Shown here piece after piece: positions 1 to 32,000 of a DNA stretch of 32,000 nucleotides. Source of the DNA: Nitratidesulfovibrio vulgaris str. Hildenborough (GTDB lineage Bacteria; Desulfobacterota; Desulfovibrionia; Desulfovibrionales; Desulfovibrionaceae). The translations under genes and the position numbers were made by a program. The stretch lies in the NCBI RefSeq assembly GCF_000195755.1, contig NC_002937.3, forward strand, positions 2,790,001-2,822,000, written 5' to 3'. How positions within the stretch are numbered: the first letter of the stretch is position 1; each line of letters opens with the position of its first letter. A model generated the notes under the pieces. The model was not told the origin of the DNA, did no database searches, and was given only the letters and a program-made list of their open reading frames with translations.

Positions 1-2
1 CG

Positions 3-665
3 GGGGGGCTGCACTCTGCCGCACTCGCGGGAGGGCGTGCGCCGAATGCCGAGAACCTGCTGCCAGCCCTGAAGCTTCTCAACAGGCTAGACGGCCCCAC
101 GTCCGGCATCCTCATGCTGGCGGGCGACACTGCGGGTGAACGTCAATGGCGGAAAGCGGAGGATGAGGGCGGAACACGCAAGACCTACCTTGCCGTCTGC
201 ACAGGGCGGCTTGAGAGGGGCACGGTCGTCCGCGCCGCGCTGGACACGGCACGCCGCACCGTGACGCGGGTCCGGCCCTGCGACACGGACGACAGGCTGC
301 GCCACACCGAGGTCGTGCCGCTTGCCCACTTCAGGCTGGGCGACCTCGCGAACCTCATCACCGACGACACAGCAGGTGCACCGGCATGCGATGAGACCGT
401 CACGCTGGTGTGCTGCCGCATCCGCAAGGGCGCACGCCACCAGATTCGTGCCCACATGGCTCACATCGGCCACCCCCTGCTGGGCGACGACGTGTATGCG
501 GCCCCGGCATCGCCCCCTCCGGGGCGGATGCCCCTGTTCCTGCATCACAGCCGCATCACCCTGCCGGGATTCTCGGCGGCATGCCTTCCTTCATGGCTGG
601 AATGCCTGCCCGACGCCGCAGCGGCTGCCGCCCGGCGCATCCTCCTCGACGACGAGAGGCCCTGA
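3..665 (+). CDS. RluA-family pseudouridine synthase, C-terminal ~220 aa (5' end lies upstream of the window)
   Basis: The frame is open from nt 3. It reads ...LKLLNRLDGPTSGILMLAGD (RLDxxTSG catalytic-Asp motif) and HQIRAHMAHIGHPLLGDDVYA (conserved RluA/RluD C-terminal motif). Stop TGA at 663-665. The listed ORF start at 114 is only the first in-frame Met. Confidence 0.85.
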   Translation, partial: GGLHSAALAGGRAPNAENLLPALKLLNRLDGPTSGILMLAGDTAGERQWRKAEDEGGTRKTYLAVCTGRLERGTVVRAALDTARRTVTRVRPCDTDDRLRHTEVVPLAHFRLGDLANLITDDTAGAPACDETVTLVCCRIRKGARHQIRAHMAHIGHPLLGDDVYAAPASPPPGRMPLFLHHSRITLPGFSAACLPSWLECLPDAAAAAARRILLDDERP

Positions 666-678
666 CCCCGCTGCCGCA

Positions 679-3600
679 TCAGGGCATGGCTGCCGCCAGA
701 CGCAACAGCACCCGCTCCAGTTCGCCCAGTTCGATGGGTTTGGGGATGTAGGCGCTCATGCCTGCCGCGAGAAAGCGCTCGCGGTCGCCCTCCATGGCGT
801 GGGCCGTGAGCGCCACCACCGGCGGCAACGCACGCGCCTGTTCGCCGGCTTCGGCGCGAATGCGCGCGAGGGCCTCCAGTCCGTCCAGTTCGGGCATCTG
901 GATGTCCATGAGTACGCAGTCGAAACGGCCCTCCCGCAGGGCTTCGACGGCTTCCAGCCCGTTGGTGACGCAGACGGCCTCATGTCCCAGATGATGCAGG
1001 CAACGGCTGAGGGTCATTCTGTTGACCGCCTCGTCCTCGGCGACAAGCACCTTGAGAGGGCGACGCAGCGCAGGGGTGCTGTCCATGACGTCGCAGGTCA
1101 CCCCGCCACCGGAGGGAAGCCTGAACGGCAGGCAGACATGCACCGCCGTGCCCTCTCCCAGAGCGCTCTCGACGTTGAGCCCCCCGCCCATGAGATGCAC
1201 GAGGCGGCGTACGATGCCAAGCCCGAGCCCCGTCCCCGAATATCTGCGCGTCGTCGAACCGTCGAGTTGCGTGAAAGGCTCGAAGATGGACATGAGCCGG
1301 TCGTGGGGAATCCCTATGCCGGTATCGGATACGGAGAACAACAGCCGCACGCTCTCTTCCGTACGCCTCACGGCGCACACCTCGACCCCCACAGTCCCCT
1401 CGTGCGTGAACTTCATGGCATTGCCGAGCAGATTGAAGAGTATCTGCCGCAGCCTGGTACCGTCTCCCCACACCTCGCAGGGCAGTTCGTCACAACGCCA
1501 CCGCAGGCGAAGCCCCCTGATGCGCGCGTCCTGCGCGAACATGTCGTACACCTGCCGCACTGCCTCTTCAGGTGAAAAGCGGTCGTGCCGCAATTCCATG
1601 CGTCCGGCTTCGATGCGCGACAGGTCGAGGATGTCGCTGAGAACCCGCAGAAGCGTGCGCCCCGAATCGAGGGCGATGTGCACAAGTTCGTTCTGGTCAC
1701 GGTCGAGGTCGCCCGCCTCCAGCAACTGGAGCATCCCCAGCATGCCGTTCAACGGTGTCCGCAGTTCGTGACTCATGTTGGCAAGGAACTCGCTCTTGGC
1801 CCTGTTGGCCGATTCCGCATGCTCCTTGGCGAGTGACAGCCTGTGCAACGAGCGACGACGTTCGAGGTGTTCGAGCATCCCGCGCATGAGCAGGTCGAGT
1901 TGTTTGATGTCGGCACGGGTGAAGGGAGTAGGCTTGTCGAGCAATACGGCCACAGCCCCAAGTCTGCCGTCGAGCCTGACCGGGACGGCAAGATGCCGGG
2001 CGTGCGGCCCGTGCCTGCCATGGGTGAGTTCACTGGCCAACGGCCCCATGCCTGCCGCCGCCCGGGTCATCAAGTCGTCCAGACGGGCCCGGTCGGGTTC
2101 CGCGACATGTCCGGCATCGGGCTGGGGCGGCACGCGTCGCGGCCCTGCGATGCCCTCGGGCTCATCCGGGCCCCTGCCACCTGCCGCGCCCCCATCGGTA
2201 TCATCCCCCCCGGCACCGCCATGCGCCACGGAGGCCCATTGCCAGCCTTCCGTCCCGAAGAGCGGGTCCCCATGGTCCACGATATGCCTGATGACCCGCG
2301 TTTCGGGGTCATGGAGCACCACGCGGCCCACCCGTGCCCCCGTCAGCTGCATACTTTGCGTCAACGCATACCGCGCGACCACCTCCTCCGGCTCCTTCAT
2401 GCGGAAGATGCGCTGCAACGCCGCCATACGCCGGGCATTGCTGCGTCGCTCCTCGCGCCCGCGCACCCGGTCGGTCACGTCATGGAACATGCAGGCGAAC
2501 TGGCGTTCGGCAGGCCGATAGGCCGACACCTTGAAATACTTGCCAAGATCACGGTTGAACGCCTCGAACGTCACAGGAACCCCCGTGAGGGCCACCTGAC
2601 CGTAGCGCTGCAACCACTCGCTCTCCAATCCCGGCAGTACATCCCGCGCCGTGCGCCCCACCATCTCGGACGCCAGCAACCCGGTCATACGTTCGAAGGC
2701 CGGATTGACGGCCAGAAAACGATAGTCGACGGGTACTCCGGCCCCGTCGCAGATGATCTCATGCAGTGCGAACGCACTCAGCATGCCGTTGAACAGGGCA
2801 CGGTAGTCCTCGGTTGCCCTGCGCATGGCCGACACGTCGCGGCCTATGCACAATACCGTGGCGTCCCCTCCATCAGGGGCGGGCTCGGGAACGATACGCC
2901 ACTCGAAGAACCGGCGCCCCTGCCGCGTGCGCTCTTCCAACTCCGCCCGCTGCACCTCACCGGAGGACATCGCCAGCTGGACTCTCTCCCGCAGTTCACG
3001 CAGCATCGCAGGCTGCTGCCCAAGTGGCTGCCCCGTCACGTGACCAGAGGGCAGTCGCTTGCTGCGCACGAAACGACGCAACGCCGGGTTCGCAAAGAGC
3101 AGCCGTCCACGCGCATCGAAGCGCACCACGATGTCCGGAATGTTCTCCACCAGCGTGCGGTATCCGCGCTCGCTGGTTACGAGTGCCGCCCCGGTCTCCT
3201 GCGCGGCCGTGATGTCCTCGGATATGGCGATGACATCGCCAAGGGGCAGTCTGCAGAAGATGCACCGCCAGAATCGTCCCCCACCGGCTGCGCCATGTCG
3301 CAGGGCCGGAATCTCGAGGGTTCCCCCTTCCGCATGGACCCGGCGCAGGGCCTCCCCGAAGGGGGATTCCACAAGCCATGGCAGCAGCGAACCGAGCAAA
3401 TCGGGGGATTCGGGCAAGTCGGGCGAACCGTCATCGCCATTGCGGGGCACATTCTCGAGATAGGCCTTTGCAAGGGGATTCATGTCGATAAGGCGTGATG
3501 CCCCCACATCACGTGCGACGCGCCACACGAAGACCATGACGGGTATGCGCTCGAAGACGCTTCGATAGAGTGCCCCGGTACGCCGCAGTTGTTCCACCTG

Positions 3601-3696
3601 CGAATCGTGCAACACCCTCTCGCGACGAAGGGTCCGGATGGTGCTCTCGGCCTGTACCATCCGGGCACGGTGTTGCTTGTCCTTACGTCGCGCCAT
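679..3696 (-). CDS. Hybrid sensor histidine kinase / response regulator with PAS-type and GAF-like sensory domains
   Basis: H-box [19 protein letters not shown]-box [10 protein letters not shown]-boxes DTGIGI and GTGLGLGIV, then a receiver domain ([11 protein letters not shown]...[12 protein letters not shown]...YIPKPI). The N-terminal half has PAS-like repeats. Start chosen at ATG 3696 (MARRKDKQ...) because GGGAGG lies 5 nt upstream. The 4011 start of the raw ORF would run through the AT-rich divergent promoter region. Confidence 0.9.
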
Positions 3697-3853
3697 GCCA
3701 CCTCCCTGCCGGAGTCTGCGCGTACGAAGTGCTGCCCTCAGGTACGGCGCACTCATCGATGAGGCGAAGCCGCCATCTCGGCCATCTGTGACCATACCTA
3801 CCTCAAAGCATCCCGCAATGATATTGCGCCCCCGCGTGATGTGCATTTTTATC

Positions 3854-3882
3854 TTGAAAACAAAAATCAATTTCAATATACA
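3854..3882 (+). promoter_or_regulatory. Candidate sigma70-type promoter for flavodoxin (TTGAAA-17 nt-TATACA)
   Basis: TTGAAA at 3854-3859, a 17-nt A/T-rich spacer, and TATACA at 3877-3882. It lies inside the only AT-rich island of the HK/flavodoxin divergent intergenic region. It would give a ~145-nt 5' UTR. Confidence 0.3.
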
Positions 3883-4013
3883 CGAGTCACGCCCTTTCCA
3901 CACCGGGCACAGCAAGGACAGGATGACGATGCAGAAGAACGACCGAACCACCCCATGCCCCACCCTCTGCCGGTGTACACCGCCGTCGCCCCGCTGACGG
4001 GACGGCGGCATGA

Positions 4014-4481
<468 letters not shown>

Positions 4482-4578
4482 TCACACGCGGGCGACCTCA
4501 CCTCCCCGGCCATATCTTACAACCGGGTCGTGACGCATGACGGCCCTCGCTGCATACAGTCTGCAAAGGAGTATCACC

Positions 4579-4758
4579 ATGACCACCGCCAGTTCCATAT
4601 CCTCACTGCACGAAGCACGCAGGGCCTTCGGCCGGGGCATACGCTCCGCCCTCCTTTCGGGGGGGCGTCGCCCAGATGCGCCTGCCGGACATGCGGTAGA
4701 GGAAAAGGTGCACGCCGCAAGAGAGGAAGCGCACCAGAGGACGGACGACCATGCGTGA
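4579..4758 (+). CDS. Hypothetical small protein (59 aa), weakly supported
   Basis: AAGGAG lies 7 nt upstream of ATG 4579. The third-position GC bias is only moderate. No recognisable motif. Confidence 0.25.
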   Translation: MTTASSISSLHEARRAFGRGIRSALLSGGRRPDAPAGHAVEEKVHAAREEAHQRTDDHA

Positions 4759-4810
4759 TTGCCTGCCCTTCTTCGCCGCTGTCATCGCCCTTGAAATCCT
4801 CGTGACATCG

Positions 4811-4908
4811 CTGATGCTGGGATGATGCCCGTCTGATACCCGCCTGGTACTCGCCTGATACTAGGCTGATGCTAGCTGATGCCGGGAGGATGCGGGGCTG
4901 ACGCACTC
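4811..4908. repeat. Nine tandem ~11-bp direct repeats, core CTGATRC
   Basis: CTGATGCTGGG ATGATGCCCGT CTGATACCCGC CTGGTACTCGC CTGATACTAGG CTGATGCTAG CTGATGCCGGG AGGATGCGGGG CTGACGCACTC, read directly. The period is not a multiple of 3. Confidence 0.9.
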
Positions 4909-5148
4909 GCTACGCTCGCGACGGGAACGTCCCCGGTGCAGCGTGTCCTCAAAAGGGTCGGGGGAGAACGGATCGTTCCGGACAAGCCGCGGACATCTCG
5001 CGGTCTAGGCCCCTTGCTGTACAGCTGAGCCGCGGGCGGCATACCTCGGCCAGCATCGCCGAAGAGACACAAGCGCCGTTCTGGTCGTTTCTTGCGGTTC
5101 CTTCACCAGAAGGGTCCGCCTCCCTGACCGCACTCGCCTCCAGACGGA

Positions 5149-5181
5149 AAGCCCCCTGTACCGTAGTGGTACAGGGGGCTT
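5149..5181 (-). terminator. Stem-loop terminator downstream of dedA (possibly bidirectional)
   Basis: AAGCCCCCTGTACC / GGTACAGGGGGCTT, a 14-bp perfect stem with loop GTAGT, 37 nt past the dedA stop. Followed by TTTCC on the minus strand and TTCC on the plus strand. Confidence 0.7.
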
Positions 5182-5217
5182 CCTACTGAACGTATCGTTC
5201 GCGCTATGCCGCCGCAA

Positions 5218-5859
5218 TCAGCCCCGCCGCCGCATCCGCGACCGGACGAGGTCGACGGCGATGGGCAACACCGAAACCACGATGATGGCATAGATGAGCA
5301 CACTGAAGTTGCGCTGCACGAAAGGCGTGTTGCCGAGGAAATAGCCGGCGGAGACCAGCGAGGTCACCCACAGGATGCCGCCGCTGATGTTGAACATGAA
5401 GAATCGCGTAGGGCACATGGTGGCGACACCGGCGACAAAGGGCGCGAAGGTGCGCACGATGGGGATGAATCGCGCCAGCACGATGGCCTTGCCCCCATGT
5501 CGTTCATAGAAGTCATGTGCCCGTTGCAGGTGCTGTTTGTTGAGAAAACGTGTCTCCCGCTCGAAGATGGCGGGCCCCACATGACGGCCTATCTCATAGT
5601 TCACGGCATCGCCGCCGACGGCGGCAGCCAGCAGCACGCCCATGAGCGTGGGGTAATCGAGATGCCCTGCCCCGGCGATGGTCCCCGCCGCGAAAAGCAG
5701 CGAATCACCGGGAAGGAACGGAGTGACCACCAGCCCCGTCTCGCAGAAGACGATGCAGAACAGGATGGCATAGGTCAGCGTCCCATACTCTCCGACCAGT
5801 TGAAACAGGTACTTGTCGACGTGAAGCAGCAGGTCTATCAGATGCGTCAGCATTTCCAT
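5218..5859 (-). CDS. DedA/SNARE-associated family inner-membrane protein
   Basis: 213 aa. Family-typical segments ETGLVVTPFLPGDSLLFAAG and GKAIVLARFIPIVRTFAPFVAG, plus multiple TM helices. GGAGGA SD upstream of ATG 5859. Confidence 0.9.
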   Translation of the reverse strand: MEMLTHLIDLLLHVDKYLFQLVGEYGTLTYAILFCIVFCETGLVVTPFLPGDSLLFAAGTIAGAGHLDYPTLMGVLLAAAVGGDAVNYEIGRHVGPAIFERETRFLNKQHLQRAHDFYERHGGKAIVLARFIPIVRTFAPFVAGVATMCPTRFFMFNISGGILWVTSLVSAGYFLGNTPFVQRNFSVLIYAIIVVSVLPIAVDLVRSRMRRRG

Positions 5860-6229
5860 CGGGTTTCCTCCTGCGGGTGTCCGCGCCCCTCTCTATCCCA
5901 AGCCCTTTGGCCGCACAAGCGTATCGGACGTCGCCGCGCATCCCCCGCGGCACGACGTCGTGACCTGCCCGTTGCAACGCCATGGCATGAGGCACGGGTG
6001 CACCTGTGCTTCCGCTGCCGCACCGGCCTCGCCAGACCGCCAGTCCAGACATCCGGATGCCTGTCGCCGCCCCGTCGCCGGACTTCCTGCCGGACCGCCC
6101 GCGAACGTTCACCCTGCTGGACTGTCGGGACTCTGAAAAAAGTCACACTATGCAACCGCCGGATATGCTCCCGCAACATCGCCCTCTGTCTGGCACACCA
6201 GATTATCAGAGCGCTACATCATTTGGTGC

Positions 6230-6258
6230 TTGCCATTTCATCCGTTGCCCCCTACAGT
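6230..6258 (+). promoter_or_regulatory. Candidate sigma70-type promoter (TTGCCA-17 nt-TACAGT) for the lctP leader / small transcript
   Basis: TTGCCA at 6230-6235, a 17-nt spacer, and TACAGT at 6253-6258. It is the only reasonable -35/-10 pair I found in the 780-nt dedA/lctP intergenic region. Confidence 0.3.
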
Positions 6259-6427
6259 ACCACCTGTAACGAATAGAGGGGCTTCCGGGTGGATGCCCTG
6301 CCACGTCGCCACAAGAGGCCAGACCATGAGAACGCAACACGACACCGCAACCTGCCGCACCGCTCGTCCGGTCGACGTGGCGTGTGTTTCGTCAGCGTCC
6401 TCTTCCGTCGGCATCTCCCTGTCGTGC

Positions 6428-6456
6428 AAGGCCCCCTGCGGGGCCTTTTTCGTTTT
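6428..6456 (+). terminator. Rho-independent terminator inside the lctP upstream region
   Basis: AAGGCCCC-CTGC-GGGGCCTT (8-bp stem, 4-nt loop) followed by TTTTTCGTTTT. It is oriented for the plus strand only. Confidence 0.75.
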
Positions 6457-6534
6457 CCGTTCGTTTACCTTCGGCTATTGGTATCGTTCCATCACCTAGG
6501 GACACGAGCGGACTTACCCCGTCGCAGGCATTCA

Positions 6535-6566
6535 GGGCCGGGACACCGCAAGTGTCCCGGCCCTTT
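6535..6566 (+). terminator. Second terminator-like hairpin in the lctP leader
   Basis: GGGCCGGGACAC-CGCAA-GTGTCCCGGCCC (12-bp perfect stem) followed by TTTCGC. It lies 78 nt upstream of the lctP start codon. Confidence 0.5.
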
Positions 6567-6643
6567 CGCATGTTCCGGGGGGCACGCCCCACGACGTCAG
6601 GCAATCACCCGGCAGCCACCACCGCACCGGAGGAGCACAACGC

Positions 6644-8194
6644 ATGTACACAGCTTCAGTCCTACTGGCCTTTCTTCCCGTGGTCGCCATCTTCCTGCTG
6701 TTGCTCGTGTATCGCGTCGCAGCGGATACGGCGGGCTACATCGGCTGGGGTGTCGCCGCCCTCGTGGCCATCTTCTGGTTCGACACACCCGTGCAGGTCG
6801 TCCTGCTGGCAAGCGCGGCCGGGCTTGTGGCCTCGCTGCCCATCACGCTGGTCATGGGTGCGAGCATCCTGCAGATTTCCGTGATGCAGGAGACGGGCGC
6901 GGTGGCGCGCGTCGTGGCGCTCATGAAGAGCATCGCCCCCGGCCAGCAGGCCGTTCAGATCATGCTCATCAACGTGGGCTTCGGCATCCTGCTGACGTCA
7001 CTGGGAGCGGTGACGGTGTCGATCCTGCCGCCCATCATGCTGGCGCTGGGCTATTCCACCATGACGGCCATCCTGCTGCCCGCCATCGGGTACGACGCCC
7101 TGTGCACCTATGCCCTGCTCGGCATTCCCGCCGTGGTGTACGCCAACTTCGTAGGCCAGCCGGTCAACGAGGTCGGCGGCTACTTCGCGCGGTACATGCC
7201 CGTCATCTCGACCTGCATCGCACTGGGCATGCTCCAGCTCACCGGGGGCATGAAGATGGTGCGCAAGGGCCTTGTCCCCGCACTTGTGGCAGGCCTCACG
7301 GCGGGCTTCACGGCCATATTCATGGCCCGCCTCGGGCTGGTCACCATCACGGGCATCGCAGCGGGCCTTGCGGTCATCGCCGTGCTGATGCTGTACATCC
7401 GCCTCACGGGCAAGCCCCTCCGCGACAGGAACCTGCTTGCCGAGAACGACCTCGCGGCGGAACGCCACCTGTCACTGGCGGCGGCCTGTTCACCGTGGAT
7501 TCTGCTGACCGTGGTCTCGCTCGTGCTCAATGCGCCCTTCCTGCCGTTCTTCGACTTCACCTTCAAACAGCTCTCCATGCCCGTGGAGATCATCCCGCGC
7601 TCGCCCGAGAGGATTCGCCTCTTCTGGCAGGCGTACTTCTGGGTCATCGTGTGCACCTTCGCCGCGCTGCCCTTCCTCAAGGCCACGAAGGCGCAGGTGA
7701 CCTCGGCCCTCGGCAAGGCTGGCAAACGCGCCCTGCGACCCATGATGTCCGCCTCGGTGTTCTTCGCCATCGCCTACGTCATGAACCATTCGGGCAAGAC
7801 GCCTGACTGGGTGCTGGCCGACAAGCTGCACAACATGGTCTACCTCATGGCAGATGCCTCGGCGGCGACATTCGGCAAGTTCTATCCGCTGGTGGCCCCC
7901 TACCTCGGGCTTCTGGGCGGCTTCATCAGCGGTTCCGAATCGTCGTCCATCGCCATGCTCACCAAACTGCACCTCTCCACTTCGGAGTCCATCGGGGCCT
8001 CGGGTCTGCTGGTCGCAGCGGCCAGCGGCATCGGTGGCGGACTCGCCAGCGTGATATCACCCGCCAAACTGCAGAACGCAGCGGCGAGCATCGACCGCAT
8101 CCGTGACGCGGCACAGGCCATTCGCCCGGCCTTCGTCATCGCCATGCTCATCACGGGTGTCTGTTCGGTGATGACCATGTTCTGGGCCTATTAG
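6644..8194 (+). CDS. L-lactate permease family transporter (LctP family)
   Basis: 516 aa and polytopic. The C-terminal segment LGLLGGFISGSESSSIAMLTKL...VAAASGIGGGLASVISPAKLQNAAA parallels the conserved LldP segment GWLGVFLTGSDTSSNALF...ANTTGGVTGKMISPQSI. GGAGGAG SD lies 8 nt upstream of the ATG. Confidence 0.9.
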   Translation: MYTASVLLAFLPVVAIFLLLLVYRVAADTAGYIGWGVAALVAIFWFDTPVQVVLLASAAGLVASLPITLVMGASILQISVMQETGAVARVVALMKSIAPGQQAVQIMLINVGFGILLTSLGAVTVSILPPIMLALGYSTMTAILLPAIGYDALCTYALLGIPAVVYANFVGQPVNEVGGYFARYMPVISTCIALGMLQLTGGMKMVRKGLVPALVAGLTAGFTAIFMARLGLVTITGIAAGLAVIAVLMLYIRLTGKPLRDRNLLAENDLAAERHLSLAAACSPWILLTVVSLVLNAPFLPFFDFTFKQLSMPVEIIPRSPERIRLFWQAYFWVIVCTFAALPFLKATKAQVTSALGKAGKRALRPMMSASVFFAIAYVMNHSGKTPDWVLADKLHNMVYLMADASAATFGKFYPLVAPYLGLLGGFISGSESSSIAMLTKLHLSTSESIGASGLLVAAASGIGGGLASVISPAKLQNAAASIDRIRDAAQAIRPAFVIAMLITGVCSVMTMFWAY

Positions 8195-8206
8195 CGACCG
8201 ACAACA

Positions 8207-8233
8207 GGAACCCCGCGTCTGACGCGGGGTTCC
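8207..8233. terminator. Hairpin between the convergent lctP and PilZ genes
   Basis: GGAACCCCGCG-TCTGA-CGCGGGGTTCC (11-bp stem), 13 nt after the lctP stop. There is no clear T-tract on either side. Confidence 0.55.
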
Positions 8234-8342
8234 ACTGATCAAAGGCCGGTGCATGACGCCCCGGCCCGAAAGACATGCCATGTCCTGTCACCGTTCCTGG
8301 CCACGCACACCAGTGATGCCCTGCCCGCGTCCCCGTCCGGCA

Positions 8343-9023
8343 TCAGCGCACGACACGGTCGGCGCAACTGGTGCCCACGAGAAACGCGGCGGCGTCCACA
8401 TACGCGCCGATGGCGGCGACGACGGGTTCCGGTGCATCCCTGAACTCGAGCCCGCACACGATGCGCCCGCCCTCACCCGCCACATTGCGGACAACGGCCC
8501 CCACTTCCACGGGCTGCTCGCCACCGGGCAACCTGAAGGAGCACTGGACCTCCGTTCCCGCAGCAAGAGTGGGGAGCCCCTCCTCCTCGAAATAGGCGAC
8601 CTTGCATCCACCACGCGACACATCGAGCAGGTAGCCTGCCATGTTGCCCGCCTCGTGGCGGAGCAATGCCGGAACGGAGCAGTTGACCCACGCATCCTTG
8701 CGAAGGCTCACCGCTTCGACCGATTCGGGATGACGCAGGAAGAGCAGCCGGTGCGGCACCGCGACGGATGTCTCGATGGTGGTTTCGCAACCGTGCACTT
8801 CACCGGTGCAATGGAGGTAGCGCAGGACGACGGGCTTGTCCGGGTAGAGGTGGTCCTTGAGCGCGAGGTTCGACGGCATCTTCACGATGAGATAACGGCC
8901 CGCATCCCAGCCGACAAAGACCGACATGAAGCGGTCGCCCACACCTTTCGGTTCCACCACCACACGGTCACCGACACGGGCATCGAACACACGGACATGC
9001 ACACCGGGTCTGCCTTGATTCAT
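8343..9023 (-). CDS. YcgR-like PilZ-domain protein (PilZN + PilZ)
   Basis: 226 aa from ATG 9023 (GGAGGAAGGGAG SD upstream). DVSRGG matches the PilZ DxSxxG motif. The upstream RxxxR element is degenerate (LRKDAW). The raw ORF extends to a GTG at 9356 with no SD. Confidence 0.6.
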   Translation of the reverse strand: MNQGRPGVHVRVFDARVGDRVVVEPKGVGDRFMSVFVGWDAGRYLIVKMPSNLALKDHLYPDKPVVLRYLHCTGEVHGCETTIETSVAVPHRLLFLRHPESVEAVSLRKDAWVNCSVPALLRHEAGNMAGYLLDVSRGGCKVAYFEEEGLPTLAAGTEVQCSFRLPGGEQPVEVGAVVRNVAGEGGRIVCGLEFRDAPEPVVAAIGAYVDAAAFLVGTSCADRVVR

Positions 9024-9474
9024 GAGGTCTCCCTTCCTCCGCAGCCACGTCCTGCACACGGCAGCCAGTCCGCCGGGTACCGATACGGGGGCTCGTGTTA
9101 CGCACGGCACAGATGCCACACTACACGACCAGCATACATGAGTGTTGCCGTGTCGGGCAACACACGACCAACAGACGAAGGGAGTACACACGCTGCCGAT
9201 GGCAGTCGGCCGCATATCTCCGTGCCGATGCCCACGCAGTGCCATGTCATGGGCCCAAGCCTCGCCGCAGTGGTCACTAGGTACGCACACTGGGGAGGCG
9301 TTTAGTTTGGCACAAGGCGTGAGTTCGAGAGCGTCAGGTGTTTTGCCTTGACGCACAAAGGTTTACAATGAAGTCTTGTGCCAAATATCGCGCTACGCAA
9401 AATATGATGCGGATGTGAAAAAATGGAAGAAAAGCGCGCGCGGATTGGCACAGACCAACCCCACTTTAGAACGA

Positions 9475-9510
9475 AAACGGGCGGCCCTGTCGGGTCGCCC
9501 GTTTGTTTTA
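9475..9510 (-). terminator. Bidirectional rho-independent terminator at the prophage left end (ends the repressor transcript)
   Basis: AAACGGGCGGCCC-TGTC-GGGTCGCCCGTTT (13 bp including one G-T pair). T-runs on both sides: TTGTTTT on the plus strand and TTTTCGTT on the minus strand. Confidence 0.75.
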
Positions 9511-9590
9511 TGTAGATGCTTCGTGCAAGCAGCAAAAAAGCTATCTAGAAAAAGGACTGCATTTTGCTGCGCAGGTGTGGCATTTGCGCT

Positions 9591-10373
9591 TCAGTTCAAT
9601 TCTCTGCCAACCCACACCGCACGTCCAATAATGCGTATTCCATTGGAAAGGTCGCCTCGAGCGTCAATTTCCAGAGGTGGATACACGGCGTTATAGCTTG
9701 AAAGCACGATTTTTCCCGGCGCTGCATTCACCATCTTCAGATAGACCACATCCTCAACGCCAACAGCATAAACTTTGCCCGCGCGCGGGTCTCTCTGGCT
9801 CTGGTCGATGAGAACCACGTCGCCGTTCATTATATTGGGTTCCATACTATCGCCATCCACGCGCATCAGCACCATATGCGAAGGCTGCCCCTTGCGTAGC
9901 AAGAAGTCTGTGCGGAAGGCATAGCGACGCTCAATATTAGCCCCAGTCTCAAAGCTGCCATTGCCTGCACTCAAGCGGGCTTCGACCATAGGTAGCATCA
10001 TGATTTCGCAGTCGTCACATTCGATGACGTGCGCCTTTCCGGCATGAGCCAAGGGGGGCGTCATTTCTTCCTGCGCAGACTCAGACTTTGTAACGACACG
10101 AGCTATGGGGTCGCCCGCCCGAAGCATTCCCACGCGGACGGGTTCCATTGCTACAGCTTCAGGCTGTCTTCCAAAGAAGAGCCAATCACTGCTGATTCCT
10201 GTTTTTTCAGCAAAAGACTGTATCCACACCGGGGGAACTTCCCCACGCTTGCGCGCACCGCTAACCGACTGCGGCGTTATGCCCAGTATTCTTGCTAAAT
10301 CAGAATCGTTTTTAGCTCCAGAGGCGACCATCAGTCGTTCTAGAACGGCTTCAAACGATTTCGCTCTTTCCAT
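9591..10373 (-). CDS. Prophage repressor, HTH + peptidase S24 (LexA/CI-like, putatively autocleavable)
   Basis: N-terminal HTH SDLARILGITPQSVSGARKRG. C-terminal S24 signature VDGDSMEPNI (Ser nucleophile) and VVYLKMV (Lys). ATG 10373 with GGAG 6 nt upstream; the raw ORF starts at a TTG at 10394. Confidence 0.88.
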   Translation of the reverse strand: MERAKSFEAVLERLMVASGAKNDSDLARILGITPQSVSGARKRGEVPPVWIQSFAEKTGISSDWLFFGRQPEAVAMEPVRVGMLRAGDPIARVVTKSESAQEEMTPPLAHAGKAHVIECDDCEIMMLPMVEARLSAGNGSFETGANIERRYAFRTDFLLRKGQPSHMVLMRVDGDSMEPNIMNGDVVLIDQSQRDPRAGKVYAVGVEDVVYLKMVNAAPGKIVLSSYNAVYPPLEIDARGDLSNGIRIIGRAVWVGRELN

Positions 10374-10394
10374 GTTGAACTCCGAAATTAACAA

Positions 10395-10559
10395 ACTAGA
10401 AGCGATAAGCTTTTTATTTATACAAATGCAAGACTTACATATTTAGTGCGCATTTTAAACTTAGAAATGAAATTTTTGGTTGAAACAATAAGCCTAAGAC
10501 TGTAGAAGTGGCTTGCGGGCGGTAGAAAAACAACCGTGACAAGTTAACCTTATCTGCCC
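10395..10559. promoter_or_regulatory. Divergent immunity/early promoter-operator region
   Basis: AT-rich 165 bp between the repressor and the rightward early genes. Candidate early promoter TTGAAA (10480-10485)-17 nt-TAGAAG (10503-10508). Four TAGAA-containing repeats: AAACTAGAAG, AAACTTAGAAA, CTGTAGAAG, CGGTAGAAAA. Confidence 0.5.
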
Positions 10560-11090
10560 GTGCACACCCGGTCAACGTCCAGAGCGTTAGAGAGTCTGGA
10601 CGGTGACCTCACAAATGAACGGACGGTAACGGTGAACACGGTGACGCTCTCCCTCTTTGACGACAGCGCGGCACGCCTTGCCGGGCTGAACGCCACCCTG
10701 AAGACAGCCATGCAACGCACTATTGCGGCAAGTGGGCTGTCACGGGAGCAGGTCCTTGACCGCATGAACACGCTAGCGAAACAGGCGGGGGTGAAGCTCA
10801 CCACGGGCAACGCCCACCAGCTTTCGCTGGCGACGCTCGACAAATGGCTGAACCCGGCTGACCGCGAGCACCTGCCTTCCGTTCTGGCTCTCCATGTCTT
10901 CTGCCTTGCCGTGAACAACGTGCAGCCCTTGGCGCAACTGCTGGGGCTGCACGGTTGCGGCGTGATGACAGCCGAAGACAGACGGCTGCGCGACTACGGG
11001 CAGGTCTGCTGGGAATCAAAGCGGCGGCGCAAGGCCGCCCGTCAACTGGAACTGGAGCTTGAACATGGACTTTCGCACGGGCGCAGGTAA
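10560..11090 (+). CDS. Early protein of unknown function, possible DNA-binding (start uncertain)
   Basis: First rightward ORF with GC3-rich coding. The segment SGLSREQVLDRMNTLAKQAG is HTH-like. The GTG at 10560 lacks an SD. An alternative GTG at 10641 has GGTGA 5 nt upstream. Confidence 0.5.
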   Translation: MHTRSTSRALESLDGDLTNERTVTVNTVTLSLFDDSAARLAGLNATLKTAMQRTIAASGLSREQVLDRMNTLAKQAGVKLTTGNAHQLSLATLDKWLNPADREHLPSVLALHVFCLAVNNVQPLAQLLGLHGCGVMTAEDRRLRDYGQVCWESKRRRKAARQLELELEHGLSHGRR

Positions 11091-11307
11091 GCAGCGCCAG
11101 ACATTCCGCATCCTTGAGTGGCTACACCGTAAGGGCATCAAGCAAGGCTCCATCGCGGCAGAACTGGGTATCAGTTGCACGCTGGTTTCTGACACCATTC
11201 GCGGCCGCCGAAACAACAGGCGCGTTCTCCGCGTCCTTGTGGAGCGAGGCTGCCCCGTCACGTTCTTGAGCTTGCCTTCTGACATGGCATCCCGCCACGC
11301 CGCATAA
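11065..11307 (+). CDS. Ner/Cro-like small HTH regulator
   Basis: 80 aa. HTH GSIAAELGISCTLVSDTIRGRR. Position immediately upstream of the transposase, as in Mu ner. GGAG 7 nt upstream of ATG 11065. It overlaps the previous ORF by 26 nt. Confidence 0.6.
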   Translation: MDFRTGAGKQRQTFRILEWLHRKGIKQGSIAAELGISCTLVSDTIRGRRNNRRVLRVLVERGCPVTFLSLPSDMASRHAA

Positions 11308-11324
11308 GGTCAAAGGAACTGACG

Positions 11325-13520
11325 ATGGCAAAGACGCCTGACGCATACACCACGCAAGAGTTGGTGCCGCTGCTGGGTATACAAACCCGTGCTGTTCAGA
11401 TTCGCGCCAAGCGAGAAGGCTGGGCCTCTCGCCCCCGCAAGGGGCGTGGCGGCGGCAACGAGTGGCTTGTGGCGTCCATGCCCCGCGCAACCCGCGAGGC
11501 CATCGCAGACGGCCTTCTGCGCACATCGGCCCCCGCATCGCTTCCCGCGACTTCGGCCCCTGCCGAGACCCGCCCGGCCCTGCCGCCCATCGACCCGGCA
11601 GACCCTCGCCGGGGCATCGTGGCCCGCATGGCGTCGCTTTCGGGCTACACCCAGCGCCAGCGCGAAGTGGCCTTCGCCCGGCTGGCCTTCATCCGCGAGA
11701 TTGAGCGTCTTTCGGTGCTCACCGGCGTGGAGGCCGCCATCAACAAACTGGTGCAGGACGCTGGCGACGGCGCGCTGCCCCCGCATCTGATGGACTTGGT
11801 GCGGGCAGCCAACGACCGTTACGGCGACGGCGGCAAGCGCGGCCTGTCGCGGCGCAGACTGTATGCGTGGCGGGCGGGCTACTTGGCCATGGGTGAAGAG
11901 GCACTGGTGCCCAAGCACGCCACGCCCGACCTCTCTGTGCCACCGTGGGCGGACGCCTTCATGACCCTGTTCCAGCGGCCGCAGAAGCCGTCCATCGCAC
12001 GGGCGCACCGTGACCTGTGCAAGGCTTACGCGACCGGTGAATTGGGTGAACTAGCGGGACCGCCGCCCTCCATCCACGCCGTGCGGCGGTGGGTGGCCAA
12101 GGTGGCGCGGCCCGACCTTGAGCGTGGACGCAAGACCGGCAACGCGCTGCTCAAGATGCAGCCGCACCAGCGGCGGTCTACGGCGCACATGCTGCCGGGC
12201 GACTGCTACACGGCGGACGGCACCACCTTCGACGCCGAGATACGCGACCCGTACAACGGCAAGCCGATGAAGCCCGAAATCACGCTGGTTCTGGACGTGG
12301 CCACGCGCCGTTGCGTGGGCGTGTCACTGAACTACGCGGAGAACGCACAGGGGGTGCTCGACGCCCTGCGCATGGCCTGCCTGTATGGCGGCGTGCCCGC
12401 CATGTTCTATTCGGACAACGGCCCCGGCTACGACAACCGCCTGCTGAACGCCCCCGGCACGGGGATGCTGGCGCGCCTTGGCATAGAGCGGCGTGCCTCC
12501 ATTCCCGGCAGACCGCAGGGCAAGGGCCTGATGGAACGCGCGGTGAAGACCATCTGCGAACCCGTGGCGAAGGCCATGCCCACATGCTCGCACCGCGACA
12601 TGGACGGCGACGCGGCCAAGAAGGTCTACAAGATTACCCGCGCCGACCTGAAACGCGGCGGGCGTTCGCCGCTGCTGCCCACGTGGGAGCAGTTCAAGAC
12701 GGCCATGCTTGAGCGCATCGTCGAGTACAACACCACTCCGCACCGGTCGTTGCCCGTCATCACCGACGAGAACGGCCGACGCCGCCACATGTCGCCGGAT
12801 GATGCGTGGAAGTACCACGAGGACAACGGCTGGCGGCCCGTGAGCGTACCGGCGGACATTTCCCATGAGGAGTTCATGCCCGCAGAACGCCGCATCGTGC
12901 GCACCGGCGAAGTGCGCTTCGGCGGTGGCGTGTACTTCTCGCACGACCTTGCCCCGTACCACGGCGACGCGGTGATGGTGCGTTACGACGTGTGGGACGC
13001 CTCGCGTGTCTATGTGTGGACGATGGATGGCCGCCGCATCTGCGAGGCCGTTCTGGACGCCAACAGCACGCCATACTTCCAGCAGAGCCAGATAGATGCG
13101 GCCCGTGAAAAGCGCGAGCAGGCGCAGTTGAAGCGCCTTGAACGCAAGGCGGCCGCCATCGCCCCCGGTTCATTCCTCACCGTGGCCACCGGCCGCACCC
13201 GTGAAACCCCGCTCATGGCCGACAGTCTCGCGCCCCGCGACCAGCTTCCGGCGCAAGAGACAGCCGCCGCCCCCGTCACCGTGGACGTGACCCCCCTTCG
13301 CCCCCAGACCACCGAACCGGAACGCCGCCCCTGCTTCGCGCACGCGCATGAGCGTTACGAATGGCTGATGCACCACAAGGACCGCTGGCTGGACAAGGAC
13401 GAACCTTGGCTGCGCCGCCATGTGGACACCATCGACTACGCCGACAACCACGAACGCTACGTGCATGAAGGCATCGCATGGCCGGGCTGGAAGGCCGAAA
13501 CCGACAGCGAAAAGGATTAG
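11325..13520 (+). CDS. MuA-like DDE transposase
   Basis: 731 aa. N-terminal Mu-type HTH (TTQELVPLLGIQTRAVQIRAKREGW). DDE/rve core (LVLDVATRR, FYSDNGPGY, RPQGKGLMERAV). Size and position match Mu A. Confidence 0.92.
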   Translation: MAKTPDAYTTQELVPLLGIQTRAVQIRAKREGWASRPRKGRGGGNEWLVASMPRATREAIADGLLRTSAPASLPATSAPAETRPALPPIDPADPRRGIVARMASLSGYTQRQREVAFARLAFIREIERLSVLTGVEAAINKLVQDAGDGALPPHLMDLVRAANDRYGDGGKRGLSRRRLYAWRAGYLAMGEEALVPKHATPDLSVPPWADAFMTLFQRPQKPSIARAHRDLCKAYATGELGELAGPPPSIHAVRRWVAKVARPDLERGRKTGNALLKMQPHQRRSTAHMLPGDCYTADGTTFDAEIRDPYNGKPMKPEITLVLDVATRRCVGVSLNYAENAQGVLDALRMACLYGGVPAMFYSDNGPGYDNRLLNAPGTGMLARLGIERRASIPGRPQGKGLMERAVKTICEPVAKAMPTCSHRDMDGDAAKKVYKITRADLKRGGRSPLLPTWEQFKTAMLERIVEYNTTPHRSLPVITDENGRRRHMSPDDAWKYHEDNGWRPVSVPADISHEEFMPAERRIVRTGEVRFGGGVYFSHDLAPYHGDAVMVRYDVWDASRVYVWTMDGRRICEAVLDANSTPYFQQSQIDAAREKREQAQLKRLERKAAAIAPGSFLTVATGRTRETPLMADSLAPRDQLPAQETAAAPVTVDVTPLRPQTTEPERRPCFAHAHERYEWLMHHKDRWLDKDEPWLRRHVDTIDYADNHERYVHEGIAWPGWKAETDSEKD

Positions 13521-13528
13521 GAGACGCC

Positions 13529-14314
13529 ATGTTAAAGCAATTCGTCAGAACGGAGAACTACACGCGCTTCACGGCGGGCATTCAGGCCGTGGAACAGCGG
13601 GGCGCGGCCGAGGCGGGCATGATGCTCGTCCACGGTGCGCCGGGCTTCGGCAAAAGCCACATCGTCTACCATTGGGCCATAGAGGCCGGGGCCGTGTTCC
13701 TGCGGGCCAACGTGGACTGGACGCCCAAGTACTTCCTCGTGGAACTGGCCAAGGAACTGCGCATCGACCCGCGCGGCACGGCGCAGCAACTGTTCGGCCG
13801 CCTGCTTGAGCATGTGGTGGAGACACAGGCCCCGCTGGTCATCGACGAGGCCGAGTTCACCCTGCACCAGAACGCCGCCGTGCTGGAGAAGATACGCGAC
13901 CTTTCCGACCGCGCCGAAGTGACCGTGGTGCTCATAGGCATGGAGCGCATCCAGCAGAACATCGCCCGCCACAAGCAAATCAACAGCCGCATCGCACAGG
14001 TGGTGGAGTTCAAGCCCGCCACGCTGTCCGACGTGACCCATGCCTGCGCGCAACTGGCAGAGGTGCGGCTGACGCCCGAACTGGTGGGCGAAGTGCACCG
14101 CCTCTCCGGCGGCAGGATGCGCGAGGTGCTGAACATCATCGCCGCCATAGAGCGCGTGGCGAAGGTGAACGAACTGACCGAAGTGGGCATGGCCGATGTG
14201 TCCGGGGTGCCCCTGTCCTATGACTGGCAGGCCCACACCCCGCGCATGGTCGCCACGGGCAGGCAGACGGGGCGTGCATCCCGCGCCACGGCACAGGTGG
14301 CAGGGGGGCGTTAG
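13529..14314 (+). CDS. MuB-like AAA+ ATPase (DNA transposition / target-capture protein)
   Basis: Walker A GAPGFGKS and Walker B LVIDEAE, directly after the transposase. ATG 13529 with AGGAG upstream; the raw ORF start at 13478 overlaps the transposase. Confidence 0.88.
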   Translation: MLKQFVRTENYTRFTAGIQAVEQRGAAEAGMMLVHGAPGFGKSHIVYHWAIEAGAVFLRANVDWTPKYFLVELAKELRIDPRGTAQQLFGRLLEHVVETQAPLVIDEAEFTLHQNAAVLEKIRDLSDRAEVTVVLIGMERIQQNIARHKQINSRIAQVVEFKPATLSDVTHACAQLAEVRLTPELVGEVHRLSGGRMREVLNIIAAIERVAKVNELTEVGMADVSGVPLSYDWQAHTPRMVATGRQTGRASRATAQVAGGR

Positions 14315-14316
14315 TC

Positions 14317-14904
14317 ATGGCGTGGTACGGCAATGCCATTCTGACGCTGCTTGCTGATTGTTCGAGGACAAAGCAGGAGCTGGCAGACGCGCTTGGCATC
14401 AAGCCTCCTGCCGTATGTGACGCCTGCAAAAGGCTGCGCGCCAATGGATATGTCCAGTGGCACAATGGCTATTGGAATATCACTGACAAGGGATGGCAAA
14501 TGCTGGCCTCCGGCCAGCCGCTTAAGAGCGGCCCCGGCAAGGGCAACTCGCCTGCACGCGGACGCAGCACTCTGCGGGCCAAGGCGTGGCGGGCCATGCG
14601 GATGCTGGAGGGGTTCAGCCTCGACGACCTGCTGACCATGTTGTGCGACGGCAGCGAAGGCGACCCCTCGCGCAACCTTACGGACTACCTGCGTGCCCTT
14701 GTGGCGGCGGGCTACCTGATGCCGCTTCCCCGTCGGGGGAACGGCCGTCATCCGCAACGCTACCGCCTGCGCCGTGACCGCTACACCGGGCCGGACGCCC
14801 CGGCGTGGAACAAGCCTGAACGCACCCTGACAGACCCCAACACGGGCGAGGTCTTCCGCATCCCGCGCAAGCGCGACAGCGTGGAGGAGGCACCCCATGC
14901 CTGA
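14317..14904 (+). CDS. Early protein with two winged-helix-like (MarR-like) segments
   Basis: 195 aa. TKQELADALGIKPPAVCDACKRLRANGYV and LTDYLRALVAAGYLMPL resemble wHTH recognition regions. It is tightly coupled to the flanking genes. Confidence 0.6.
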   Translation: MAWYGNAILTLLADCSRTKQELADALGIKPPAVCDACKRLRANGYVQWHNGYWNITDKGWQMLASGQPLKSGPGKGNSPARGRSTLRAKAWRAMRMLEGFSLDDLLTMLCDGSEGDPSRNLTDYLRALVAAGYLMPLPRRGNGRHPQRYRLRRDRYTGPDAPAWNKPERTLTDPNTGEVFRIPRKRDSVEEAPHA

Positions 14905-15226
14905 CTGGCTGGCCCTGCTGCACAAGGCCGTCGAAGGTCGCACCAAGGCGGCCGTGGCGCGTGAACTTGGCGTGTCGCGTCCTTCGGTGAGCCTGCTTCT
15001 GGCAGGCCGCTACCCCGGCCGCACCGACCACATGGCCGCACGCGTTCTGGCTGTCTACGGCCGCATCGCCTGCCCGCACCTTTCCGCAGACATCACCACG
15101 GCGCAGTGCCGCAGCATGAGCGGCCCGGTGCCCACATCAAGCCCGGCGGCCATCCGCCATTGGCGGGCGTGCCAAGCGTGCCCGCACAGACCATCAACCA
15201 CACCATCAACCGACGGAGGAAACTAG
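14897..15226 (+). CDS. Small HTH DNA-binding early protein
   Basis: 109 aa. HTH KAAVARELGVSRPSVSLLLAGR. The start overlaps the upstream stop by 8 nt. Confidence 0.6.
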   Translation: MPDWLALLHKAVEGRTKAAVARELGVSRPSVSLLLAGRYPGRTDHMAARVLAVYGRIACPHLSADITTAQCRSMSGPVPTSSPAAIRHWRACQACPHRPSTTPSTDGGN

Positions 15227-15228
15227 AC

Positions 15229-15711
15229 ATGGCGACAGCAGCGAAGAAGCTTCAGAAGGCACAGGCCAACGTCACCCCCATGCCCACGGGCACGGTGAAG
15301 CTGGGACGCGAGACCTTTCCGGCCCCCGCAACCCTTGTGGAACTGGTGCGCAAGGGGCGCGACATCAAGATGATGATGGATGAACTGAAGGCCGAACTCG
15401 ACACGGTGAACGCCGCCATTCTGGCGGAAGTGCCCCGCTGGATGGACGGCGTGGGGACCCTGCACATCATCACCGAAGGCGTGGACTGCACCGTGACCTT
15501 GCGTGACGCGGTGGCCATCGAAAACGTGGGGACCCTGCGCGAACTGCTGGGCGACCGCTTCCCCGACCTCGTGAAGGAGAAGGTGAACTTCACCCCCGAA
15601 GCCAAGCTGGTCGCCATCGCCACCGACGGTGACCACCCTCTGGCCCGTGACGTGGCCTCCTGCCTGCGGATTCAGGAAGCCAAGGCCTCCGTCAGCTACA
15701 AGGCCGCCTAG
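15229..15711 (+). CDS. Early protein, possibly Gam-like host-nuclease inhibitor
   Basis: 160 aa from ATG 15229 (GGAGGA SD). An N-terminal coiled segment (DIKMMMDELKAELDTVNAAILAEV) followed by a beta-rich region loosely parallels Mu Gam in layout, size and genomic position. Not verified. Confidence 0.4.
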   Translation: MATAAKKLQKAQANVTPMPTGTVKLGRETFPAPATLVELVRKGRDIKMMMDELKAELDTVNAAILAEVPRWMDGVGTLHIITEGVDCTVTLRDAVAIENVGTLRELLGDRFPDLVKEKVNFTPEAKLVAIATDGDHPLARDVASCLRIQEAKASVSYKAA

Positions 15712-15720
15712 GGAGAATGT

Positions 15721-15957
15721 ATGGCTCGCGACCTGTTGCAGCACGGGCGCATGGTGGCCCTGTTCGCGGAACGGGTGTTGCGCACGCCCGGTATGACCCC
15801 TGACGACATGCCGGAGCTTTCCGGCAACCCGGCATTCGGCAAGCTCTCCACGCGGGAACGGGCATCGGTGGCCCGGTCCATCAAGCACGGTGCGGCATCG
15901 AAGCTCATTGAGACGGGCTACCCGGAGGCTACGGTCAAGCGCATCCTGCGCGTGTGA
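15721..15957 (+). CDS. Hypothetical early protein (78 aa)
   Basis: GC3-rich ORF with GGGAGAATGT upstream of the ATG. No recognisable motif. Confidence 0.5.
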   Translation: MARDLLQHGRMVALFAERVLRTPGMTPDDMPELSGNPAFGKLSTRERASVARSIKHGAASKLIETGYPEATVKRILRV

Positions 15958-15968
15958 CGACCTGACTT

Positions 15969-16033
15969 GCGAAACCGCCCCCATGCGGGGCGGTCGTCGG
16001 AGCGTGGCGGCTCCGGCCTGACGAGCAGCCGAA
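15969..16033 (+). repeat. Structured intergenic repeat, copy 1 (65 nt, two hairpins)
   Basis: GCGAAACCGCCCCCATGCGGGGCGGTCGTCGGAGCGTGGCGGCTCCGGCCTGACGAGCAGCCGAA. Hairpin 1 is ACCGCCCC/GGGGCGGT. Hairpin 2 is CGGAGC-GTGGCG-GCTCCG (15998-16015). Confidence 0.9.
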
Positions 16034-16042
16034 GGAAGAGAA

Positions 16043-16282
16043 ATGACGGTAATTAGCTCACACCTGTCTGTGGCGATTGACTACCTCTTGGATGAATCCG
16101 CTTTTCCTGATGAGAGGTTGGCGGGGAAGTTCCTGCGGGACGGCGTCCCGATGAGTGCAGAGGAGGTTCGCGAGTACCTTCGCGAGGAGAAGGCGGCAGG
16201 GAAGAAGCTTTTTCCTCTCAAGCCCTGTGACCGATTCGACCCCTATGAAAAGGGGTGCCTTGGGCACGAAGTAGAAGCGTAG
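16043..16282 (+). CDS. Hypothetical 79-aa protein, lower-GC cargo bracketed by the structured repeat
   Basis: GAAGGAAG SD upstream of ATG 16043. The 5' half is visibly AT-richer than the neighbouring genes. Acidic product, no motif recognised. Confidence 0.55.
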   Translation: MTVISSHLSVAIDYLLDESAFPDERLAGKFLRDGVPMSAEEVREYLREEKAAGKKLFPLKPCDRFDPYEKGCLGHEVEA

Positions 16283-16348
16283 CGAAACCGCCCCCCCATG
16301 CGGGGCGGTCGTCCGGCGGTGGCGCGCCGGGCCTGACGAGCAGCCGAA
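16282..16348 (+). repeat. Structured intergenic repeat, copy 2 (67 nt)
   Basis: GCGAAACCGCCCCCCCATGCGGGGCGGTCGTCCGGCGGTGGCGCGCCGGGCCTGACGAGCAGCCGAA. Hairpin 2 is CCGGCG-GTGGCG-CGCCGG (16313-16330), with the same loop as copy 1 and four compensatory stem pairs. Confidence 0.9.
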
Positions 16349-16363
16349 CAATGCAAGGTGAAC

Positions 16364-16798
16364 ATGGCAGAACAGCGCAAGAAAACAGCCTCGCTTTTGC
16401 TGTCTGTAGACGGCAATCCCCCTGTGAGTCTGGAATGCTTCCCGGCGGAACAATGGCCCGCCGCAGGAGGTGCGCCGGGCCTTTTCCGGGTGCGCCAGGG
16501 CGGCAAGTGGCTGCGGGGGCATGGCGGCGAGAAGTACCACTTCATGACGCCCGAAGCCCTTGGCGGCCACATGGCCCAACTCCTGTGCGGGCATGAACCC
16601 GCCCCGGCCCCTGACCTGCCGGTGGGGACGCCGGTCCGCGTGCCCAATGGCAACACCTTCGCCGGGCTTCCCCTGTACGACGCCACGCGCACGGCCACGC
16701 CTCCGTTCCAAGCGGCGGACGGTCGCTGGCATGTGCATGTCCTGCTGTACGGGCGAGGGCTTGTGGCCGTGCCCTGCGACACCCTGAAACACCGTTGA
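16364..16798 (+). CDS. Hypothetical early protein (144 aa)
   Basis: ATG 16364 with AAGG 5 nt upstream; the raw ORF begins at a GTG at 16358. No motif recognised. Confidence 0.55.
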   Translation: MAEQRKKTASLLLSVDGNPPVSLECFPAEQWPAAGGAPGLFRVRQGGKWLRGHGGEKYHFMTPEALGGHMAQLLCGHEPAPAPDLPVGTPVRVPNGNTFAGLPLYDATRTATPPFQAADGRWHVHVLLYGRGLVAVPCDTLKHR

Positions 16799-16806
16799 GG
16801 TGCCCC

Positions 16807-17223
16807 ATGCGTGAAGAATCGCGTGCCTCCCTGCTGGCCAAGCTGCATATAGCCAAGAAAGACCTTGGCCTTACGGACGACATCTACCGCGACATGCTGG
16901 AAGGCGTGACGGGCAAGCGTTCCGGTGCCGACCTGTCGGTGAAGGAACTGGTGGCCGTGATAGCCGAACTGCGGGCCAAAGGGTGGCAACCCAAGAGCAC
17001 CCCGCGCTACGGGCGCAAGCCCAAGGTACGGGGAGCGGCCAAGCCCCAGCTTGCCAAGGTGGAGGCATTGCTTGCCGACAATGGCAGGCCGTGGGCCTAC
17101 GCTGAAGGCATCGCCAAGCGGATGTACGGTGTGGAGAAGCTTGAATGGTGCGACGAGGCGCAGATTTCCGGCGTCATGGTGGCACTGGTGAAGGACGCCC
17201 GCCGCCGCAAGGGGAAGGCATGA
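16807..17223 (+). CDS. GemA / Mu gp16-like regulatory protein (DUF1018 type)
   Basis: LLAKLHIAKKDLGLTDDIYRDMLEGVTGKRSGADLSVKELVAVIAELRAKGW is the characteristic gp16/GemA N-terminal signature. Position upstream of mor, as in Mu-like phages. Confidence 0.8.
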   Translation: MREESRASLLAKLHIAKKDLGLTDDIYRDMLEGVTGKRSGADLSVKELVAVIAELRAKGWQPKSTPRYGRKPKVRGAAKPQLAKVEALLADNGRPWAYAEGIAKRMYGVEKLEWCDEAQISGVMVALVKDARRRKGKA

Positions 17224-17708
17224 GCGCAAGCATGAACCTTCTGCCGGGTATGCCGTCGCGCCCTGCATTGTCCGAAGCCGCCTTGCCTGCGGCAGCCCGC
17301 GAGATAGCGGCGCTGGTGGGGCTACCCAAGACCCTGCAACTGGTGGAACGCCTTGGTGGCACGACGTTCCCCGTGCCCAAACGCGCCACCAAGGTGGGCG
17401 AACTGCGCTACTTCATGCTTGCCGACGTGGTGGGGGTGGAGGCGGCCGACCTGTTGTGCAGACACTACGGCGGAACCAACCTGTACGTGCCCCGTTGTGC
17501 CGAAGCCCTACGCAAGGCGCGTGATGCGGAAATCGTGGCGACCTTCGACCGTGAGACGAAAGAGAAGAGTGCTAGCGCGGTTGTCGCGGAACTCGCCTTG
17601 CGGTATAGGCTGTCCGACAGGCGTATATGGCTGATACTCAAAGAGGTCCCTGTCCTCGCCGTCATGGAACACATCAACCCCGCCCGCAGGCAAGGGCGGC
17701 TGTTGTAG
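17220..17708 (+). CDS. Mor/C-family transcriptional activator (middle/late gene activator)
   Basis: 162 aa. C-terminal HTH AELALRYRLSDRRIWLILKE and core LLCRHYGGTNLYVP are typical of the Mor family. The ATGA start overlaps the GemA stop. Confidence 0.8.
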   Translation: MSASMNLLPGMPSRPALSEAALPAAAREIAALVGLPKTLQLVERLGGTTFPVPKRATKVGELRYFMLADVVGVEAADLLCRHYGGTNLYVPRCAEALRKARDAEIVATFDRETKEKSASAVVAELALRYRLSDRRIWLILKEVPVLAVMEHINPARRQGRLL

Positions 17709-17720
17709 AGGAGTAGCGAA

Positions 17721-18059
17721 GTGGTACGTTTATTTGCCCTTGTACTTCTATTGGTTACAATGCCCACGCTTGCTTTTGCAGATGATGCAGAGAGAGTAGA
17801 AAAACACAAAATCGGTGCCATGAAGGGTGACTACCAAGACCAACGCAACCTTGCTTATACTCTTTCAACGTCCAGTGACCCCTTCGTCGAGAACAAGATG
17901 CTCGGCTGCGCTTGGCGCAAGTTGATACTTCTTTCGGGAAGTCAACGAATCGATGCTACTGACATACAGAACGAAAAGTTCTATTGCGGCAAGCTCTCCC
18001 CTGAAGAACAGGCTGTCGCAACAAAGCAGGCAGAGCGCCTCTATAAAGAAATATACTAG
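17721..18059 (+). CDS. Secreted small protein (112 aa), lower-GC moron after mor
   Basis: GTG start with AGAGGAG 7 nt upstream. Signal peptide VRLFALVLLLVTMPTLAFA|DD. Two Cys residues. About 43% GC in its first 60 nt by hand count, against a GC-rich backbone. Confidence 0.7.
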   Translation: MVRLFALVLLLVTMPTLAFADDAERVEKHKIGAMKGDYQDQRNLAYTLSTSSDPFVENKMLGCAWRKLILLSGSQRIDATDIQNEKFYCGKLSPEEQAVATKQAERLYKEIY

Positions 18060-18082
18060 CCACTGAACCCCTTCAACCTGTC
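18060..18082 (+). repeat. Conserved 23-nt box, copy A (CCACTGAACCCCTTCAACCTGTC)
   Basis: 21/23 identical to 26806-26828, including a 15-nt exact run. It lies upstream of the lysis cassette, the Plys position in Mu. Confidence 0.85.
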
Positions 18083-18083
18083 A

Positions 18084-18130
18084 CCGCCCCCGGTCGCTGT
18101 CATTCTGACAGCGCCGGGGGCGGCCCCTTT
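18084..18130 (+). terminator. Strong rho-independent terminator after the mor-moron unit
   Basis: CCGCCCCCGG(T)CGCTGTCA-TTC-TGACAGCGCCGGGGGCGG (18 bp with a 1-nt bulge) followed by CCCCTTTT. Confidence 0.8.
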
Positions 18131-18171
18131 TCCGCCTCCTGCGTGACCTGAAACCACTAGGAGGCTTTCAC

Positions 18172-18534
18172 ATGCACATTCCCCGTTCAGTGCGCGCCGC
18201 CCGTCATGCACGGATGCTGTGGTGCGCGTTCATCGCTCTTCTGTTCCTGCTGGCCGTGGGCTGCATCGCCCCGCAACAGTTGCCCGTCATCCTGTACAAG
18301 GCGTCGCTCATCCTTCTGGCCGCCTTCACGGGTTACTGGATAGACCGTTGGGCCTTCCCCTACGCACGGCCCGACAGCTACCTCGTATCAGACTGGCGCA
18401 GGCAGCGCGGCTTTGTGCCGTGTGACGCCAATGACCCCATCGCGCGGGGCTATGCACGCATCTTCGCGGCCGCGCTGGTGCGCCGGGCCATCATCATGGG
18501 GGCGGCGATGCTGGCCGTGGGGCTGGGGCTGTGA
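18172..18534 (+). CDS. Putative holin (three predicted TM segments)
   Basis: 120 aa. Hydrophobic segments MLWCAFIALLFLLAVGCIA, ASLILLAAFTGYWI and AIIMGAAMLAVGLGL. TAGGAGG SD. It lies immediately upstream of, and overlapping, the endolysin gene. Confidence 0.45.
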   Translation: MHIPRSVRAARHARMLWCAFIALLFLLAVGCIAPQQLPVILYKASLILLAAFTGYWIDRWAFPYARPDSYLVSDWRRQRGFVPCDANDPIARGYARIFAAALVRRAIIMGAAMLAVGLGL

Positions 18535-19181
18535 TGAAGGCGCGTTCTTACCCCGTATTGCCCCCCTGCATGGGCTGTTGCCTGTTGTTGCTGGCCCTCA
18601 TGTGGACGGCAGCCGCCCACTCCGCCCCGGCTATCCCCATGCAGGCCATCCAGTACCGTTCTCAACTCATGCGCGAGGCCCGCGCACAGTGGGGGCTTTC
18701 TGCCCCCACGGCCACCTTCGCGGCGCAAGTGCATCAGGAAAGCGGCTGGAACGCCGACGCCGTGTCACCCGTGGGCGCGCAGGGGCTGGCGCAGTTCATG
18801 CCGTCCACGGCGCGGTGGCTCCCAACGGTGGCCTCGGACACGGGCAAGCCCTTGCCGTTCAACCCCGGCTGGGCGTTGCGTGCCCTTGTCACCTATGACC
18901 GTTGGCTGTGGCAGCGGGTGCAGGCCGTCACGCCCTGCGACCGCATGGCCCTTGCCCTAGCCGCCTACAACGGCGGCCTCGGCTGGGTGCAGCGCGATGC
19001 CCGGCTTGCCGCCGCACGCGGGCTGGACGCCCGGCGGTGGTGGGACAACGTGGAGACCGTCAACGCCGGACGCTCCGCTAACGCCAAGCGCGAGAACCGG
19101 GGCTACCCCCGGCGCATCCTGCTGACCCTCGAACCCGCTTACATGGCGGCGGGCTGGGGCGGGGGCATGTGCCATGAGTAG
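18534..19181 (+). CDS. Endolysin, soluble lytic transglycosylase (SLT) domain with N-terminal signal/SAR sequence
   Basis: The catalytic-Glu motif QVHQESGWNADAVSPVGAQGLAQFMPSTA is the SLT signature. N-terminal hydrophobic region CCLLLLALMWTAAAHSA. The ATG at 18534 overlaps the upstream TGA. Confidence 0.85.
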   Translation: MKARSYPVLPPCMGCCLLLLALMWTAAAHSAPAIPMQAIQYRSQLMREARAQWGLSAPTATFAAQVHQESGWNADAVSPVGAQGLAQFMPSTARWLPTVASDTGKPLPFNPGWALRALVTYDRWLWQRVQAVTPCDRMALALAAYNGGLGWVQRDARLAAARGLDARRWWDNVETVNAGRSANAKRENRGYPRRILLTLEPAYMAAGWGGGMCHE

Positions 19182-19593
19182 CTTCAACCCGGCATCCATC
19201 CTGTCCTTCCTGTGGCGGATACGCGGGGCGCTGGCGCTGCTGCTCGTGAGCGTTCTTCTGCTGGCCCTGTCGGTGCGCTGCAACACGCTACGCGCGACCC
19301 TTGCCGCCGAACAGACAGCCCATAACGCCACCCTCCACGCCCTGCTTGATGCCGTGCATGAGGGCGACCGCTGGAAGGCCCTGACCGAAGACGCCTACGC
19401 CAAGGCCGCCGCGCTCTCGGACTATGCCGACGCCTGCCTGAAGCGAGAGGCAGAGGCCCGCGCCGACTTCGCCGCCCGAACCACCATCATGACCAACGCC
19501 AGACCCCGCCCCCGCACCGATGCGGAAGCGAAGGAGGTTATCGACGATGCGACGCGCATGGCCGCTGCTGCTCGCCTTAATCGCCCTTGGTAG
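19174..19593 (+). CDS. i-spanin (Rz-like)
   Basis: N-terminal TM GALALLLVSVLLLALSV followed by a charged coiled periplasmic domain. Position after the endolysin. Confidence 0.6.
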   Translation: MSSFNPASILSFLWRIRGALALLLVSVLLLALSVRCNTLRATLAAEQTAHNATLHALLDAVHEGDRWKALTEDAYAKAAALSDYADACLKREAEARADFAARTTIMTNARPRPRTDAEAKEVIDDATRMAAAARLNRPW

Positions 19594-19840
19594 CGGATGC
19601 GCCGGGCGAGCGCTTCCCACAGTGCCCCCGGCCCCGGTGCTGGCCCCCGTGGTGGTGTGCCCGGCCCCTTCCCGGCCCGGTCTGCCCGCGCTGGACGGCA
19701 CTCTCCCCTTCGACAGCCCGGCCAACGTGGGGGCACTGCTTGAACGTGACGACGCCTTGCGCGGCTACGCCAAGGGCCTTGAGGCCACGGTGGACTGCTA
19801 CCGGGCGCAGACCGTCAGCACCCCCGGCAAGGAGCGTTAG
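19547..19840 (+). CDS. o-spanin (Rz1-like outer-membrane lipoprotein), overlapping the i-spanin 3' end
   Basis: MRRAWPLLLALIALGSGC lipoprotein-type signal with Cys, and a Pro-rich mature part. AAGGAGG 9 nt upstream of ATG 19547. 47-nt out-of-frame overlap with the i-spanin gene. Confidence 0.6.
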   Translation: MRRAWPLLLALIALGSGCAGRALPTVPPAPVLAPVVVCPAPSRPGLPALDGTLPFDSPANVGALLERDDALRGYAKGLEATVDCYRAQTVSTPGKER

Positions 19841-19843
19841 CGC

Positions 19844-20125
19844 ATGGAAACGGCCGCGCTGGTCTCCTTCATCCTCAACGGCTTTCTGACGCTGGCTGGC
19901 ACATTGTTCGGCTTCGTGTTGCGTGCCGCATGGCAGCAACTGGACGCCCTGAAGCAGGAACTGGCCGCCTTGCGCGAGCGTATGACGGACCAGTGCGTCC
20001 GCCGTGACGACTACACCATGATGCGCGGCGAGGTGCTGTCCCAGCTTGAACGCATCGACTCCAAACTCGACAGACTGGCGCAACGCCTGACCCGCGAAAC
20101 AGGGGGACCATATGAACAAGGGTAA
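19844..20125 (+). CDS. Small membrane protein, N-terminal TM + coiled coil
   Basis: 93 aa. TM LVSFILNGFLTLAGTLFGFVL followed by a heptad-like segment containing LERIDSKLDRLAQRL. Confidence 0.6.
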   Translation: METAALVSFILNGFLTLAGTLFGFVLRAAWQQLDALKQELAALRERMTDQCVRRDDYTMMRGEVLSQLERIDSKLDRLAQRLTRETGGPYEQG

Positions 20126-20327
20126 CGGCCTCGGCGAAGATTGCTCCCGTGAGCTGGAGCTTCTTGAACGCATTGATGCCAAGATGGACAAACTAGGCAA
20201 ACGCATGGACGGCTTGGAACGCCGCGCGGCCACGGCCGGTGCGGTGGCGGGCGGCGTCTCCGGCGGTCTGGCCGGGGGCGTGGTGGCCGTGGGCATCCTG
20301 TACATCAAGGCCAAGCTGGGGTGGTGA
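20112..20327 (+). CDS. Small tail-anchored membrane protein, coiled coil + C-terminal Gly-rich TM
   Basis: 71 aa. LERIDAKMDKLGKRM, then AVAGGVSGGLAGGVVAVGILYI. GGGGG SD. Confidence 0.6.
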   Translation: MNKGNGLGEDCSRELELLERIDAKMDKLGKRMDGLERRAATAGAVAGGVSGGLAGGVVAVGILYIKAKLGW

Positions 20328-20328
20328 C

Positions 20329-20847
20329 ATGGCGCATGATGAAGCCACCCGCCGGGCGGCGCGTTCCGCCTACGCCTATGACCAGTTGCCGCTGGAACGG
20401 GCCGCCGCCAAGGCGGGGGTGCCCGCGTCCACCCTCGCGCGCTGGAAGCGCGAGGCCAAGGCCGAAGGTGACGACTGGGACAAGGTGCGCGCCGCCAACG
20501 CGCTGGCTTCGGGCGGGGTCGAAGACGTGGCCCGGCAGATGCTCACCGACTACGTGGTGCAGCACAAGACGCTGATAGACCACCTGCGCGACGAGACCAC
20601 GGGCGAACGGATGTCCCCGCGCGACAAGGCCGACATCCTCGCCAGCCTTGCCGACAGCTTCAACAAGACCGTGGCCGCCTGCCGCCGGGTCATGCCCGAG
20701 ACCAACGAACTGGCCGTGGCCCTTGAAGTGCTGGGCCTGCTTGGCGACTACGTGCGCGAACACTTCCCCGGTCATGCCCCGGCCCTGCTCGAAGTGCTCG
20801 AACCCTTCGGCTACGAGCTTTCCAAGCATTACGGGGGCAAGGCATGA
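20329..20847 (+). CDS. Mu gp27-like protein (DUF1804; putative small terminase subunit)
   Basis: MAHDEATRRAARSAYAYDQLPLERAAAKAGVPASTLARWKREAKAEGDDWDK is the typical gp27/DUF1804 N-terminus. It lies directly upstream of the large terminase. Confidence 0.8.
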   Translation: MAHDEATRRAARSAYAYDQLPLERAAAKAGVPASTLARWKREAKAEGDDWDKVRAANALASGGVEDVARQMLTDYVVQHKTLIDHLRDETTGERMSPRDKADILASLADSFNKTVAACRRVMPETNELAVALEVLGLLGDYVREHFPGHAPALLEVLEPFGYELSKHYGGKA

Positions 20848-22520
20848 AGATAGCCCCCAAGCTCACCCGGCGCGAGTTCCTGCTTTCGCTGGCCGAGCTT
20901 TCCGCCACCTTGCGCCAGCAGATAGAGGCCGAATGCGAAGGCTTCGCGGCAGACCCGGAAGCCAGTGCCAAACGTCGCGCACAAGCACAGGACGACTTCA
21001 CCTACTTCAGGCGCACCTACTTCCCGCATTATGTGCGGGCTACGGCCACGACAGGCGGCGGCGATTCGGTCTTGCACCGCTGGCTGGACGCCGAACTGCC
21101 CAGCATGGTGGCAAGCCCTGCCGGGGTGAAGCTGGCGGTGGCCGCCCCGCGTGGCGAGGCCAAGTCCACCTATGTGGCGCTGTTCTTCGTGCTGTGGTGC
21201 GTGGCCACGGGCCGCAAGCACTACATATTGCTGATTGCCGACGCCCTGACACAGGCCGCCGCGCTGCTTGAGGCAGTGAAGGCCGAACTTGAGGCCAACC
21301 CGCGCCTTGGCATGGACTTTCCCGAGGCCACGGGCCGGGGTCGCATCTGGAACGAGGTCACCACGGTGACGGCGGGCAACATCAAGTTGCAGGCCCTTGG
21401 CGCGGGCAAGCGTATGCGCGGCCTGCGGCACGGCCCGCACCGCCCCGACCTGTGCATCCTCGACGACCTTGAGAACGACGAGAACGTGCAGAAGCCCGAA
21501 CAGCGCGACAAGCTTGAAGCATGGCTGCAACGCACCGTGCTGTCGCTTGGCCCGGCCGACGACAGCATGGACGTGGTGTATGTGGGCACCATCCTGCATT
21601 ACGACAGCGTGCTGGCCCGCACCCTGAAGAAACCCCTGTGGCGCTCAAGGGCGTTCCGGGCCGTGCTGGCGTGGCCGCACCGCATGGACCTGTGGGACAG
21701 GTGGGAGGCCATCCTCCACGGCGAAGGGGCAGAGGCGGCGCGGGCCTTCCACACGGCCCATGCCGACGACATGGCCCAAGGGGCAGAGGTCTCATGGCCC
21801 GCCATGCGCCCCCTGTACAAGCTGATGGAGAAGCGCGCCGAAGACCACGCCGCCTTCGACGCCGAACAGCAGAACGACCCCCTTTCCGGCGACGACGCCC
21901 CCTTTGCCACCTGCATCACCTTCTGGGTGGACCGCCGAGCCGACTGGCTGTTCTTCGGCGCAGTGGACCCTTCATTGGGCAAGCACGGCGCAGGGCGCGA
22001 CCCTTCCGCCATCCTTGTGGGCGGTTTCCACCGGGCCACCATGACGCTGGACGTGGTGGAGGCCCTCATCCGCAAGCGGCACCCCGACCGCATCATTGAA
22101 GACGTCATCGCCGCCCATGCCGAATACCGCTGCCTGATGTGGGGCGTGGAGGCCGTGCAGTTTCAAGAGTTCTTCGCGCACGTGCTGGCCCAGCGCGCCC
22201 TTGAACGGGGCATGGCCATGCCGGTGCGTCCCGTGGTGAACGGCACCGACAAGCAGCTGCGCATCGAGACCTTGCAACCCTACATGGTGCAGGGCCGCAT
22301 ACGCCTGCACCCCTCACAGGCCACGCTGGTTGACCAGTTGCGCCATTTCCCCAAGGCCGACCACGACGACGGGCCGGACGCGCTAGAGATGCTGTGGCGC
22401 ATGGCTACGGGCGGCTTCGTCAGCCTGCGCGACGCCTTCATCCCCGTACCGCGCACCCATTCCTTCAGGGCCACGGCCCCCGACGCATTCGACGAGGAGG
22501 CAGACCATGTATTCTATTGA
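20844..22520 (+). CDS. Terminase large subunit (Mu gp28-like)
   Basis: 558 aa. Walker A-like PRGEAKS, Walker B-like LCILDDLEND, and a C-terminal nuclease region with HDDGPDALEM. Position matches Mu gp28. Confidence 0.88.
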   Translation: MKIAPKLTRREFLLSLAELSATLRQQIEAECEGFAADPEASAKRRAQAQDDFTYFRRTYFPHYVRATATTGGGDSVLHRWLDAELPSMVASPAGVKLAVAAPRGEAKSTYVALFFVLWCVATGRKHYILLIADALTQAAALLEAVKAELEANPRLGMDFPEATGRGRIWNEVTTVTAGNIKLQALGAGKRMRGLRHGPHRPDLCILDDLENDENVQKPEQRDKLEAWLQRTVLSLGPADDSMDVVYVGTILHYDSVLARTLKKPLWRSRAFRAVLAWPHRMDLWDRWEAILHGEGAEAARAFHTAHADDMAQGAEVSWPAMRPLYKLMEKRAEDHAAFDAEQQNDPLSGDDAPFATCITFWVDRRADWLFFGAVDPSLGKHGAGRDPSAILVGGFHRATMTLDVVEALIRKRHPDRIIEDVIAAHAEYRCLMWGVEAVQFQEFFAHVLAQRALERGMAMPVRPVVNGTDKQLRIETLQPYMVQGRIRLHPSQATLVDQLRHFPKADHDDGPDALEMLWRMATGGFVSLRDAFIPVPRTHSFRATAPDAFDEEADHVFY

Positions 22521-24225
22521 CGACATGCTGCGCACGGCGCGCGGCTTCGTCCATTCGTTTCTGGCTTCGGGCGGGGTGCAGACCCGAGACGGCGACAGGG
22601 CCGAGGCCACGGCCAACCTGTACTGGGAGCGTTGGGGCAACGCCGTGGACGGCCTCACCCCCGCGCGGCTGCGCAGCATCCTGCAAGCGGCGGACGACGG
22701 CGACATCCTGCGCCAGCACCTGCTCTTCGCCGACATGGAGGACAGGTGCGACCATCTGGCGGCGGAACTGTCGAAGCGCAAACGGGCCTTGCTGACCCTC
22801 GACTGGGAGATACTGCCGGGCCGCGCCGCAGACGCCAAGGCACAGCGCGTGGCCGATGCCGTGCGCGAACAGTTCGACGCGCTGGCCAACATCGAAGACC
22901 TCATGCTGGACATGGCCGACGGCATAGGCCACGGCTTCGCCGCCTTGGAGATACAGTGGGGGCGCGAAGGACGCACCCACCTGCCGCAGGCGTTCCACTT
23001 CAGGCCACAGGCATGGTTCCAGACCGCGCCAGAAGACCGCAACGCCCTGCGCCTGCGCGACGGCACGGCCGAAGGGGCCACCCTGCAACCCTTCGGCTGG
23101 GTGCTGCACACCCACCGCAGCCGTTCGGGCTGGCTGCCCCGCGCCGGGCTGTTCCGCGTGCTGGCATGGTCGTACCTCATCCGGGCCTACGCCCTTGCCG
23201 CCAACGCCTCCTATGTGGAGGTGCACGGTCTGCCGTTCCGCCTTGGCAAATACCCGCAGGGCAGCAACGAAGAAGACAAGGCGGCCCTGCGGCGCGCCTT
23301 GCAGTGCCTTGGCCGCGATGCTTCGGGCATCATCCCGCAGGGGATGGACATCATCTTCCAGACGCCCGCCAACAGCACGCACGACCACTTCGGCACGCTC
23401 ATTGCCCGGTGCGAACAGGGCATGAGCAAGGCCATCTTGGGCGGCACGCTGACCAGTCAGGCCGACGGCAAGACCAGCACCAACGCCCTTGGCAACATCC
23501 ATAACGAGATGCGGCACGACCTGCTGGTGTCGGACGCCTTGCAGATTGCGGGCACGCTGTCCCGGCAGGTGCTGGCCCCGCTGGCCATCCTGAACGAGGG
23601 CGTGGCCGATGCCCGGTTTCTGCCGTGGTTCCGCTTCGACACGCGCGAGGCCGAAGACCTTTCGACCTACGCCGATGCGTTGCCCAAGCTGGCGGGTGTG
23701 ATGCGCATCCCCGCCCGCTGGGCGCATGAGAAGCTGAAGATACCGCAACCCGAAGGGGATGAAGAGGTGCTGCGCGTGCCCGATGCCCTTGGCGGGCCGC
23801 GTGACGCGAACGCGGGGCCGGGGCCTAAAGGTGGCGCACCTACAGGCCAAGGTGAGGGTGCGGGCGAAGACGCGGCGCTCACGGCGGCCCTTGCGGCGGT
23901 CTCTGCCCCAACGACTGACCATGACGCTGGCCCTGAATCTGGCCCTGACGCTGGCCATGACGCTGCCCCTGAACCGGATGCAGACTTTCCCGACCAGCAG
24001 GCCGTGGACGCCATCGACCTGCCCGACGCGACCTTGCAGGCCGCCATGGAAGAACTGCTGGCCCCGCTCATGGCAGAACTCCAGCAAGGCACGGAACCGG
24101 GTGAACTGCTGGCGCGACTCGGGGAACTGTACCCCACGATGCCGGGCCGCAATCTGGAAGAACTGCTGGCGCGGGCGCTGTTCGTCAGCGAGGTGTGGGG
24201 GCGCGTGAGCGCCGCAGGTGAATAG
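22507..24225 (+). CDS. Portal protein (Mu gp29-like, DUF935)
   Basis: 572 aa. Its position after the terminase and the conserved-looking N-terminal and central regions (DGDILRQHLLFADMEDRCDHL...) are typical of the Mu gp29 family. GGAGGAGG SD. Confidence 0.85.
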   Translation: MYSIDDMLRTARGFVHSFLASGGVQTRDGDRAEATANLYWERWGNAVDGLTPARLRSILQAADDGDILRQHLLFADMEDRCDHLAAELSKRKRALLTLDWEILPGRAADAKAQRVADAVREQFDALANIEDLMLDMADGIGHGFAALEIQWGREGRTHLPQAFHFRPQAWFQTAPEDRNALRLRDGTAEGATLQPFGWVLHTHRSRSGWLPRAGLFRVLAWSYLIRAYALAANASYVEVHGLPFRLGKYPQGSNEEDKAALRRALQCLGRDASGIIPQGMDIIFQTPANSTHDHFGTLIARCEQGMSKAILGGTLTSQADGKTSTNALGNIHNEMRHDLLVSDALQIAGTLSRQVLAPLAILNEGVADARFLPWFRFDTREAEDLSTYADALPKLAGVMRIPARWAHEKLKIPQPEGDEEVLRVPDALGGPRDANAGPGPKGGAPTGQGEGAGEDAALTAALAAVSAPTTDHDAGPESGPDAGHDAAPEPDADFPDQQAVDAIDLPDATLQAAMEELLAPLMAELQQGTEPGELLARLGELYPTMPGRNLEELLARALFVSEVWGRVSAAGE

Positions 24226-24227
24226 CC

Positions 24228-25478
24228 ATGCCCGAAGTCCCCTCACTCACCTACGCCATAGCGCTACCGCCCAAGGATGCCATCGCCTACTTCGAGGCCA
24301 AGGGCTACGCCGTCACCTTCAACTGGCACGACCTGTGGCAAGAGGCGCACGCCCGCGCCTTCACCGTGGCAGGCGTCGCCCGGCTGGACGTGCTGGAGGA
24401 CATCCGCGAAGCCCTCACCACCCACCTGAAGGAGGGCAAGGGCGAATACCGGTTCCACAAGCAACTGGAACCGACGCTGCGTAGCAAGGGCTGGTGGGGC
24501 AAACGCACAGAGACGGGGGCCGACGGCAAGCCCCGCGTGGTGCGCATGGGCAGCCCGGCCCGGTTGCGGCTCATCTTCCGTCAGAACATCCAGACGGCGT
24601 ACATGGCGGGCCGCTACAGGCAGATGCACGAGAACGCCGAAGCCCGCCCCTTCTGGCAGTATGTGGCCGTGCTGGATTCCAAGACGCGCCCCGGCCACAA
24701 GATGTTGCACGGGCGCGTGTTCCGCCATGACGACCCGTTCTGGCATTCGCACTATCCGCCCAACGGCTGGGGCTGCCGCTGCCGGGTGCGTGCCCTGTCG
24801 CCGCACCGCATGGAGAAGGAAGGCCTCACCACCGAAAGCGGCGCACGGCACATGGTGACGCAGCAGCGCGAGGTGCTGAACCGCCATACCGGAGAGGTGC
24901 AGACGCGCCCCGTCACCGGCTACCGGATGCCGGGCGCGGACGGTGCCATTGCATGGACGGACCTTGGCTTCTCATACAACCCCGGTGCGGCCGGGCTGGC
25001 CAACATGCTTGGCGAGGGCATCCGCAAGCTTGAGGGCGCAACGCATCCGGTGGCCGCCGCCACGGTGCGCAGACTGGCCAGCGGTGAGACGTTCACGGCG
25101 TGGCAGGCCAAGCCCGAAGGCGACTTCCCCTTGGCGGTGCTGCGGGGTGAAGACGCGGCGCGCATCGGCGCAACGTCCACGGTGGCCCGGCTGTCACCAG
25201 AGACCTACGCCAAACAGTGCCGCCACCACCCCGAACTGACACAGGCCGACTACGCACGCGCTCAAGACGTGGTGGAACAGGGCGAACGGCTACAGGATGG
25301 CACAAAGAACCTGCTGTTTCTGCTGGATGAACCGGGCGGGCATGTCGTGGTGGTGAAGGCCACCCAAGAAGCCGATGAACTGTTCGTGACCAGTATGCGC
25401 CGCTTGAGCCAAGGCGAAGCCCGCCGCAACAGCGAGGTCAGGCGGTTGAGAAAAAAGCAGCCCGGCTCGGACAGATAG
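24228..25478 (+). CDS. Head morphogenesis protein (Mu F / SPP1 gp7 family)
   Basis: 416 aa. The core WQYVAVLDSKTRPGHKMLHGRVFRHDDPFWHSHYPPNGWGCRCRV is the gp7/Mu F signature. Confidence 0.88.
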   Translation: MPEVPSLTYAIALPPKDAIAYFEAKGYAVTFNWHDLWQEAHARAFTVAGVARLDVLEDIREALTTHLKEGKGEYRFHKQLEPTLRSKGWWGKRTETGADGKPRVVRMGSPARLRLIFRQNIQTAYMAGRYRQMHENAEARPFWQYVAVLDSKTRPGHKMLHGRVFRHDDPFWHSHYPPNGWGCRCRVRALSPHRMEKEGLTTESGARHMVTQQREVLNRHTGEVQTRPVTGYRMPGADGAIAWTDLGFSYNPGAAGLANMLGEGIRKLEGATHPVAAATVRRLASGETFTAWQAKPEGDFPLAVLRGEDAARIGATSTVARLSPETYAKQCRHHPELTQADYARAQDVVEQGERLQDGTKNLLFLLDEPGGHVVVVKATQEADELFVTSMRRLSQGEARRNSEVRRLRKKQPGSDR

Positions 25479-25490
25479 GCCGAGCCGGGC
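25460..25490 (-). other. 11-bp GC hairpin spanning the F stop codon; reads as a canonical terminator on the minus strand
   Basis: GCCCGGCTCGG-ACAGATAGG-CCGAGCCGGGC. It is preceded on the plus strand by AAAAAAGCA, which is a T-run after the stem on the minus strand. Confidence 0.4.
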
Positions 25491-25642
25491 AGATAGCAGA
25501 GAGACACAACACATACGCAGGGCGGTGGAGGGGCCTGCCACCCGCCGAAGCGGAAACCCCACAATGCGCTCCGGGCTATGCCCGTGCTACGGCCGGCAGA
25601 ATGTCACCGTGTCGCACCATCCCTGCAATGAGGAGACTAGCC

Positions 25643-26131
25643 ATGATAGAGATAGAGGTCAACACAGAGGCCATCGAAGAGGGGCTGCAACGTCTGGCCG
25701 CGTTGGGCCGCGACCTCACCCCCGTGGCCCGTGCCCTTGGCGGGGTCATGGCCGATGCCGCCGAACGCGCCTTCGCCGGGCAGTGCGACCCGGTCACAGG
25801 CGCGGCGTGGCATCCGCTCTCGCCGGTCACACTGGCCCGCCGTGCCAAGGGCGGGCACGACGGCCCCATCCTACAGGTGCGGGGCATCCTCGCTTCCAGC
25901 ATCCACACCGACTACGGGCGCGACCATGTGACCGTGGGCACCAACGAACCACATGCCCGTACCCACCAGTTCGGGGCCATGCGGGGCGCGCATGGCCGCA
26001 CACGCCGCGGCGGCCCCATCCCGTGGGGCAATATCCCAGCGCGGCCCTTCCTCGGCGTGGGGCCGGATGATGAAGAGGAGATTGAGGGCATTGTCAGGGC
26101 GGAAGTGCAAAAGGCGTTTTTTGGCGTGTAA
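25643..26131 (+). CDS. Virion morphogenesis protein (Mu G-like)
   Basis: 162 aa from ATG 25643 (GAGGAG 8 nt upstream). HARTHQFGAMRG...IPARPFLG is the gpG-family motif. Position after F. Confidence 0.8.
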   Translation: MIEIEVNTEAIEEGLQRLAALGRDLTPVARALGGVMADAAERAFAGQCDPVTGAAWHPLSPVTLARRAKGGHDGPILQVRGILASSIHTDYGRDHVTVGTNEPHARTHQFGAMRGAHGRTRRGGPIPWGNIPARPFLGVGPDDEEEIEGIVRAEVQKAFFGV

Positions 26132-26265
26132 GCCTCGGAAAGGCGGTTACCTGATGCGTGATTGGGGAAAGCTCCTTGCGTGAAAACTAACGCTGCGCTA
26201 ACGGGAATAAAACGGCTTCCTGATATTATGGCTTGCCGTAGAAATCTCCCGAGGAAGGTGAACAG

Positions 26266-26802
26266 ATGTCAGCGAAAGTCGTTCAAGAAAATCTTGGTGA
26301 TGCAGTTATTTCTGCTATAGTCCAATTTGCCAGAAAGGATATTAAGACTGTTGCTCAAATCGAGGACGTTCTTGATCATATATCTAATGCAAATAAGAGA
26401 TATGTAATTGCATTAGCAATTTATGGAGCTCGCTGGATATACAAACTTCAGCTGGTTACCTTGACTTCAAACGAAGAACAAATAGCCCATGTCAGGGCAC
26501 AAATATCAGAATACGGCTCTTCATGTGAAGCTATTCTTTTAAATATGGCATGTGATGATGGCTTTAAGTATTCAGGAATCCCAAAGTTTTACCATGTCAT
26601 TAGATATTGCAAATCCAAAAGAATAATAAATGCTAGTTTATCTAATAAGCTTCACACTCTGCGCATGTGGAGAAATGAAATCCACATGGAAATTCGGACT
26701 TCTCCAAAATATCTCGACTATTCAAAGCAAGCATATAGTATTTTGCAAGAGGTAATAATCCAGACAAGACGCTGGAAATCTGTGCCAATCAAAACCCTTT
26801 AG
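26266..26802 (+). CDS. AT-rich orphan protein (178 aa) inserted between G and I; function unknown
   Basis: GGAAGGTG SD 5 nt upstream of the ATG. About 38% GC in the first 60 nt by hand count, against GC-rich flanks. Helix-rich looking, with no TM or signal peptide. Contains LHTLRMWRNEIHME, a possible HEPN-like R-x-H element. Confidence 0.75.
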   Translation: MSAKVVQENLGDAVISAIVQFARKDIKTVAQIEDVLDHISNANKRYVIALAIYGARWIYKLQLVTLTSNEEQIAHVRAQISEYGSSCEAILLNMACDDGFKYSGIPKFYHVIRYCKSKRIINASLSNKLHTLRMWRNEIHMEIRTSPKYLDYSKQAYSILQEVIIQTRRWKSVPIKTL

Positions 26803-26805
26803 TAC

Positions 26806-26828
26806 CCACTGAACCCCTTCCATCTGTC
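26806..26828 (+). repeat. Conserved 23-nt box, copy B (CCACTGAACCCCTTCCATCTGTC)
   Basis: 21/23 identical to 18060-18082. It lies upstream of the protease/scaffold gene, the PI position in Mu. Confidence 0.85.
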
Positions 26829-26837
26829 TTCCCTCTC

Positions 26838-26860
26838 ATGCCCCCGTATACCGGGGGCAT
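26838..26860 (+). other. GC hairpin overlapping the start codon of gene I
   Basis: ATGCCCCCG-TATAC-CGGGGGCAT (9-bp stem). The right arm contains the GGGGG SD-like run and the AT of ATG 26859. No T-tract follows. Confidence 0.6.
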
Positions 26861-28019
26861 GTCGCATTTCAAGCCCTCGCGCACAGCGCATCATCCCACC
26901 GCCGCACTGACCGTGCCGGTCTGCCTTTCGCAAGAAGGGGCTGCCGGTCTGCCCGCCGGGCTGAACGTGCAACTCTTCCCCGAAGGCACGTTCGCCGCCC
27001 GTGATGGACGCCCCGCCACCATGACAGGTGGCGCCCTCGCCGCATGGCGCATGGACGCGGACATCGCCGCCGCCATCATCGCGGCGGTGGCCTCCCGCGA
27101 GACGCCGCTCGTCATCGACTATGAGCACCAGTCGCTGAACGCTCGTCAGAACGGCCAGCCCGCCCCGGCGGCCGGATGGGTCGAATCCGTGGCCTTCGTG
27201 CCCGGTCGCGGCCTGTTCGCCGCCGTGTCGTGGACGGAACGCGCCCGCGCCTACATCGAAGCGGGCGAATACCGCTTCATCTCCCCCGTCTTCACCTTCG
27301 ACGCCACCACCGGCGCGGTGCAGGCCCTTGCCAGCGCCGCCCTCACCAACACCCCGGCCCTCGACGGCATGGAGGCCGTCGCGGCTGTGGAAGACCCCAC
27401 AACACAGGAGACCGCAATGGACGAATTGCTGGAGCGCCTGCGCTGGATGCTGAACCTGCCCGTGACAGCCACGGCGGGCGAGGTCATCGCGCAACTGGAC
27501 AAACTGAAGGGGATGCTGGCCCCCGGTGCGGAGGGCGAAGCCGCCGCCACGGCCGACCCCGTGGACCTTGTGGCGCTGCTCACGGAACAGCGCGAGCAGA
27601 TAGCCACGCTGACCACGCAGACCACCACGCCCGACCCGGCACGCTTCGCGCCCGTGGCCGCACTCACCGCCCTGCAACAGAGCAACACGGCCTTGCAGGC
27701 CCGCGTGGCGGAACTGGAGGCCGGGCACGAACTGGCAGCCCTCACGGCGGAGATCGACGCCGCACTGGCCGACGGCCGCCTGAACAAGGCCGTGGAACCG
27801 TGGGCGCGCGAACTGGCCAAGACCGATGCCGCAGCCCTGCGCACCTACCTTGCCGCCGCCGTACCCGTGGCCGCGCTCACCCACATGCAGACCGGGGGCG
27901 TCACCCCGGCGGGGGCGCAGCCCGGCACGGCCGCCCTCACTGAAGAAGCCCGCTACGTCATCAACCAGTTGGGAATCACCCCCGAAGAATACCGCGCCGC
28001 CAACGGCGAGGAGGCATAG
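26859..28019 (+). CDS. Head protease / scaffold (Mu I-like)
   Basis: VQLFPEGTFAARDGRP...PLVIDYEHQSL...YRFISPVF is the Mu-like prophage I protease signature. The C-terminal half is Ala/Leu/Glu-rich and coiled (scaffold). Start is ATG 26859 or 26838. Confidence 0.85.
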   Translation: MSHFKPSRTAHHPTAALTVPVCLSQEGAAGLPAGLNVQLFPEGTFAARDGRPATMTGGALAAWRMDADIAAAIIAAVASRETPLVIDYEHQSLNARQNGQPAPAAGWVESVAFVPGRGLFAAVSWTERARAYIEAGEYRFISPVFTFDATTGAVQALASAALTNTPALDGMEAVAAVEDPTTQETAMDELLERLRWMLNLPVTATAGEVIAQLDKLKGMLAPGAEGEAAATADPVDLVALLTEQREQIATLTTQTTTPDPARFAPVAALTALQQSNTALQARVAELEAGHELAALTAEIDAALADGRLNKAVEPWARELAKTDAAALRTYLAAAVPVAALTHMQTGGVTPAGAQPGTAALTEEARYVINQLGITPEEYRAANGEEA

Positions 28020-28949
28020 ATGGCCATCGTCACCAACGCATTGCTCGCCACCATGCGCACCGGCTTCAACGCCGCGTTCCAGCGCGGCCAGAACCGCGCC
28101 GCGCCCATGTGGCCCACCGTGGCCACGCTGATACCCAGCACCGCCGCACAGAACACCTACGGCTGGCTTGGGCAGTTCCCCAAACTGCGCGAATGGGTGG
28201 GCGACCGTATGTTCCGCCACATGCAGGAACACGGCTATGCCATCACCAACAAGCTGTACGAGAGCACCGTGGGCGTGGCCCGTACCGCCATCGAGGACGA
28301 CTCCCTCGGCGTCTACACCCCGCTGTTCGAGGAGATGGGCTACGGCGCGTCCACCCACCCCGACGAACTGGTGTGGGGCCTGCTGAAGAACGGGCACGCC
28401 ACCAACTGCTTCGACGGCCAGTCCTTCTTCGACACCGACCACCCCGTGTACCCCGAAGTGGACGGCACCGGCAGCCCCGCCACGGTGAGCAACAACCTTG
28501 TGCCCTCCACCGACGCCGGAACCGCGTGGTTCCTGCTGGATGTCTCGCGCCCCCTGAAGCCCATCATCTTTCAGGAGCGCACCAAGCCGCAGTTGCAGGT
28601 CATCACCAACCCCGACAGCGAGCATGTCTTCATCAAGGACGAAATCCCCTACGGCGTGCGCTACCGCTGCAACGTGGGCTTCGGCTTCTGGCAGATGGCG
28701 GTGCGCAGCCAGCACGCGCTGGACGCCGCAGGCTTCGAGGCCGCGCTGCTGAAGCTTCAGACCATGAAGGCCGACGGCGGCCGCCCGCTGGGCCTCGGCA
28801 CCGGCGGCAAGGCGGGCCTGCTGCTGGTGGTGCCGCCCACGCTGAACGGCGCGGCCCGGCGCGTGGTGGGCGTCTCTGAACTGCCGGGCGGCGGCACCAA
28901 CCCGTGGTACGACGCGGCCACCGTGGTGGCCTCACCGTGGCTGGCCTAG
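28020..28949 (+). CDS. Major head subunit (Mu T-like)
   Basis: 309 aa. MAIVTNALLATMRTGFNAAFQ...YGWLGQFPKLREWVGDR is the characteristic gpT N-terminus. It immediately follows I. Confidence 0.88.
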   Translation: MAIVTNALLATMRTGFNAAFQRGQNRAAPMWPTVATLIPSTAAQNTYGWLGQFPKLREWVGDRMFRHMQEHGYAITNKLYESTVGVARTAIEDDSLGVYTPLFEEMGYGASTHPDELVWGLLKNGHATNCFDGQSFFDTDHPVYPEVDGTGSPATVSNNLVPSTDAGTAWFLLDVSRPLKPIIFQERTKPQLQVITNPDSEHVFIKDEIPYGVRYRCNVGFGFWQMAVRSQHALDAAGFEAALLKLQTMKADGGRPLGLGTGGKAGLLLVVPPTLNGAARRVVGVSELPGGGTNPWYDAATVVASPWLA

Positions 28950-28960
28950 GGGGTGATGCC

Positions 28961-29290
28961 ATGCGCTACAGCGTGACCACCGCCCCCGGCGTCGAACGCC
29001 GCTACCGTTCGGGCCTGTGCTTCACCGCACAGCCGCAGGACGTGGACGGCGCGGACATGGCCGAAGACCGCCTGCACGCCATACTGGCCGACCCGTATCT
29101 GACGTGCCAGCCCATGCCCGCCGCTGTGGATGCCCCCGAAGGCGACGCCACGCCGCAGGCCCCCGGCGCAGAGAACGCCCCGGCTGACGCGGAAGGCAGC
29201 GACACCCCGGAAGCTACGCCCGAAGCCCCGGCAGGCCCCCGCCGCACCTCCAAGAAGGGCAGCGAGGCCGCGAAGGAAGGTACGGACTGA
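28961..29290 (+). CDS. Small head-associated protein with a disordered acidic Pro/Ala/Glu tail
   Basis: 109 aa from ATG 28961 (AGGGGG SD). Structured N-terminal ~45 aa, then PAAVDAPEGDATPQAPGAENAPADAEGSDTPEATPEAPAG. Confidence 0.55.
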   Translation: MRYSVTTAPGVERRYRSGLCFTAQPQDVDGADMAEDRLHAILADPYLTCQPMPAAVDAPEGDATPQAPGAENAPADAEGSDTPEATPEAPAGPRRTSKKGSEAAKEGTD

Positions 29291-29721
29291 TGCCCGGCAC
29301 CACCTATGCCACGCCTGCCGACATGATAGCGGCCTTCGGTCTGGACGAGATGATAGCCGTCACCGACCGCACCGGCACGGGGCAGGTGGATGCCGCCGTC
29401 GCGCTGGAGGCTCTTGAACGGGCCTCCAGCGAGGCGGAAAGCTACCTTGCGGCTCGCTATCCGTTGCCGCTGGCCACCGTGCCGCAGGCGCTGGCCTACG
29501 CGGTGTGCGACATGGCCCGCTACCGCCTCACGGGCGGGGCCGCGCAAGAGACCGAGAGCATAGCCGAACGCCACAGGGCCGCCGTGGCATGGTTGCGCGA
29601 CGTGGCCGCAGGCCGGGCCGTGCTGCCCGGCGCACTGCCCCCCGCACAGGGCGGGGGTGGCGTGGCCATCGACGCCGGGCACCGCCACTGGATGGCAGCA
29701 CCTGAAGGGGGCGACGCATGA
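29290..29721 (+). CDS. Mu gp36-like protein (DUF1320; head-tail connector/adaptor)
   Basis: TYATPADMIAAFGLDEMIAVTDR...AESYLAARYPLPL...CDMARYRL is typical of DUF1320. TGATG overlap with the upstream gene. Confidence 0.75.
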   Translation: MPGTTYATPADMIAAFGLDEMIAVTDRTGTGQVDAAVALEALERASSEAESYLAARYPLPLATVPQALAYAVCDMARYRLTGGAAQETESIAERHRAAVAWLRDVAAGRAVLPGALPPAQGGGGVAIDAGHRHWMAAPEGGDA

Positions 29722-30347
29722 AGGCCAGCCCCATCGCCCGCATCGAAGACGCCATCATGCGCCGCCTAGGCGAAGCCAAGCTGCCGTACCTGCGCACCGT
29801 CGCCACCTATGGCGGCGAACTGGACGGAGAGGTGGCGCAGACCATACGCCGCTTCCCCGCCGTATGGGTGGCCTTTCAGGGTGAACGCGAAGCGGAACCC
29901 GTGGGCACCTCGCGCACGGTCTGGCATGTGCCCGCGACATGGGTGGTGCTGGTGGCCGCCCACAACCTGCGCAACGAGGCGGCCACCCGCAGGGGCGACG
30001 CCATGCACGTGGGCACCTACCAGATGCTTGAAGACGTGCGCGCCCTGTTGCTGGGGCAGGACTTCGAGGCGTGGGGCCTTGAGATGGACCCGCTACGCCC
30101 CGGCCGCGTCCGCAGCCTGTTCAACGGCAAGCTCCAGTCCCAAGGCGTCAGCATCTACGCGCAGGAATGGCACACCCGCTACGCCCTGCACCTTCCGCCC
30201 ACCGCCCTTGGTGGCGTCGCTGCCGAGACCGCCCCCGGCACGGTGCTGCCCCCGCTTTCCGGCGTGGGCCTGCGCTACCACCTGCAACCCGACGACGGCA
30301 CACCCGATGCCGTGGACCTTGTGACCCTGCAACAGGGGAGGATGTGA
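29718..30347 (+). CDS. Mu gp37-like protein (DUF1834)
   Basis: IEDAIMRRLGEAKLPYLRTVATYGGELD...FPAVWVAFQGE is a gp37-type N-terminus. Gene order supports the call. Confidence 0.7.
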   Translation: MKASPIARIEDAIMRRLGEAKLPYLRTVATYGGELDGEVAQTIRRFPAVWVAFQGEREAEPVGTSRTVWHVPATWVVLVAAHNLRNEAATRRGDAMHVGTYQMLEDVRALLLGQDFEAWGLEMDPLRPGRVRSLFNGKLQSQGVSIYAQEWHTRYALHLPPTALGGVAAETAPGTVLPPLSGVGLRYHLQPDDGTPDAVDLVTLQQGRM

Positions 30348-30349
30348 CC

Positions 30350-30535
30350 ATGTACGTCAAAGCCGCAGACGGCCTCCGGGTGCCCATGGAAGAGCACCCG
30401 CGCCGCTACATCGAAGAGACCCCGGTGCATGTGCCGGATACGGCCTACTACCGTCGCCGCATGGCGGACGGGGATTTGATCGCCTTACCCGAACCCGACA
30501 GCGTTAACGAGGAGGCCCGCCGTGGGAAGCGCTAA
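30350..30535 (+). CDS. Mu gp38-like small protein (DUF2635 type)
   Basis: 61 aa, MYVKAADGLRVPMEEHPRRYIEETPVHVPDTAYYRRRMADGDL. GGGGAGGA SD. It lies immediately before the sheath gene. Confidence 0.65.
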   Translation: MYVKAADGLRVPMEEHPRRYIEETPVHVPDTAYYRRRMADGDLIALPEPDSVNEEARRGKR

Positions 30536-31943
30536 CGTCTCGTTCGACACCGTGCCCGCGTCCGTCCGCAAGCCGGGCAAGTACCTTGAATTCAACACCC
30601 GCCTTGCCGTGCGCACCTTGCCCGCCAACGCCCAGCGGGTGCTCATCGTGGCGCAGGCCCTGCCCGGTGCCAGCCAGCCCGTGTTGCAGCCGGTGGACGT
30701 GTTCTCCGATGTGGAGGCCCGCGCCCTCTTCGGTGAAGGCAGCGTGGCGCACCTGATGGCCCGTGCCGCCATCGTGGCCAATCCCTACATCTCCCTCGCC
30801 GTCATGGGCGTGGCGGACGACGCGGCAGGCGTGGCCGCATCCGGCAGTGTGGCCGTGGGCGGCACCGCCGTGAGTTCGGGCGTGCTCTCCGTGCAGGTGG
30901 GCACGGCCATGGTGCGCGTGGCCGTGGCGAAGGACGATGCCGCAGCCGCCATAGCCACGGCCTTGGCCGCCGCCTTCGCCGCCACGCGCGACCTGCCCGT
31001 CACCGCCGGGGCACAGGCCGGGACGGTGACGCTGACCGCCCGCAACAAGGGCACGCTGGCCAACGCCATCCCGCTTGCTGCGCACAGCACCGCGCAGGGC
31101 ATCACGGTGACGCTGACCCCCATGAGCGGCGGGCAGGCCGACCCCGACATCAAGCCCGCGCTGGCCGCCGTCTACAATGCCGGGCATCACGTCATCATCA
31201 GCCCCTACGGTTCGCAAGAGGCCCTCACCGCCTTGCGCGACCATCTGGACGGCGTCTCGCACGCCATGGAACAGCGCGGGGCCGTGGGCGTGTACTCCAC
31301 CACCGGCACGCTGGCGCAGGGCACCACCCTCGCCGGGCAGGTGAACGCCGGGCGCATCACCGGCGGACTGTTGCCGGGCACGGCCAGTCTGCCGTGCGAA
31401 GTGGCCGCCGCTTACGGGGCCGTCATCGCCAGCGAAGAAGACCCGGCCCGCCCGCTGAACACCTTGCCGCTCAAGGGCATCGCCCCGCCCCCCGTCGCGG
31501 TGCGCCTTGGCCGCATGGAGCAGGAGACGGCCCTGCACAACGGCGTCACCCCGCTGGAAGTGGGGCCGGGCGACGTGGTGCAGATAGTGCGCGCCGTCAC
31601 CACCTACACCCGCGACCCGCAGGGCATTGAAGACGTGGCCCTGCTGGACCTGACCACCATCCGCACGCTGGACTATGTGCGCCGCGCCGTGCGCGACCGC
31701 ATCAGCCTGCGCTTCCCGCGCGAGAAGCTTTCGGAACGCACGCCCCCCAAGGTGCGTAGCGAGATTCTCGACGTGCTGCTGAAGCTTGAAGAACTGGAAG
31801 TGGTGGAGGCGGTGCAGGCCAACCTTCCCGCACTCATCGTGGAACGCGATGGCCAAGACCCCAACCGGCTGAACGCCAAGATACCGGTCGACGTGGTGAA
31901 CGGGCTGCATGTGTTTGCGGGCCGCATCGACCTGCTTCTATAA
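30522..31943 (+). CDS. Contractile tail sheath protein (Mu L-like)
   Basis: 473 aa. GTG start with GAGGAGG 6 nt upstream. N-terminus SFDTVPASVRKPGKYLEFN and C-terminus VNGLHVFAGRIDLLL are typical of sheath proteins. Gene order supports the call. Confidence 0.85.
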   Translation: MGSANVSFDTVPASVRKPGKYLEFNTRLAVRTLPANAQRVLIVAQALPGASQPVLQPVDVFSDVEARALFGEGSVAHLMARAAIVANPYISLAVMGVADDAAGVAASGSVAVGGTAVSSGVLSVQVGTAMVRVAVAKDDAAAAIATALAAAFAATRDLPVTAGAQAGTVTLTARNKGTLANAIPLAAHSTAQGITVTLTPMSGGQADPDIKPALAAVYNAGHHVIISPYGSQEALTALRDHLDGVSHAMEQRGAVGVYSTTGTLAQGTTLAGQVNAGRITGGLLPGTASLPCEVAAAYGAVIASEEDPARPLNTLPLKGIAPPPVAVRLGRMEQETALHNGVTPLEVGPGDVVQIVRAVTTYTRDPQGIEDVALLDLTTIRTLDYVRRAVRDRISLRFPREKLSERTPPKVRSEILDVLLKLEELEVVEAVQANLPALIVERDGQDPNRLNAKIPVDVVNGLHVFAGRIDLLL

Positions 31944-32000
31944 TAATCGCCCCCTTGCCATGTGTAGCTTTTTGCGTATCTTATAGTCACTTTTACAAAC

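Follow-up and report, generated by a model that had tools for sequence, protein, structure and literature searches.

Among bacterial self-cleaving ribozymes there is a clustering in Mu-like phages, and one locus in Nitratidesulfovibrio vulgaris str. Hildenborough bears on its cause and on what purpose the ribozymes serve there. The window analysed, a 32,000-nt stretch of contig NC_002937.3, contains the early operon of a Mu-like prophage, within which two direct repeats of about 66 nt, both on the + strand, bracket a single small gene. What are these repeats, and what keeps them where they are? The locus is a good model for such questions, with a cultivable host, proven cleavage, and natural relatives that carry one, two or three ribozymes and different cargo.

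A repeat pair in the early operon

The repeats lie between the proximal and the distal early genes of the prophage, in the following order:

11325..14314, + strand: MuA-like transposase and MuB-like AAA+ ATPase (Pfam AAA_22/TniB), proximal early genes, upstream of the ribozymes
15721..15957, + strand: 78-aa gene (p78), phrog_23109, of unknown function, upstream of copy 1
15967..16034, + strand: type II hammerhead ribozyme, copy 1 (Rfam RF02276), the published HHR loc 2
16043..16282, + strand: 79-aa gene (p79), from the list of open reading frames, the cargo between the ribozymes
16280..16349, + strand: type II hammerhead ribozyme, copy 2 (Rfam RF02276), the published HHR loc 3
16364..16798, + strand: 144-aa gene (p144), phrog_18900, of unknown function, directly downstream of copy 2 and followed by gemA and mor
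16795..17708, + strand: gemA (PF06252) and mor (PF08765), distal early genes (Pfam E 5e-30 and 6e-15)

The transposase product, 731 aa in length, carries the HTH_Tnp_Mu_1, rve and Mu-transpos_C domains. A scan for the sigma-70 consensus only, covering 12000-17700, returned no sigma-70-like promoter; a promoter reading of the repeats was weighed and set aside.

As repeats, copy 1 spans 15969-16033 and copy 2 spans 16282-16348, with starts 313 nt apart (315 in an ungapped register) and 86% identity between them. A first-pass annotation of the letters alone had described a duplicated two-hairpin element, and at the sequence level that description is exact. The loop of the first hairpin reads CAUGC in copy 1 and CCCAUGC in copy 2, a difference of two additional C, while the stem of that hairpin and the flanks of the element are the same in both. 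In the second hairpin the loop GUGGCG does not differ, and eight substitutions in the stem form four compensatory pairs (copy 1 coordinates):

15999-16014: G-C in copy 1, C-G in copy 2
16001-16012: A-U in copy 1, G-C in copy 2
16002-16011: G-C in copy 1, C-G in copy 2
16003-16010: C-G in copy 1, G-C in copy 2

Coordinates also confirm the tight fit of each copy between its neighbouring genes, ahead of the next Shine-Dalgarno (SD) sequence and start codon. The stop codon of p78 lies 11 nt ahead of copy 1, which ends 9 nt short of the ATG at 16043 with the SD GGAAGAG inside the gap; copy 2 ends 15 nt short of the ATG at 16364, and its first G is shared with the TAG stop codon of the 79-aa reading frame (16280-16282), an overlap of one nucleotide. 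The enclosed reading frame is indeed richer in A + T than its surroundings (GC 0.558 vs 0.66-0.67 for its neighbours) and is annotated as a gene in public assemblies. Its protein has no match in Pfam, PADLOC or a PDB sequence search, belongs in PHROGs only to phrog_21034, a family without known function, and found a single other cluster, 97% identical, among 5.8 billion proteins.

Folding of the single sequences gives two stable, GC-rich hairpins in intergenic positions, with unexceptional energies (z = -1.9 and +0.2). Thermodynamics alone would not have singled out the element.

Two self-cleaving hammerhead ribozymes

The flanks common to both copies, GCGAAAC and CUGACGAGC, are the catalytic core of a hammerhead ribozyme, an identity that the earlier annotation recognised neither in the flanks nor in the element as a whole; working without tools, it had picked out a genuine catalytic RNA by its covariation only. 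Both copies are full-length type II hammerheads of Rfam family RF02276. Copy 1 scores 72.3 bits (E 1.9e-13, model positions 1-66 of 66) and copy 2 scores 64.2 bits over the full model (E 2.6e-11), both far above the curated gathering threshold of 37 bits, and with E-values of this order the repeat pair is not due to chance. A covariance model built in this analysis scores them at 79 and 76.5 bits, respectively. A permissive Rfam scan of the whole window found no third copy and no ribozyme of another class.

Every structural part of the ribozyme can be placed on the + strand of both copies, in the order stem II 3' strand, GAAA, stem III hairpin, C17, stem I hairpin, CUGANGA, stem II 5' strand:

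Stem II, 3' strand: G15969-C15970 in copy 1, G16282-C16283 in copy 2
G12A13A14 (GAA): 15971-15973 in copy 1, 16284-16286 in copy 2
Stem III (the first hairpin): 15974-15981 with 15987-15994 in copy 1, loop CAUGC; 16287-16294 with 16302-16309 in copy 2, loop CCCAUGC
C17: 15995 in copy 1, 16310 in copy 2
Stem I (the second hairpin): 15996-16003 with 16010-16017 and loop I 16004-16009 in copy 1; 16311-16318 with 16325-16332 and loop I 16319-16324 in copy 2
Core CUGACGA: 16018-16024 in copy 1, 16333-16339 in copy 2
Stem II, 5' strand: G16025-C16026 in copy 1, G16340-C16341 in copy 2
Pseudoknot: U16005-C16008 with G16028-G16031 in copy 1, U16320-C16323 with G16343-G16346 in copy 2
Predicted self-cleavage site: 15995..15996 in copy 1, leaving a 2',3'-cyclic phosphate on C17 and a 5'-OH on G1.1; 16310..16311 in copy 2 (C16310/G16311; hammerhead numbering for both)

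The topology is that of type II in both copies: stems I and III are closed by loops, and stem II, only 2 bp long, is open and made by the 5' and 3' ends. The core strand C3 U4 G5 A6 N7 G8 A9 is present in both as CUGACGA, the A15.1-U16.1 pair is found at A15974-U15994 and A16287-U16309, and position H17 is C, not G, in both. The pairs next to the core in copy 1 are G15996-C16017, G16025-C15970 and A15974-U15994, with equivalents in copy 2. Stems I and II are brought together by a tertiary contact in which UGGC of loop I pairs with GCCG of the 3' tail, a 4-bp pseudoknot of the kind described for the type II class (PMC3088659). In full model, core, topology, pseudoknot and prophage context alike, the two copies are ordinary members of RF02276 (Perreault et al. 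2011, PMC3088659).

Both ribozymes were in fact already known, being present in Rfam and validated experimentally in the same organism. Using cyPhyRNA-seq, Olzog et al. (2021, PMC8782182) reported HHR loc 2 at NC_002937.3:2,805,967-2,806,034 (+) and HHR loc 3 at NC_002937.3:2,806,280-2,806,349 (+). The Rfam coordinates of copies 1 and 2 plus 2,790,000 equal these positions, so the copies are loc 2 and loc 3; they agree further in length (68 and 70 nt), strand, spacing, sizes of the fragments and phage/HTH gene context, and the identity rests on coordinates and context together. All three hammerheads of D. vulgaris cleave during in vitro transcription (PMC8782182). Cutting the Rfam interval of copy 1 at the predicted site yields fragments of 29 nt and 39 nt, and cutting copy 2 yields 31 nt and 39 nt, in agreement with the sizes given by the same study, 29-32 nt and 39 nt.

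Cleavage-site reads were also obtained in vivo at both loci (PMC8782182). Loc 3, our copy 2, gave the most such reads and a strong signal; loc 2, our copy 1, was weak, with very few reads and a peak of the 5' fragment only. Most reads lay over the ribozyme motif alone, and in the authors' view some transcripts might begin or stop next to it; the cells studied were lysogenic, a state in which the early operon is expected to be largely repressed. The identity of the elements as ribozymes, their structure and their cleavage are established.

These data bear directly on whether the hairpins could be ordinary regulatory RNA (a terminator or attenuator, an antiterminator, or a site for a protein or RNase) rather than ribozymes. 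Two stable, GC-rich hairpins between genes would fit such a role, but neither has a U-tract, the bases after the hairpins being CGUC and CUGACGAG, and no terminator is predicted at either copy. An intrinsic, Rho-independent terminator was rejected on this ground, in keeping with the earlier remark that the elements are not canonical terminators, and nothing emerged in support of the antitermination or regulator-binding site that had been offered among the possible roles. The full hammerhead core is kept, moreover, in every one of the more than 170 copies collected, and cleavage at the predicted site has been demonstrated. There is next to no chance that a regulatory hairpin without catalysis is the right description, which the data of PMC8782182 effectively refute.

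Conservation and origin of the pair

The proposal that the structure itself is under selection stands, and comparison with 87 non-redundant, aligned relatives identifies its form as the + strand RNA. Across that set 96.6% of cells pair, vs 31-47% when the partners are slid. Stem I is paired in 98.1% of cells, with double changes at 8/8 of its pairs, the base of stem III in 99.1%, and the pseudoknot in 98.3%. Four compensatory kinds of pseudoknot occur among the relatives (GUCGCG/AGCGA, GUAGUG/AGCUA, GUUGUG/AGCAA and AUGGUU/AACCA). The CTGA and GA of the core are invariant in the alignment, but the search pattern had fixed both. G-U wobbles that pair in the + strand RNA only are found at U15997-G16016 and U16312-G16331, with many more in relatives. 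The invariant positions coincide with the catalytic core, and G-U wobbles accompany the covariation of the stems, a pattern that reflects selection on the RNA and not on DNA identity.

The four compensatory pairs that distinguish the two copies had been taken as covariation in their own right. Covariation across the relatives is genuine, but the difference within this pair is better explained by two ribozyme alleles that already existed than by compensatory drift in place, since both versions of stem I are found in other phages and, in a near-identical prophage, the position of copy 2 is occupied by the version seen here in copy 1. The same comparisons leave very little room for a tandem duplication that is recent, selectively neutral and confined to this prophage. 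Such an event would account for the 86% identity and for the shared stem III and flanks, but it is contradicted by the relatives: each stem I version occurs elsewhere, copy 1 is closer to the single ribozyme of another phage locus, L089 (90% identity), than it is to copy 2, and the paired layout recurs with other cargo.

As had been anticipated, the element occurs in other Mu-like phages. More than 120 viral contigs carry the same ribozyme on the coding strand, placed after a stop codon and ahead of the following SD, and 103/120 ribozyme-bearing contigs are Mu-like. It lies downstream of A/B in 152/154 cases and upstream of gemA/mor in 141/148. The stop codon is no more than 15 nt upstream in 142/147 copies and abuts or overlaps the ribozyme in 76 of these 147, and the next ATG mostly falls 4-16 nt past the ribozyme tail. 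When relatives were chosen by way of GemA, 5/5 carried the ribozyme, the search having given only 5 loci. At least two copies are present at 36/121 loci, most relatives having a single ribozyme, and the copies of any one contig are all on one strand; close relatives carry one to three, with unrelated cargo between them. What this work adds for the subtype is positional detail only: placement between A/B and gemA/mor, with a stop codon abutting the 5' end and an SD just past the tail.

Probable processing of the early mRNA and possible exchange of cargo

Very probably, then, the repeats are active type II hammerheads that are transcribed within the long early mRNA of the prophage and act on it as follows. 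Stem III, stem I and the 2-bp stem II fold around the conserved core, the 4-bp pseudoknot of loop I with the 3' tail locks the fold, and the RNA cuts itself after C17 by internal transesterification, at C15995|G15996 and C16310|G16311. The operon RNA would thereby fall into three pieces: one running from A and B through p78; a monocistronic p79 RNA of 315 nt (15996-16310) once both cuts are made; and one carrying p144, gemA and mor, with p144 as the first gene on the RNA freed by copy 2. The 3' end of each upstream product would be the stem III hairpin, bearing a 2',3'-cyclic phosphate; each downstream product would begin with a flush stem I hairpin that bears a 5'-OH, and a free SD would come next. 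The predicted folds of the products agree, with a flush 5' stem I hairpin, an unpaired SD and AUG, and a 3'-terminal stem III hairpin.

Given product ends of this kind, the ribozymes may serve as natural insulators that supply a standard, end-protected mRNA for each gene or block, with stability and translation independent of the neighbours; effects on mRNA stability and expression are what we infer from these ends. Processing of polycistronic phage RNA has been proposed before (PMC3088659, PMC6765202). The suggestion of an RNase-processing or mRNA-stabilising element came close, in that the RNA is processed, but it is the RNA that cleaves itself. A similar arrangement is the triple hammerhead flanking ardA in an Agrobacterium tumefaciens prophage, where tandem, same-strand ribozymes also surround single small phage genes in a polycistronic RNA, and these have been seen to cleave both in vitro and in E. 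coli (PMC3088659); it differs in belonging to another phage and in its cargo, an anti-restriction gene in place of an orphan 79-aa protein. The engineered insulator RiboJ (PMC6206723, PMC8383906) likewise sets a hammerhead before the ribosome binding site; its cleavage strips off the preceding sequence, leaves a hairpin with a 5'-OH ahead of the SD and frees expression from its context, and RiboJ raises the expression of insulated genes (PMC6206723). RiboJ, however, is synthetic and derives from a plant satellite RNA ribozyme of another topology, whereas the natural elements of this prophage are putative insulators.

A different fate of the excised p79 RNA would be circularisation or splicing, its 5'-OH and 2',3'-cyclic phosphate being ligated by the ribozyme or by an RtcB-type ligase. 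Each type II cleavage product retains one complete hairpin and the halves are joined only by the universal 2-bp stem II (GC/GC), so the excised RNA, with the 3' half of copy 1 at one end and the 5' half of copy 2 at the other, might in principle rebuild a ribozyme. The idea was put forward by Perreault et al., but they sought such products from similar arrangements and found none (PMC3088659); nothing in the window or in related loci points to it, and most relatives have but a single ribozyme. We consider it improbable here.

A further reading is that the elements are kept chiefly at the DNA level, as conserved sites of about 65 bp at which Mu-like phages swap or insert cargo by homologous recombination, with RNA cleavage incidental. 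The first-pass annotation had listed a recombination module among its options, and the exchange of genes that it asked about is real: related prophages carry differing genes between conserved copies. Over the variable stretch from the HTH gene to gemA, the ribozyme is the sole conserved nucleotide island among close relatives. Loci L127 and L128 share with the window 15969-16325 alone, at 97% identity and in another backbone, a segment made up of the first ribozyme, the gene for the 79-aa protein and the 5' portion of the second ribozyme; L122 and L126 diverge right after the last base of ribozyme 2, where they have an extra 88-aa gene. The junctions in L127 and L122 fall at 15969, 16325 and 16348. 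Breakpoints lie within a ribozyme ±12 nt in 87/503 cases vs 15.4 expected, and one is present at 59% of ribozyme sites vs 31% of ordinary gene boundaries nearby, an enrichment over gene boundaries of only about 2-fold, computed with crude gene calls and on related, non-independent phages.

That said, recombination is unlikely to be the main reason for keeping the elements. The conserved positions and the covariation are those of a catalytic RNA, cleavage has been shown by experiment (PMC8782182), and the ribozymes in any case occupy the stretch of the genome that varies most. A half-specific co-segregation through crossovers in the middle of the ribozyme, of the stem III half with the upstream gene and of the stem I half with the downstream gene, was looked for with a negative result; the similarity of the halves was 0.77/0.91 and 0.74/0.88 whichever flank was shared, vs 0.49/0.67 background. 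A recombination role as a secondary, DNA-level consequence of conserved ribozymes retains some support, real but indirect, from the sequence comparisons.

Two other systems of cassette-like exchange were considered. The promoter-early stem-loop (PeSL) motifs of T4-type phages (Arbiol et al. 2010, PMC2839356; Comeau et al. 2014, PMC4122927) are also short, conserved intergenic motifs around variable small reading frames in hyperplastic regions, and sit at junctions of insertion, deletion and replacement. A PeSL, however, is a promoter plus a terminator; no sigma-70-like promoter and no terminator was detected here and the conserved bases are a ribozyme core, so a cassette boundary of the PeSL type was rejected and the resemblance is one of behaviour at junctions only. 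Integron attC sites are likewise structured, imperfect palindromes after each gene of a cassette array, but they act as folded single-stranded DNA with the IntI integrase, whereas here it is RNA that is under selection. No integron integrase is present among the called genes of the region and, with the G-U wobbles and the RNA catalytic core, this led to rejection of an attC site.

The comparative data hint that insulation by the ribozymes and the mosaic exchange of genes are linked, in a way that can be tested. It is possible, though less likely than not, that the type II hammerheads of Mu-like phages mark plug-and-play cargo slots, giving any inserted gene a standard, insulated and end-protected mRNA at the RNA level and offering, at the DNA level, a conserved sequence of about 65 bp as the homology for the insertion, swap or loss of cargo between phages. 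Such a slot would then be present in the window, occupied by an orphan 79-aa gene, and if true this reading would explain the strong association of the ribozymes with the Mu-like early region. Locus L131 has the same layout as the window, p78-HH-X-HH-p144, with an unrelated 88-aa cargo as X; its p78 homologue, in the equivalent position, is 58% identical, and homologues of p144 directly follow a hammerhead both there and in L130.

The hammerhead ribozymes and their published record

Two direct + strand copies of a repeat, at 15969-16033 (copy 1) and 16282-16348 (copy 2), were seen both on re-reading 15700-16700 and by repeat search. As the first-pass annotation had claimed, the sequences are set apart by two additional C in the first loop and by eight substituted positions in the second hairpin. 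Scanned against Rfam, the window gave two matches in all, both to RF02276 (hammerhead ribozyme type II; gathering score 37).

Matches to RF02276 in the window
15967-16034, +, ribozyme 1 (copy 1): 72.3 bits, E 1.9e-13, model positions 1-66 of 66
16280-16349, +, ribozyme 2 (copy 2): 64.2 bits, E 2.6e-11, model positions 1-66 of 66

The annotation's reading as a structured RNA, with roles in processing and as a cargo slot, is partly right; the identity as a self-cleaving hammerhead was supplied by the Rfam match. The first hairpin is stem III and the second is stem I. GCGAAAC, common to both copies, comprises the 3' strand of stem II, G12A13A14 and A15.1, while CUGACGA is the C3-A9 core strand and the GC next to it closes a 2-bp stem II. 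The invariant loop GUGGCG forms a 4-bp pseudoknot with the conserved tail AGCCG (UGGC with GCCG); both the type II class and the loop I-to-tail pseudoknot were described by Perreault et al. 2011 (PMC3088659). Cleavage is predicted after C17, between C15995 and G15996 in ribozyme 1 and between C16310 and G16311 in ribozyme 2.

Olzog et al. 2021 picked Desulfovibrio vulgaris for its three predicted type II hammerheads, among them loc 2 (NC_002937.3:2,805,967-2,806,034) and loc 3 (2,806,280-2,806,349), both in sense orientation, with phage and HTH genes nearby (PMC8782182). These coordinates equal those of the window's Rfam matches plus exactly 2,790,000, and the fragments predicted from the cleavage sites (29+39 for ribozyme 1, 31+39 for ribozyme 2) match the reported 29-32 nt and 39 nt (PMC8782182). 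By coordinates, fragment sizes and gene context, the window ribozymes are loc 2 and loc 3. All three D. vulgaris ribozymes cleaved during in vitro transcription; in vivo, cleavage-site reads were strongest at loc 3 and very few at loc 2, with a 5'-fragment peak only (PMC8782182). The pair is thus known, catalogued and experimentally validated rather than new, and its RNAs have been shown to be hammerheads that cleave. The stretch 13043-19282 is also 100% identical to an NCBI assembly contig.

The C-run in loop III of ribozyme 2 (16291-16297) differs among otherwise near-identical prophages: one (L125, 3237-3310) has one C more, and in another (L122, 3237-3307) the loop is GUUGC. The pattern suggests slippage at a homopolymer in a tolerant loop.

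Covariation and spread among relatives

The annotation had suggested seeking the element in other phages, and an exact-pattern search for the subtype had matches in at least 120 contigs of IMG/VR and, among bacteria of many phyla, in at least 120 genomes. A covariance model, which the annotation had also proposed, was derived from an alignment of relatives and run on the window and related loci; it detects no copy in the window beyond these two, and a total of 171 full-length copies among the matches listed. In these matches each contig carries 1 to 11 copies, all on a single strand, with neighbours mostly 250-1300 nt apart.

Over 87 non-redundant copies from the matches listed, 96.6% of cells are paired under the hammerhead structure, versus 31-47% with partners slid, and double compensatory changes occur at 8 of 8 stem I pairs. 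The pseudoknot also covaries outside the exact pattern, as GUCGCG/AGCGA (three copies), GUAGUG/AGCUA, GUUGUG/AGCAA and AUGGUU/AACCA. G-U wobbles are frequent (in the window U15997-G16016 and U16312-G16331) and show that selection acts on the + strand RNA.

The pairing-preserving changes claimed for the second hairpin are present as four double changes, at 15999-16014, 16001-16012, 16002-16011 and 16003-16010. Their origin is another matter. Both stem I versions are present in other phages, copy 1 resembles the single ribozyme of the related locus L089 (90%) more than it resembles copy 2, and the copy-2 position in L122 holds the copy-1 version. These observations argue for two alleles, not in-place mutations: as the sequences read, the four substitutions would most simply be two alleles of a covarying stem united by exchange, and not four double mutations in place. 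As family-level covariation evidence they remain valid.

One viral contig, L029 (IMGVR_UViG_3300017605_000570, 57 kb), has an array of small genes separated by ribozymes: 11 type II hammerheads lie within about 4 kb (~2815-6750, minus strand) at intervals of 250-1100 nt, each scoring over the Rfam threshold; three have the GUCGCG/AGCGA pseudoknot. At two other loci (L080, 1026-1095; L100, 8155-8225) the core strand is CUAUGAAGAG instead of CUGAUGAG, with stems and tail intact; such copies would be either inactive relics or a core variant. The exact pattern also occurs in a contig labelled Halobacteriales archaeon MAG (L212, PXRT01000012.1, 3418-3484) and in records labelled Actinomycetota, Acidobacteria, Synergistota and Fusobacteria. 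Going by record labels, the host range of the subtype is very broad.

The early operon and its RNA

Among the genes linked to hammerhead and twister ribozymes in bacteria, those of Mu-like phages show the strongest association, for reasons unknown (PMC10085705, PMC6765202). In the window, both ribozymes lie in the early gene run, beside small ORFs named for their length in aa.

Early genes and ribozymes of the prophage
First in the run, same strand as the ribozymes: Ner-like regulator
11325-13520, +: MuA-like transposase
13478-14314, +: MuB-like ATPase
Between MuB-like ATPase and ribozyme 1, +: two HTH proteins, p160, p78, in that order
Between p78 and GemA, +: ribozyme 1, p79, ribozyme 2, p144, in that order
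16795-17223, +: GemA, 3' of p144
Ending at 17708, +: Mor, after GemA; then holin and a transglycosylase

Homologues of the window's MuA, MuB, GemA or Mor occur at 103 of 120 ribozyme-bearing viral loci. The ribozymes share the strand of these genes, following A/B in 152 of 154 placements and preceding gemA/mor in 141 of 148 (all among the matches listed). Relatives fetched via GemA alone carry 1-3 copies in five cases of five, at most ~1.1 kb upstream of gemA. Across 147 copies in the matches listed, a stop codon lies no more than 15 nt upstream in 142 and abuts or overlaps the ribozyme in 76, and the next ATG is mostly 4-16 nt past the tail. The overlap reported for the window is real, the G of the p79 TAG stop being also the first base of copy 2. 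No terminator-like site is predicted at either repeat, in line with the earlier view that they are not terminators, and no promoter-like sites are predicted there.

Given the ribozyme anatomy and cleavage, the early polycistronic RNA would be cut in three: A-B-...-p78, a 315-nt p79 RNA (15996-16310) and p144-gemA-mor. At the 3' end of upstream products, one unpaired base with a cyclic phosphate would follow the 8-bp stem III hairpin; product folds suggest that downstream products begin with a 5'-OH on a flush 8-bp stem I hairpin, leaving SD and AUG unpaired. In bacterial mRNA decay, such ends impede both 5'-monophosphate-stimulated RNase E attack and 3' exonucleases, so that each piece should decay at its own rate and carry a standard 5' leader, the same logic as in the engineered insulator RiboJ. 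The locus could serve as a test case for the role of hammerheads in Mu-like phages.

The left end of the prophage carries a divergent regulator pair, a CI/LexA-like repressor with a peptidase domain (9591-10394, -; phrog_4, phrog_6201) and a transcriptional regulator (10560-11090, +; phrog_2345). Genes left of about 9500 are apparently those of the host.

Cargo between the ribozymes

The 79-aa ORF bracketed by the copies (16043-16282) is AT-richer, as described, with GC 0.558 versus about 0.66 in its neighbours. Three close relatives, with MuB 84-85% identical to the window's, differ at this place.

Layouts from p160 to gemA (HH, type II hammerhead)
Window: p160-p78-HH-p79-HH-p144-gemA
L131: p160-p78-HH-(unrelated 88-aa ORF)-HH-p144-gemA
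L130: p160-HH-p144-gemA
L129: p160-HH-(about 600 nt of other sequence)-gemA

The different cargo that the annotation envisaged between conserved copies is thus found in L131, in the same slot. The near-identical prophages L122 and L126 (98.6%) are collinear with the window to 16348, the final base of ribozyme 2; an extra unrelated 88-aa gene follows, the match resumes at the p144 start, and their second ribozyme has the stem I and SD of copy 1. In L127 and L128, where the backbone differs and an HU-like gene lies upstream, the match is limited to 15969-16325 (97%), covering ribozyme 1, p79 and the 5' part of ribozyme 2. The truncated ribozyme 2 (L127 662-746, L128 676-760) keeps stem III, C17, the stem I 5' strand and loop, and stops mid-stem I without the CUGANGA core (16.5 bits, below an Rfam call). 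The remnant runs into the beginning of a 94-aa ORF, and the encoded protein shows 43% identity to the C-terminal half of p144. The three cargo genes have no mutual relation, and their GC (0.55-0.59) is below that of the backbone.

Breakpoints were taken as the ends of HSPs spanning 250 nt or more at 75% identity or higher, and the ribozyme zone as the ribozyme +/-12 nt. Genome-wide among related phages, 87 of 503 breakpoints fall in this zone, versus 15.4 expected; the region around the ribozymes is the most variable of the genome. Ribozyme-bounded slots do exchange cargo, and junctions do sit at ribozymes. The ribozyme may drive this exchange by supplying homology, or it may merely mark gene boundaries in a plastic region. 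Breakpoints occur at 59% of ribozyme sites versus 31% of ordinary gene boundaries no more than 2.5 kb away (odds ratio 3.2, with crude gene calls, in related phages); a sharper test, of ribozyme halves travelling with the adjacent flank, came out negative. PeSL motifs of T4-type phages behave similarly at junctions, although the window element is not a PeSL. The modest interest that remains lies in this tie between ribozymes and mosaic cargo exchange.

Right behind mor, a 112-aa ORF (17721-18059) has GC 0.469 against 0.66 for the backbone, a much stronger dip than that of p79. Its N-terminal part, MVRLFALVLLLVTMPTLAFA, resembles a signal peptide. The ORF matches phrog_5882 (unknown function), and L089 has a homologue of 58% identity in the corresponding place; lying between mor and holin, it resembles a cargo gene of the moron type. 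The repeat search also found a short tandem or periodic repeat inside a late-region ORF (23902-23973), with 12-nt and 24-nt steps and CTGGCCCTGA-like units.

What the first reader, a model, noticed from the sequence alone, without database searches (positions are those of the whole stretch)
18060..18130. Conserved 23-nt box + GC hairpin found twice, exactly at the positions of the Mu Plys and PI late promoters
Seen: CCACTGAACCCCTTCAACCTGTC (18060-18082) and CCACTGAACCCCTTCCATCTGTC (26806-26828) are 21/23 identical, with a 15-nt exact run. Each is followed by a GC-rich inverted repeat containing GCCCCCG. The AT-rich loops (CATTCT at 18101-18106; TATACC at 26847-26852) begin exactly 18 nt after the box in both copies. 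Both copies also lie directly 3' of the two AT-rich morons.

By established knowledge, Mu late transcription starts at Plys (before lys), PI (before I), PP and Pmom, and is activated by a Mor/C-family protein bound just upstream of a weak -10. This window would therefore be expected to hold exactly two such promoters, at exactly these two places.

Inference (a): the box is the binding site of the 17220-17708 activator and the loop hexamers are the -10 elements, so the hairpins are terminator-promoter overlaps that insulate successive operons.

Inference (b): the box is a shared 3' boundary of a mobile moron cassette.

Tension for (a): the predicted TSS at copy B would fall at or near the ATG of gene I, giving a leaderless mRNA or requiring a different start.
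Basis: partly seen in the sequence, partly recalled or inferred. Interest (0 to 1): 0.65.

Follow-up and report, generated by a model that had tools for sequence, protein, structure and literature searches.

The report
Late promoters of a Mu-like prophage
The repeated 23-base box marks two activator-dependent late promoters of a Mu-like prophage; this is a known kind of switch, but it uses a recognition sequence different from phage Mu's that is conserved in Mu-like phages of very distant bacteria.

Summary
The box is at 18060-18082 and 26806-26828 (21/23 identical, 15-nt exact core). In both copies an 18-nt C-rich spacer follows, then an A/T-rich hexamer at the tip of a GC-rich hairpin. A 15-nt repeat alone is not rare in this window; the significance comes from comparison.

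- The same core sits at the same operon boundaries in Mu-like prophages of Desulfovibrionaceae, Enterobacteriaceae (including E. coli), Neisseriales and, as TTGAACCCCTTC, Pseudomonas phage JBD24.
- It contains a dyad, CTGAA-N4-TTCA. Its centre lies 31 nt before the hexamer, exactly as in Mu Pmom (centre at -43.5).
- Half-sites change in mirror fashion between clades and co-vary with the recognition helix of the adjacent Mor/C-family activator (17220-17708).
- A matrix trained only on distant relatives ranks the two window sites first and second.
- A predicted third copy lies before the baseplate genes of the same prophage, outside the window.
- Relatives without inserted genes keep the box, so it is not a cassette boundary.

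Gene I probably starts at 26859 on a leaderless mRNA. The hairpins probably insulate the late operons from upstream transcription. No transcription or binding data exist. Verdict: new member of a known kind; moderate interest.

The parts
17220..17708 (+). Gene for the Mor/C-family late activator. It follows the GemA gene directly. Its recognition helix reads LSDRRIWLILK and its C-terminus QGRLL resembles a clamp-binding motif.
   Evidence: Pfam Mor PF08765, E = 5.6e-15. phrog_836 'late transcriptional activator', E = 9e-39. A subfamily profile hits Mu activator C (PDB 9l0x), E = 3.5e-5. Alignment.
17721..18059 (+). Low-GC ORF of 112 aa with a signal-peptide-like N-terminus. It is the last gene before the first late promoter, and its stop codon abuts the box.
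   Evidence: phrog_5882, E = 1.5e-47. Homologues of 30-38% identity end 0-2 nt before the box in Trabulsiella, Kosakonia and Martelella prophages.
18060..18082 (+). Box A: operator of the lysis-operon late promoter, predicted positions -53 to -31.
   Evidence: Top hit in the window (28.0 bits) for a matrix trained on non-Desulfovibrionaceae sites.
18063..18076 (+). Dyad CTGAA-CCCC-TTCAA within box A. Its centre at 18069|18070 is predicted to be -43.5.
   Evidence: 31 nt from centre to hexamer, as in Mu Pmom. Mirrored half-site variants in relatives.
18084..18123 (+). GC-rich hairpin A of 18 pairs, with the -10 hexamer at its apex, followed by CCCCTTTTCC (T-tract 18128-18131). Probable terminator or insulator for the early operon.
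   Evidence: -39.5 kcal/mol, z = -7.6. Equivalent hairpins with T-runs in Desulfovibrionaceae relatives.
18101..18106 (+). Predicted -10 hexamer CATTCT of promoter A. The predicted start site is about 18110-18113.
   Evidence: Column profile of 67 sites: A at hexamer position 2 in 44/67 and T at position 6 in 40/67.
18134..18165 (+). Leader hairpin pairing CCUCC (18135-18139) with the Shine-Dalgarno GGAGG (18160-18164) of the holin gene.
   Evidence: Fold of 18060-18175. Similar pairing in L082 and L099.
18172..18534 (+). Holin gene, first gene of the lysis/head late operon.
   Evidence: Pfam Holin_2-3, E = 1.5e-45.
26266..26802 (+). Low-GC cargo ORF of 178 aa in the G-I gap. This is the position of the anti-CRISPR locus in Pseudomonas phage JBD24.
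   Evidence: phrog_35412. No Pfam, PADLOC or NCBIfam family. Found only in this prophage context. JBD24 annotation.
26806..26828 (+). Box B: operator of the gene I late promoter, predicted positions -53 to -31. Dyad 26809-26822, centre 26815|26816.
   Evidence: Second hit in the window (19.8 bits) for the independent matrix.
26837..26861 (+). GC-rich hairpin B, CATGCCCCCG/CGGGGGCATG. The -10 hexamer is in its loop and the gene I ATG in its 3' arm.
   Evidence: -20.3 kcal/mol, z = -5.6. Equivalent hairpins have z < -2 in 21 of 29 relatives.
26847..26852 (+). Predicted -10 hexamer TATACC of promoter B. It is weak because it lacks the final T.
   Evidence: Fixed offset of +41 from the box start, as in all relatives.
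26859..28019 (+). Gene I (head protease/scaffold), with the start revised to ATG 26859. This ATG is the predicted +1, giving a leaderless mRNA.
   Evidence: Pfam Mu-like_Pro, E = 1.5e-105. Conserved ATG 42-45 nt from the dyad centre. No Shine-Dalgarno core in 33 of 34 such starts.

Best explanation
The two boxes are the operators of two activator-dependent late promoters of a Mu-like prophage. They are the equivalents of Mu Plys (before the holin/lysis/head-packaging operon) and Mu PI (before the protease-scaffold and capsid genes).

Proposed mechanism:
- The Mor/C-family protein encoded at 17220-17708 is made at the end of the early operon.
- It binds the imperfect dyad CTGAA-N4-TTCA inside the box, centred at about -43.5, with flanking contacts covering about -53 to -31.
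- It recruits host sigma-70 RNA polymerase to a weak -10 hexamer 31 nt downstream of the dyad centre. There is no usable -35 element.
- At the first promoter, transcription would start near 18110-18113 and give a 59-62-nt leader.
- At the second, it would start at the A of the ATG at 26859 and give a leaderless gene I mRNA.

The GC-rich hairpin that brackets each -10 hexamer is a separate, superimposed element. It forms only in RNA that arrives from upstream, because the late transcript starts inside or after its 3' arm. It would stop or blunt read-through from the preceding operon and from cargo genes inserted just upstream.

What is shown: the sequence, position, geometry, conservation, co-variation and family membership of the activator. 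What is inferred: activator binding, the start sites, leaderless translation and hairpin function.
For: 1. Recurrent position. In 1.57 Mb of related loci the core occurs before the lysis genes (downstream of GemA-Mor), between G and I, and between the gp45-like and gp46-like baseplate genes. It is always on the coding strand.
2. Named systems. Phage JBD24 has TTGAACCCCTTCC before gp21 and before the protease gene. An E. coli prophage has three copies at the three operon boundaries.
3. Geometry. There are 31 nt from the dyad centre to the hexamer, identical to Mu Pmom. This matches published Mor/C architecture: dyad centred at -43.5, footprint -30 to -55, a -10 but no -35 (PMC2582627, PMC4287176).
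4. Unbiased set upstream of all gene I homologues. Half-sites change in mirror fashion: CTGAA..TTCAG, CTGAC..GTCAG, CGGAA..TTCCG and AGGAC..GTCCT. The centre lies 42-45 nt from the ATG.
5. Protein-DNA co-variation. TGA half-sites go with ..R-x-(V/I)-W, and GGA half-sites with ..R-x-(I/V)-R. That residue aligns with Mu C Y115, a major-groove residue whose mutation nearly abolishes activation (bioRxiv 10.1101/2025.05.02.651988).
6. Independent prediction. A matrix trained only on non-Desulfovibrionaceae sites ranks 18060 and 26806 first and second in the window. It also picks the expected sites in JBD24 and the E. coli prophage.
7. A predicted third copy was found in the same prophage beyond the window (L115 18999).
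8. -10 profile. A at hexamer position 2 in 44/67 sites and T at position 6 in 40/67.
9. Leaderless reading. The ATG lies 6-8 nt after the hexamer in 34 of 34 curated sites, and 1 of 34 has a Shine-Dalgarno core against 42 of 68 controls.
10. Hairpins. z < -2 in 17 of 19 lysis-class, 21 of 29 gene I-class and 8 of 8 baseplate-class sites. Arms differ in sequence between clades, and T-runs follow the lysis-class stems.
Against: - There are no transcription start, footprint or reporter data for this phage or any box-carrying relative in what I could search.
- The -10 of promoter B (TATACC) lacks the highly conserved final T. Several relatives have poor hexamers unless a 1-nt shift is allowed.
- The box is only an imperfect dyad (CTGAA/TTCAA in copy A, CTGAA/TTCCA in copy B).
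- Co-variation between helix and half-site has exceptions (L064, L024). It is also confounded by phylogeny, because the GGA/R group is mostly Nitrosomonadaceae and their neighbours.
- Hairpin B and its relatives have no U-tract, so canonical intrinsic termination is doubtful there.
- A matrix hit of similar score (28551, 19.6 bits) lies inside gene T and is probably not a promoter. The matrix alone is therefore not fully specific.
- Part of my site collection was selected with a pattern containing the core, which inflates the conservation of those columns.
Confidence: 0.85

Rival explanations
1. The box is the conserved boundary or recombination site of mobile cargo ('moron') cassettes. It marks where foreign genes are joined to the phage backbone and is not a transcription signal.
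For: - In this prophage all three boxes are preceded by low-GC inserts.
- Stop codons of upstream genes often abut the box within 0-4 nt.
- The G-I gap carries different 1-1.5-kb inserts in at least nine relatives, the anti-CRISPR locus in JBD24 and another cargo gene in RS138.
- As the only near-identical non-coding sequence shared by diverged phages, the box could serve as a crossover point.
Against: - Relatives with no insert keep the box. G ends 66-185 nt upstream in L089, L006, L057, L058, L076, L069, L079 and L073.
- The third insert is on the opposite strand, so the box abuts its 5' end.
- The exact 178-aa ORF is found only in this prophage context.
- The ORF at 17721-18059 is a conserved resident of that position in distant prophages.
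- A boundary role would not explain the fixed distance to a -10 hexamer and a start codon, the dyad with mirrored variants, or the co-variation with the activator.
Confidence: 0.05
2. The box is bound by a different factor (a repressor, a Ner-like protein, IHF or a host regulator), or it acts in RNA. An example would be an antitermination or processing signal in read-through transcripts. The Mor-family protein would then act elsewhere.
For: No binding data exist. The box is transcribed in any read-through RNA from upstream. Its asymmetric flanks (CCA......CCTGTC) are conserved beyond the dyad.
Against: - The geometry equals that of experimentally defined Mor/C sites.
- Half-site changes are mirrored on the two DNA halves, which fits a symmetric DNA-binding protein and not an RNA signal.
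- The half-site co-varies with the residue equivalent to Mu C Y115.
- The 26-bp footprint of the tetrameric activator reported for Mu would account for the conserved flanks.
- Rfam finds nothing at either site.
Confidence: 0.07
3. The hairpins are not terminators or insulators. They act at the DNA level, for example by extruding so that the -10 hexamer is exposed as a single-stranded loop, or they stabilise the 3' end of the upstream mRNA.
For: - In the gene I and baseplate classes no U-tract follows the stem, because coding starts at once.
- The hexamer sits in the loop in most GC-rich hosts.
- The discriminator (GGCGGC, GGGGGC) is very GC-rich, so melting should be hard.
Against: - The register of the hairpin relative to the box differs between clades. 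It lies around the hexamer in Desulfovibrionaceae, between box and hexamer in Aquitalea, and after the hexamer in Enterobacteriaceae. This argues against a fixed role in polymerase recognition.
- Lysis-class stems are followed by T-runs, like ordinary terminators.
- Published work shows that cargo transcription interferes with downstream late genes in JBD30 (PMC9410906), which gives insulation a rationale.
Confidence: 0.25
4. The repeat is a chance similarity between two intergenic regions.
For: 15-nt exact repeats are not rare in this window: about ten pairs, against a mean of 1.9 in shuffles.
Against: The downstream architecture is identical in both copies. The core is conserved in many phages of unrelated hosts. 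The independent matrix ranks the two sites first and second. A third copy was predicted and found.
Confidence: 0.01

Closest known systems
Phage Mu C-dependent late promoters (Plys, PI, PP, Pmom)
   Same: - The activator belongs to the Mor/C family.
- The operator is a dyad centred at -43.5, with 31 nt from centre to -10, as measured on Pmom.
- There is a -10 hexamer but no proper -35, and a C-rich spacer.
- The locations match: before the lysis genes, before gene I and in the tail/baseplate region.
- The activator has a C-terminal Q-x-x-L-(F/L) clamp-binding-like motif.
   Different: - The operator sequence is CTGAA-N4-TTCA, not TTAT-N5-6-ATAA. Mu has no copy of the box.
- The recognition helix reads SDR-x-V-W where Mu C reads SQPQIY.
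- There is one activator and a two-step cascade here, with no separate middle operon.
- Gene I appears leaderless here, whereas Mu gene I has a leader with a hairpin and a Shine-Dalgarno sequence.
- The third promoter lies between the gp45-like and gp46-like genes.
Phage Mu middle promoter Pm (Mor-dependent)
   Same: - The activator gene follows gemA directly, as mor does in Mu.
- The dyad spans -51 to -36.
- By sequence inspection, the promoter lies next to a terminator-like hairpin with a T-run at the end of the early operon.
   Different: - In Mu the terminator-like dyad coincides with the Mor site itself.
- Here the hairpin brackets the -10 hexamer and start site, and the operator lies upstream of it.
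- Pm drives the second activator, C. Only the two-activator clade (L083, L092, L093, L100) uses the box that way.
Pseudomonas transposable phages of the D3112/JBD/DMS3 group (Casadabanvirus): the G - anti-CRISPR - protease junction
   Same: - Same activator subtype.
- Nearly the same operator (TTGAACCCCTTCC) at the same two places.
- Same layout of hexamer, ggcggc, then ATG.
- Cargo genes are inserted between G and the operator.
   Different: - These are siphovirus tails with only two detected sites, and the first half-site base differs (T for C).
- The cargo there is a characterised anti-CRISPR operon with its own promoter and repressor.
- The cargo here is an uncharacterised 178-aa ORF.
Leaderless phage mRNAs such as lambda cI from PRM (from my own knowledge)
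   Same: Transcription is predicted to start at the A of the ATG, and no Shine-Dalgarno sequence is present.
   Different: Here the case rests only on sequence geometry. The genes concerned are late structural genes, not a repressor gene.

Membership tests
Mor/C-dependent (Mu-type) middle/late promoter | The phage encodes a Mor/C-family activator upstream of the promoters | tested here: met
   Pfam PF08765, E = 5.6e-15. phrog_836. A subfamily profile hits Mu C structures 9l0x and 9vw8, E = 3.5e-5.
Mor/C-dependent (Mu-type) middle/late promoter | Imperfect dyad-symmetric operator centred at about -43.5, overlapping the -35 region | tested here: met
   CTGAA-N4-TTCA, with 31 nt from centre to hexamer, equal to Pmom. 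Mirrored variants in relatives. This depends on the predicted -10; no start site has been mapped.
Mor/C-dependent (Mu-type) middle/late promoter | Recognisable -10 hexamer and no consensus -35 | tested here: met
   Hexamers CATTCT and TATACC. The profile over 67 sites is T-A-n-n-n-T. The sigma-70 consensus scan does not call either site as a stand-alone promoter.
Mor/C-dependent (Mu-type) middle/late promoter | Position at the heads of the late operons (lysis, gene I, tail/baseplate) | tested here: met
Mor/C-dependent (Mu-type) middle/late promoter | Transcription depends on the activator, which binds the operator | not testable with these tools
   Only indirect evidence: co-variation of the half-site with the residue equivalent to C Y115.
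MuC regulon in the strict sense | Operator matches TTAT-N5-6-ATAA | tested here: not met
   The box does not contain that motif. Conversely, Mu has no box; its best matches have 4 mismatches at unrelated places.
Intrinsic (Rho-independent) terminator | GC-rich stem-loop | tested here: met
   Hairpin A: -39.5 kcal/mol. Hairpin B: -20.3 kcal/mol.
Intrinsic (Rho-independent) terminator | U-tract directly after the stem | tested here: inconclusive
   Hairpin A is followed by CCCCTTTTCC, with 4 T after a 4-nt gap, and is not called by the consensus scan. Relatives L082 and L099 have clear T-runs. Hairpin B is followed by coding sequence with no T-tract.
Leaderless mRNA | No Shine-Dalgarno sequence, and the start codon at the 5' end of the transcript | tested here: inconclusive
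   No Shine-Dalgarno core in 33 of 34 such starts, against 42 of 68 controls that have one. The ATG lies 6-8 nt after the hexamer. The 5' end itself has not been mapped.
Mobile cassette boundary (attC-like or moron junction) | The element occurs only together with inserted cargo | tested here: not met
   The box is present in insert-free relatives. It is also present next to a reverse-strand insert.

The most novel reading that the evidence does not exclude
The box, hairpin and start codon form one compact module, conserved across Mu-like phages of several bacterial phyla. The order is operator, then a -10 hexamer presented inside a hairpin, then a leaderless ATG. Because the late transcript starts inside or after the hairpin, the module lets activator-driven transcription through. 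It terminates RNA arriving from upstream, or makes it untranslatable. This built-in insulation would make the DNA just upstream of each late promoter a safe harbour for cargo. That would explain why anti-CRISPR loci and other low-GC genes pile up exactly there. The box would then be a practical signpost for finding anti-defence and defence cargo in transposable phages.
Probability: 0.35. Interest if true: 0.6.

Novelty: new member of a known kind. Interest (0 to 1): 0.4.

Why it matters
- It annotates the late transcription units of an uncharacterised Mu-like prophage that is common in public assemblies; its proteins are listed in 72-109 blocks of the assembly collection.
- It corrects the start of gene I to 26859.
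- It defines the operator of a large, previously unexamined subfamily of Mor/C activators: (C/T)TGAA-N4-TTC(A/C), with variants CTGAC and CGGAA. This subfamily includes the anti-CRISPR model phages of Pseudomonas and an E. coli prophage, so the predictions can be tested in tractable hosts.
- The paired changes in half-site and recognition helix (T with Trp, G with Arg at the position of Mu C Y115) offer a ready-made specificity-swap experiment for a family whose DNA recognition has only just been seen by cryo-EM.
- The constant placement of cargo genes immediately upstream of the operator gives a simple rule for locating accessory-gene islands in transposable phages.

Tried and rejected
- Near-identity DNA searches of both regions against 50,697 phage records found nothing. 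A protein search with the 178-aa ORF against the same records also found nothing.
- I searched Mu itself for the box. It is absent, so the element is not a copy of Mu's own sites.
- Rfam has no family at either site.
- The sigma-70/terminator consensus scan calls neither site. This fits activator dependence but is uninformative otherwise.
- Literature string searches for the box and its Pseudomonas variant returned only unrelated primer matches. The D3112 and B3 genome papers are not held, so an earlier description of the motif cannot be excluded.
- PADLOC, NCBIfam and a permissive Pfam scan of the cargo ORFs gave nothing usable. The HEPN-like motif LRMWRNEIH therefore remains an untested lead.
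- A single-sequence comparison of the activator with solved structures was marginal (E = 0.43). I replaced it with a profile search.
- I considered treating the matrix hit at 28551 as a fourth promoter. I rejected this because it lies inside gene T, is conserved as coding sequence in L001, and has no hexamer or hairpin.
- I did not run a formal base-pair covariation count on the hairpins. Loop lengths differ between clades, and any alignment would have had to be fitted to the structure. I used shuffle z-scores instead.
- I did not identify the host species. The nearest relatives are Bilophila and Desulfovibrio prophages, with at most 74% terminase identity.
Full report
**1. The observation**

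The sequence is as described. CCACTGAACCCCTTCAACCTGTC lies at 18060-18082 and CCACTGAACCCCTTCCATCTGTC at 26806-26828. They are 21/23 identical with a 15-nt exact core, and that core occurs nowhere else in the window on either strand.

In both copies an 18-nt C-rich spacer follows. Then comes an A/T-rich hexamer (CATTCT at 18101-18106, TATACC at 26847-26852) at the tip of a GC-rich inverted repeat that contains GCCCCCG. Folded as single strands, the hairpins are far more stable than shuffled controls:
- 18084-18123: -39.5 kcal/mol, z = -7.6
- 26837-26861: -20.3 kcal/mol, z = -5.6

Both copies follow low-GC ORFs.

One caution applies. A 15-nt exact repeat is not rare in this GC-rich window. About ten independent pairs exist, against a mean of 1.9 in dinucleotide shuffles. 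The repeat alone proves little.

**2. The setting**

The window holds the left two thirds of a Mu-like prophage. The genes in order are:

| Coordinates | Gene |
|---|---|
| 11325-13520, 13478-14314 | probable transposition genes A and B, assigned by position and size only |
| 16795-17223 | GemA |
| 17220-17708 | Mor/C-family activator |
| 17721-18059 | small low-GC ORF |
| 18172-18534 | holin |
| 18531-19181 | SLT endolysin |
| 20844-22520 | large terminase, assigned by position and size |
| 22507-24225 | portal |
| 24228-25478 | F |
| 25601-26131 | G |
| 26266-26802 | low-GC ORF |
| 26838/26859-28019 | protease I |
| 28020-28949 | major head protein T |
| 30522-31943 | tail sheath |

There is one Mor/C-family gene and no separate middle operon. 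The nearest relatives are prophages of Bilophila and Desulfovibrio, with at most 74% terminase identity.

**3. Comparative evidence**

A scan of viral contigs for the 20 specified bases of the box gave 20 stretches, and several contigs carry two copies. In 80 related genome loci the 12-mer CCACTGAACCCC turned up in prophages of Aquitalea, Trabulsiella, Serratia, Kosakonia and Martelella. Allowing mismatches, it also appears in Undibacterium, Chromobacterium, Jeongeupia, Crenobacter and further Desulfovibrionaceae.

Classified by flanking genes, the sites fall into a few recurrent positions:
- GemA, Mor, (small ORF), box, then holin or lysis genes
- F, G, (0 to 1.5 kb of insert), box, then gene I
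- gp45-like gene, box, then gp46-like baseplate gene
- In Undibacterium, a site about 1.4 kb downstream of the homologue of window ORF 29290-29721; its downstream gene was not identified
- In a clade with two Mor-family genes, the exact box before the second activator and a variant before the lysis genes

In all classes the hexamer begins 41 or 42 nt after the box start.

**4. Comparison with Mu**

Mu itself has no copy of the box. Its C protein recognises TTAT-N5-6-ATAA (PMC12867686).

The architecture, however, is the same. Published work places the Mor and C dyads at -43.5, with footprints from about -30 to -55, a -10 hexamer and no proper -35 (PMC2582627; PMC4287176). The box contains the dyad CTGAA-CCCC-TTCA. 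The distance from its centre to the hexamer is 31 nt. I measured exactly this distance on Mu Pmom, between TTATGCC|CCAATAA and TAAGAT. The box therefore spans about -53 to -31. That fits the roughly 26-bp contact of the tetrameric activator seen by cryo-EM (bioRxiv 10.1101/2025.05.02.651988).

**5. An unbiased set and mirrored variants**

To avoid circularity I collected the DNA upstream of every gene I homologue, whether or not a box had been detected there. Nearly all carry a dyad whose centre lies 42-45 nt before the ATG. The half-sites change in mirror fashion between clades:
- CTGAA..TTCAG
- CTGAC..GTCAG (Bilophila L001, L050, L062, Ralstonia RS138)
- CGGAA..TTCCG (Nitrosomonadaceae)
- AGGAC..GTCCT (L020)

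Symmetric change on the two halves is what a site read by a symmetric protein should show.

**6. The activator**

BLAST does not link the window protein to Mu Mor or C, and a single-sequence search of the PDB is marginal. A profile of 25 subfamily members does find Mu activator C, with E = 3.5e-5. The match runs from the GG-x-x-LYIPR linker through the helix-turn-helix to the terminal Q-x-x-LF.

All box-carrying phages have (S/T)(D/E)R-x-(V/I/A)-W in the recognition helix, where Mu Mor has TFNTVY and Mu C has SQPQIY. Operators with a TGA half-site go with Trp at the last of these positions. Operators with a GGA half-site go with Arg. L064 and L024 are exceptions, and phylogeny is a confounder.

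That position aligns with C Y115, one of the residues reported to enter the major groove. Its mutation nearly abolishes activation.

The protein also ends in QGRLL, which resembles the C-terminal clamp-binding motif reported as general for the family.

**7. Independent prediction tests**

A weight matrix built only from sites outside the Desulfovibrionaceae ranks 18060 (28.0 bits) and 26806 (19.8 bits) first and second among all positions of the window, both strands. In Pseudomonas phage JBD24 it picks the sites before gp21 and before the protease gene. In an E. coli prophage it picks the three operon boundaries. In Mu it finds nothing sensible. A third window hit (28551, 19.6 bits) lies inside gene T, lacks a hexamer and hairpin, and is probably coding-driven.

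The same prophage, 100% identical over 11,422 nt, is present in a public assembly that extends further (L115). It has ACACTGAACCCCTTCCATCTGTC between the gp45-like and gp46-like genes. This is followed by an 18-nt C-rich spacer, TAGAGT in the loop of CCGCCAC/GTGGCGG, and then ggcggc-ATG. The position corresponds to about 39520 in window coordinates, outside the window.

**8. Gene I is probably leaderless**

In the gene I and baseplate classes, and at both JBD24 sites, the ATG lies 6-8 nt after the hexamer. The A of the ATG is thus the expected +1. Only 1 of 34 such starts has a Shine-Dalgarno core in the usual place, against 42 of 68 internal genes of the same loci.

In the window the conserved start is ATG 26859, not the upstream ATG 26838, which lies in the 5' arm of the hairpin. 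Mu differs: its gene I has a leader with a hairpin and a Shine-Dalgarno sequence. It remains an inference until 5' ends are mapped.

**9. The hairpins**

Hairpins overlapping the promoter are the rule. z is below -2 in 17 of 19 lysis-class, 21 of 29 gene I-class and 8 of 8 baseplate-class sites. The arm sequences differ between clades.

The register also differs:
- around the hexamer in Desulfovibrionaceae
- between box and hexamer in Aquitalea
- just after the hexamer in Enterobacteriaceae and the two-activator clade

This argues that the hairpin is not part of polymerase or activator recognition. It looks like a second function laid over the same DNA.

In every arrangement the predicted late transcript starts inside or beyond the hairpin, or else downstream of it. 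Only RNA coming from upstream contains the whole stem. For the lysis class the stems are long and are followed by T-runs, like ordinary terminators. The window copy has CCCCTTTTCC. For the gene I and baseplate classes no T-tract follows, so termination is doubtful there. In those cases the stem would at least bury the start codon of a Shine-Dalgarno-less gene in read-through RNA.

Published work on JBD30 records that strong transcription from the cargo locus interferes with the downstream late genes (PMC9410906). That gives insulation a rationale. I rate the insulator reading at roughly 0.55 for site A and 0.4 for site B. A DNA-level role for a -10 hexamer presented in a loop is not excluded.

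**10. The cargo genes and hypothesis (b)**

The association with low-GC DNA is real. All three boxes of this prophage are preceded by it. The G-I gap carries unrelated inserts of 1-1.5 kb in at least nine relatives. In JBD24 it carries the type I-E and I-F anti-CRISPR genes with their regulator, and in RS138 another cargo gene.

The box is nonetheless not a cassette boundary:
- Insert-free relatives keep it; G ends 66-185 nt upstream in eight loci.
- The third insert is a reverse-strand membrane-protein ORF, so the box abuts its 5' end.
- The exact 178-aa ORF occurs only in this prophage.
- The ORF at 17721-18059 has 30-38% homologues at the same spot in enterobacterial prophages.

The simplest reading is that cargo accumulates at the ends of operons, just upstream of an insulated promoter, because insertion there is harmless. 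A secondary role of the conserved box as a crossover point between diverged phages cannot be excluded.

**11. Novelty and verdict**

Activator-dependent late promoters of Mu have been known since the 1980s. A Mu-like prophage having them before the lysis genes and gene I is expected. What I could not find described is the operator of this large activator subfamily, its conservation across Desulfovibrionaceae, Enterobacteriaceae, Neisseriales and Pseudomonas phages, the leaderless layout, and the hairpin-embedded hexamer. I searched for the box as a literal string and by topic. The D3112 and B3 genome papers were not available.

I file the finding as a new member of a known kind, of moderate interest. 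It comes with a set of sharp predictions that can be tested in P. aeruginosa or E. coli.

Noticed in passing
window 15967-16034 and 16280-16349 (+): Two type II hammerhead ribozymes (Rfam RF02276; 72.3 and 64.2 bits against a gathering score of 37). They flank the small ORF 16043-16282 inside the early operon and correspond to the 56-nt direct repeat found.
   Followed up: no
window 18134-18165 (+): A hairpin in the holin leader pairs CCUCC (18135-18139) with the Shine-Dalgarno GGAGG (18160-18164) of the holin start at 18172. Similar anti-SD/SD pairing is visible in relatives L082 and L099. It could gate holin translation.
   Followed up: partly
window 17721-18059 (+): This low-GC ORF (112 aa, signal-peptide-like N-terminus, phrog_5882) is not a one-off insertion. 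Homologues of 30-38% identity occupy the same place in Trabulsiella, Kosakonia and Martelella prophages, with the stop codon 0-2 nt before the box. More distant ones occur in Rhizobium phage RR1-A and a Mannheimia Mu-like phage.
   Followed up: partly
window 26266-26802 (+): This 178-aa ORF (36-44% GC) occupies the G-I gap, which is the anti-CRISPR locus position in Pseudomonas phage JBD24. It contains LRMWRNEIH, which resembles an R-x(4-6)-H HEPN-type motif. It has no Pfam, PADLOC or NCBIfam match, and the exact protein is seen only in this prophage (72 blocks of public assemblies).
   Followed up: partly
window 17694-17708 (+), C-terminus of the activator: The activator ends in QGRLL. Nearly all subfamily members end in Q-x-x-L-(F/L), matching the C-terminal beta-clamp-binding motif recently shown to be needed for Mu C function (PMC12867686).
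   Followed up: partly
window 28551-28573 (+): A box-like sequence, CCCCTGAAGCCCATCATCTTTCA (19.6 bits), lies inside the major head gene T. It is conserved as coding sequence in Bilophila locus L001. No -10-like hexamer or hairpin follows, so it is probably not a promoter.
   Followed up: partly
window 26838 versus 26859: The longest ORF for gene I starts at ATG 26838, inside the 5' arm of the hairpin. Comparison with relatives points to ATG 26859 as the real start.
   Followed up: yes
L115 18530-18985 (-), about 39051-39506 in window coordinates, outside the window: A third low-GC insert (42% GC) encodes a 151-aa predicted membrane protein on the opposite strand. It lies directly upstream of the third box, before the gp46-like baseplate gene.
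   Followed up: partly
L083, L092, L093, L100 (viral contigs): A clade of Mu-like phages has two Mor-family genes in tandem. The exact box CCACTGAACCCCTTCAACCTGTC precedes the second activator, and a variant box CTGCTGAACCCCCTC precedes the lysis genes. This suggests a three-step cascade with two related specificities, as in Mu.
   Followed up: no
L101 (phage Mu) 17879-17880: Mu's strong gyrase site is annotated in the G-I gap, the same gap that holds cargo genes in this prophage and in the JBD phages. I did not examine whether a comparable site exists here.
   Followed up: no

Follow-up and report, generated by a model that had tools for sequence, protein, structure and literature searches.

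An exchangeable AT-rich module at the G/I junction of a Mu-like Nitratidesulfovibrio vulgaris prophage codes for a predicted HEPN-fold protein, a candidate phage-exclusion RNase

The homologues of Mu G and Mu I in the Mu-like prophage of Nitratidesulfovibrio vulgaris str. Hildenborough are split by a stretch of AT-rich DNA with one gene, here called gene X. What does this gene encode, and is it the phage or the lysogen that it serves? From the sequence of this region, an earlier note had proposed two options: (i) a HEPN-like abortive-infection or exclusion effector or (ii) an unusually large anti-defence protein. All coordinates refer to the window, that is, the whole stretch of 32,000 nucleotides that was analysed. 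The locus is made up as follows.

25601 to 26131, plus strand: Mu G homologue (virion morphogenesis / Neck1), left flank; PF05069 Phage_tail_S, 2.1e-42; phrog_26
26205 to 26805, plus strand: exchangeable AT-rich cargo module (leader and gene X); phage homology ends after 26203 and restarts at 26806
26266 to 26802, plus strand: gene X, 178 aa, for the predicted HEPN-fold protein WP_010940676.1 ('hypothetical protein'); from the ORF and the AF2 model
26859 to 28019, plus strand: Mu I protease/scaffold (Mu-like_Pro), right flank; PF10123, 1.5e-105; alternative in-frame ATG at 26838

The strong AT shift of the insert is real, and the ORF and both flanks lie where they had been placed. The GC content is 0.345–0.40 over positions 26200–26800, against 0.65–0.75 on both sides, and the X module is the deepest GC trough of the 32-kb window. 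Only the extent has to be corrected. Counted from the end of G the insert had been given as about 670 bp, but the first ~70 nt after G are conserved phage backbone and the swapped module measures ~600 bp (26205–26805). According to an ORF listing of the interval, X is the sole sizeable ORF between G and I, and in the window gpT, F and the portal gene stand in Mu order. No structured RNA was detected in the interval, where no Rfam match rose beyond noise. Gene callers begin the G homologue at 25643 (162 aa in public assemblies) and leave gene X uncalled in roughly every second assembly of the same prophage. An empty-slot variant of the N. vulgaris prophage was not found: contigs which hold an identical G protein and in which the gap gene is uncalled carry the identical 706 bp. 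The protein belongs to phrog_35412, listed in PHROG with function unknown, and a literature search for WP_010940676 found nothing.

Comparison with related phages shows how the module is bordered. The window was aligned with four relatives (L002, L086, L087 and L088), and in these five Mu-like phages five distinct AT-rich cargo sets are found between the same conserved borders. This bears out the earlier idea of an exchangeable, acquired cargo. The slot marks the point where the lys-to-G late unit gives way to the I (head) operon. Mu and VW-6B have no cargo there, and the median G–I gap in other Mu-like phages is 185 bp. Gene X was absent from 55 Mu-like loci of IMG/VR, including the three closest relatives, which hold unrelated slot genes. 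This distribution effectively refutes the idea that Mu-like phages keep X as a conserved gene for head assembly or structure. Its place among the head genes and its identical orientation would fit such a role, but X is missing from Mu, VW-6B and all 55 loci, its relatives live outside phages and its composition is aberrant, leaving this explanation a practically negligible probability.

The cargos alternative to X are large enzyme-like proteins of 220–419 aa, among which a GHKL-type 'ATP-binding protein' and a TIR-like N-terminus on one protein are weak leads. The earlier note had placed the first anti-CRISPR operons at the G/protease junction of Mu-like Pseudomonas phages; phage JBD88a indeed has AcrF3 between its G homologue and the protease. 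The acr-aca loci of Casadabanvirus (AcrF3 of JBD88a) thus share with the present locus the identical slot and orientation and a variable cargo. Unlike them, X is larger, has a conserved motif of enzyme type, is accompanied by no aca HTH gene and has mainly chromosomal relatives. A canonical acr-aca locus was rejected: the slot lacks an HTH gene, the protein has 178 aa, and its relatives are absent from phage collections and common in chromosomes. The first two of these points had already been raised against an acr operon and both hold. With regard to the swapping of diverse AT-rich accessory genes between conserved phage genes, the slot resembles the P2/P4-type prophage hotspots and the defence cassettes of integrons (BRiCs). 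No description of the Mu-type G/I junction as a defence hotspot was found in the literature.

The borders and the possible expression signals of the module are the following.

26176 to 26203, plus strand: left slot border, TTGC ... CTAACG (26187–26192) – N5 – CTAACG (26198–26203); invariant columns of the five-phage alignment
26221 to 26229, plus strand: TGaTATTAT, weak candidate for an extended -10 element of X; from reading the sequence
26253 to 26260, plus strand: Shine-Dalgarno sequence GGAAGGTG, 5 nt 5' of the X ATG
26806 to 26829, plus strand: right slot border, box CCACTGAACCCCTTCC-nn-CTGTCT; invariant in five phages
26837 to 26861, plus strand: hairpin with a 10-bp G+C stem, -20.6 kcal/mol, z = -3.05; its 3' arm holds the conserved gene I ATG at 26859

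At the left border, the two CTAACG copies form a direct repeat with 11-nt spacing which is unique in the window and may serve as a regulator site or belong to a promoter. At the right border, the box CCACTGAACCCCTTCC (26806–26821) begins 3 nt after the X stop codon in the window and is also present in the four related phages. A scan of the window for this box gave three matches at up to three mismatches, versus 0.32 expected. The second copy, at 18060, sits between a gene for a Mor/C-family activator (17145–17708) and the holin/SLT genes. We infer a promoter role: the box is probably a late-promoter element of the I (head) operon and the counterpart of Mu P_I. The start of gene I at the 3' arm of the hairpin is kept in L002 and in L086–L088, and in L002 the hairpin itself is kept with a compensated stem. 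Both the conserved box and the hairpin that had been described behind the insert are substantiated.

The insert also has its own Shine-Dalgarno sequence, as had been seen before, and the CCGAGGArG block is common to the window and L002. Less can be kept of the proposed TATTAT -10 element. It is present at 26224–26229 and reads as an extended -10 because TG-n precedes it (26221–26223). However, a consensus scan of the plus strand for sigma-70 -35/-10 promoters reported none, this element included, and in the five-phage alignment TATTAT is common to the window and L087 but missing in L002, L086 and L088. A consensus scan for terminators found none, including after G.

The product of X had been called an orphan without a recognisable family. 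This does not hold: X is one member of a family, as yet without a name, that comprises 226 or more clusters at 50% identity from many phyla and is not covered by any model of Pfam, NCBIfam or PADLOC. X has no match at curated thresholds to profiles of Pfam, NCBIfam or PADLOC or to PDB sequences, and the search of the window protein against PADLOC-DB v2 returned 0 families at E<=10. When 89 relatives were run against PADLOC, scattered weak matches to type II REase and Cas13a models were seen. The only recurrent Pfam match of the family is DUF4145 of the HEPN clan; it was sub-threshold, reached by 6 of 89 members (best E 0.004) and not by the window protein.

Two AF2 models of X, with pLDDT 83.7 and 94.0 (pTM 0.88 for the latter), were compared with the PDB by Foldseek, a check that the earlier note had asked for. 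Almost only HEPN domains were retrieved by either model, filling ranks 1–21 for the former and 1–28 for the latter. The probability was ~1.0 and the target-normalised TM 0.5–0.67, but with E of 0.02–0.3, and helical bundles may match by chance. Among the matches are HepT toxins (7bxo, 6m6w, 5yep, 7ae6/8/9), YutE, AF0298, TM0613, 1wwp and the sacsin HEPN domain and, at lower ranks, Csm6 and MtlR. As modelled, X has a four-helix, all-alpha, up-down core like that of solved HEPN domains. Two elements of the gene are of particular importance for the putative active site.

26527 to 26529, plus strand: codon of E88, invariant acidic residue in core helix 2 (helix 69–97); from the 89-sequence alignment and the model
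26671 to 26685, plus strand: codons of R136-N137-E138-I139-H140, candidate catalytic motif RNxxH; from conservation and position in the model

[quoted passage not shown] In the AF2 model, R136 and N137 end helix 123–138, which is core helix 3, H140 lies in the next loop, and the last helix spans residues 150–172. RNxxH is present in essentially every family member that covers this region. In the alignment of 89 sequences, in which identity goes down to 15–20%, three positions never vary (N137, E88 and Q79), and four others show conservation of 90% or more (R136, H140, R56 and Y83). N137 provides the polar residue after R. E88 is a candidate for the acidic residue of helix 2, although the usual Ex3[KR] pattern is lacking. 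The spacing between R and H is 3 throughout the family (Rx3H) and deviates from the canonical Rx4-6H. Judged by the model, R136-N137-x2-H140 together with E88 would make up the layout of a HEPN active site except for this spacing. What had been suspected as an R-x6-H motif has to be redefined: the family-wide element is RNxxH (R136–H140), whereas R133, the arginine of R-x6-H, occurs in the close subfamily only and is replaced by Y in distant members. The HEPN-like assignment stands with regard to predicted fold and motif position, but not with regard to strict Rx4-6H spacing.

The top structural matches are HepT/DUF86 proteins (5yep, 6m6w, 7bxo, 7ae6-9), aligned to X over 131–150 columns and nearly the full target. 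Both have the four-helix HEPN core with R, a polar residue and H at the end of helix 3, followed by ~35–40 residues that form one last helix; in the 7ae8 protein of ~141–152 aa the corresponding residues are R102 and H107 (PDB titles). Unlike HepT, with which it has no detectable sequence similarity, X adds an N-terminal two-helix extension of ~40 residues and an inserted helix at 108–117, and has RNxxH (x3) instead of Rx4HxY.

DUF4145 (PF13643) includes RAZR, a validated single-gene abortive-infection RNase which is activated by a trigger and has a non-canonical R146/H154 pair. DUF4145 domains are often stand-alone or fused and occur in R-M and defence contexts (PMC3710099). X resembles RAZR in its predicted HEPN fold and in a non-canonical R-H spacing, but it has no zinc-finger sensor domain, and its spacing is 3 instead of 7. 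In concept, X is also similar to the lactococcal AbiD/F, AbiJ, AbiU2 and AbiV, stand-alone HEPN proteins of mobile elements which act by abortive infection (PMC3710099); their PADLOC and Pfam models, however, match neither X nor its 89 relatives.

Could X be a HEPN-like helical protein without catalysis, such as an adaptor that binds a ligand or nucleotide, a regulator or a decoy? Many HEPN families are indeed non-catalytic, for instance the NTase-fused ones and MtlR, which is among the Foldseek matches of X, and the Rx3H spacing is non-canonical. These families have, however, lost the R/H motif (PMC3710099), whereas in the X family no residues are better conserved than R, N, H and E. We consider a non-catalytic X improbable.

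The distribution of the family is relevant for the choice between the two original options. Searches of 50,697 phage records, 2.9 million IMG/VR contigs and plasmid collections gave no relatives. Two Mu-like prophages aside, every sampled relative sits in a bacterial chromosome, an integron cassette or a defence island. The earlier note had asked whether homologues recur in the G/I slot or in defence islands; the latter is the case for several of them. Some HEPN domains degrade cyclic oligoadenylates. X might be an anti-defence nuclease which serves the phage and upon infection or induction destroys an immune RNA or signal of the host (crRNA, RNA of the retron or toxIN type, cyclic oligoadenylate). 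The presence of AcrF3 in the same slot of JBD88a would agree with this. Furthermore, late co-transcription of X is possible because it is oriented as the late genes and no terminator follows G. On the other hand, the relatives are lacking from the phage and IMG/VR collections and, outside the two prophages, all come from bacterial chromosomes, cassettes or defence islands; no aca-type HTH gene is present, and the other cargos of the slot are enzyme-like, one of them TIR-like. We therefore regard an anti-defence role as unlikely. Option (i), the exclusion effector, is preferred over option (ii) because most relatives are found in chromosomes, integron cassettes and defence islands and because an aca-type gene is missing.

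The loci of the relatives also give information on mobility. In 19 of 19 loci the GC content of the X gene is below that of its surroundings. Of 15 genome loci, 5 have an attC-like site 2–10 nt after the X stop codon (8–10 nt in four of them), compared to 11 of 880 random windows; detection combined repeat analysis with a relaxed, background-controlled test. These five loci are L011, which has an IntI-type integrase, L017 and L019, both with repeated attC arrays, L020 and L023. The cassettes are 716–829 bp long, which leaves room for X only. In being cassette-like units with attC these relatives resemble BRiCs, unlike the window copy, for which an integron cassette was rejected since neither attC nor an R' core is present; L002 has no attC either.

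It is well established that defence genes are stored in integron cassettes and in prophage hotspots. Several relatives have neighbours of this kind. X adjoins HmaC and an MkoA-like (Mokosh-like) helicase in L033, DUF4238-Pers in L022, AriA/OLD/GajA-like ATPases in L012 and L023, and a Swt1-HEPN cassette in L019. In L025 it adjoins DISARM DrmC and an RmrA-like M78-HTH gene of antitoxin type, which overlaps the X stop codon. The neighbours in L014, L016 and L018 are housekeeping genes. We take this guilt by association as suggestive only. The alignment of the family profile to the Swt1-HEPN neighbour by hhalign was not significant (probability 0.4%); its sole aligned segment pairs the RN motifs of both.

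Across the 19 loci no conserved neighbour of X was found. A MNT-HEPN pair of the HepT-MntA type was rejected: no NTase is among the annotated neighbours, no locus has an MNT partner and the slot contains no second gene. TA modules are common in chromosomal integrons, and X could be a selfish HepT-like toxin or addiction module which stabilises the prophage or the cassette array, with a small antitoxin (protein or RNA) or with variable partners. The HepT toxins as top structural matches, the antitoxin-type gene overlapping X in L025 and a second small ORF 3' of X in L002 point in this direction. Against it stand the lack of a conserved neighbour and of any MNT partner, the cassette length, the 3 nt between the X stop and the box in the window and the lack of an Rfam RNA. 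We see little probability in an addiction module.

Because X combines a predicted HEPN fold and motif with relatives that occur as solitary genes in both integron cassettes and defence islands, we consider it most likely a phage-exclusion RNase. That it is a stand-alone, trigger-activated HEPN RNase which gives abortive infection or superinfection exclusion appears to us somewhat more probable than not. We infer for it RNase activity, dimerisation, a trigger, expression in the lysogen and an abortive-infection phenotype. X would be a small enzyme of the HEPN fold and most probably an endoribonuclease that works without metal. R136, N137 and H140 would form the active site together with E88, and a homodimer would probably complete it, which is the arrangement of other HEPN RNases. 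In the lysogen, a weak promoter of its own and/or read-through would provide the protein, which would stay inactive until an incoming phage supplies the trigger. It would then cleave cellular and/or phage RNA and arrest translation, the infection would abort, and superinfection would be excluded. Superinfection exclusion would help the lysogen population and therefore the prophage. An antitoxin-free RNase needs a mechanism of auto-inhibition; none was identified in X, which counts against the RNase reading.

More tentatively, and with slightly less than even confidence, X may stand for a widespread family of partner-less HEPN anti-phage proteins with a contracted R-N-x2-H motif, which moves via cassettes, defence islands and a new hotspot at the G/I junction of Mu-like phages, where the twin CTAACG repeat and the late-promoter box would supply the expression signals of the cargo.

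If the exclusion reading is true, a compact (~180–210 aa) RNase effector without partner joins the anti-phage systems, from a family that is invisible to annotation by Pfam, NCBIfam, PADLOC and tools of the DefenseFinder type. The catalytic HEPN motif would then tolerate an R-H spacing of 3, and motif-based searches could be widened accordingly. In a Desulfovibrio-type clade the G/I junction would be a general hotspot for cargo, with borders that are defined, from which candidates for defence and anti-defence genes could simply be harvested in Mu-like prophages. The occurrence of the same gene in integron cassettes and in a prophage hotspot points to these as alternative vehicles, which bears on the way defence genes spread.

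The cargo gene X lies between G and I in a Mu-like prophage that follows the Mu gene order; portal, F, G, I and T all have strong Pfam matches. The features of this region are:

22507-24225, portal gene
24228-25478, gene F
25601-26131, gene G
26224-26229, TATTAT hexamer with TG-n upstream
26253-26260, Shine-Dalgarno sequence of X
26266-26802 (+), gene X, 178 aa
26837-26861, hairpin after X, 10-bp stem, -20.6 kcal/mol, z = -3.05
26838/26859-28019, gene I
28020-28949, gene T

GC reaches its window-wide low between G and I (0.345-0.40 at 26200-26800 vs 0.65-0.75 in both flanks), and X is the one real ORF in this trough. The earlier note had described this AT-rich insert together with a Shine-Dalgarno, a TATTAT hexamer and a 3' hairpin, all of which were found again at their places. 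With TG-n before it, the hexamer therefore reads as an extended -10; a consensus scan of 25800-27100 gave neither a + strand -35/-10 promoter nor a terminator. The product is the N. vulgaris protein WP_010940676.1, labelled 'hypothetical protein'. In many public assemblies of this prophage the ORF is not called: for identical DNA, 151 blocks index the G protein but only 72 index X. Two copies without the call (L038 3490-4195 and L039 1364-2069) are equivalent to window 26132-26837. X is hidden from annotation by its atypical composition. No empty-slot or disrupted form of the window prophage was found; where contigs lack a gene call in the gap, their sequence there is the same.

The description of X as an orphan could not be upheld. 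The protein has no significant match in Pfam, NCBIfam, PADLOC or PDB sequences, and its sole match among family libraries is a function-unknown PHROG, end to end. A word-indexed search returned five relatives at 31-36% identity, whose alignment led, by exhaustive HMMER search, to 226 clusters at the 50% identity level (E<=1e-3), of which 50 reach E<=1e-30. In the annotated collection, a profile search gave 130 clusters at 90% identity, none named or with a Pfam domain. The hosts are Pseudomonadota, Bacteroidota, Acidobacteriota, Deinococcota, Cyanobacteria, Planctomycetota and Firmicutes-type MAGs. Members are mostly 200-215 aa long; X, P0037 and L040 represent a short form in which the stretch from helix 4 to helix 5 is ~30 residues shorter. 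The sole multidomain architecture seen is P0107, a distant member of 580 aa with its C-terminus fused to a long pentapeptide-repeat region, possibly a module for sensing or a decoy.

AlphaFold modelled X with pLDDT 83.7 from 6 sequences and with pLDDT 94.0 and pTM 0.88 from 89 sequences, the latter reaching down to 15-20% identity to the query. The model is all-alpha (helices 2-24, 29-35, 42-65, 69-97, 108-117, 123-138 and 150-172). When searched with Foldseek against PDB, as the earlier note had proposed, HEPN domains (an all-alpha superfamily including RNases) took ranks 1-21 with the first model and 1-28 with the second, with probabilities of ~1.0 and target-normalised TM of 0.5-0.67 but E-values of only 0.02-0.3. 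The matches comprise HepT toxins, YutE, AF0298, TM0613, 1wwp and sacsin HEPN, with Csm6 and MtlR lower; a viral fold library gave nothing useful. DUF4145 is the only recurrent Pfam match in the family, below threshold (6 of 89 members, best E 0.004), and PADLOC gave scattered weak matches to type II REase and Cas13a models.

In the 89-sequence alignment Q79, E88 and N137 are invariant and R56, Y83, R136 and H140 are conserved to at least 90%. The resemblance to HEPN proteins noticed earlier holds for the fold, but the R133-x6-H140 on which it was based is confined to a close subfamily, whereas RNxxH occurs in essentially all members covering the region. In the model, helix 123-138 ends with R136-N137, the loop after it contains H140, and helix 69-97 contains E88. 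Criteria for HEPN proteins are a motif at the end of core helix 3 and the start of the next loop, a polar N, D or H after R, an acidic residue in helix 2 and an R-H spacing of 4-6 (PMC3710099). Judged by the model, X shares the motif site and the polar N after R, and with E88 as the putative helix-2 acidic residue it would reach three of four; its R-H spacing is 3. RAZR, a validated DUF4145-type HEPN RNase, uses R146/H154, therefore spacings outside 4-6 exist in active enzymes. We conclude with high confidence that X represents a new, divergent HEPN-fold family, and the choice of conserved residues suggests that it may be catalytically active. A non-catalytic HEPN-like protein is quite unlikely, given that exactly the catalytic-type residues are conserved.

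Across 19 loci X homologues have no conserved neighbour, and 19 of 19 have a lower GC than the locus around them; in Marinicauda (0.36 vs 0.69) the homologue stands alone between the AcrB pump and ThrRS genes. At two loci (L017, L019) arrays of repeated attC-like sites (R'' GTCTAAC ... R' GTTAGAC) flank every small ORF, X included, and at L011 an IntI-type integrase is followed by attC-bracketed cassettes. In a background-controlled test an attC-like hairpin was located 2-10 nt past the X stop in 5 out of 15 genome loci, four of these at 8-10 nt, vs 11 out of 880 random windows. Further loci have a GTTAGAR core just 5' of the start codon. At 716-829 bp, the cassette spacing is too short for any gene besides X.

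Homologues also adjoin recognised defence genes: HmaC (1136 bits) and an MkoA-like helicase (L033), DUF4238-Pers (L022), AriA/OLD/GajA-like ATPases (L012, L023) and a Swt1-HEPN cassette (L019). In L025 (9908-11807) a DISARM-type DrmC PLD nuclease lies 5' of the homologue, and an RmrA-like M78-peptidase/HTH gene (RosmerTA antitoxin type) overlaps its stop; X may be the toxin partner there. As a reading of X, a toxin or addiction element is unlikely: this neighbour and the similarity to HepT speak for it, the lack of a conserved partner against it. Searches of the GenBank phage collection, IMG/VR and PLSDB turned up no relatives. Mu head genes were near X homologues in 0 of 44 metagenome loci. 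That X is a head structural gene is very improbable. Recurrence in the G/I slot, about which the earlier note had asked, is confined to L002, a related Mu-like phage and the only other locus with the order G-X-I-T (X 35%, I 56%, T 54% identical). L002 also has a second AT-rich slot ORF after X (1124-1438), absent from the window, of 104 aa with a hydrophobic segment, a lysine-rich tail and no Pfam match.

The slot itself is variable. In 55 IMG/VR Mu-like loci the median G-I gap is 185 bp, with 12 exceeding 400 bp; among annotated phages, Mu and VW-6B have an empty gap of ~200 bp, and Ralstonia phage RS138 carries there a protein named 'integron gene cassette protein'. In JBD88a the gap contains AcrF3 plus two small genes, which agrees with the anti-CRISPR genes that the earlier note places at the G/protease junction of Mu-like Pseudomonas phages. 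This precedent would favour an anti-defence enzyme, which is nevertheless improbable as the X family is mainly chromosomal. In the three phages closest to the window phage (G and I ~70% identical), the gap is 1082-1719 bp long at GC 0.39-0.44 and contains unrelated genes, all of them uncharacterised candidates:

L086, 2352-3943, pair of 220 and 317 aa; the 317-aa protein recurs on plasmids beside a second gene
L087, 2695-3954, 419 aa, GHKL-like motifs, weak similarity to a plasmid 'ATP-binding protein'
L088, 3068-3943, 291 aa, N-terminus matching regions annotated as TIR-domain proteins

Alignment of both junctions in five phages shows sharp borders. Homology on the left extends from the G stop through TTGC...CTAACG-N5-CTAACG (26176-26203); on the right it restarts at CCACTGAACCCCTTCC (26806), 3 nt past the X stop, and from there runs across the hairpin into I. 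The twin direct repeat CTAACG-N4/5-(G)CTAACG (26187-26203 in the window; also L002 and L086-L088) lies ~55-70 nt past the G stop with ~11-nt periodicity. It is unique in the window and kept in all five phages whatever cargo follows. It may be a site for a regulator, part of a promoter or a border for recombination. CTAAC is similar to the R'' core of attC, although there is no attC structure. The X leader (TATTATGGCTTGCCGT ... CCCGAGGA; 26221-26262) resembles the start of the unrelated 419-aa L087 gene (TATTATGAGGCTTACCGTCCCGAGAA; L087 2680-2725). Sequence comparison suggests that the left breakpoint may differ among phages and that X may have replaced the body of an earlier gene.

The conserved box at 26806 has a second copy at 18060, immediately preceded by genes for GemA, a Mor/C-family activator and a small orphan of AT-shifted composition, and immediately followed by the holin and SLT genes. 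From its position we take the 18060 box to correspond to P_lys of Mu and the 26806 box to P_I, and therefore read it as a putative late-promoter element. From this reading and the slot borders it follows that X is at an operon boundary, 3' of G and 5' of the inferred I promoter, in a freely swapped cargo site. A second cargo-like site (17721-18110) has an AT-shifted (GC ~0.46-0.50) ORF of 112 aa without a Pfam match, whose N-terminus resembles a signal peptide; it ends at 18059, one base 5' of the second box CCACTGAACCCCTTC plus GC hairpin, between the Mor/C-family activator and the holin/SLT lysis genes. GC is also lowered at 9200-10800 (~0.51-0.53 vs ~0.65), 5' of Mu-like early/late genes. 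Gene I has in-frame ATGs at 26838, used by public calls, and 26859, one per hairpin arm. Only 26859 (3' arm) is conserved in L002 and L086-L088, which suggests that the hairpin controls translation initiation of I.

For X we lean towards a stand-alone HEPN endoribonuclease acting in abortive infection or superinfection exclusion. The prophage would have it as a moron that stays silent until a trigger arrives, by analogy with RAZR and with the single-gene HEPN Abi proteins. This reading also agrees with existing knowledge on prophage hotspots and integron defence cassettes. The evidence from fold and context is strong; the function is a prediction. Already known are the use of HEPN RNases in defence, moron hotspots of prophages, and integron cassettes with defence genes. 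New are the X family, without annotation in any library queried, its contracted RNxxH motif, its dual occurrence in integron cassettes and as cargo of the Mu slot, and a defined G/I hotspot architecture in the clade of the window phage.
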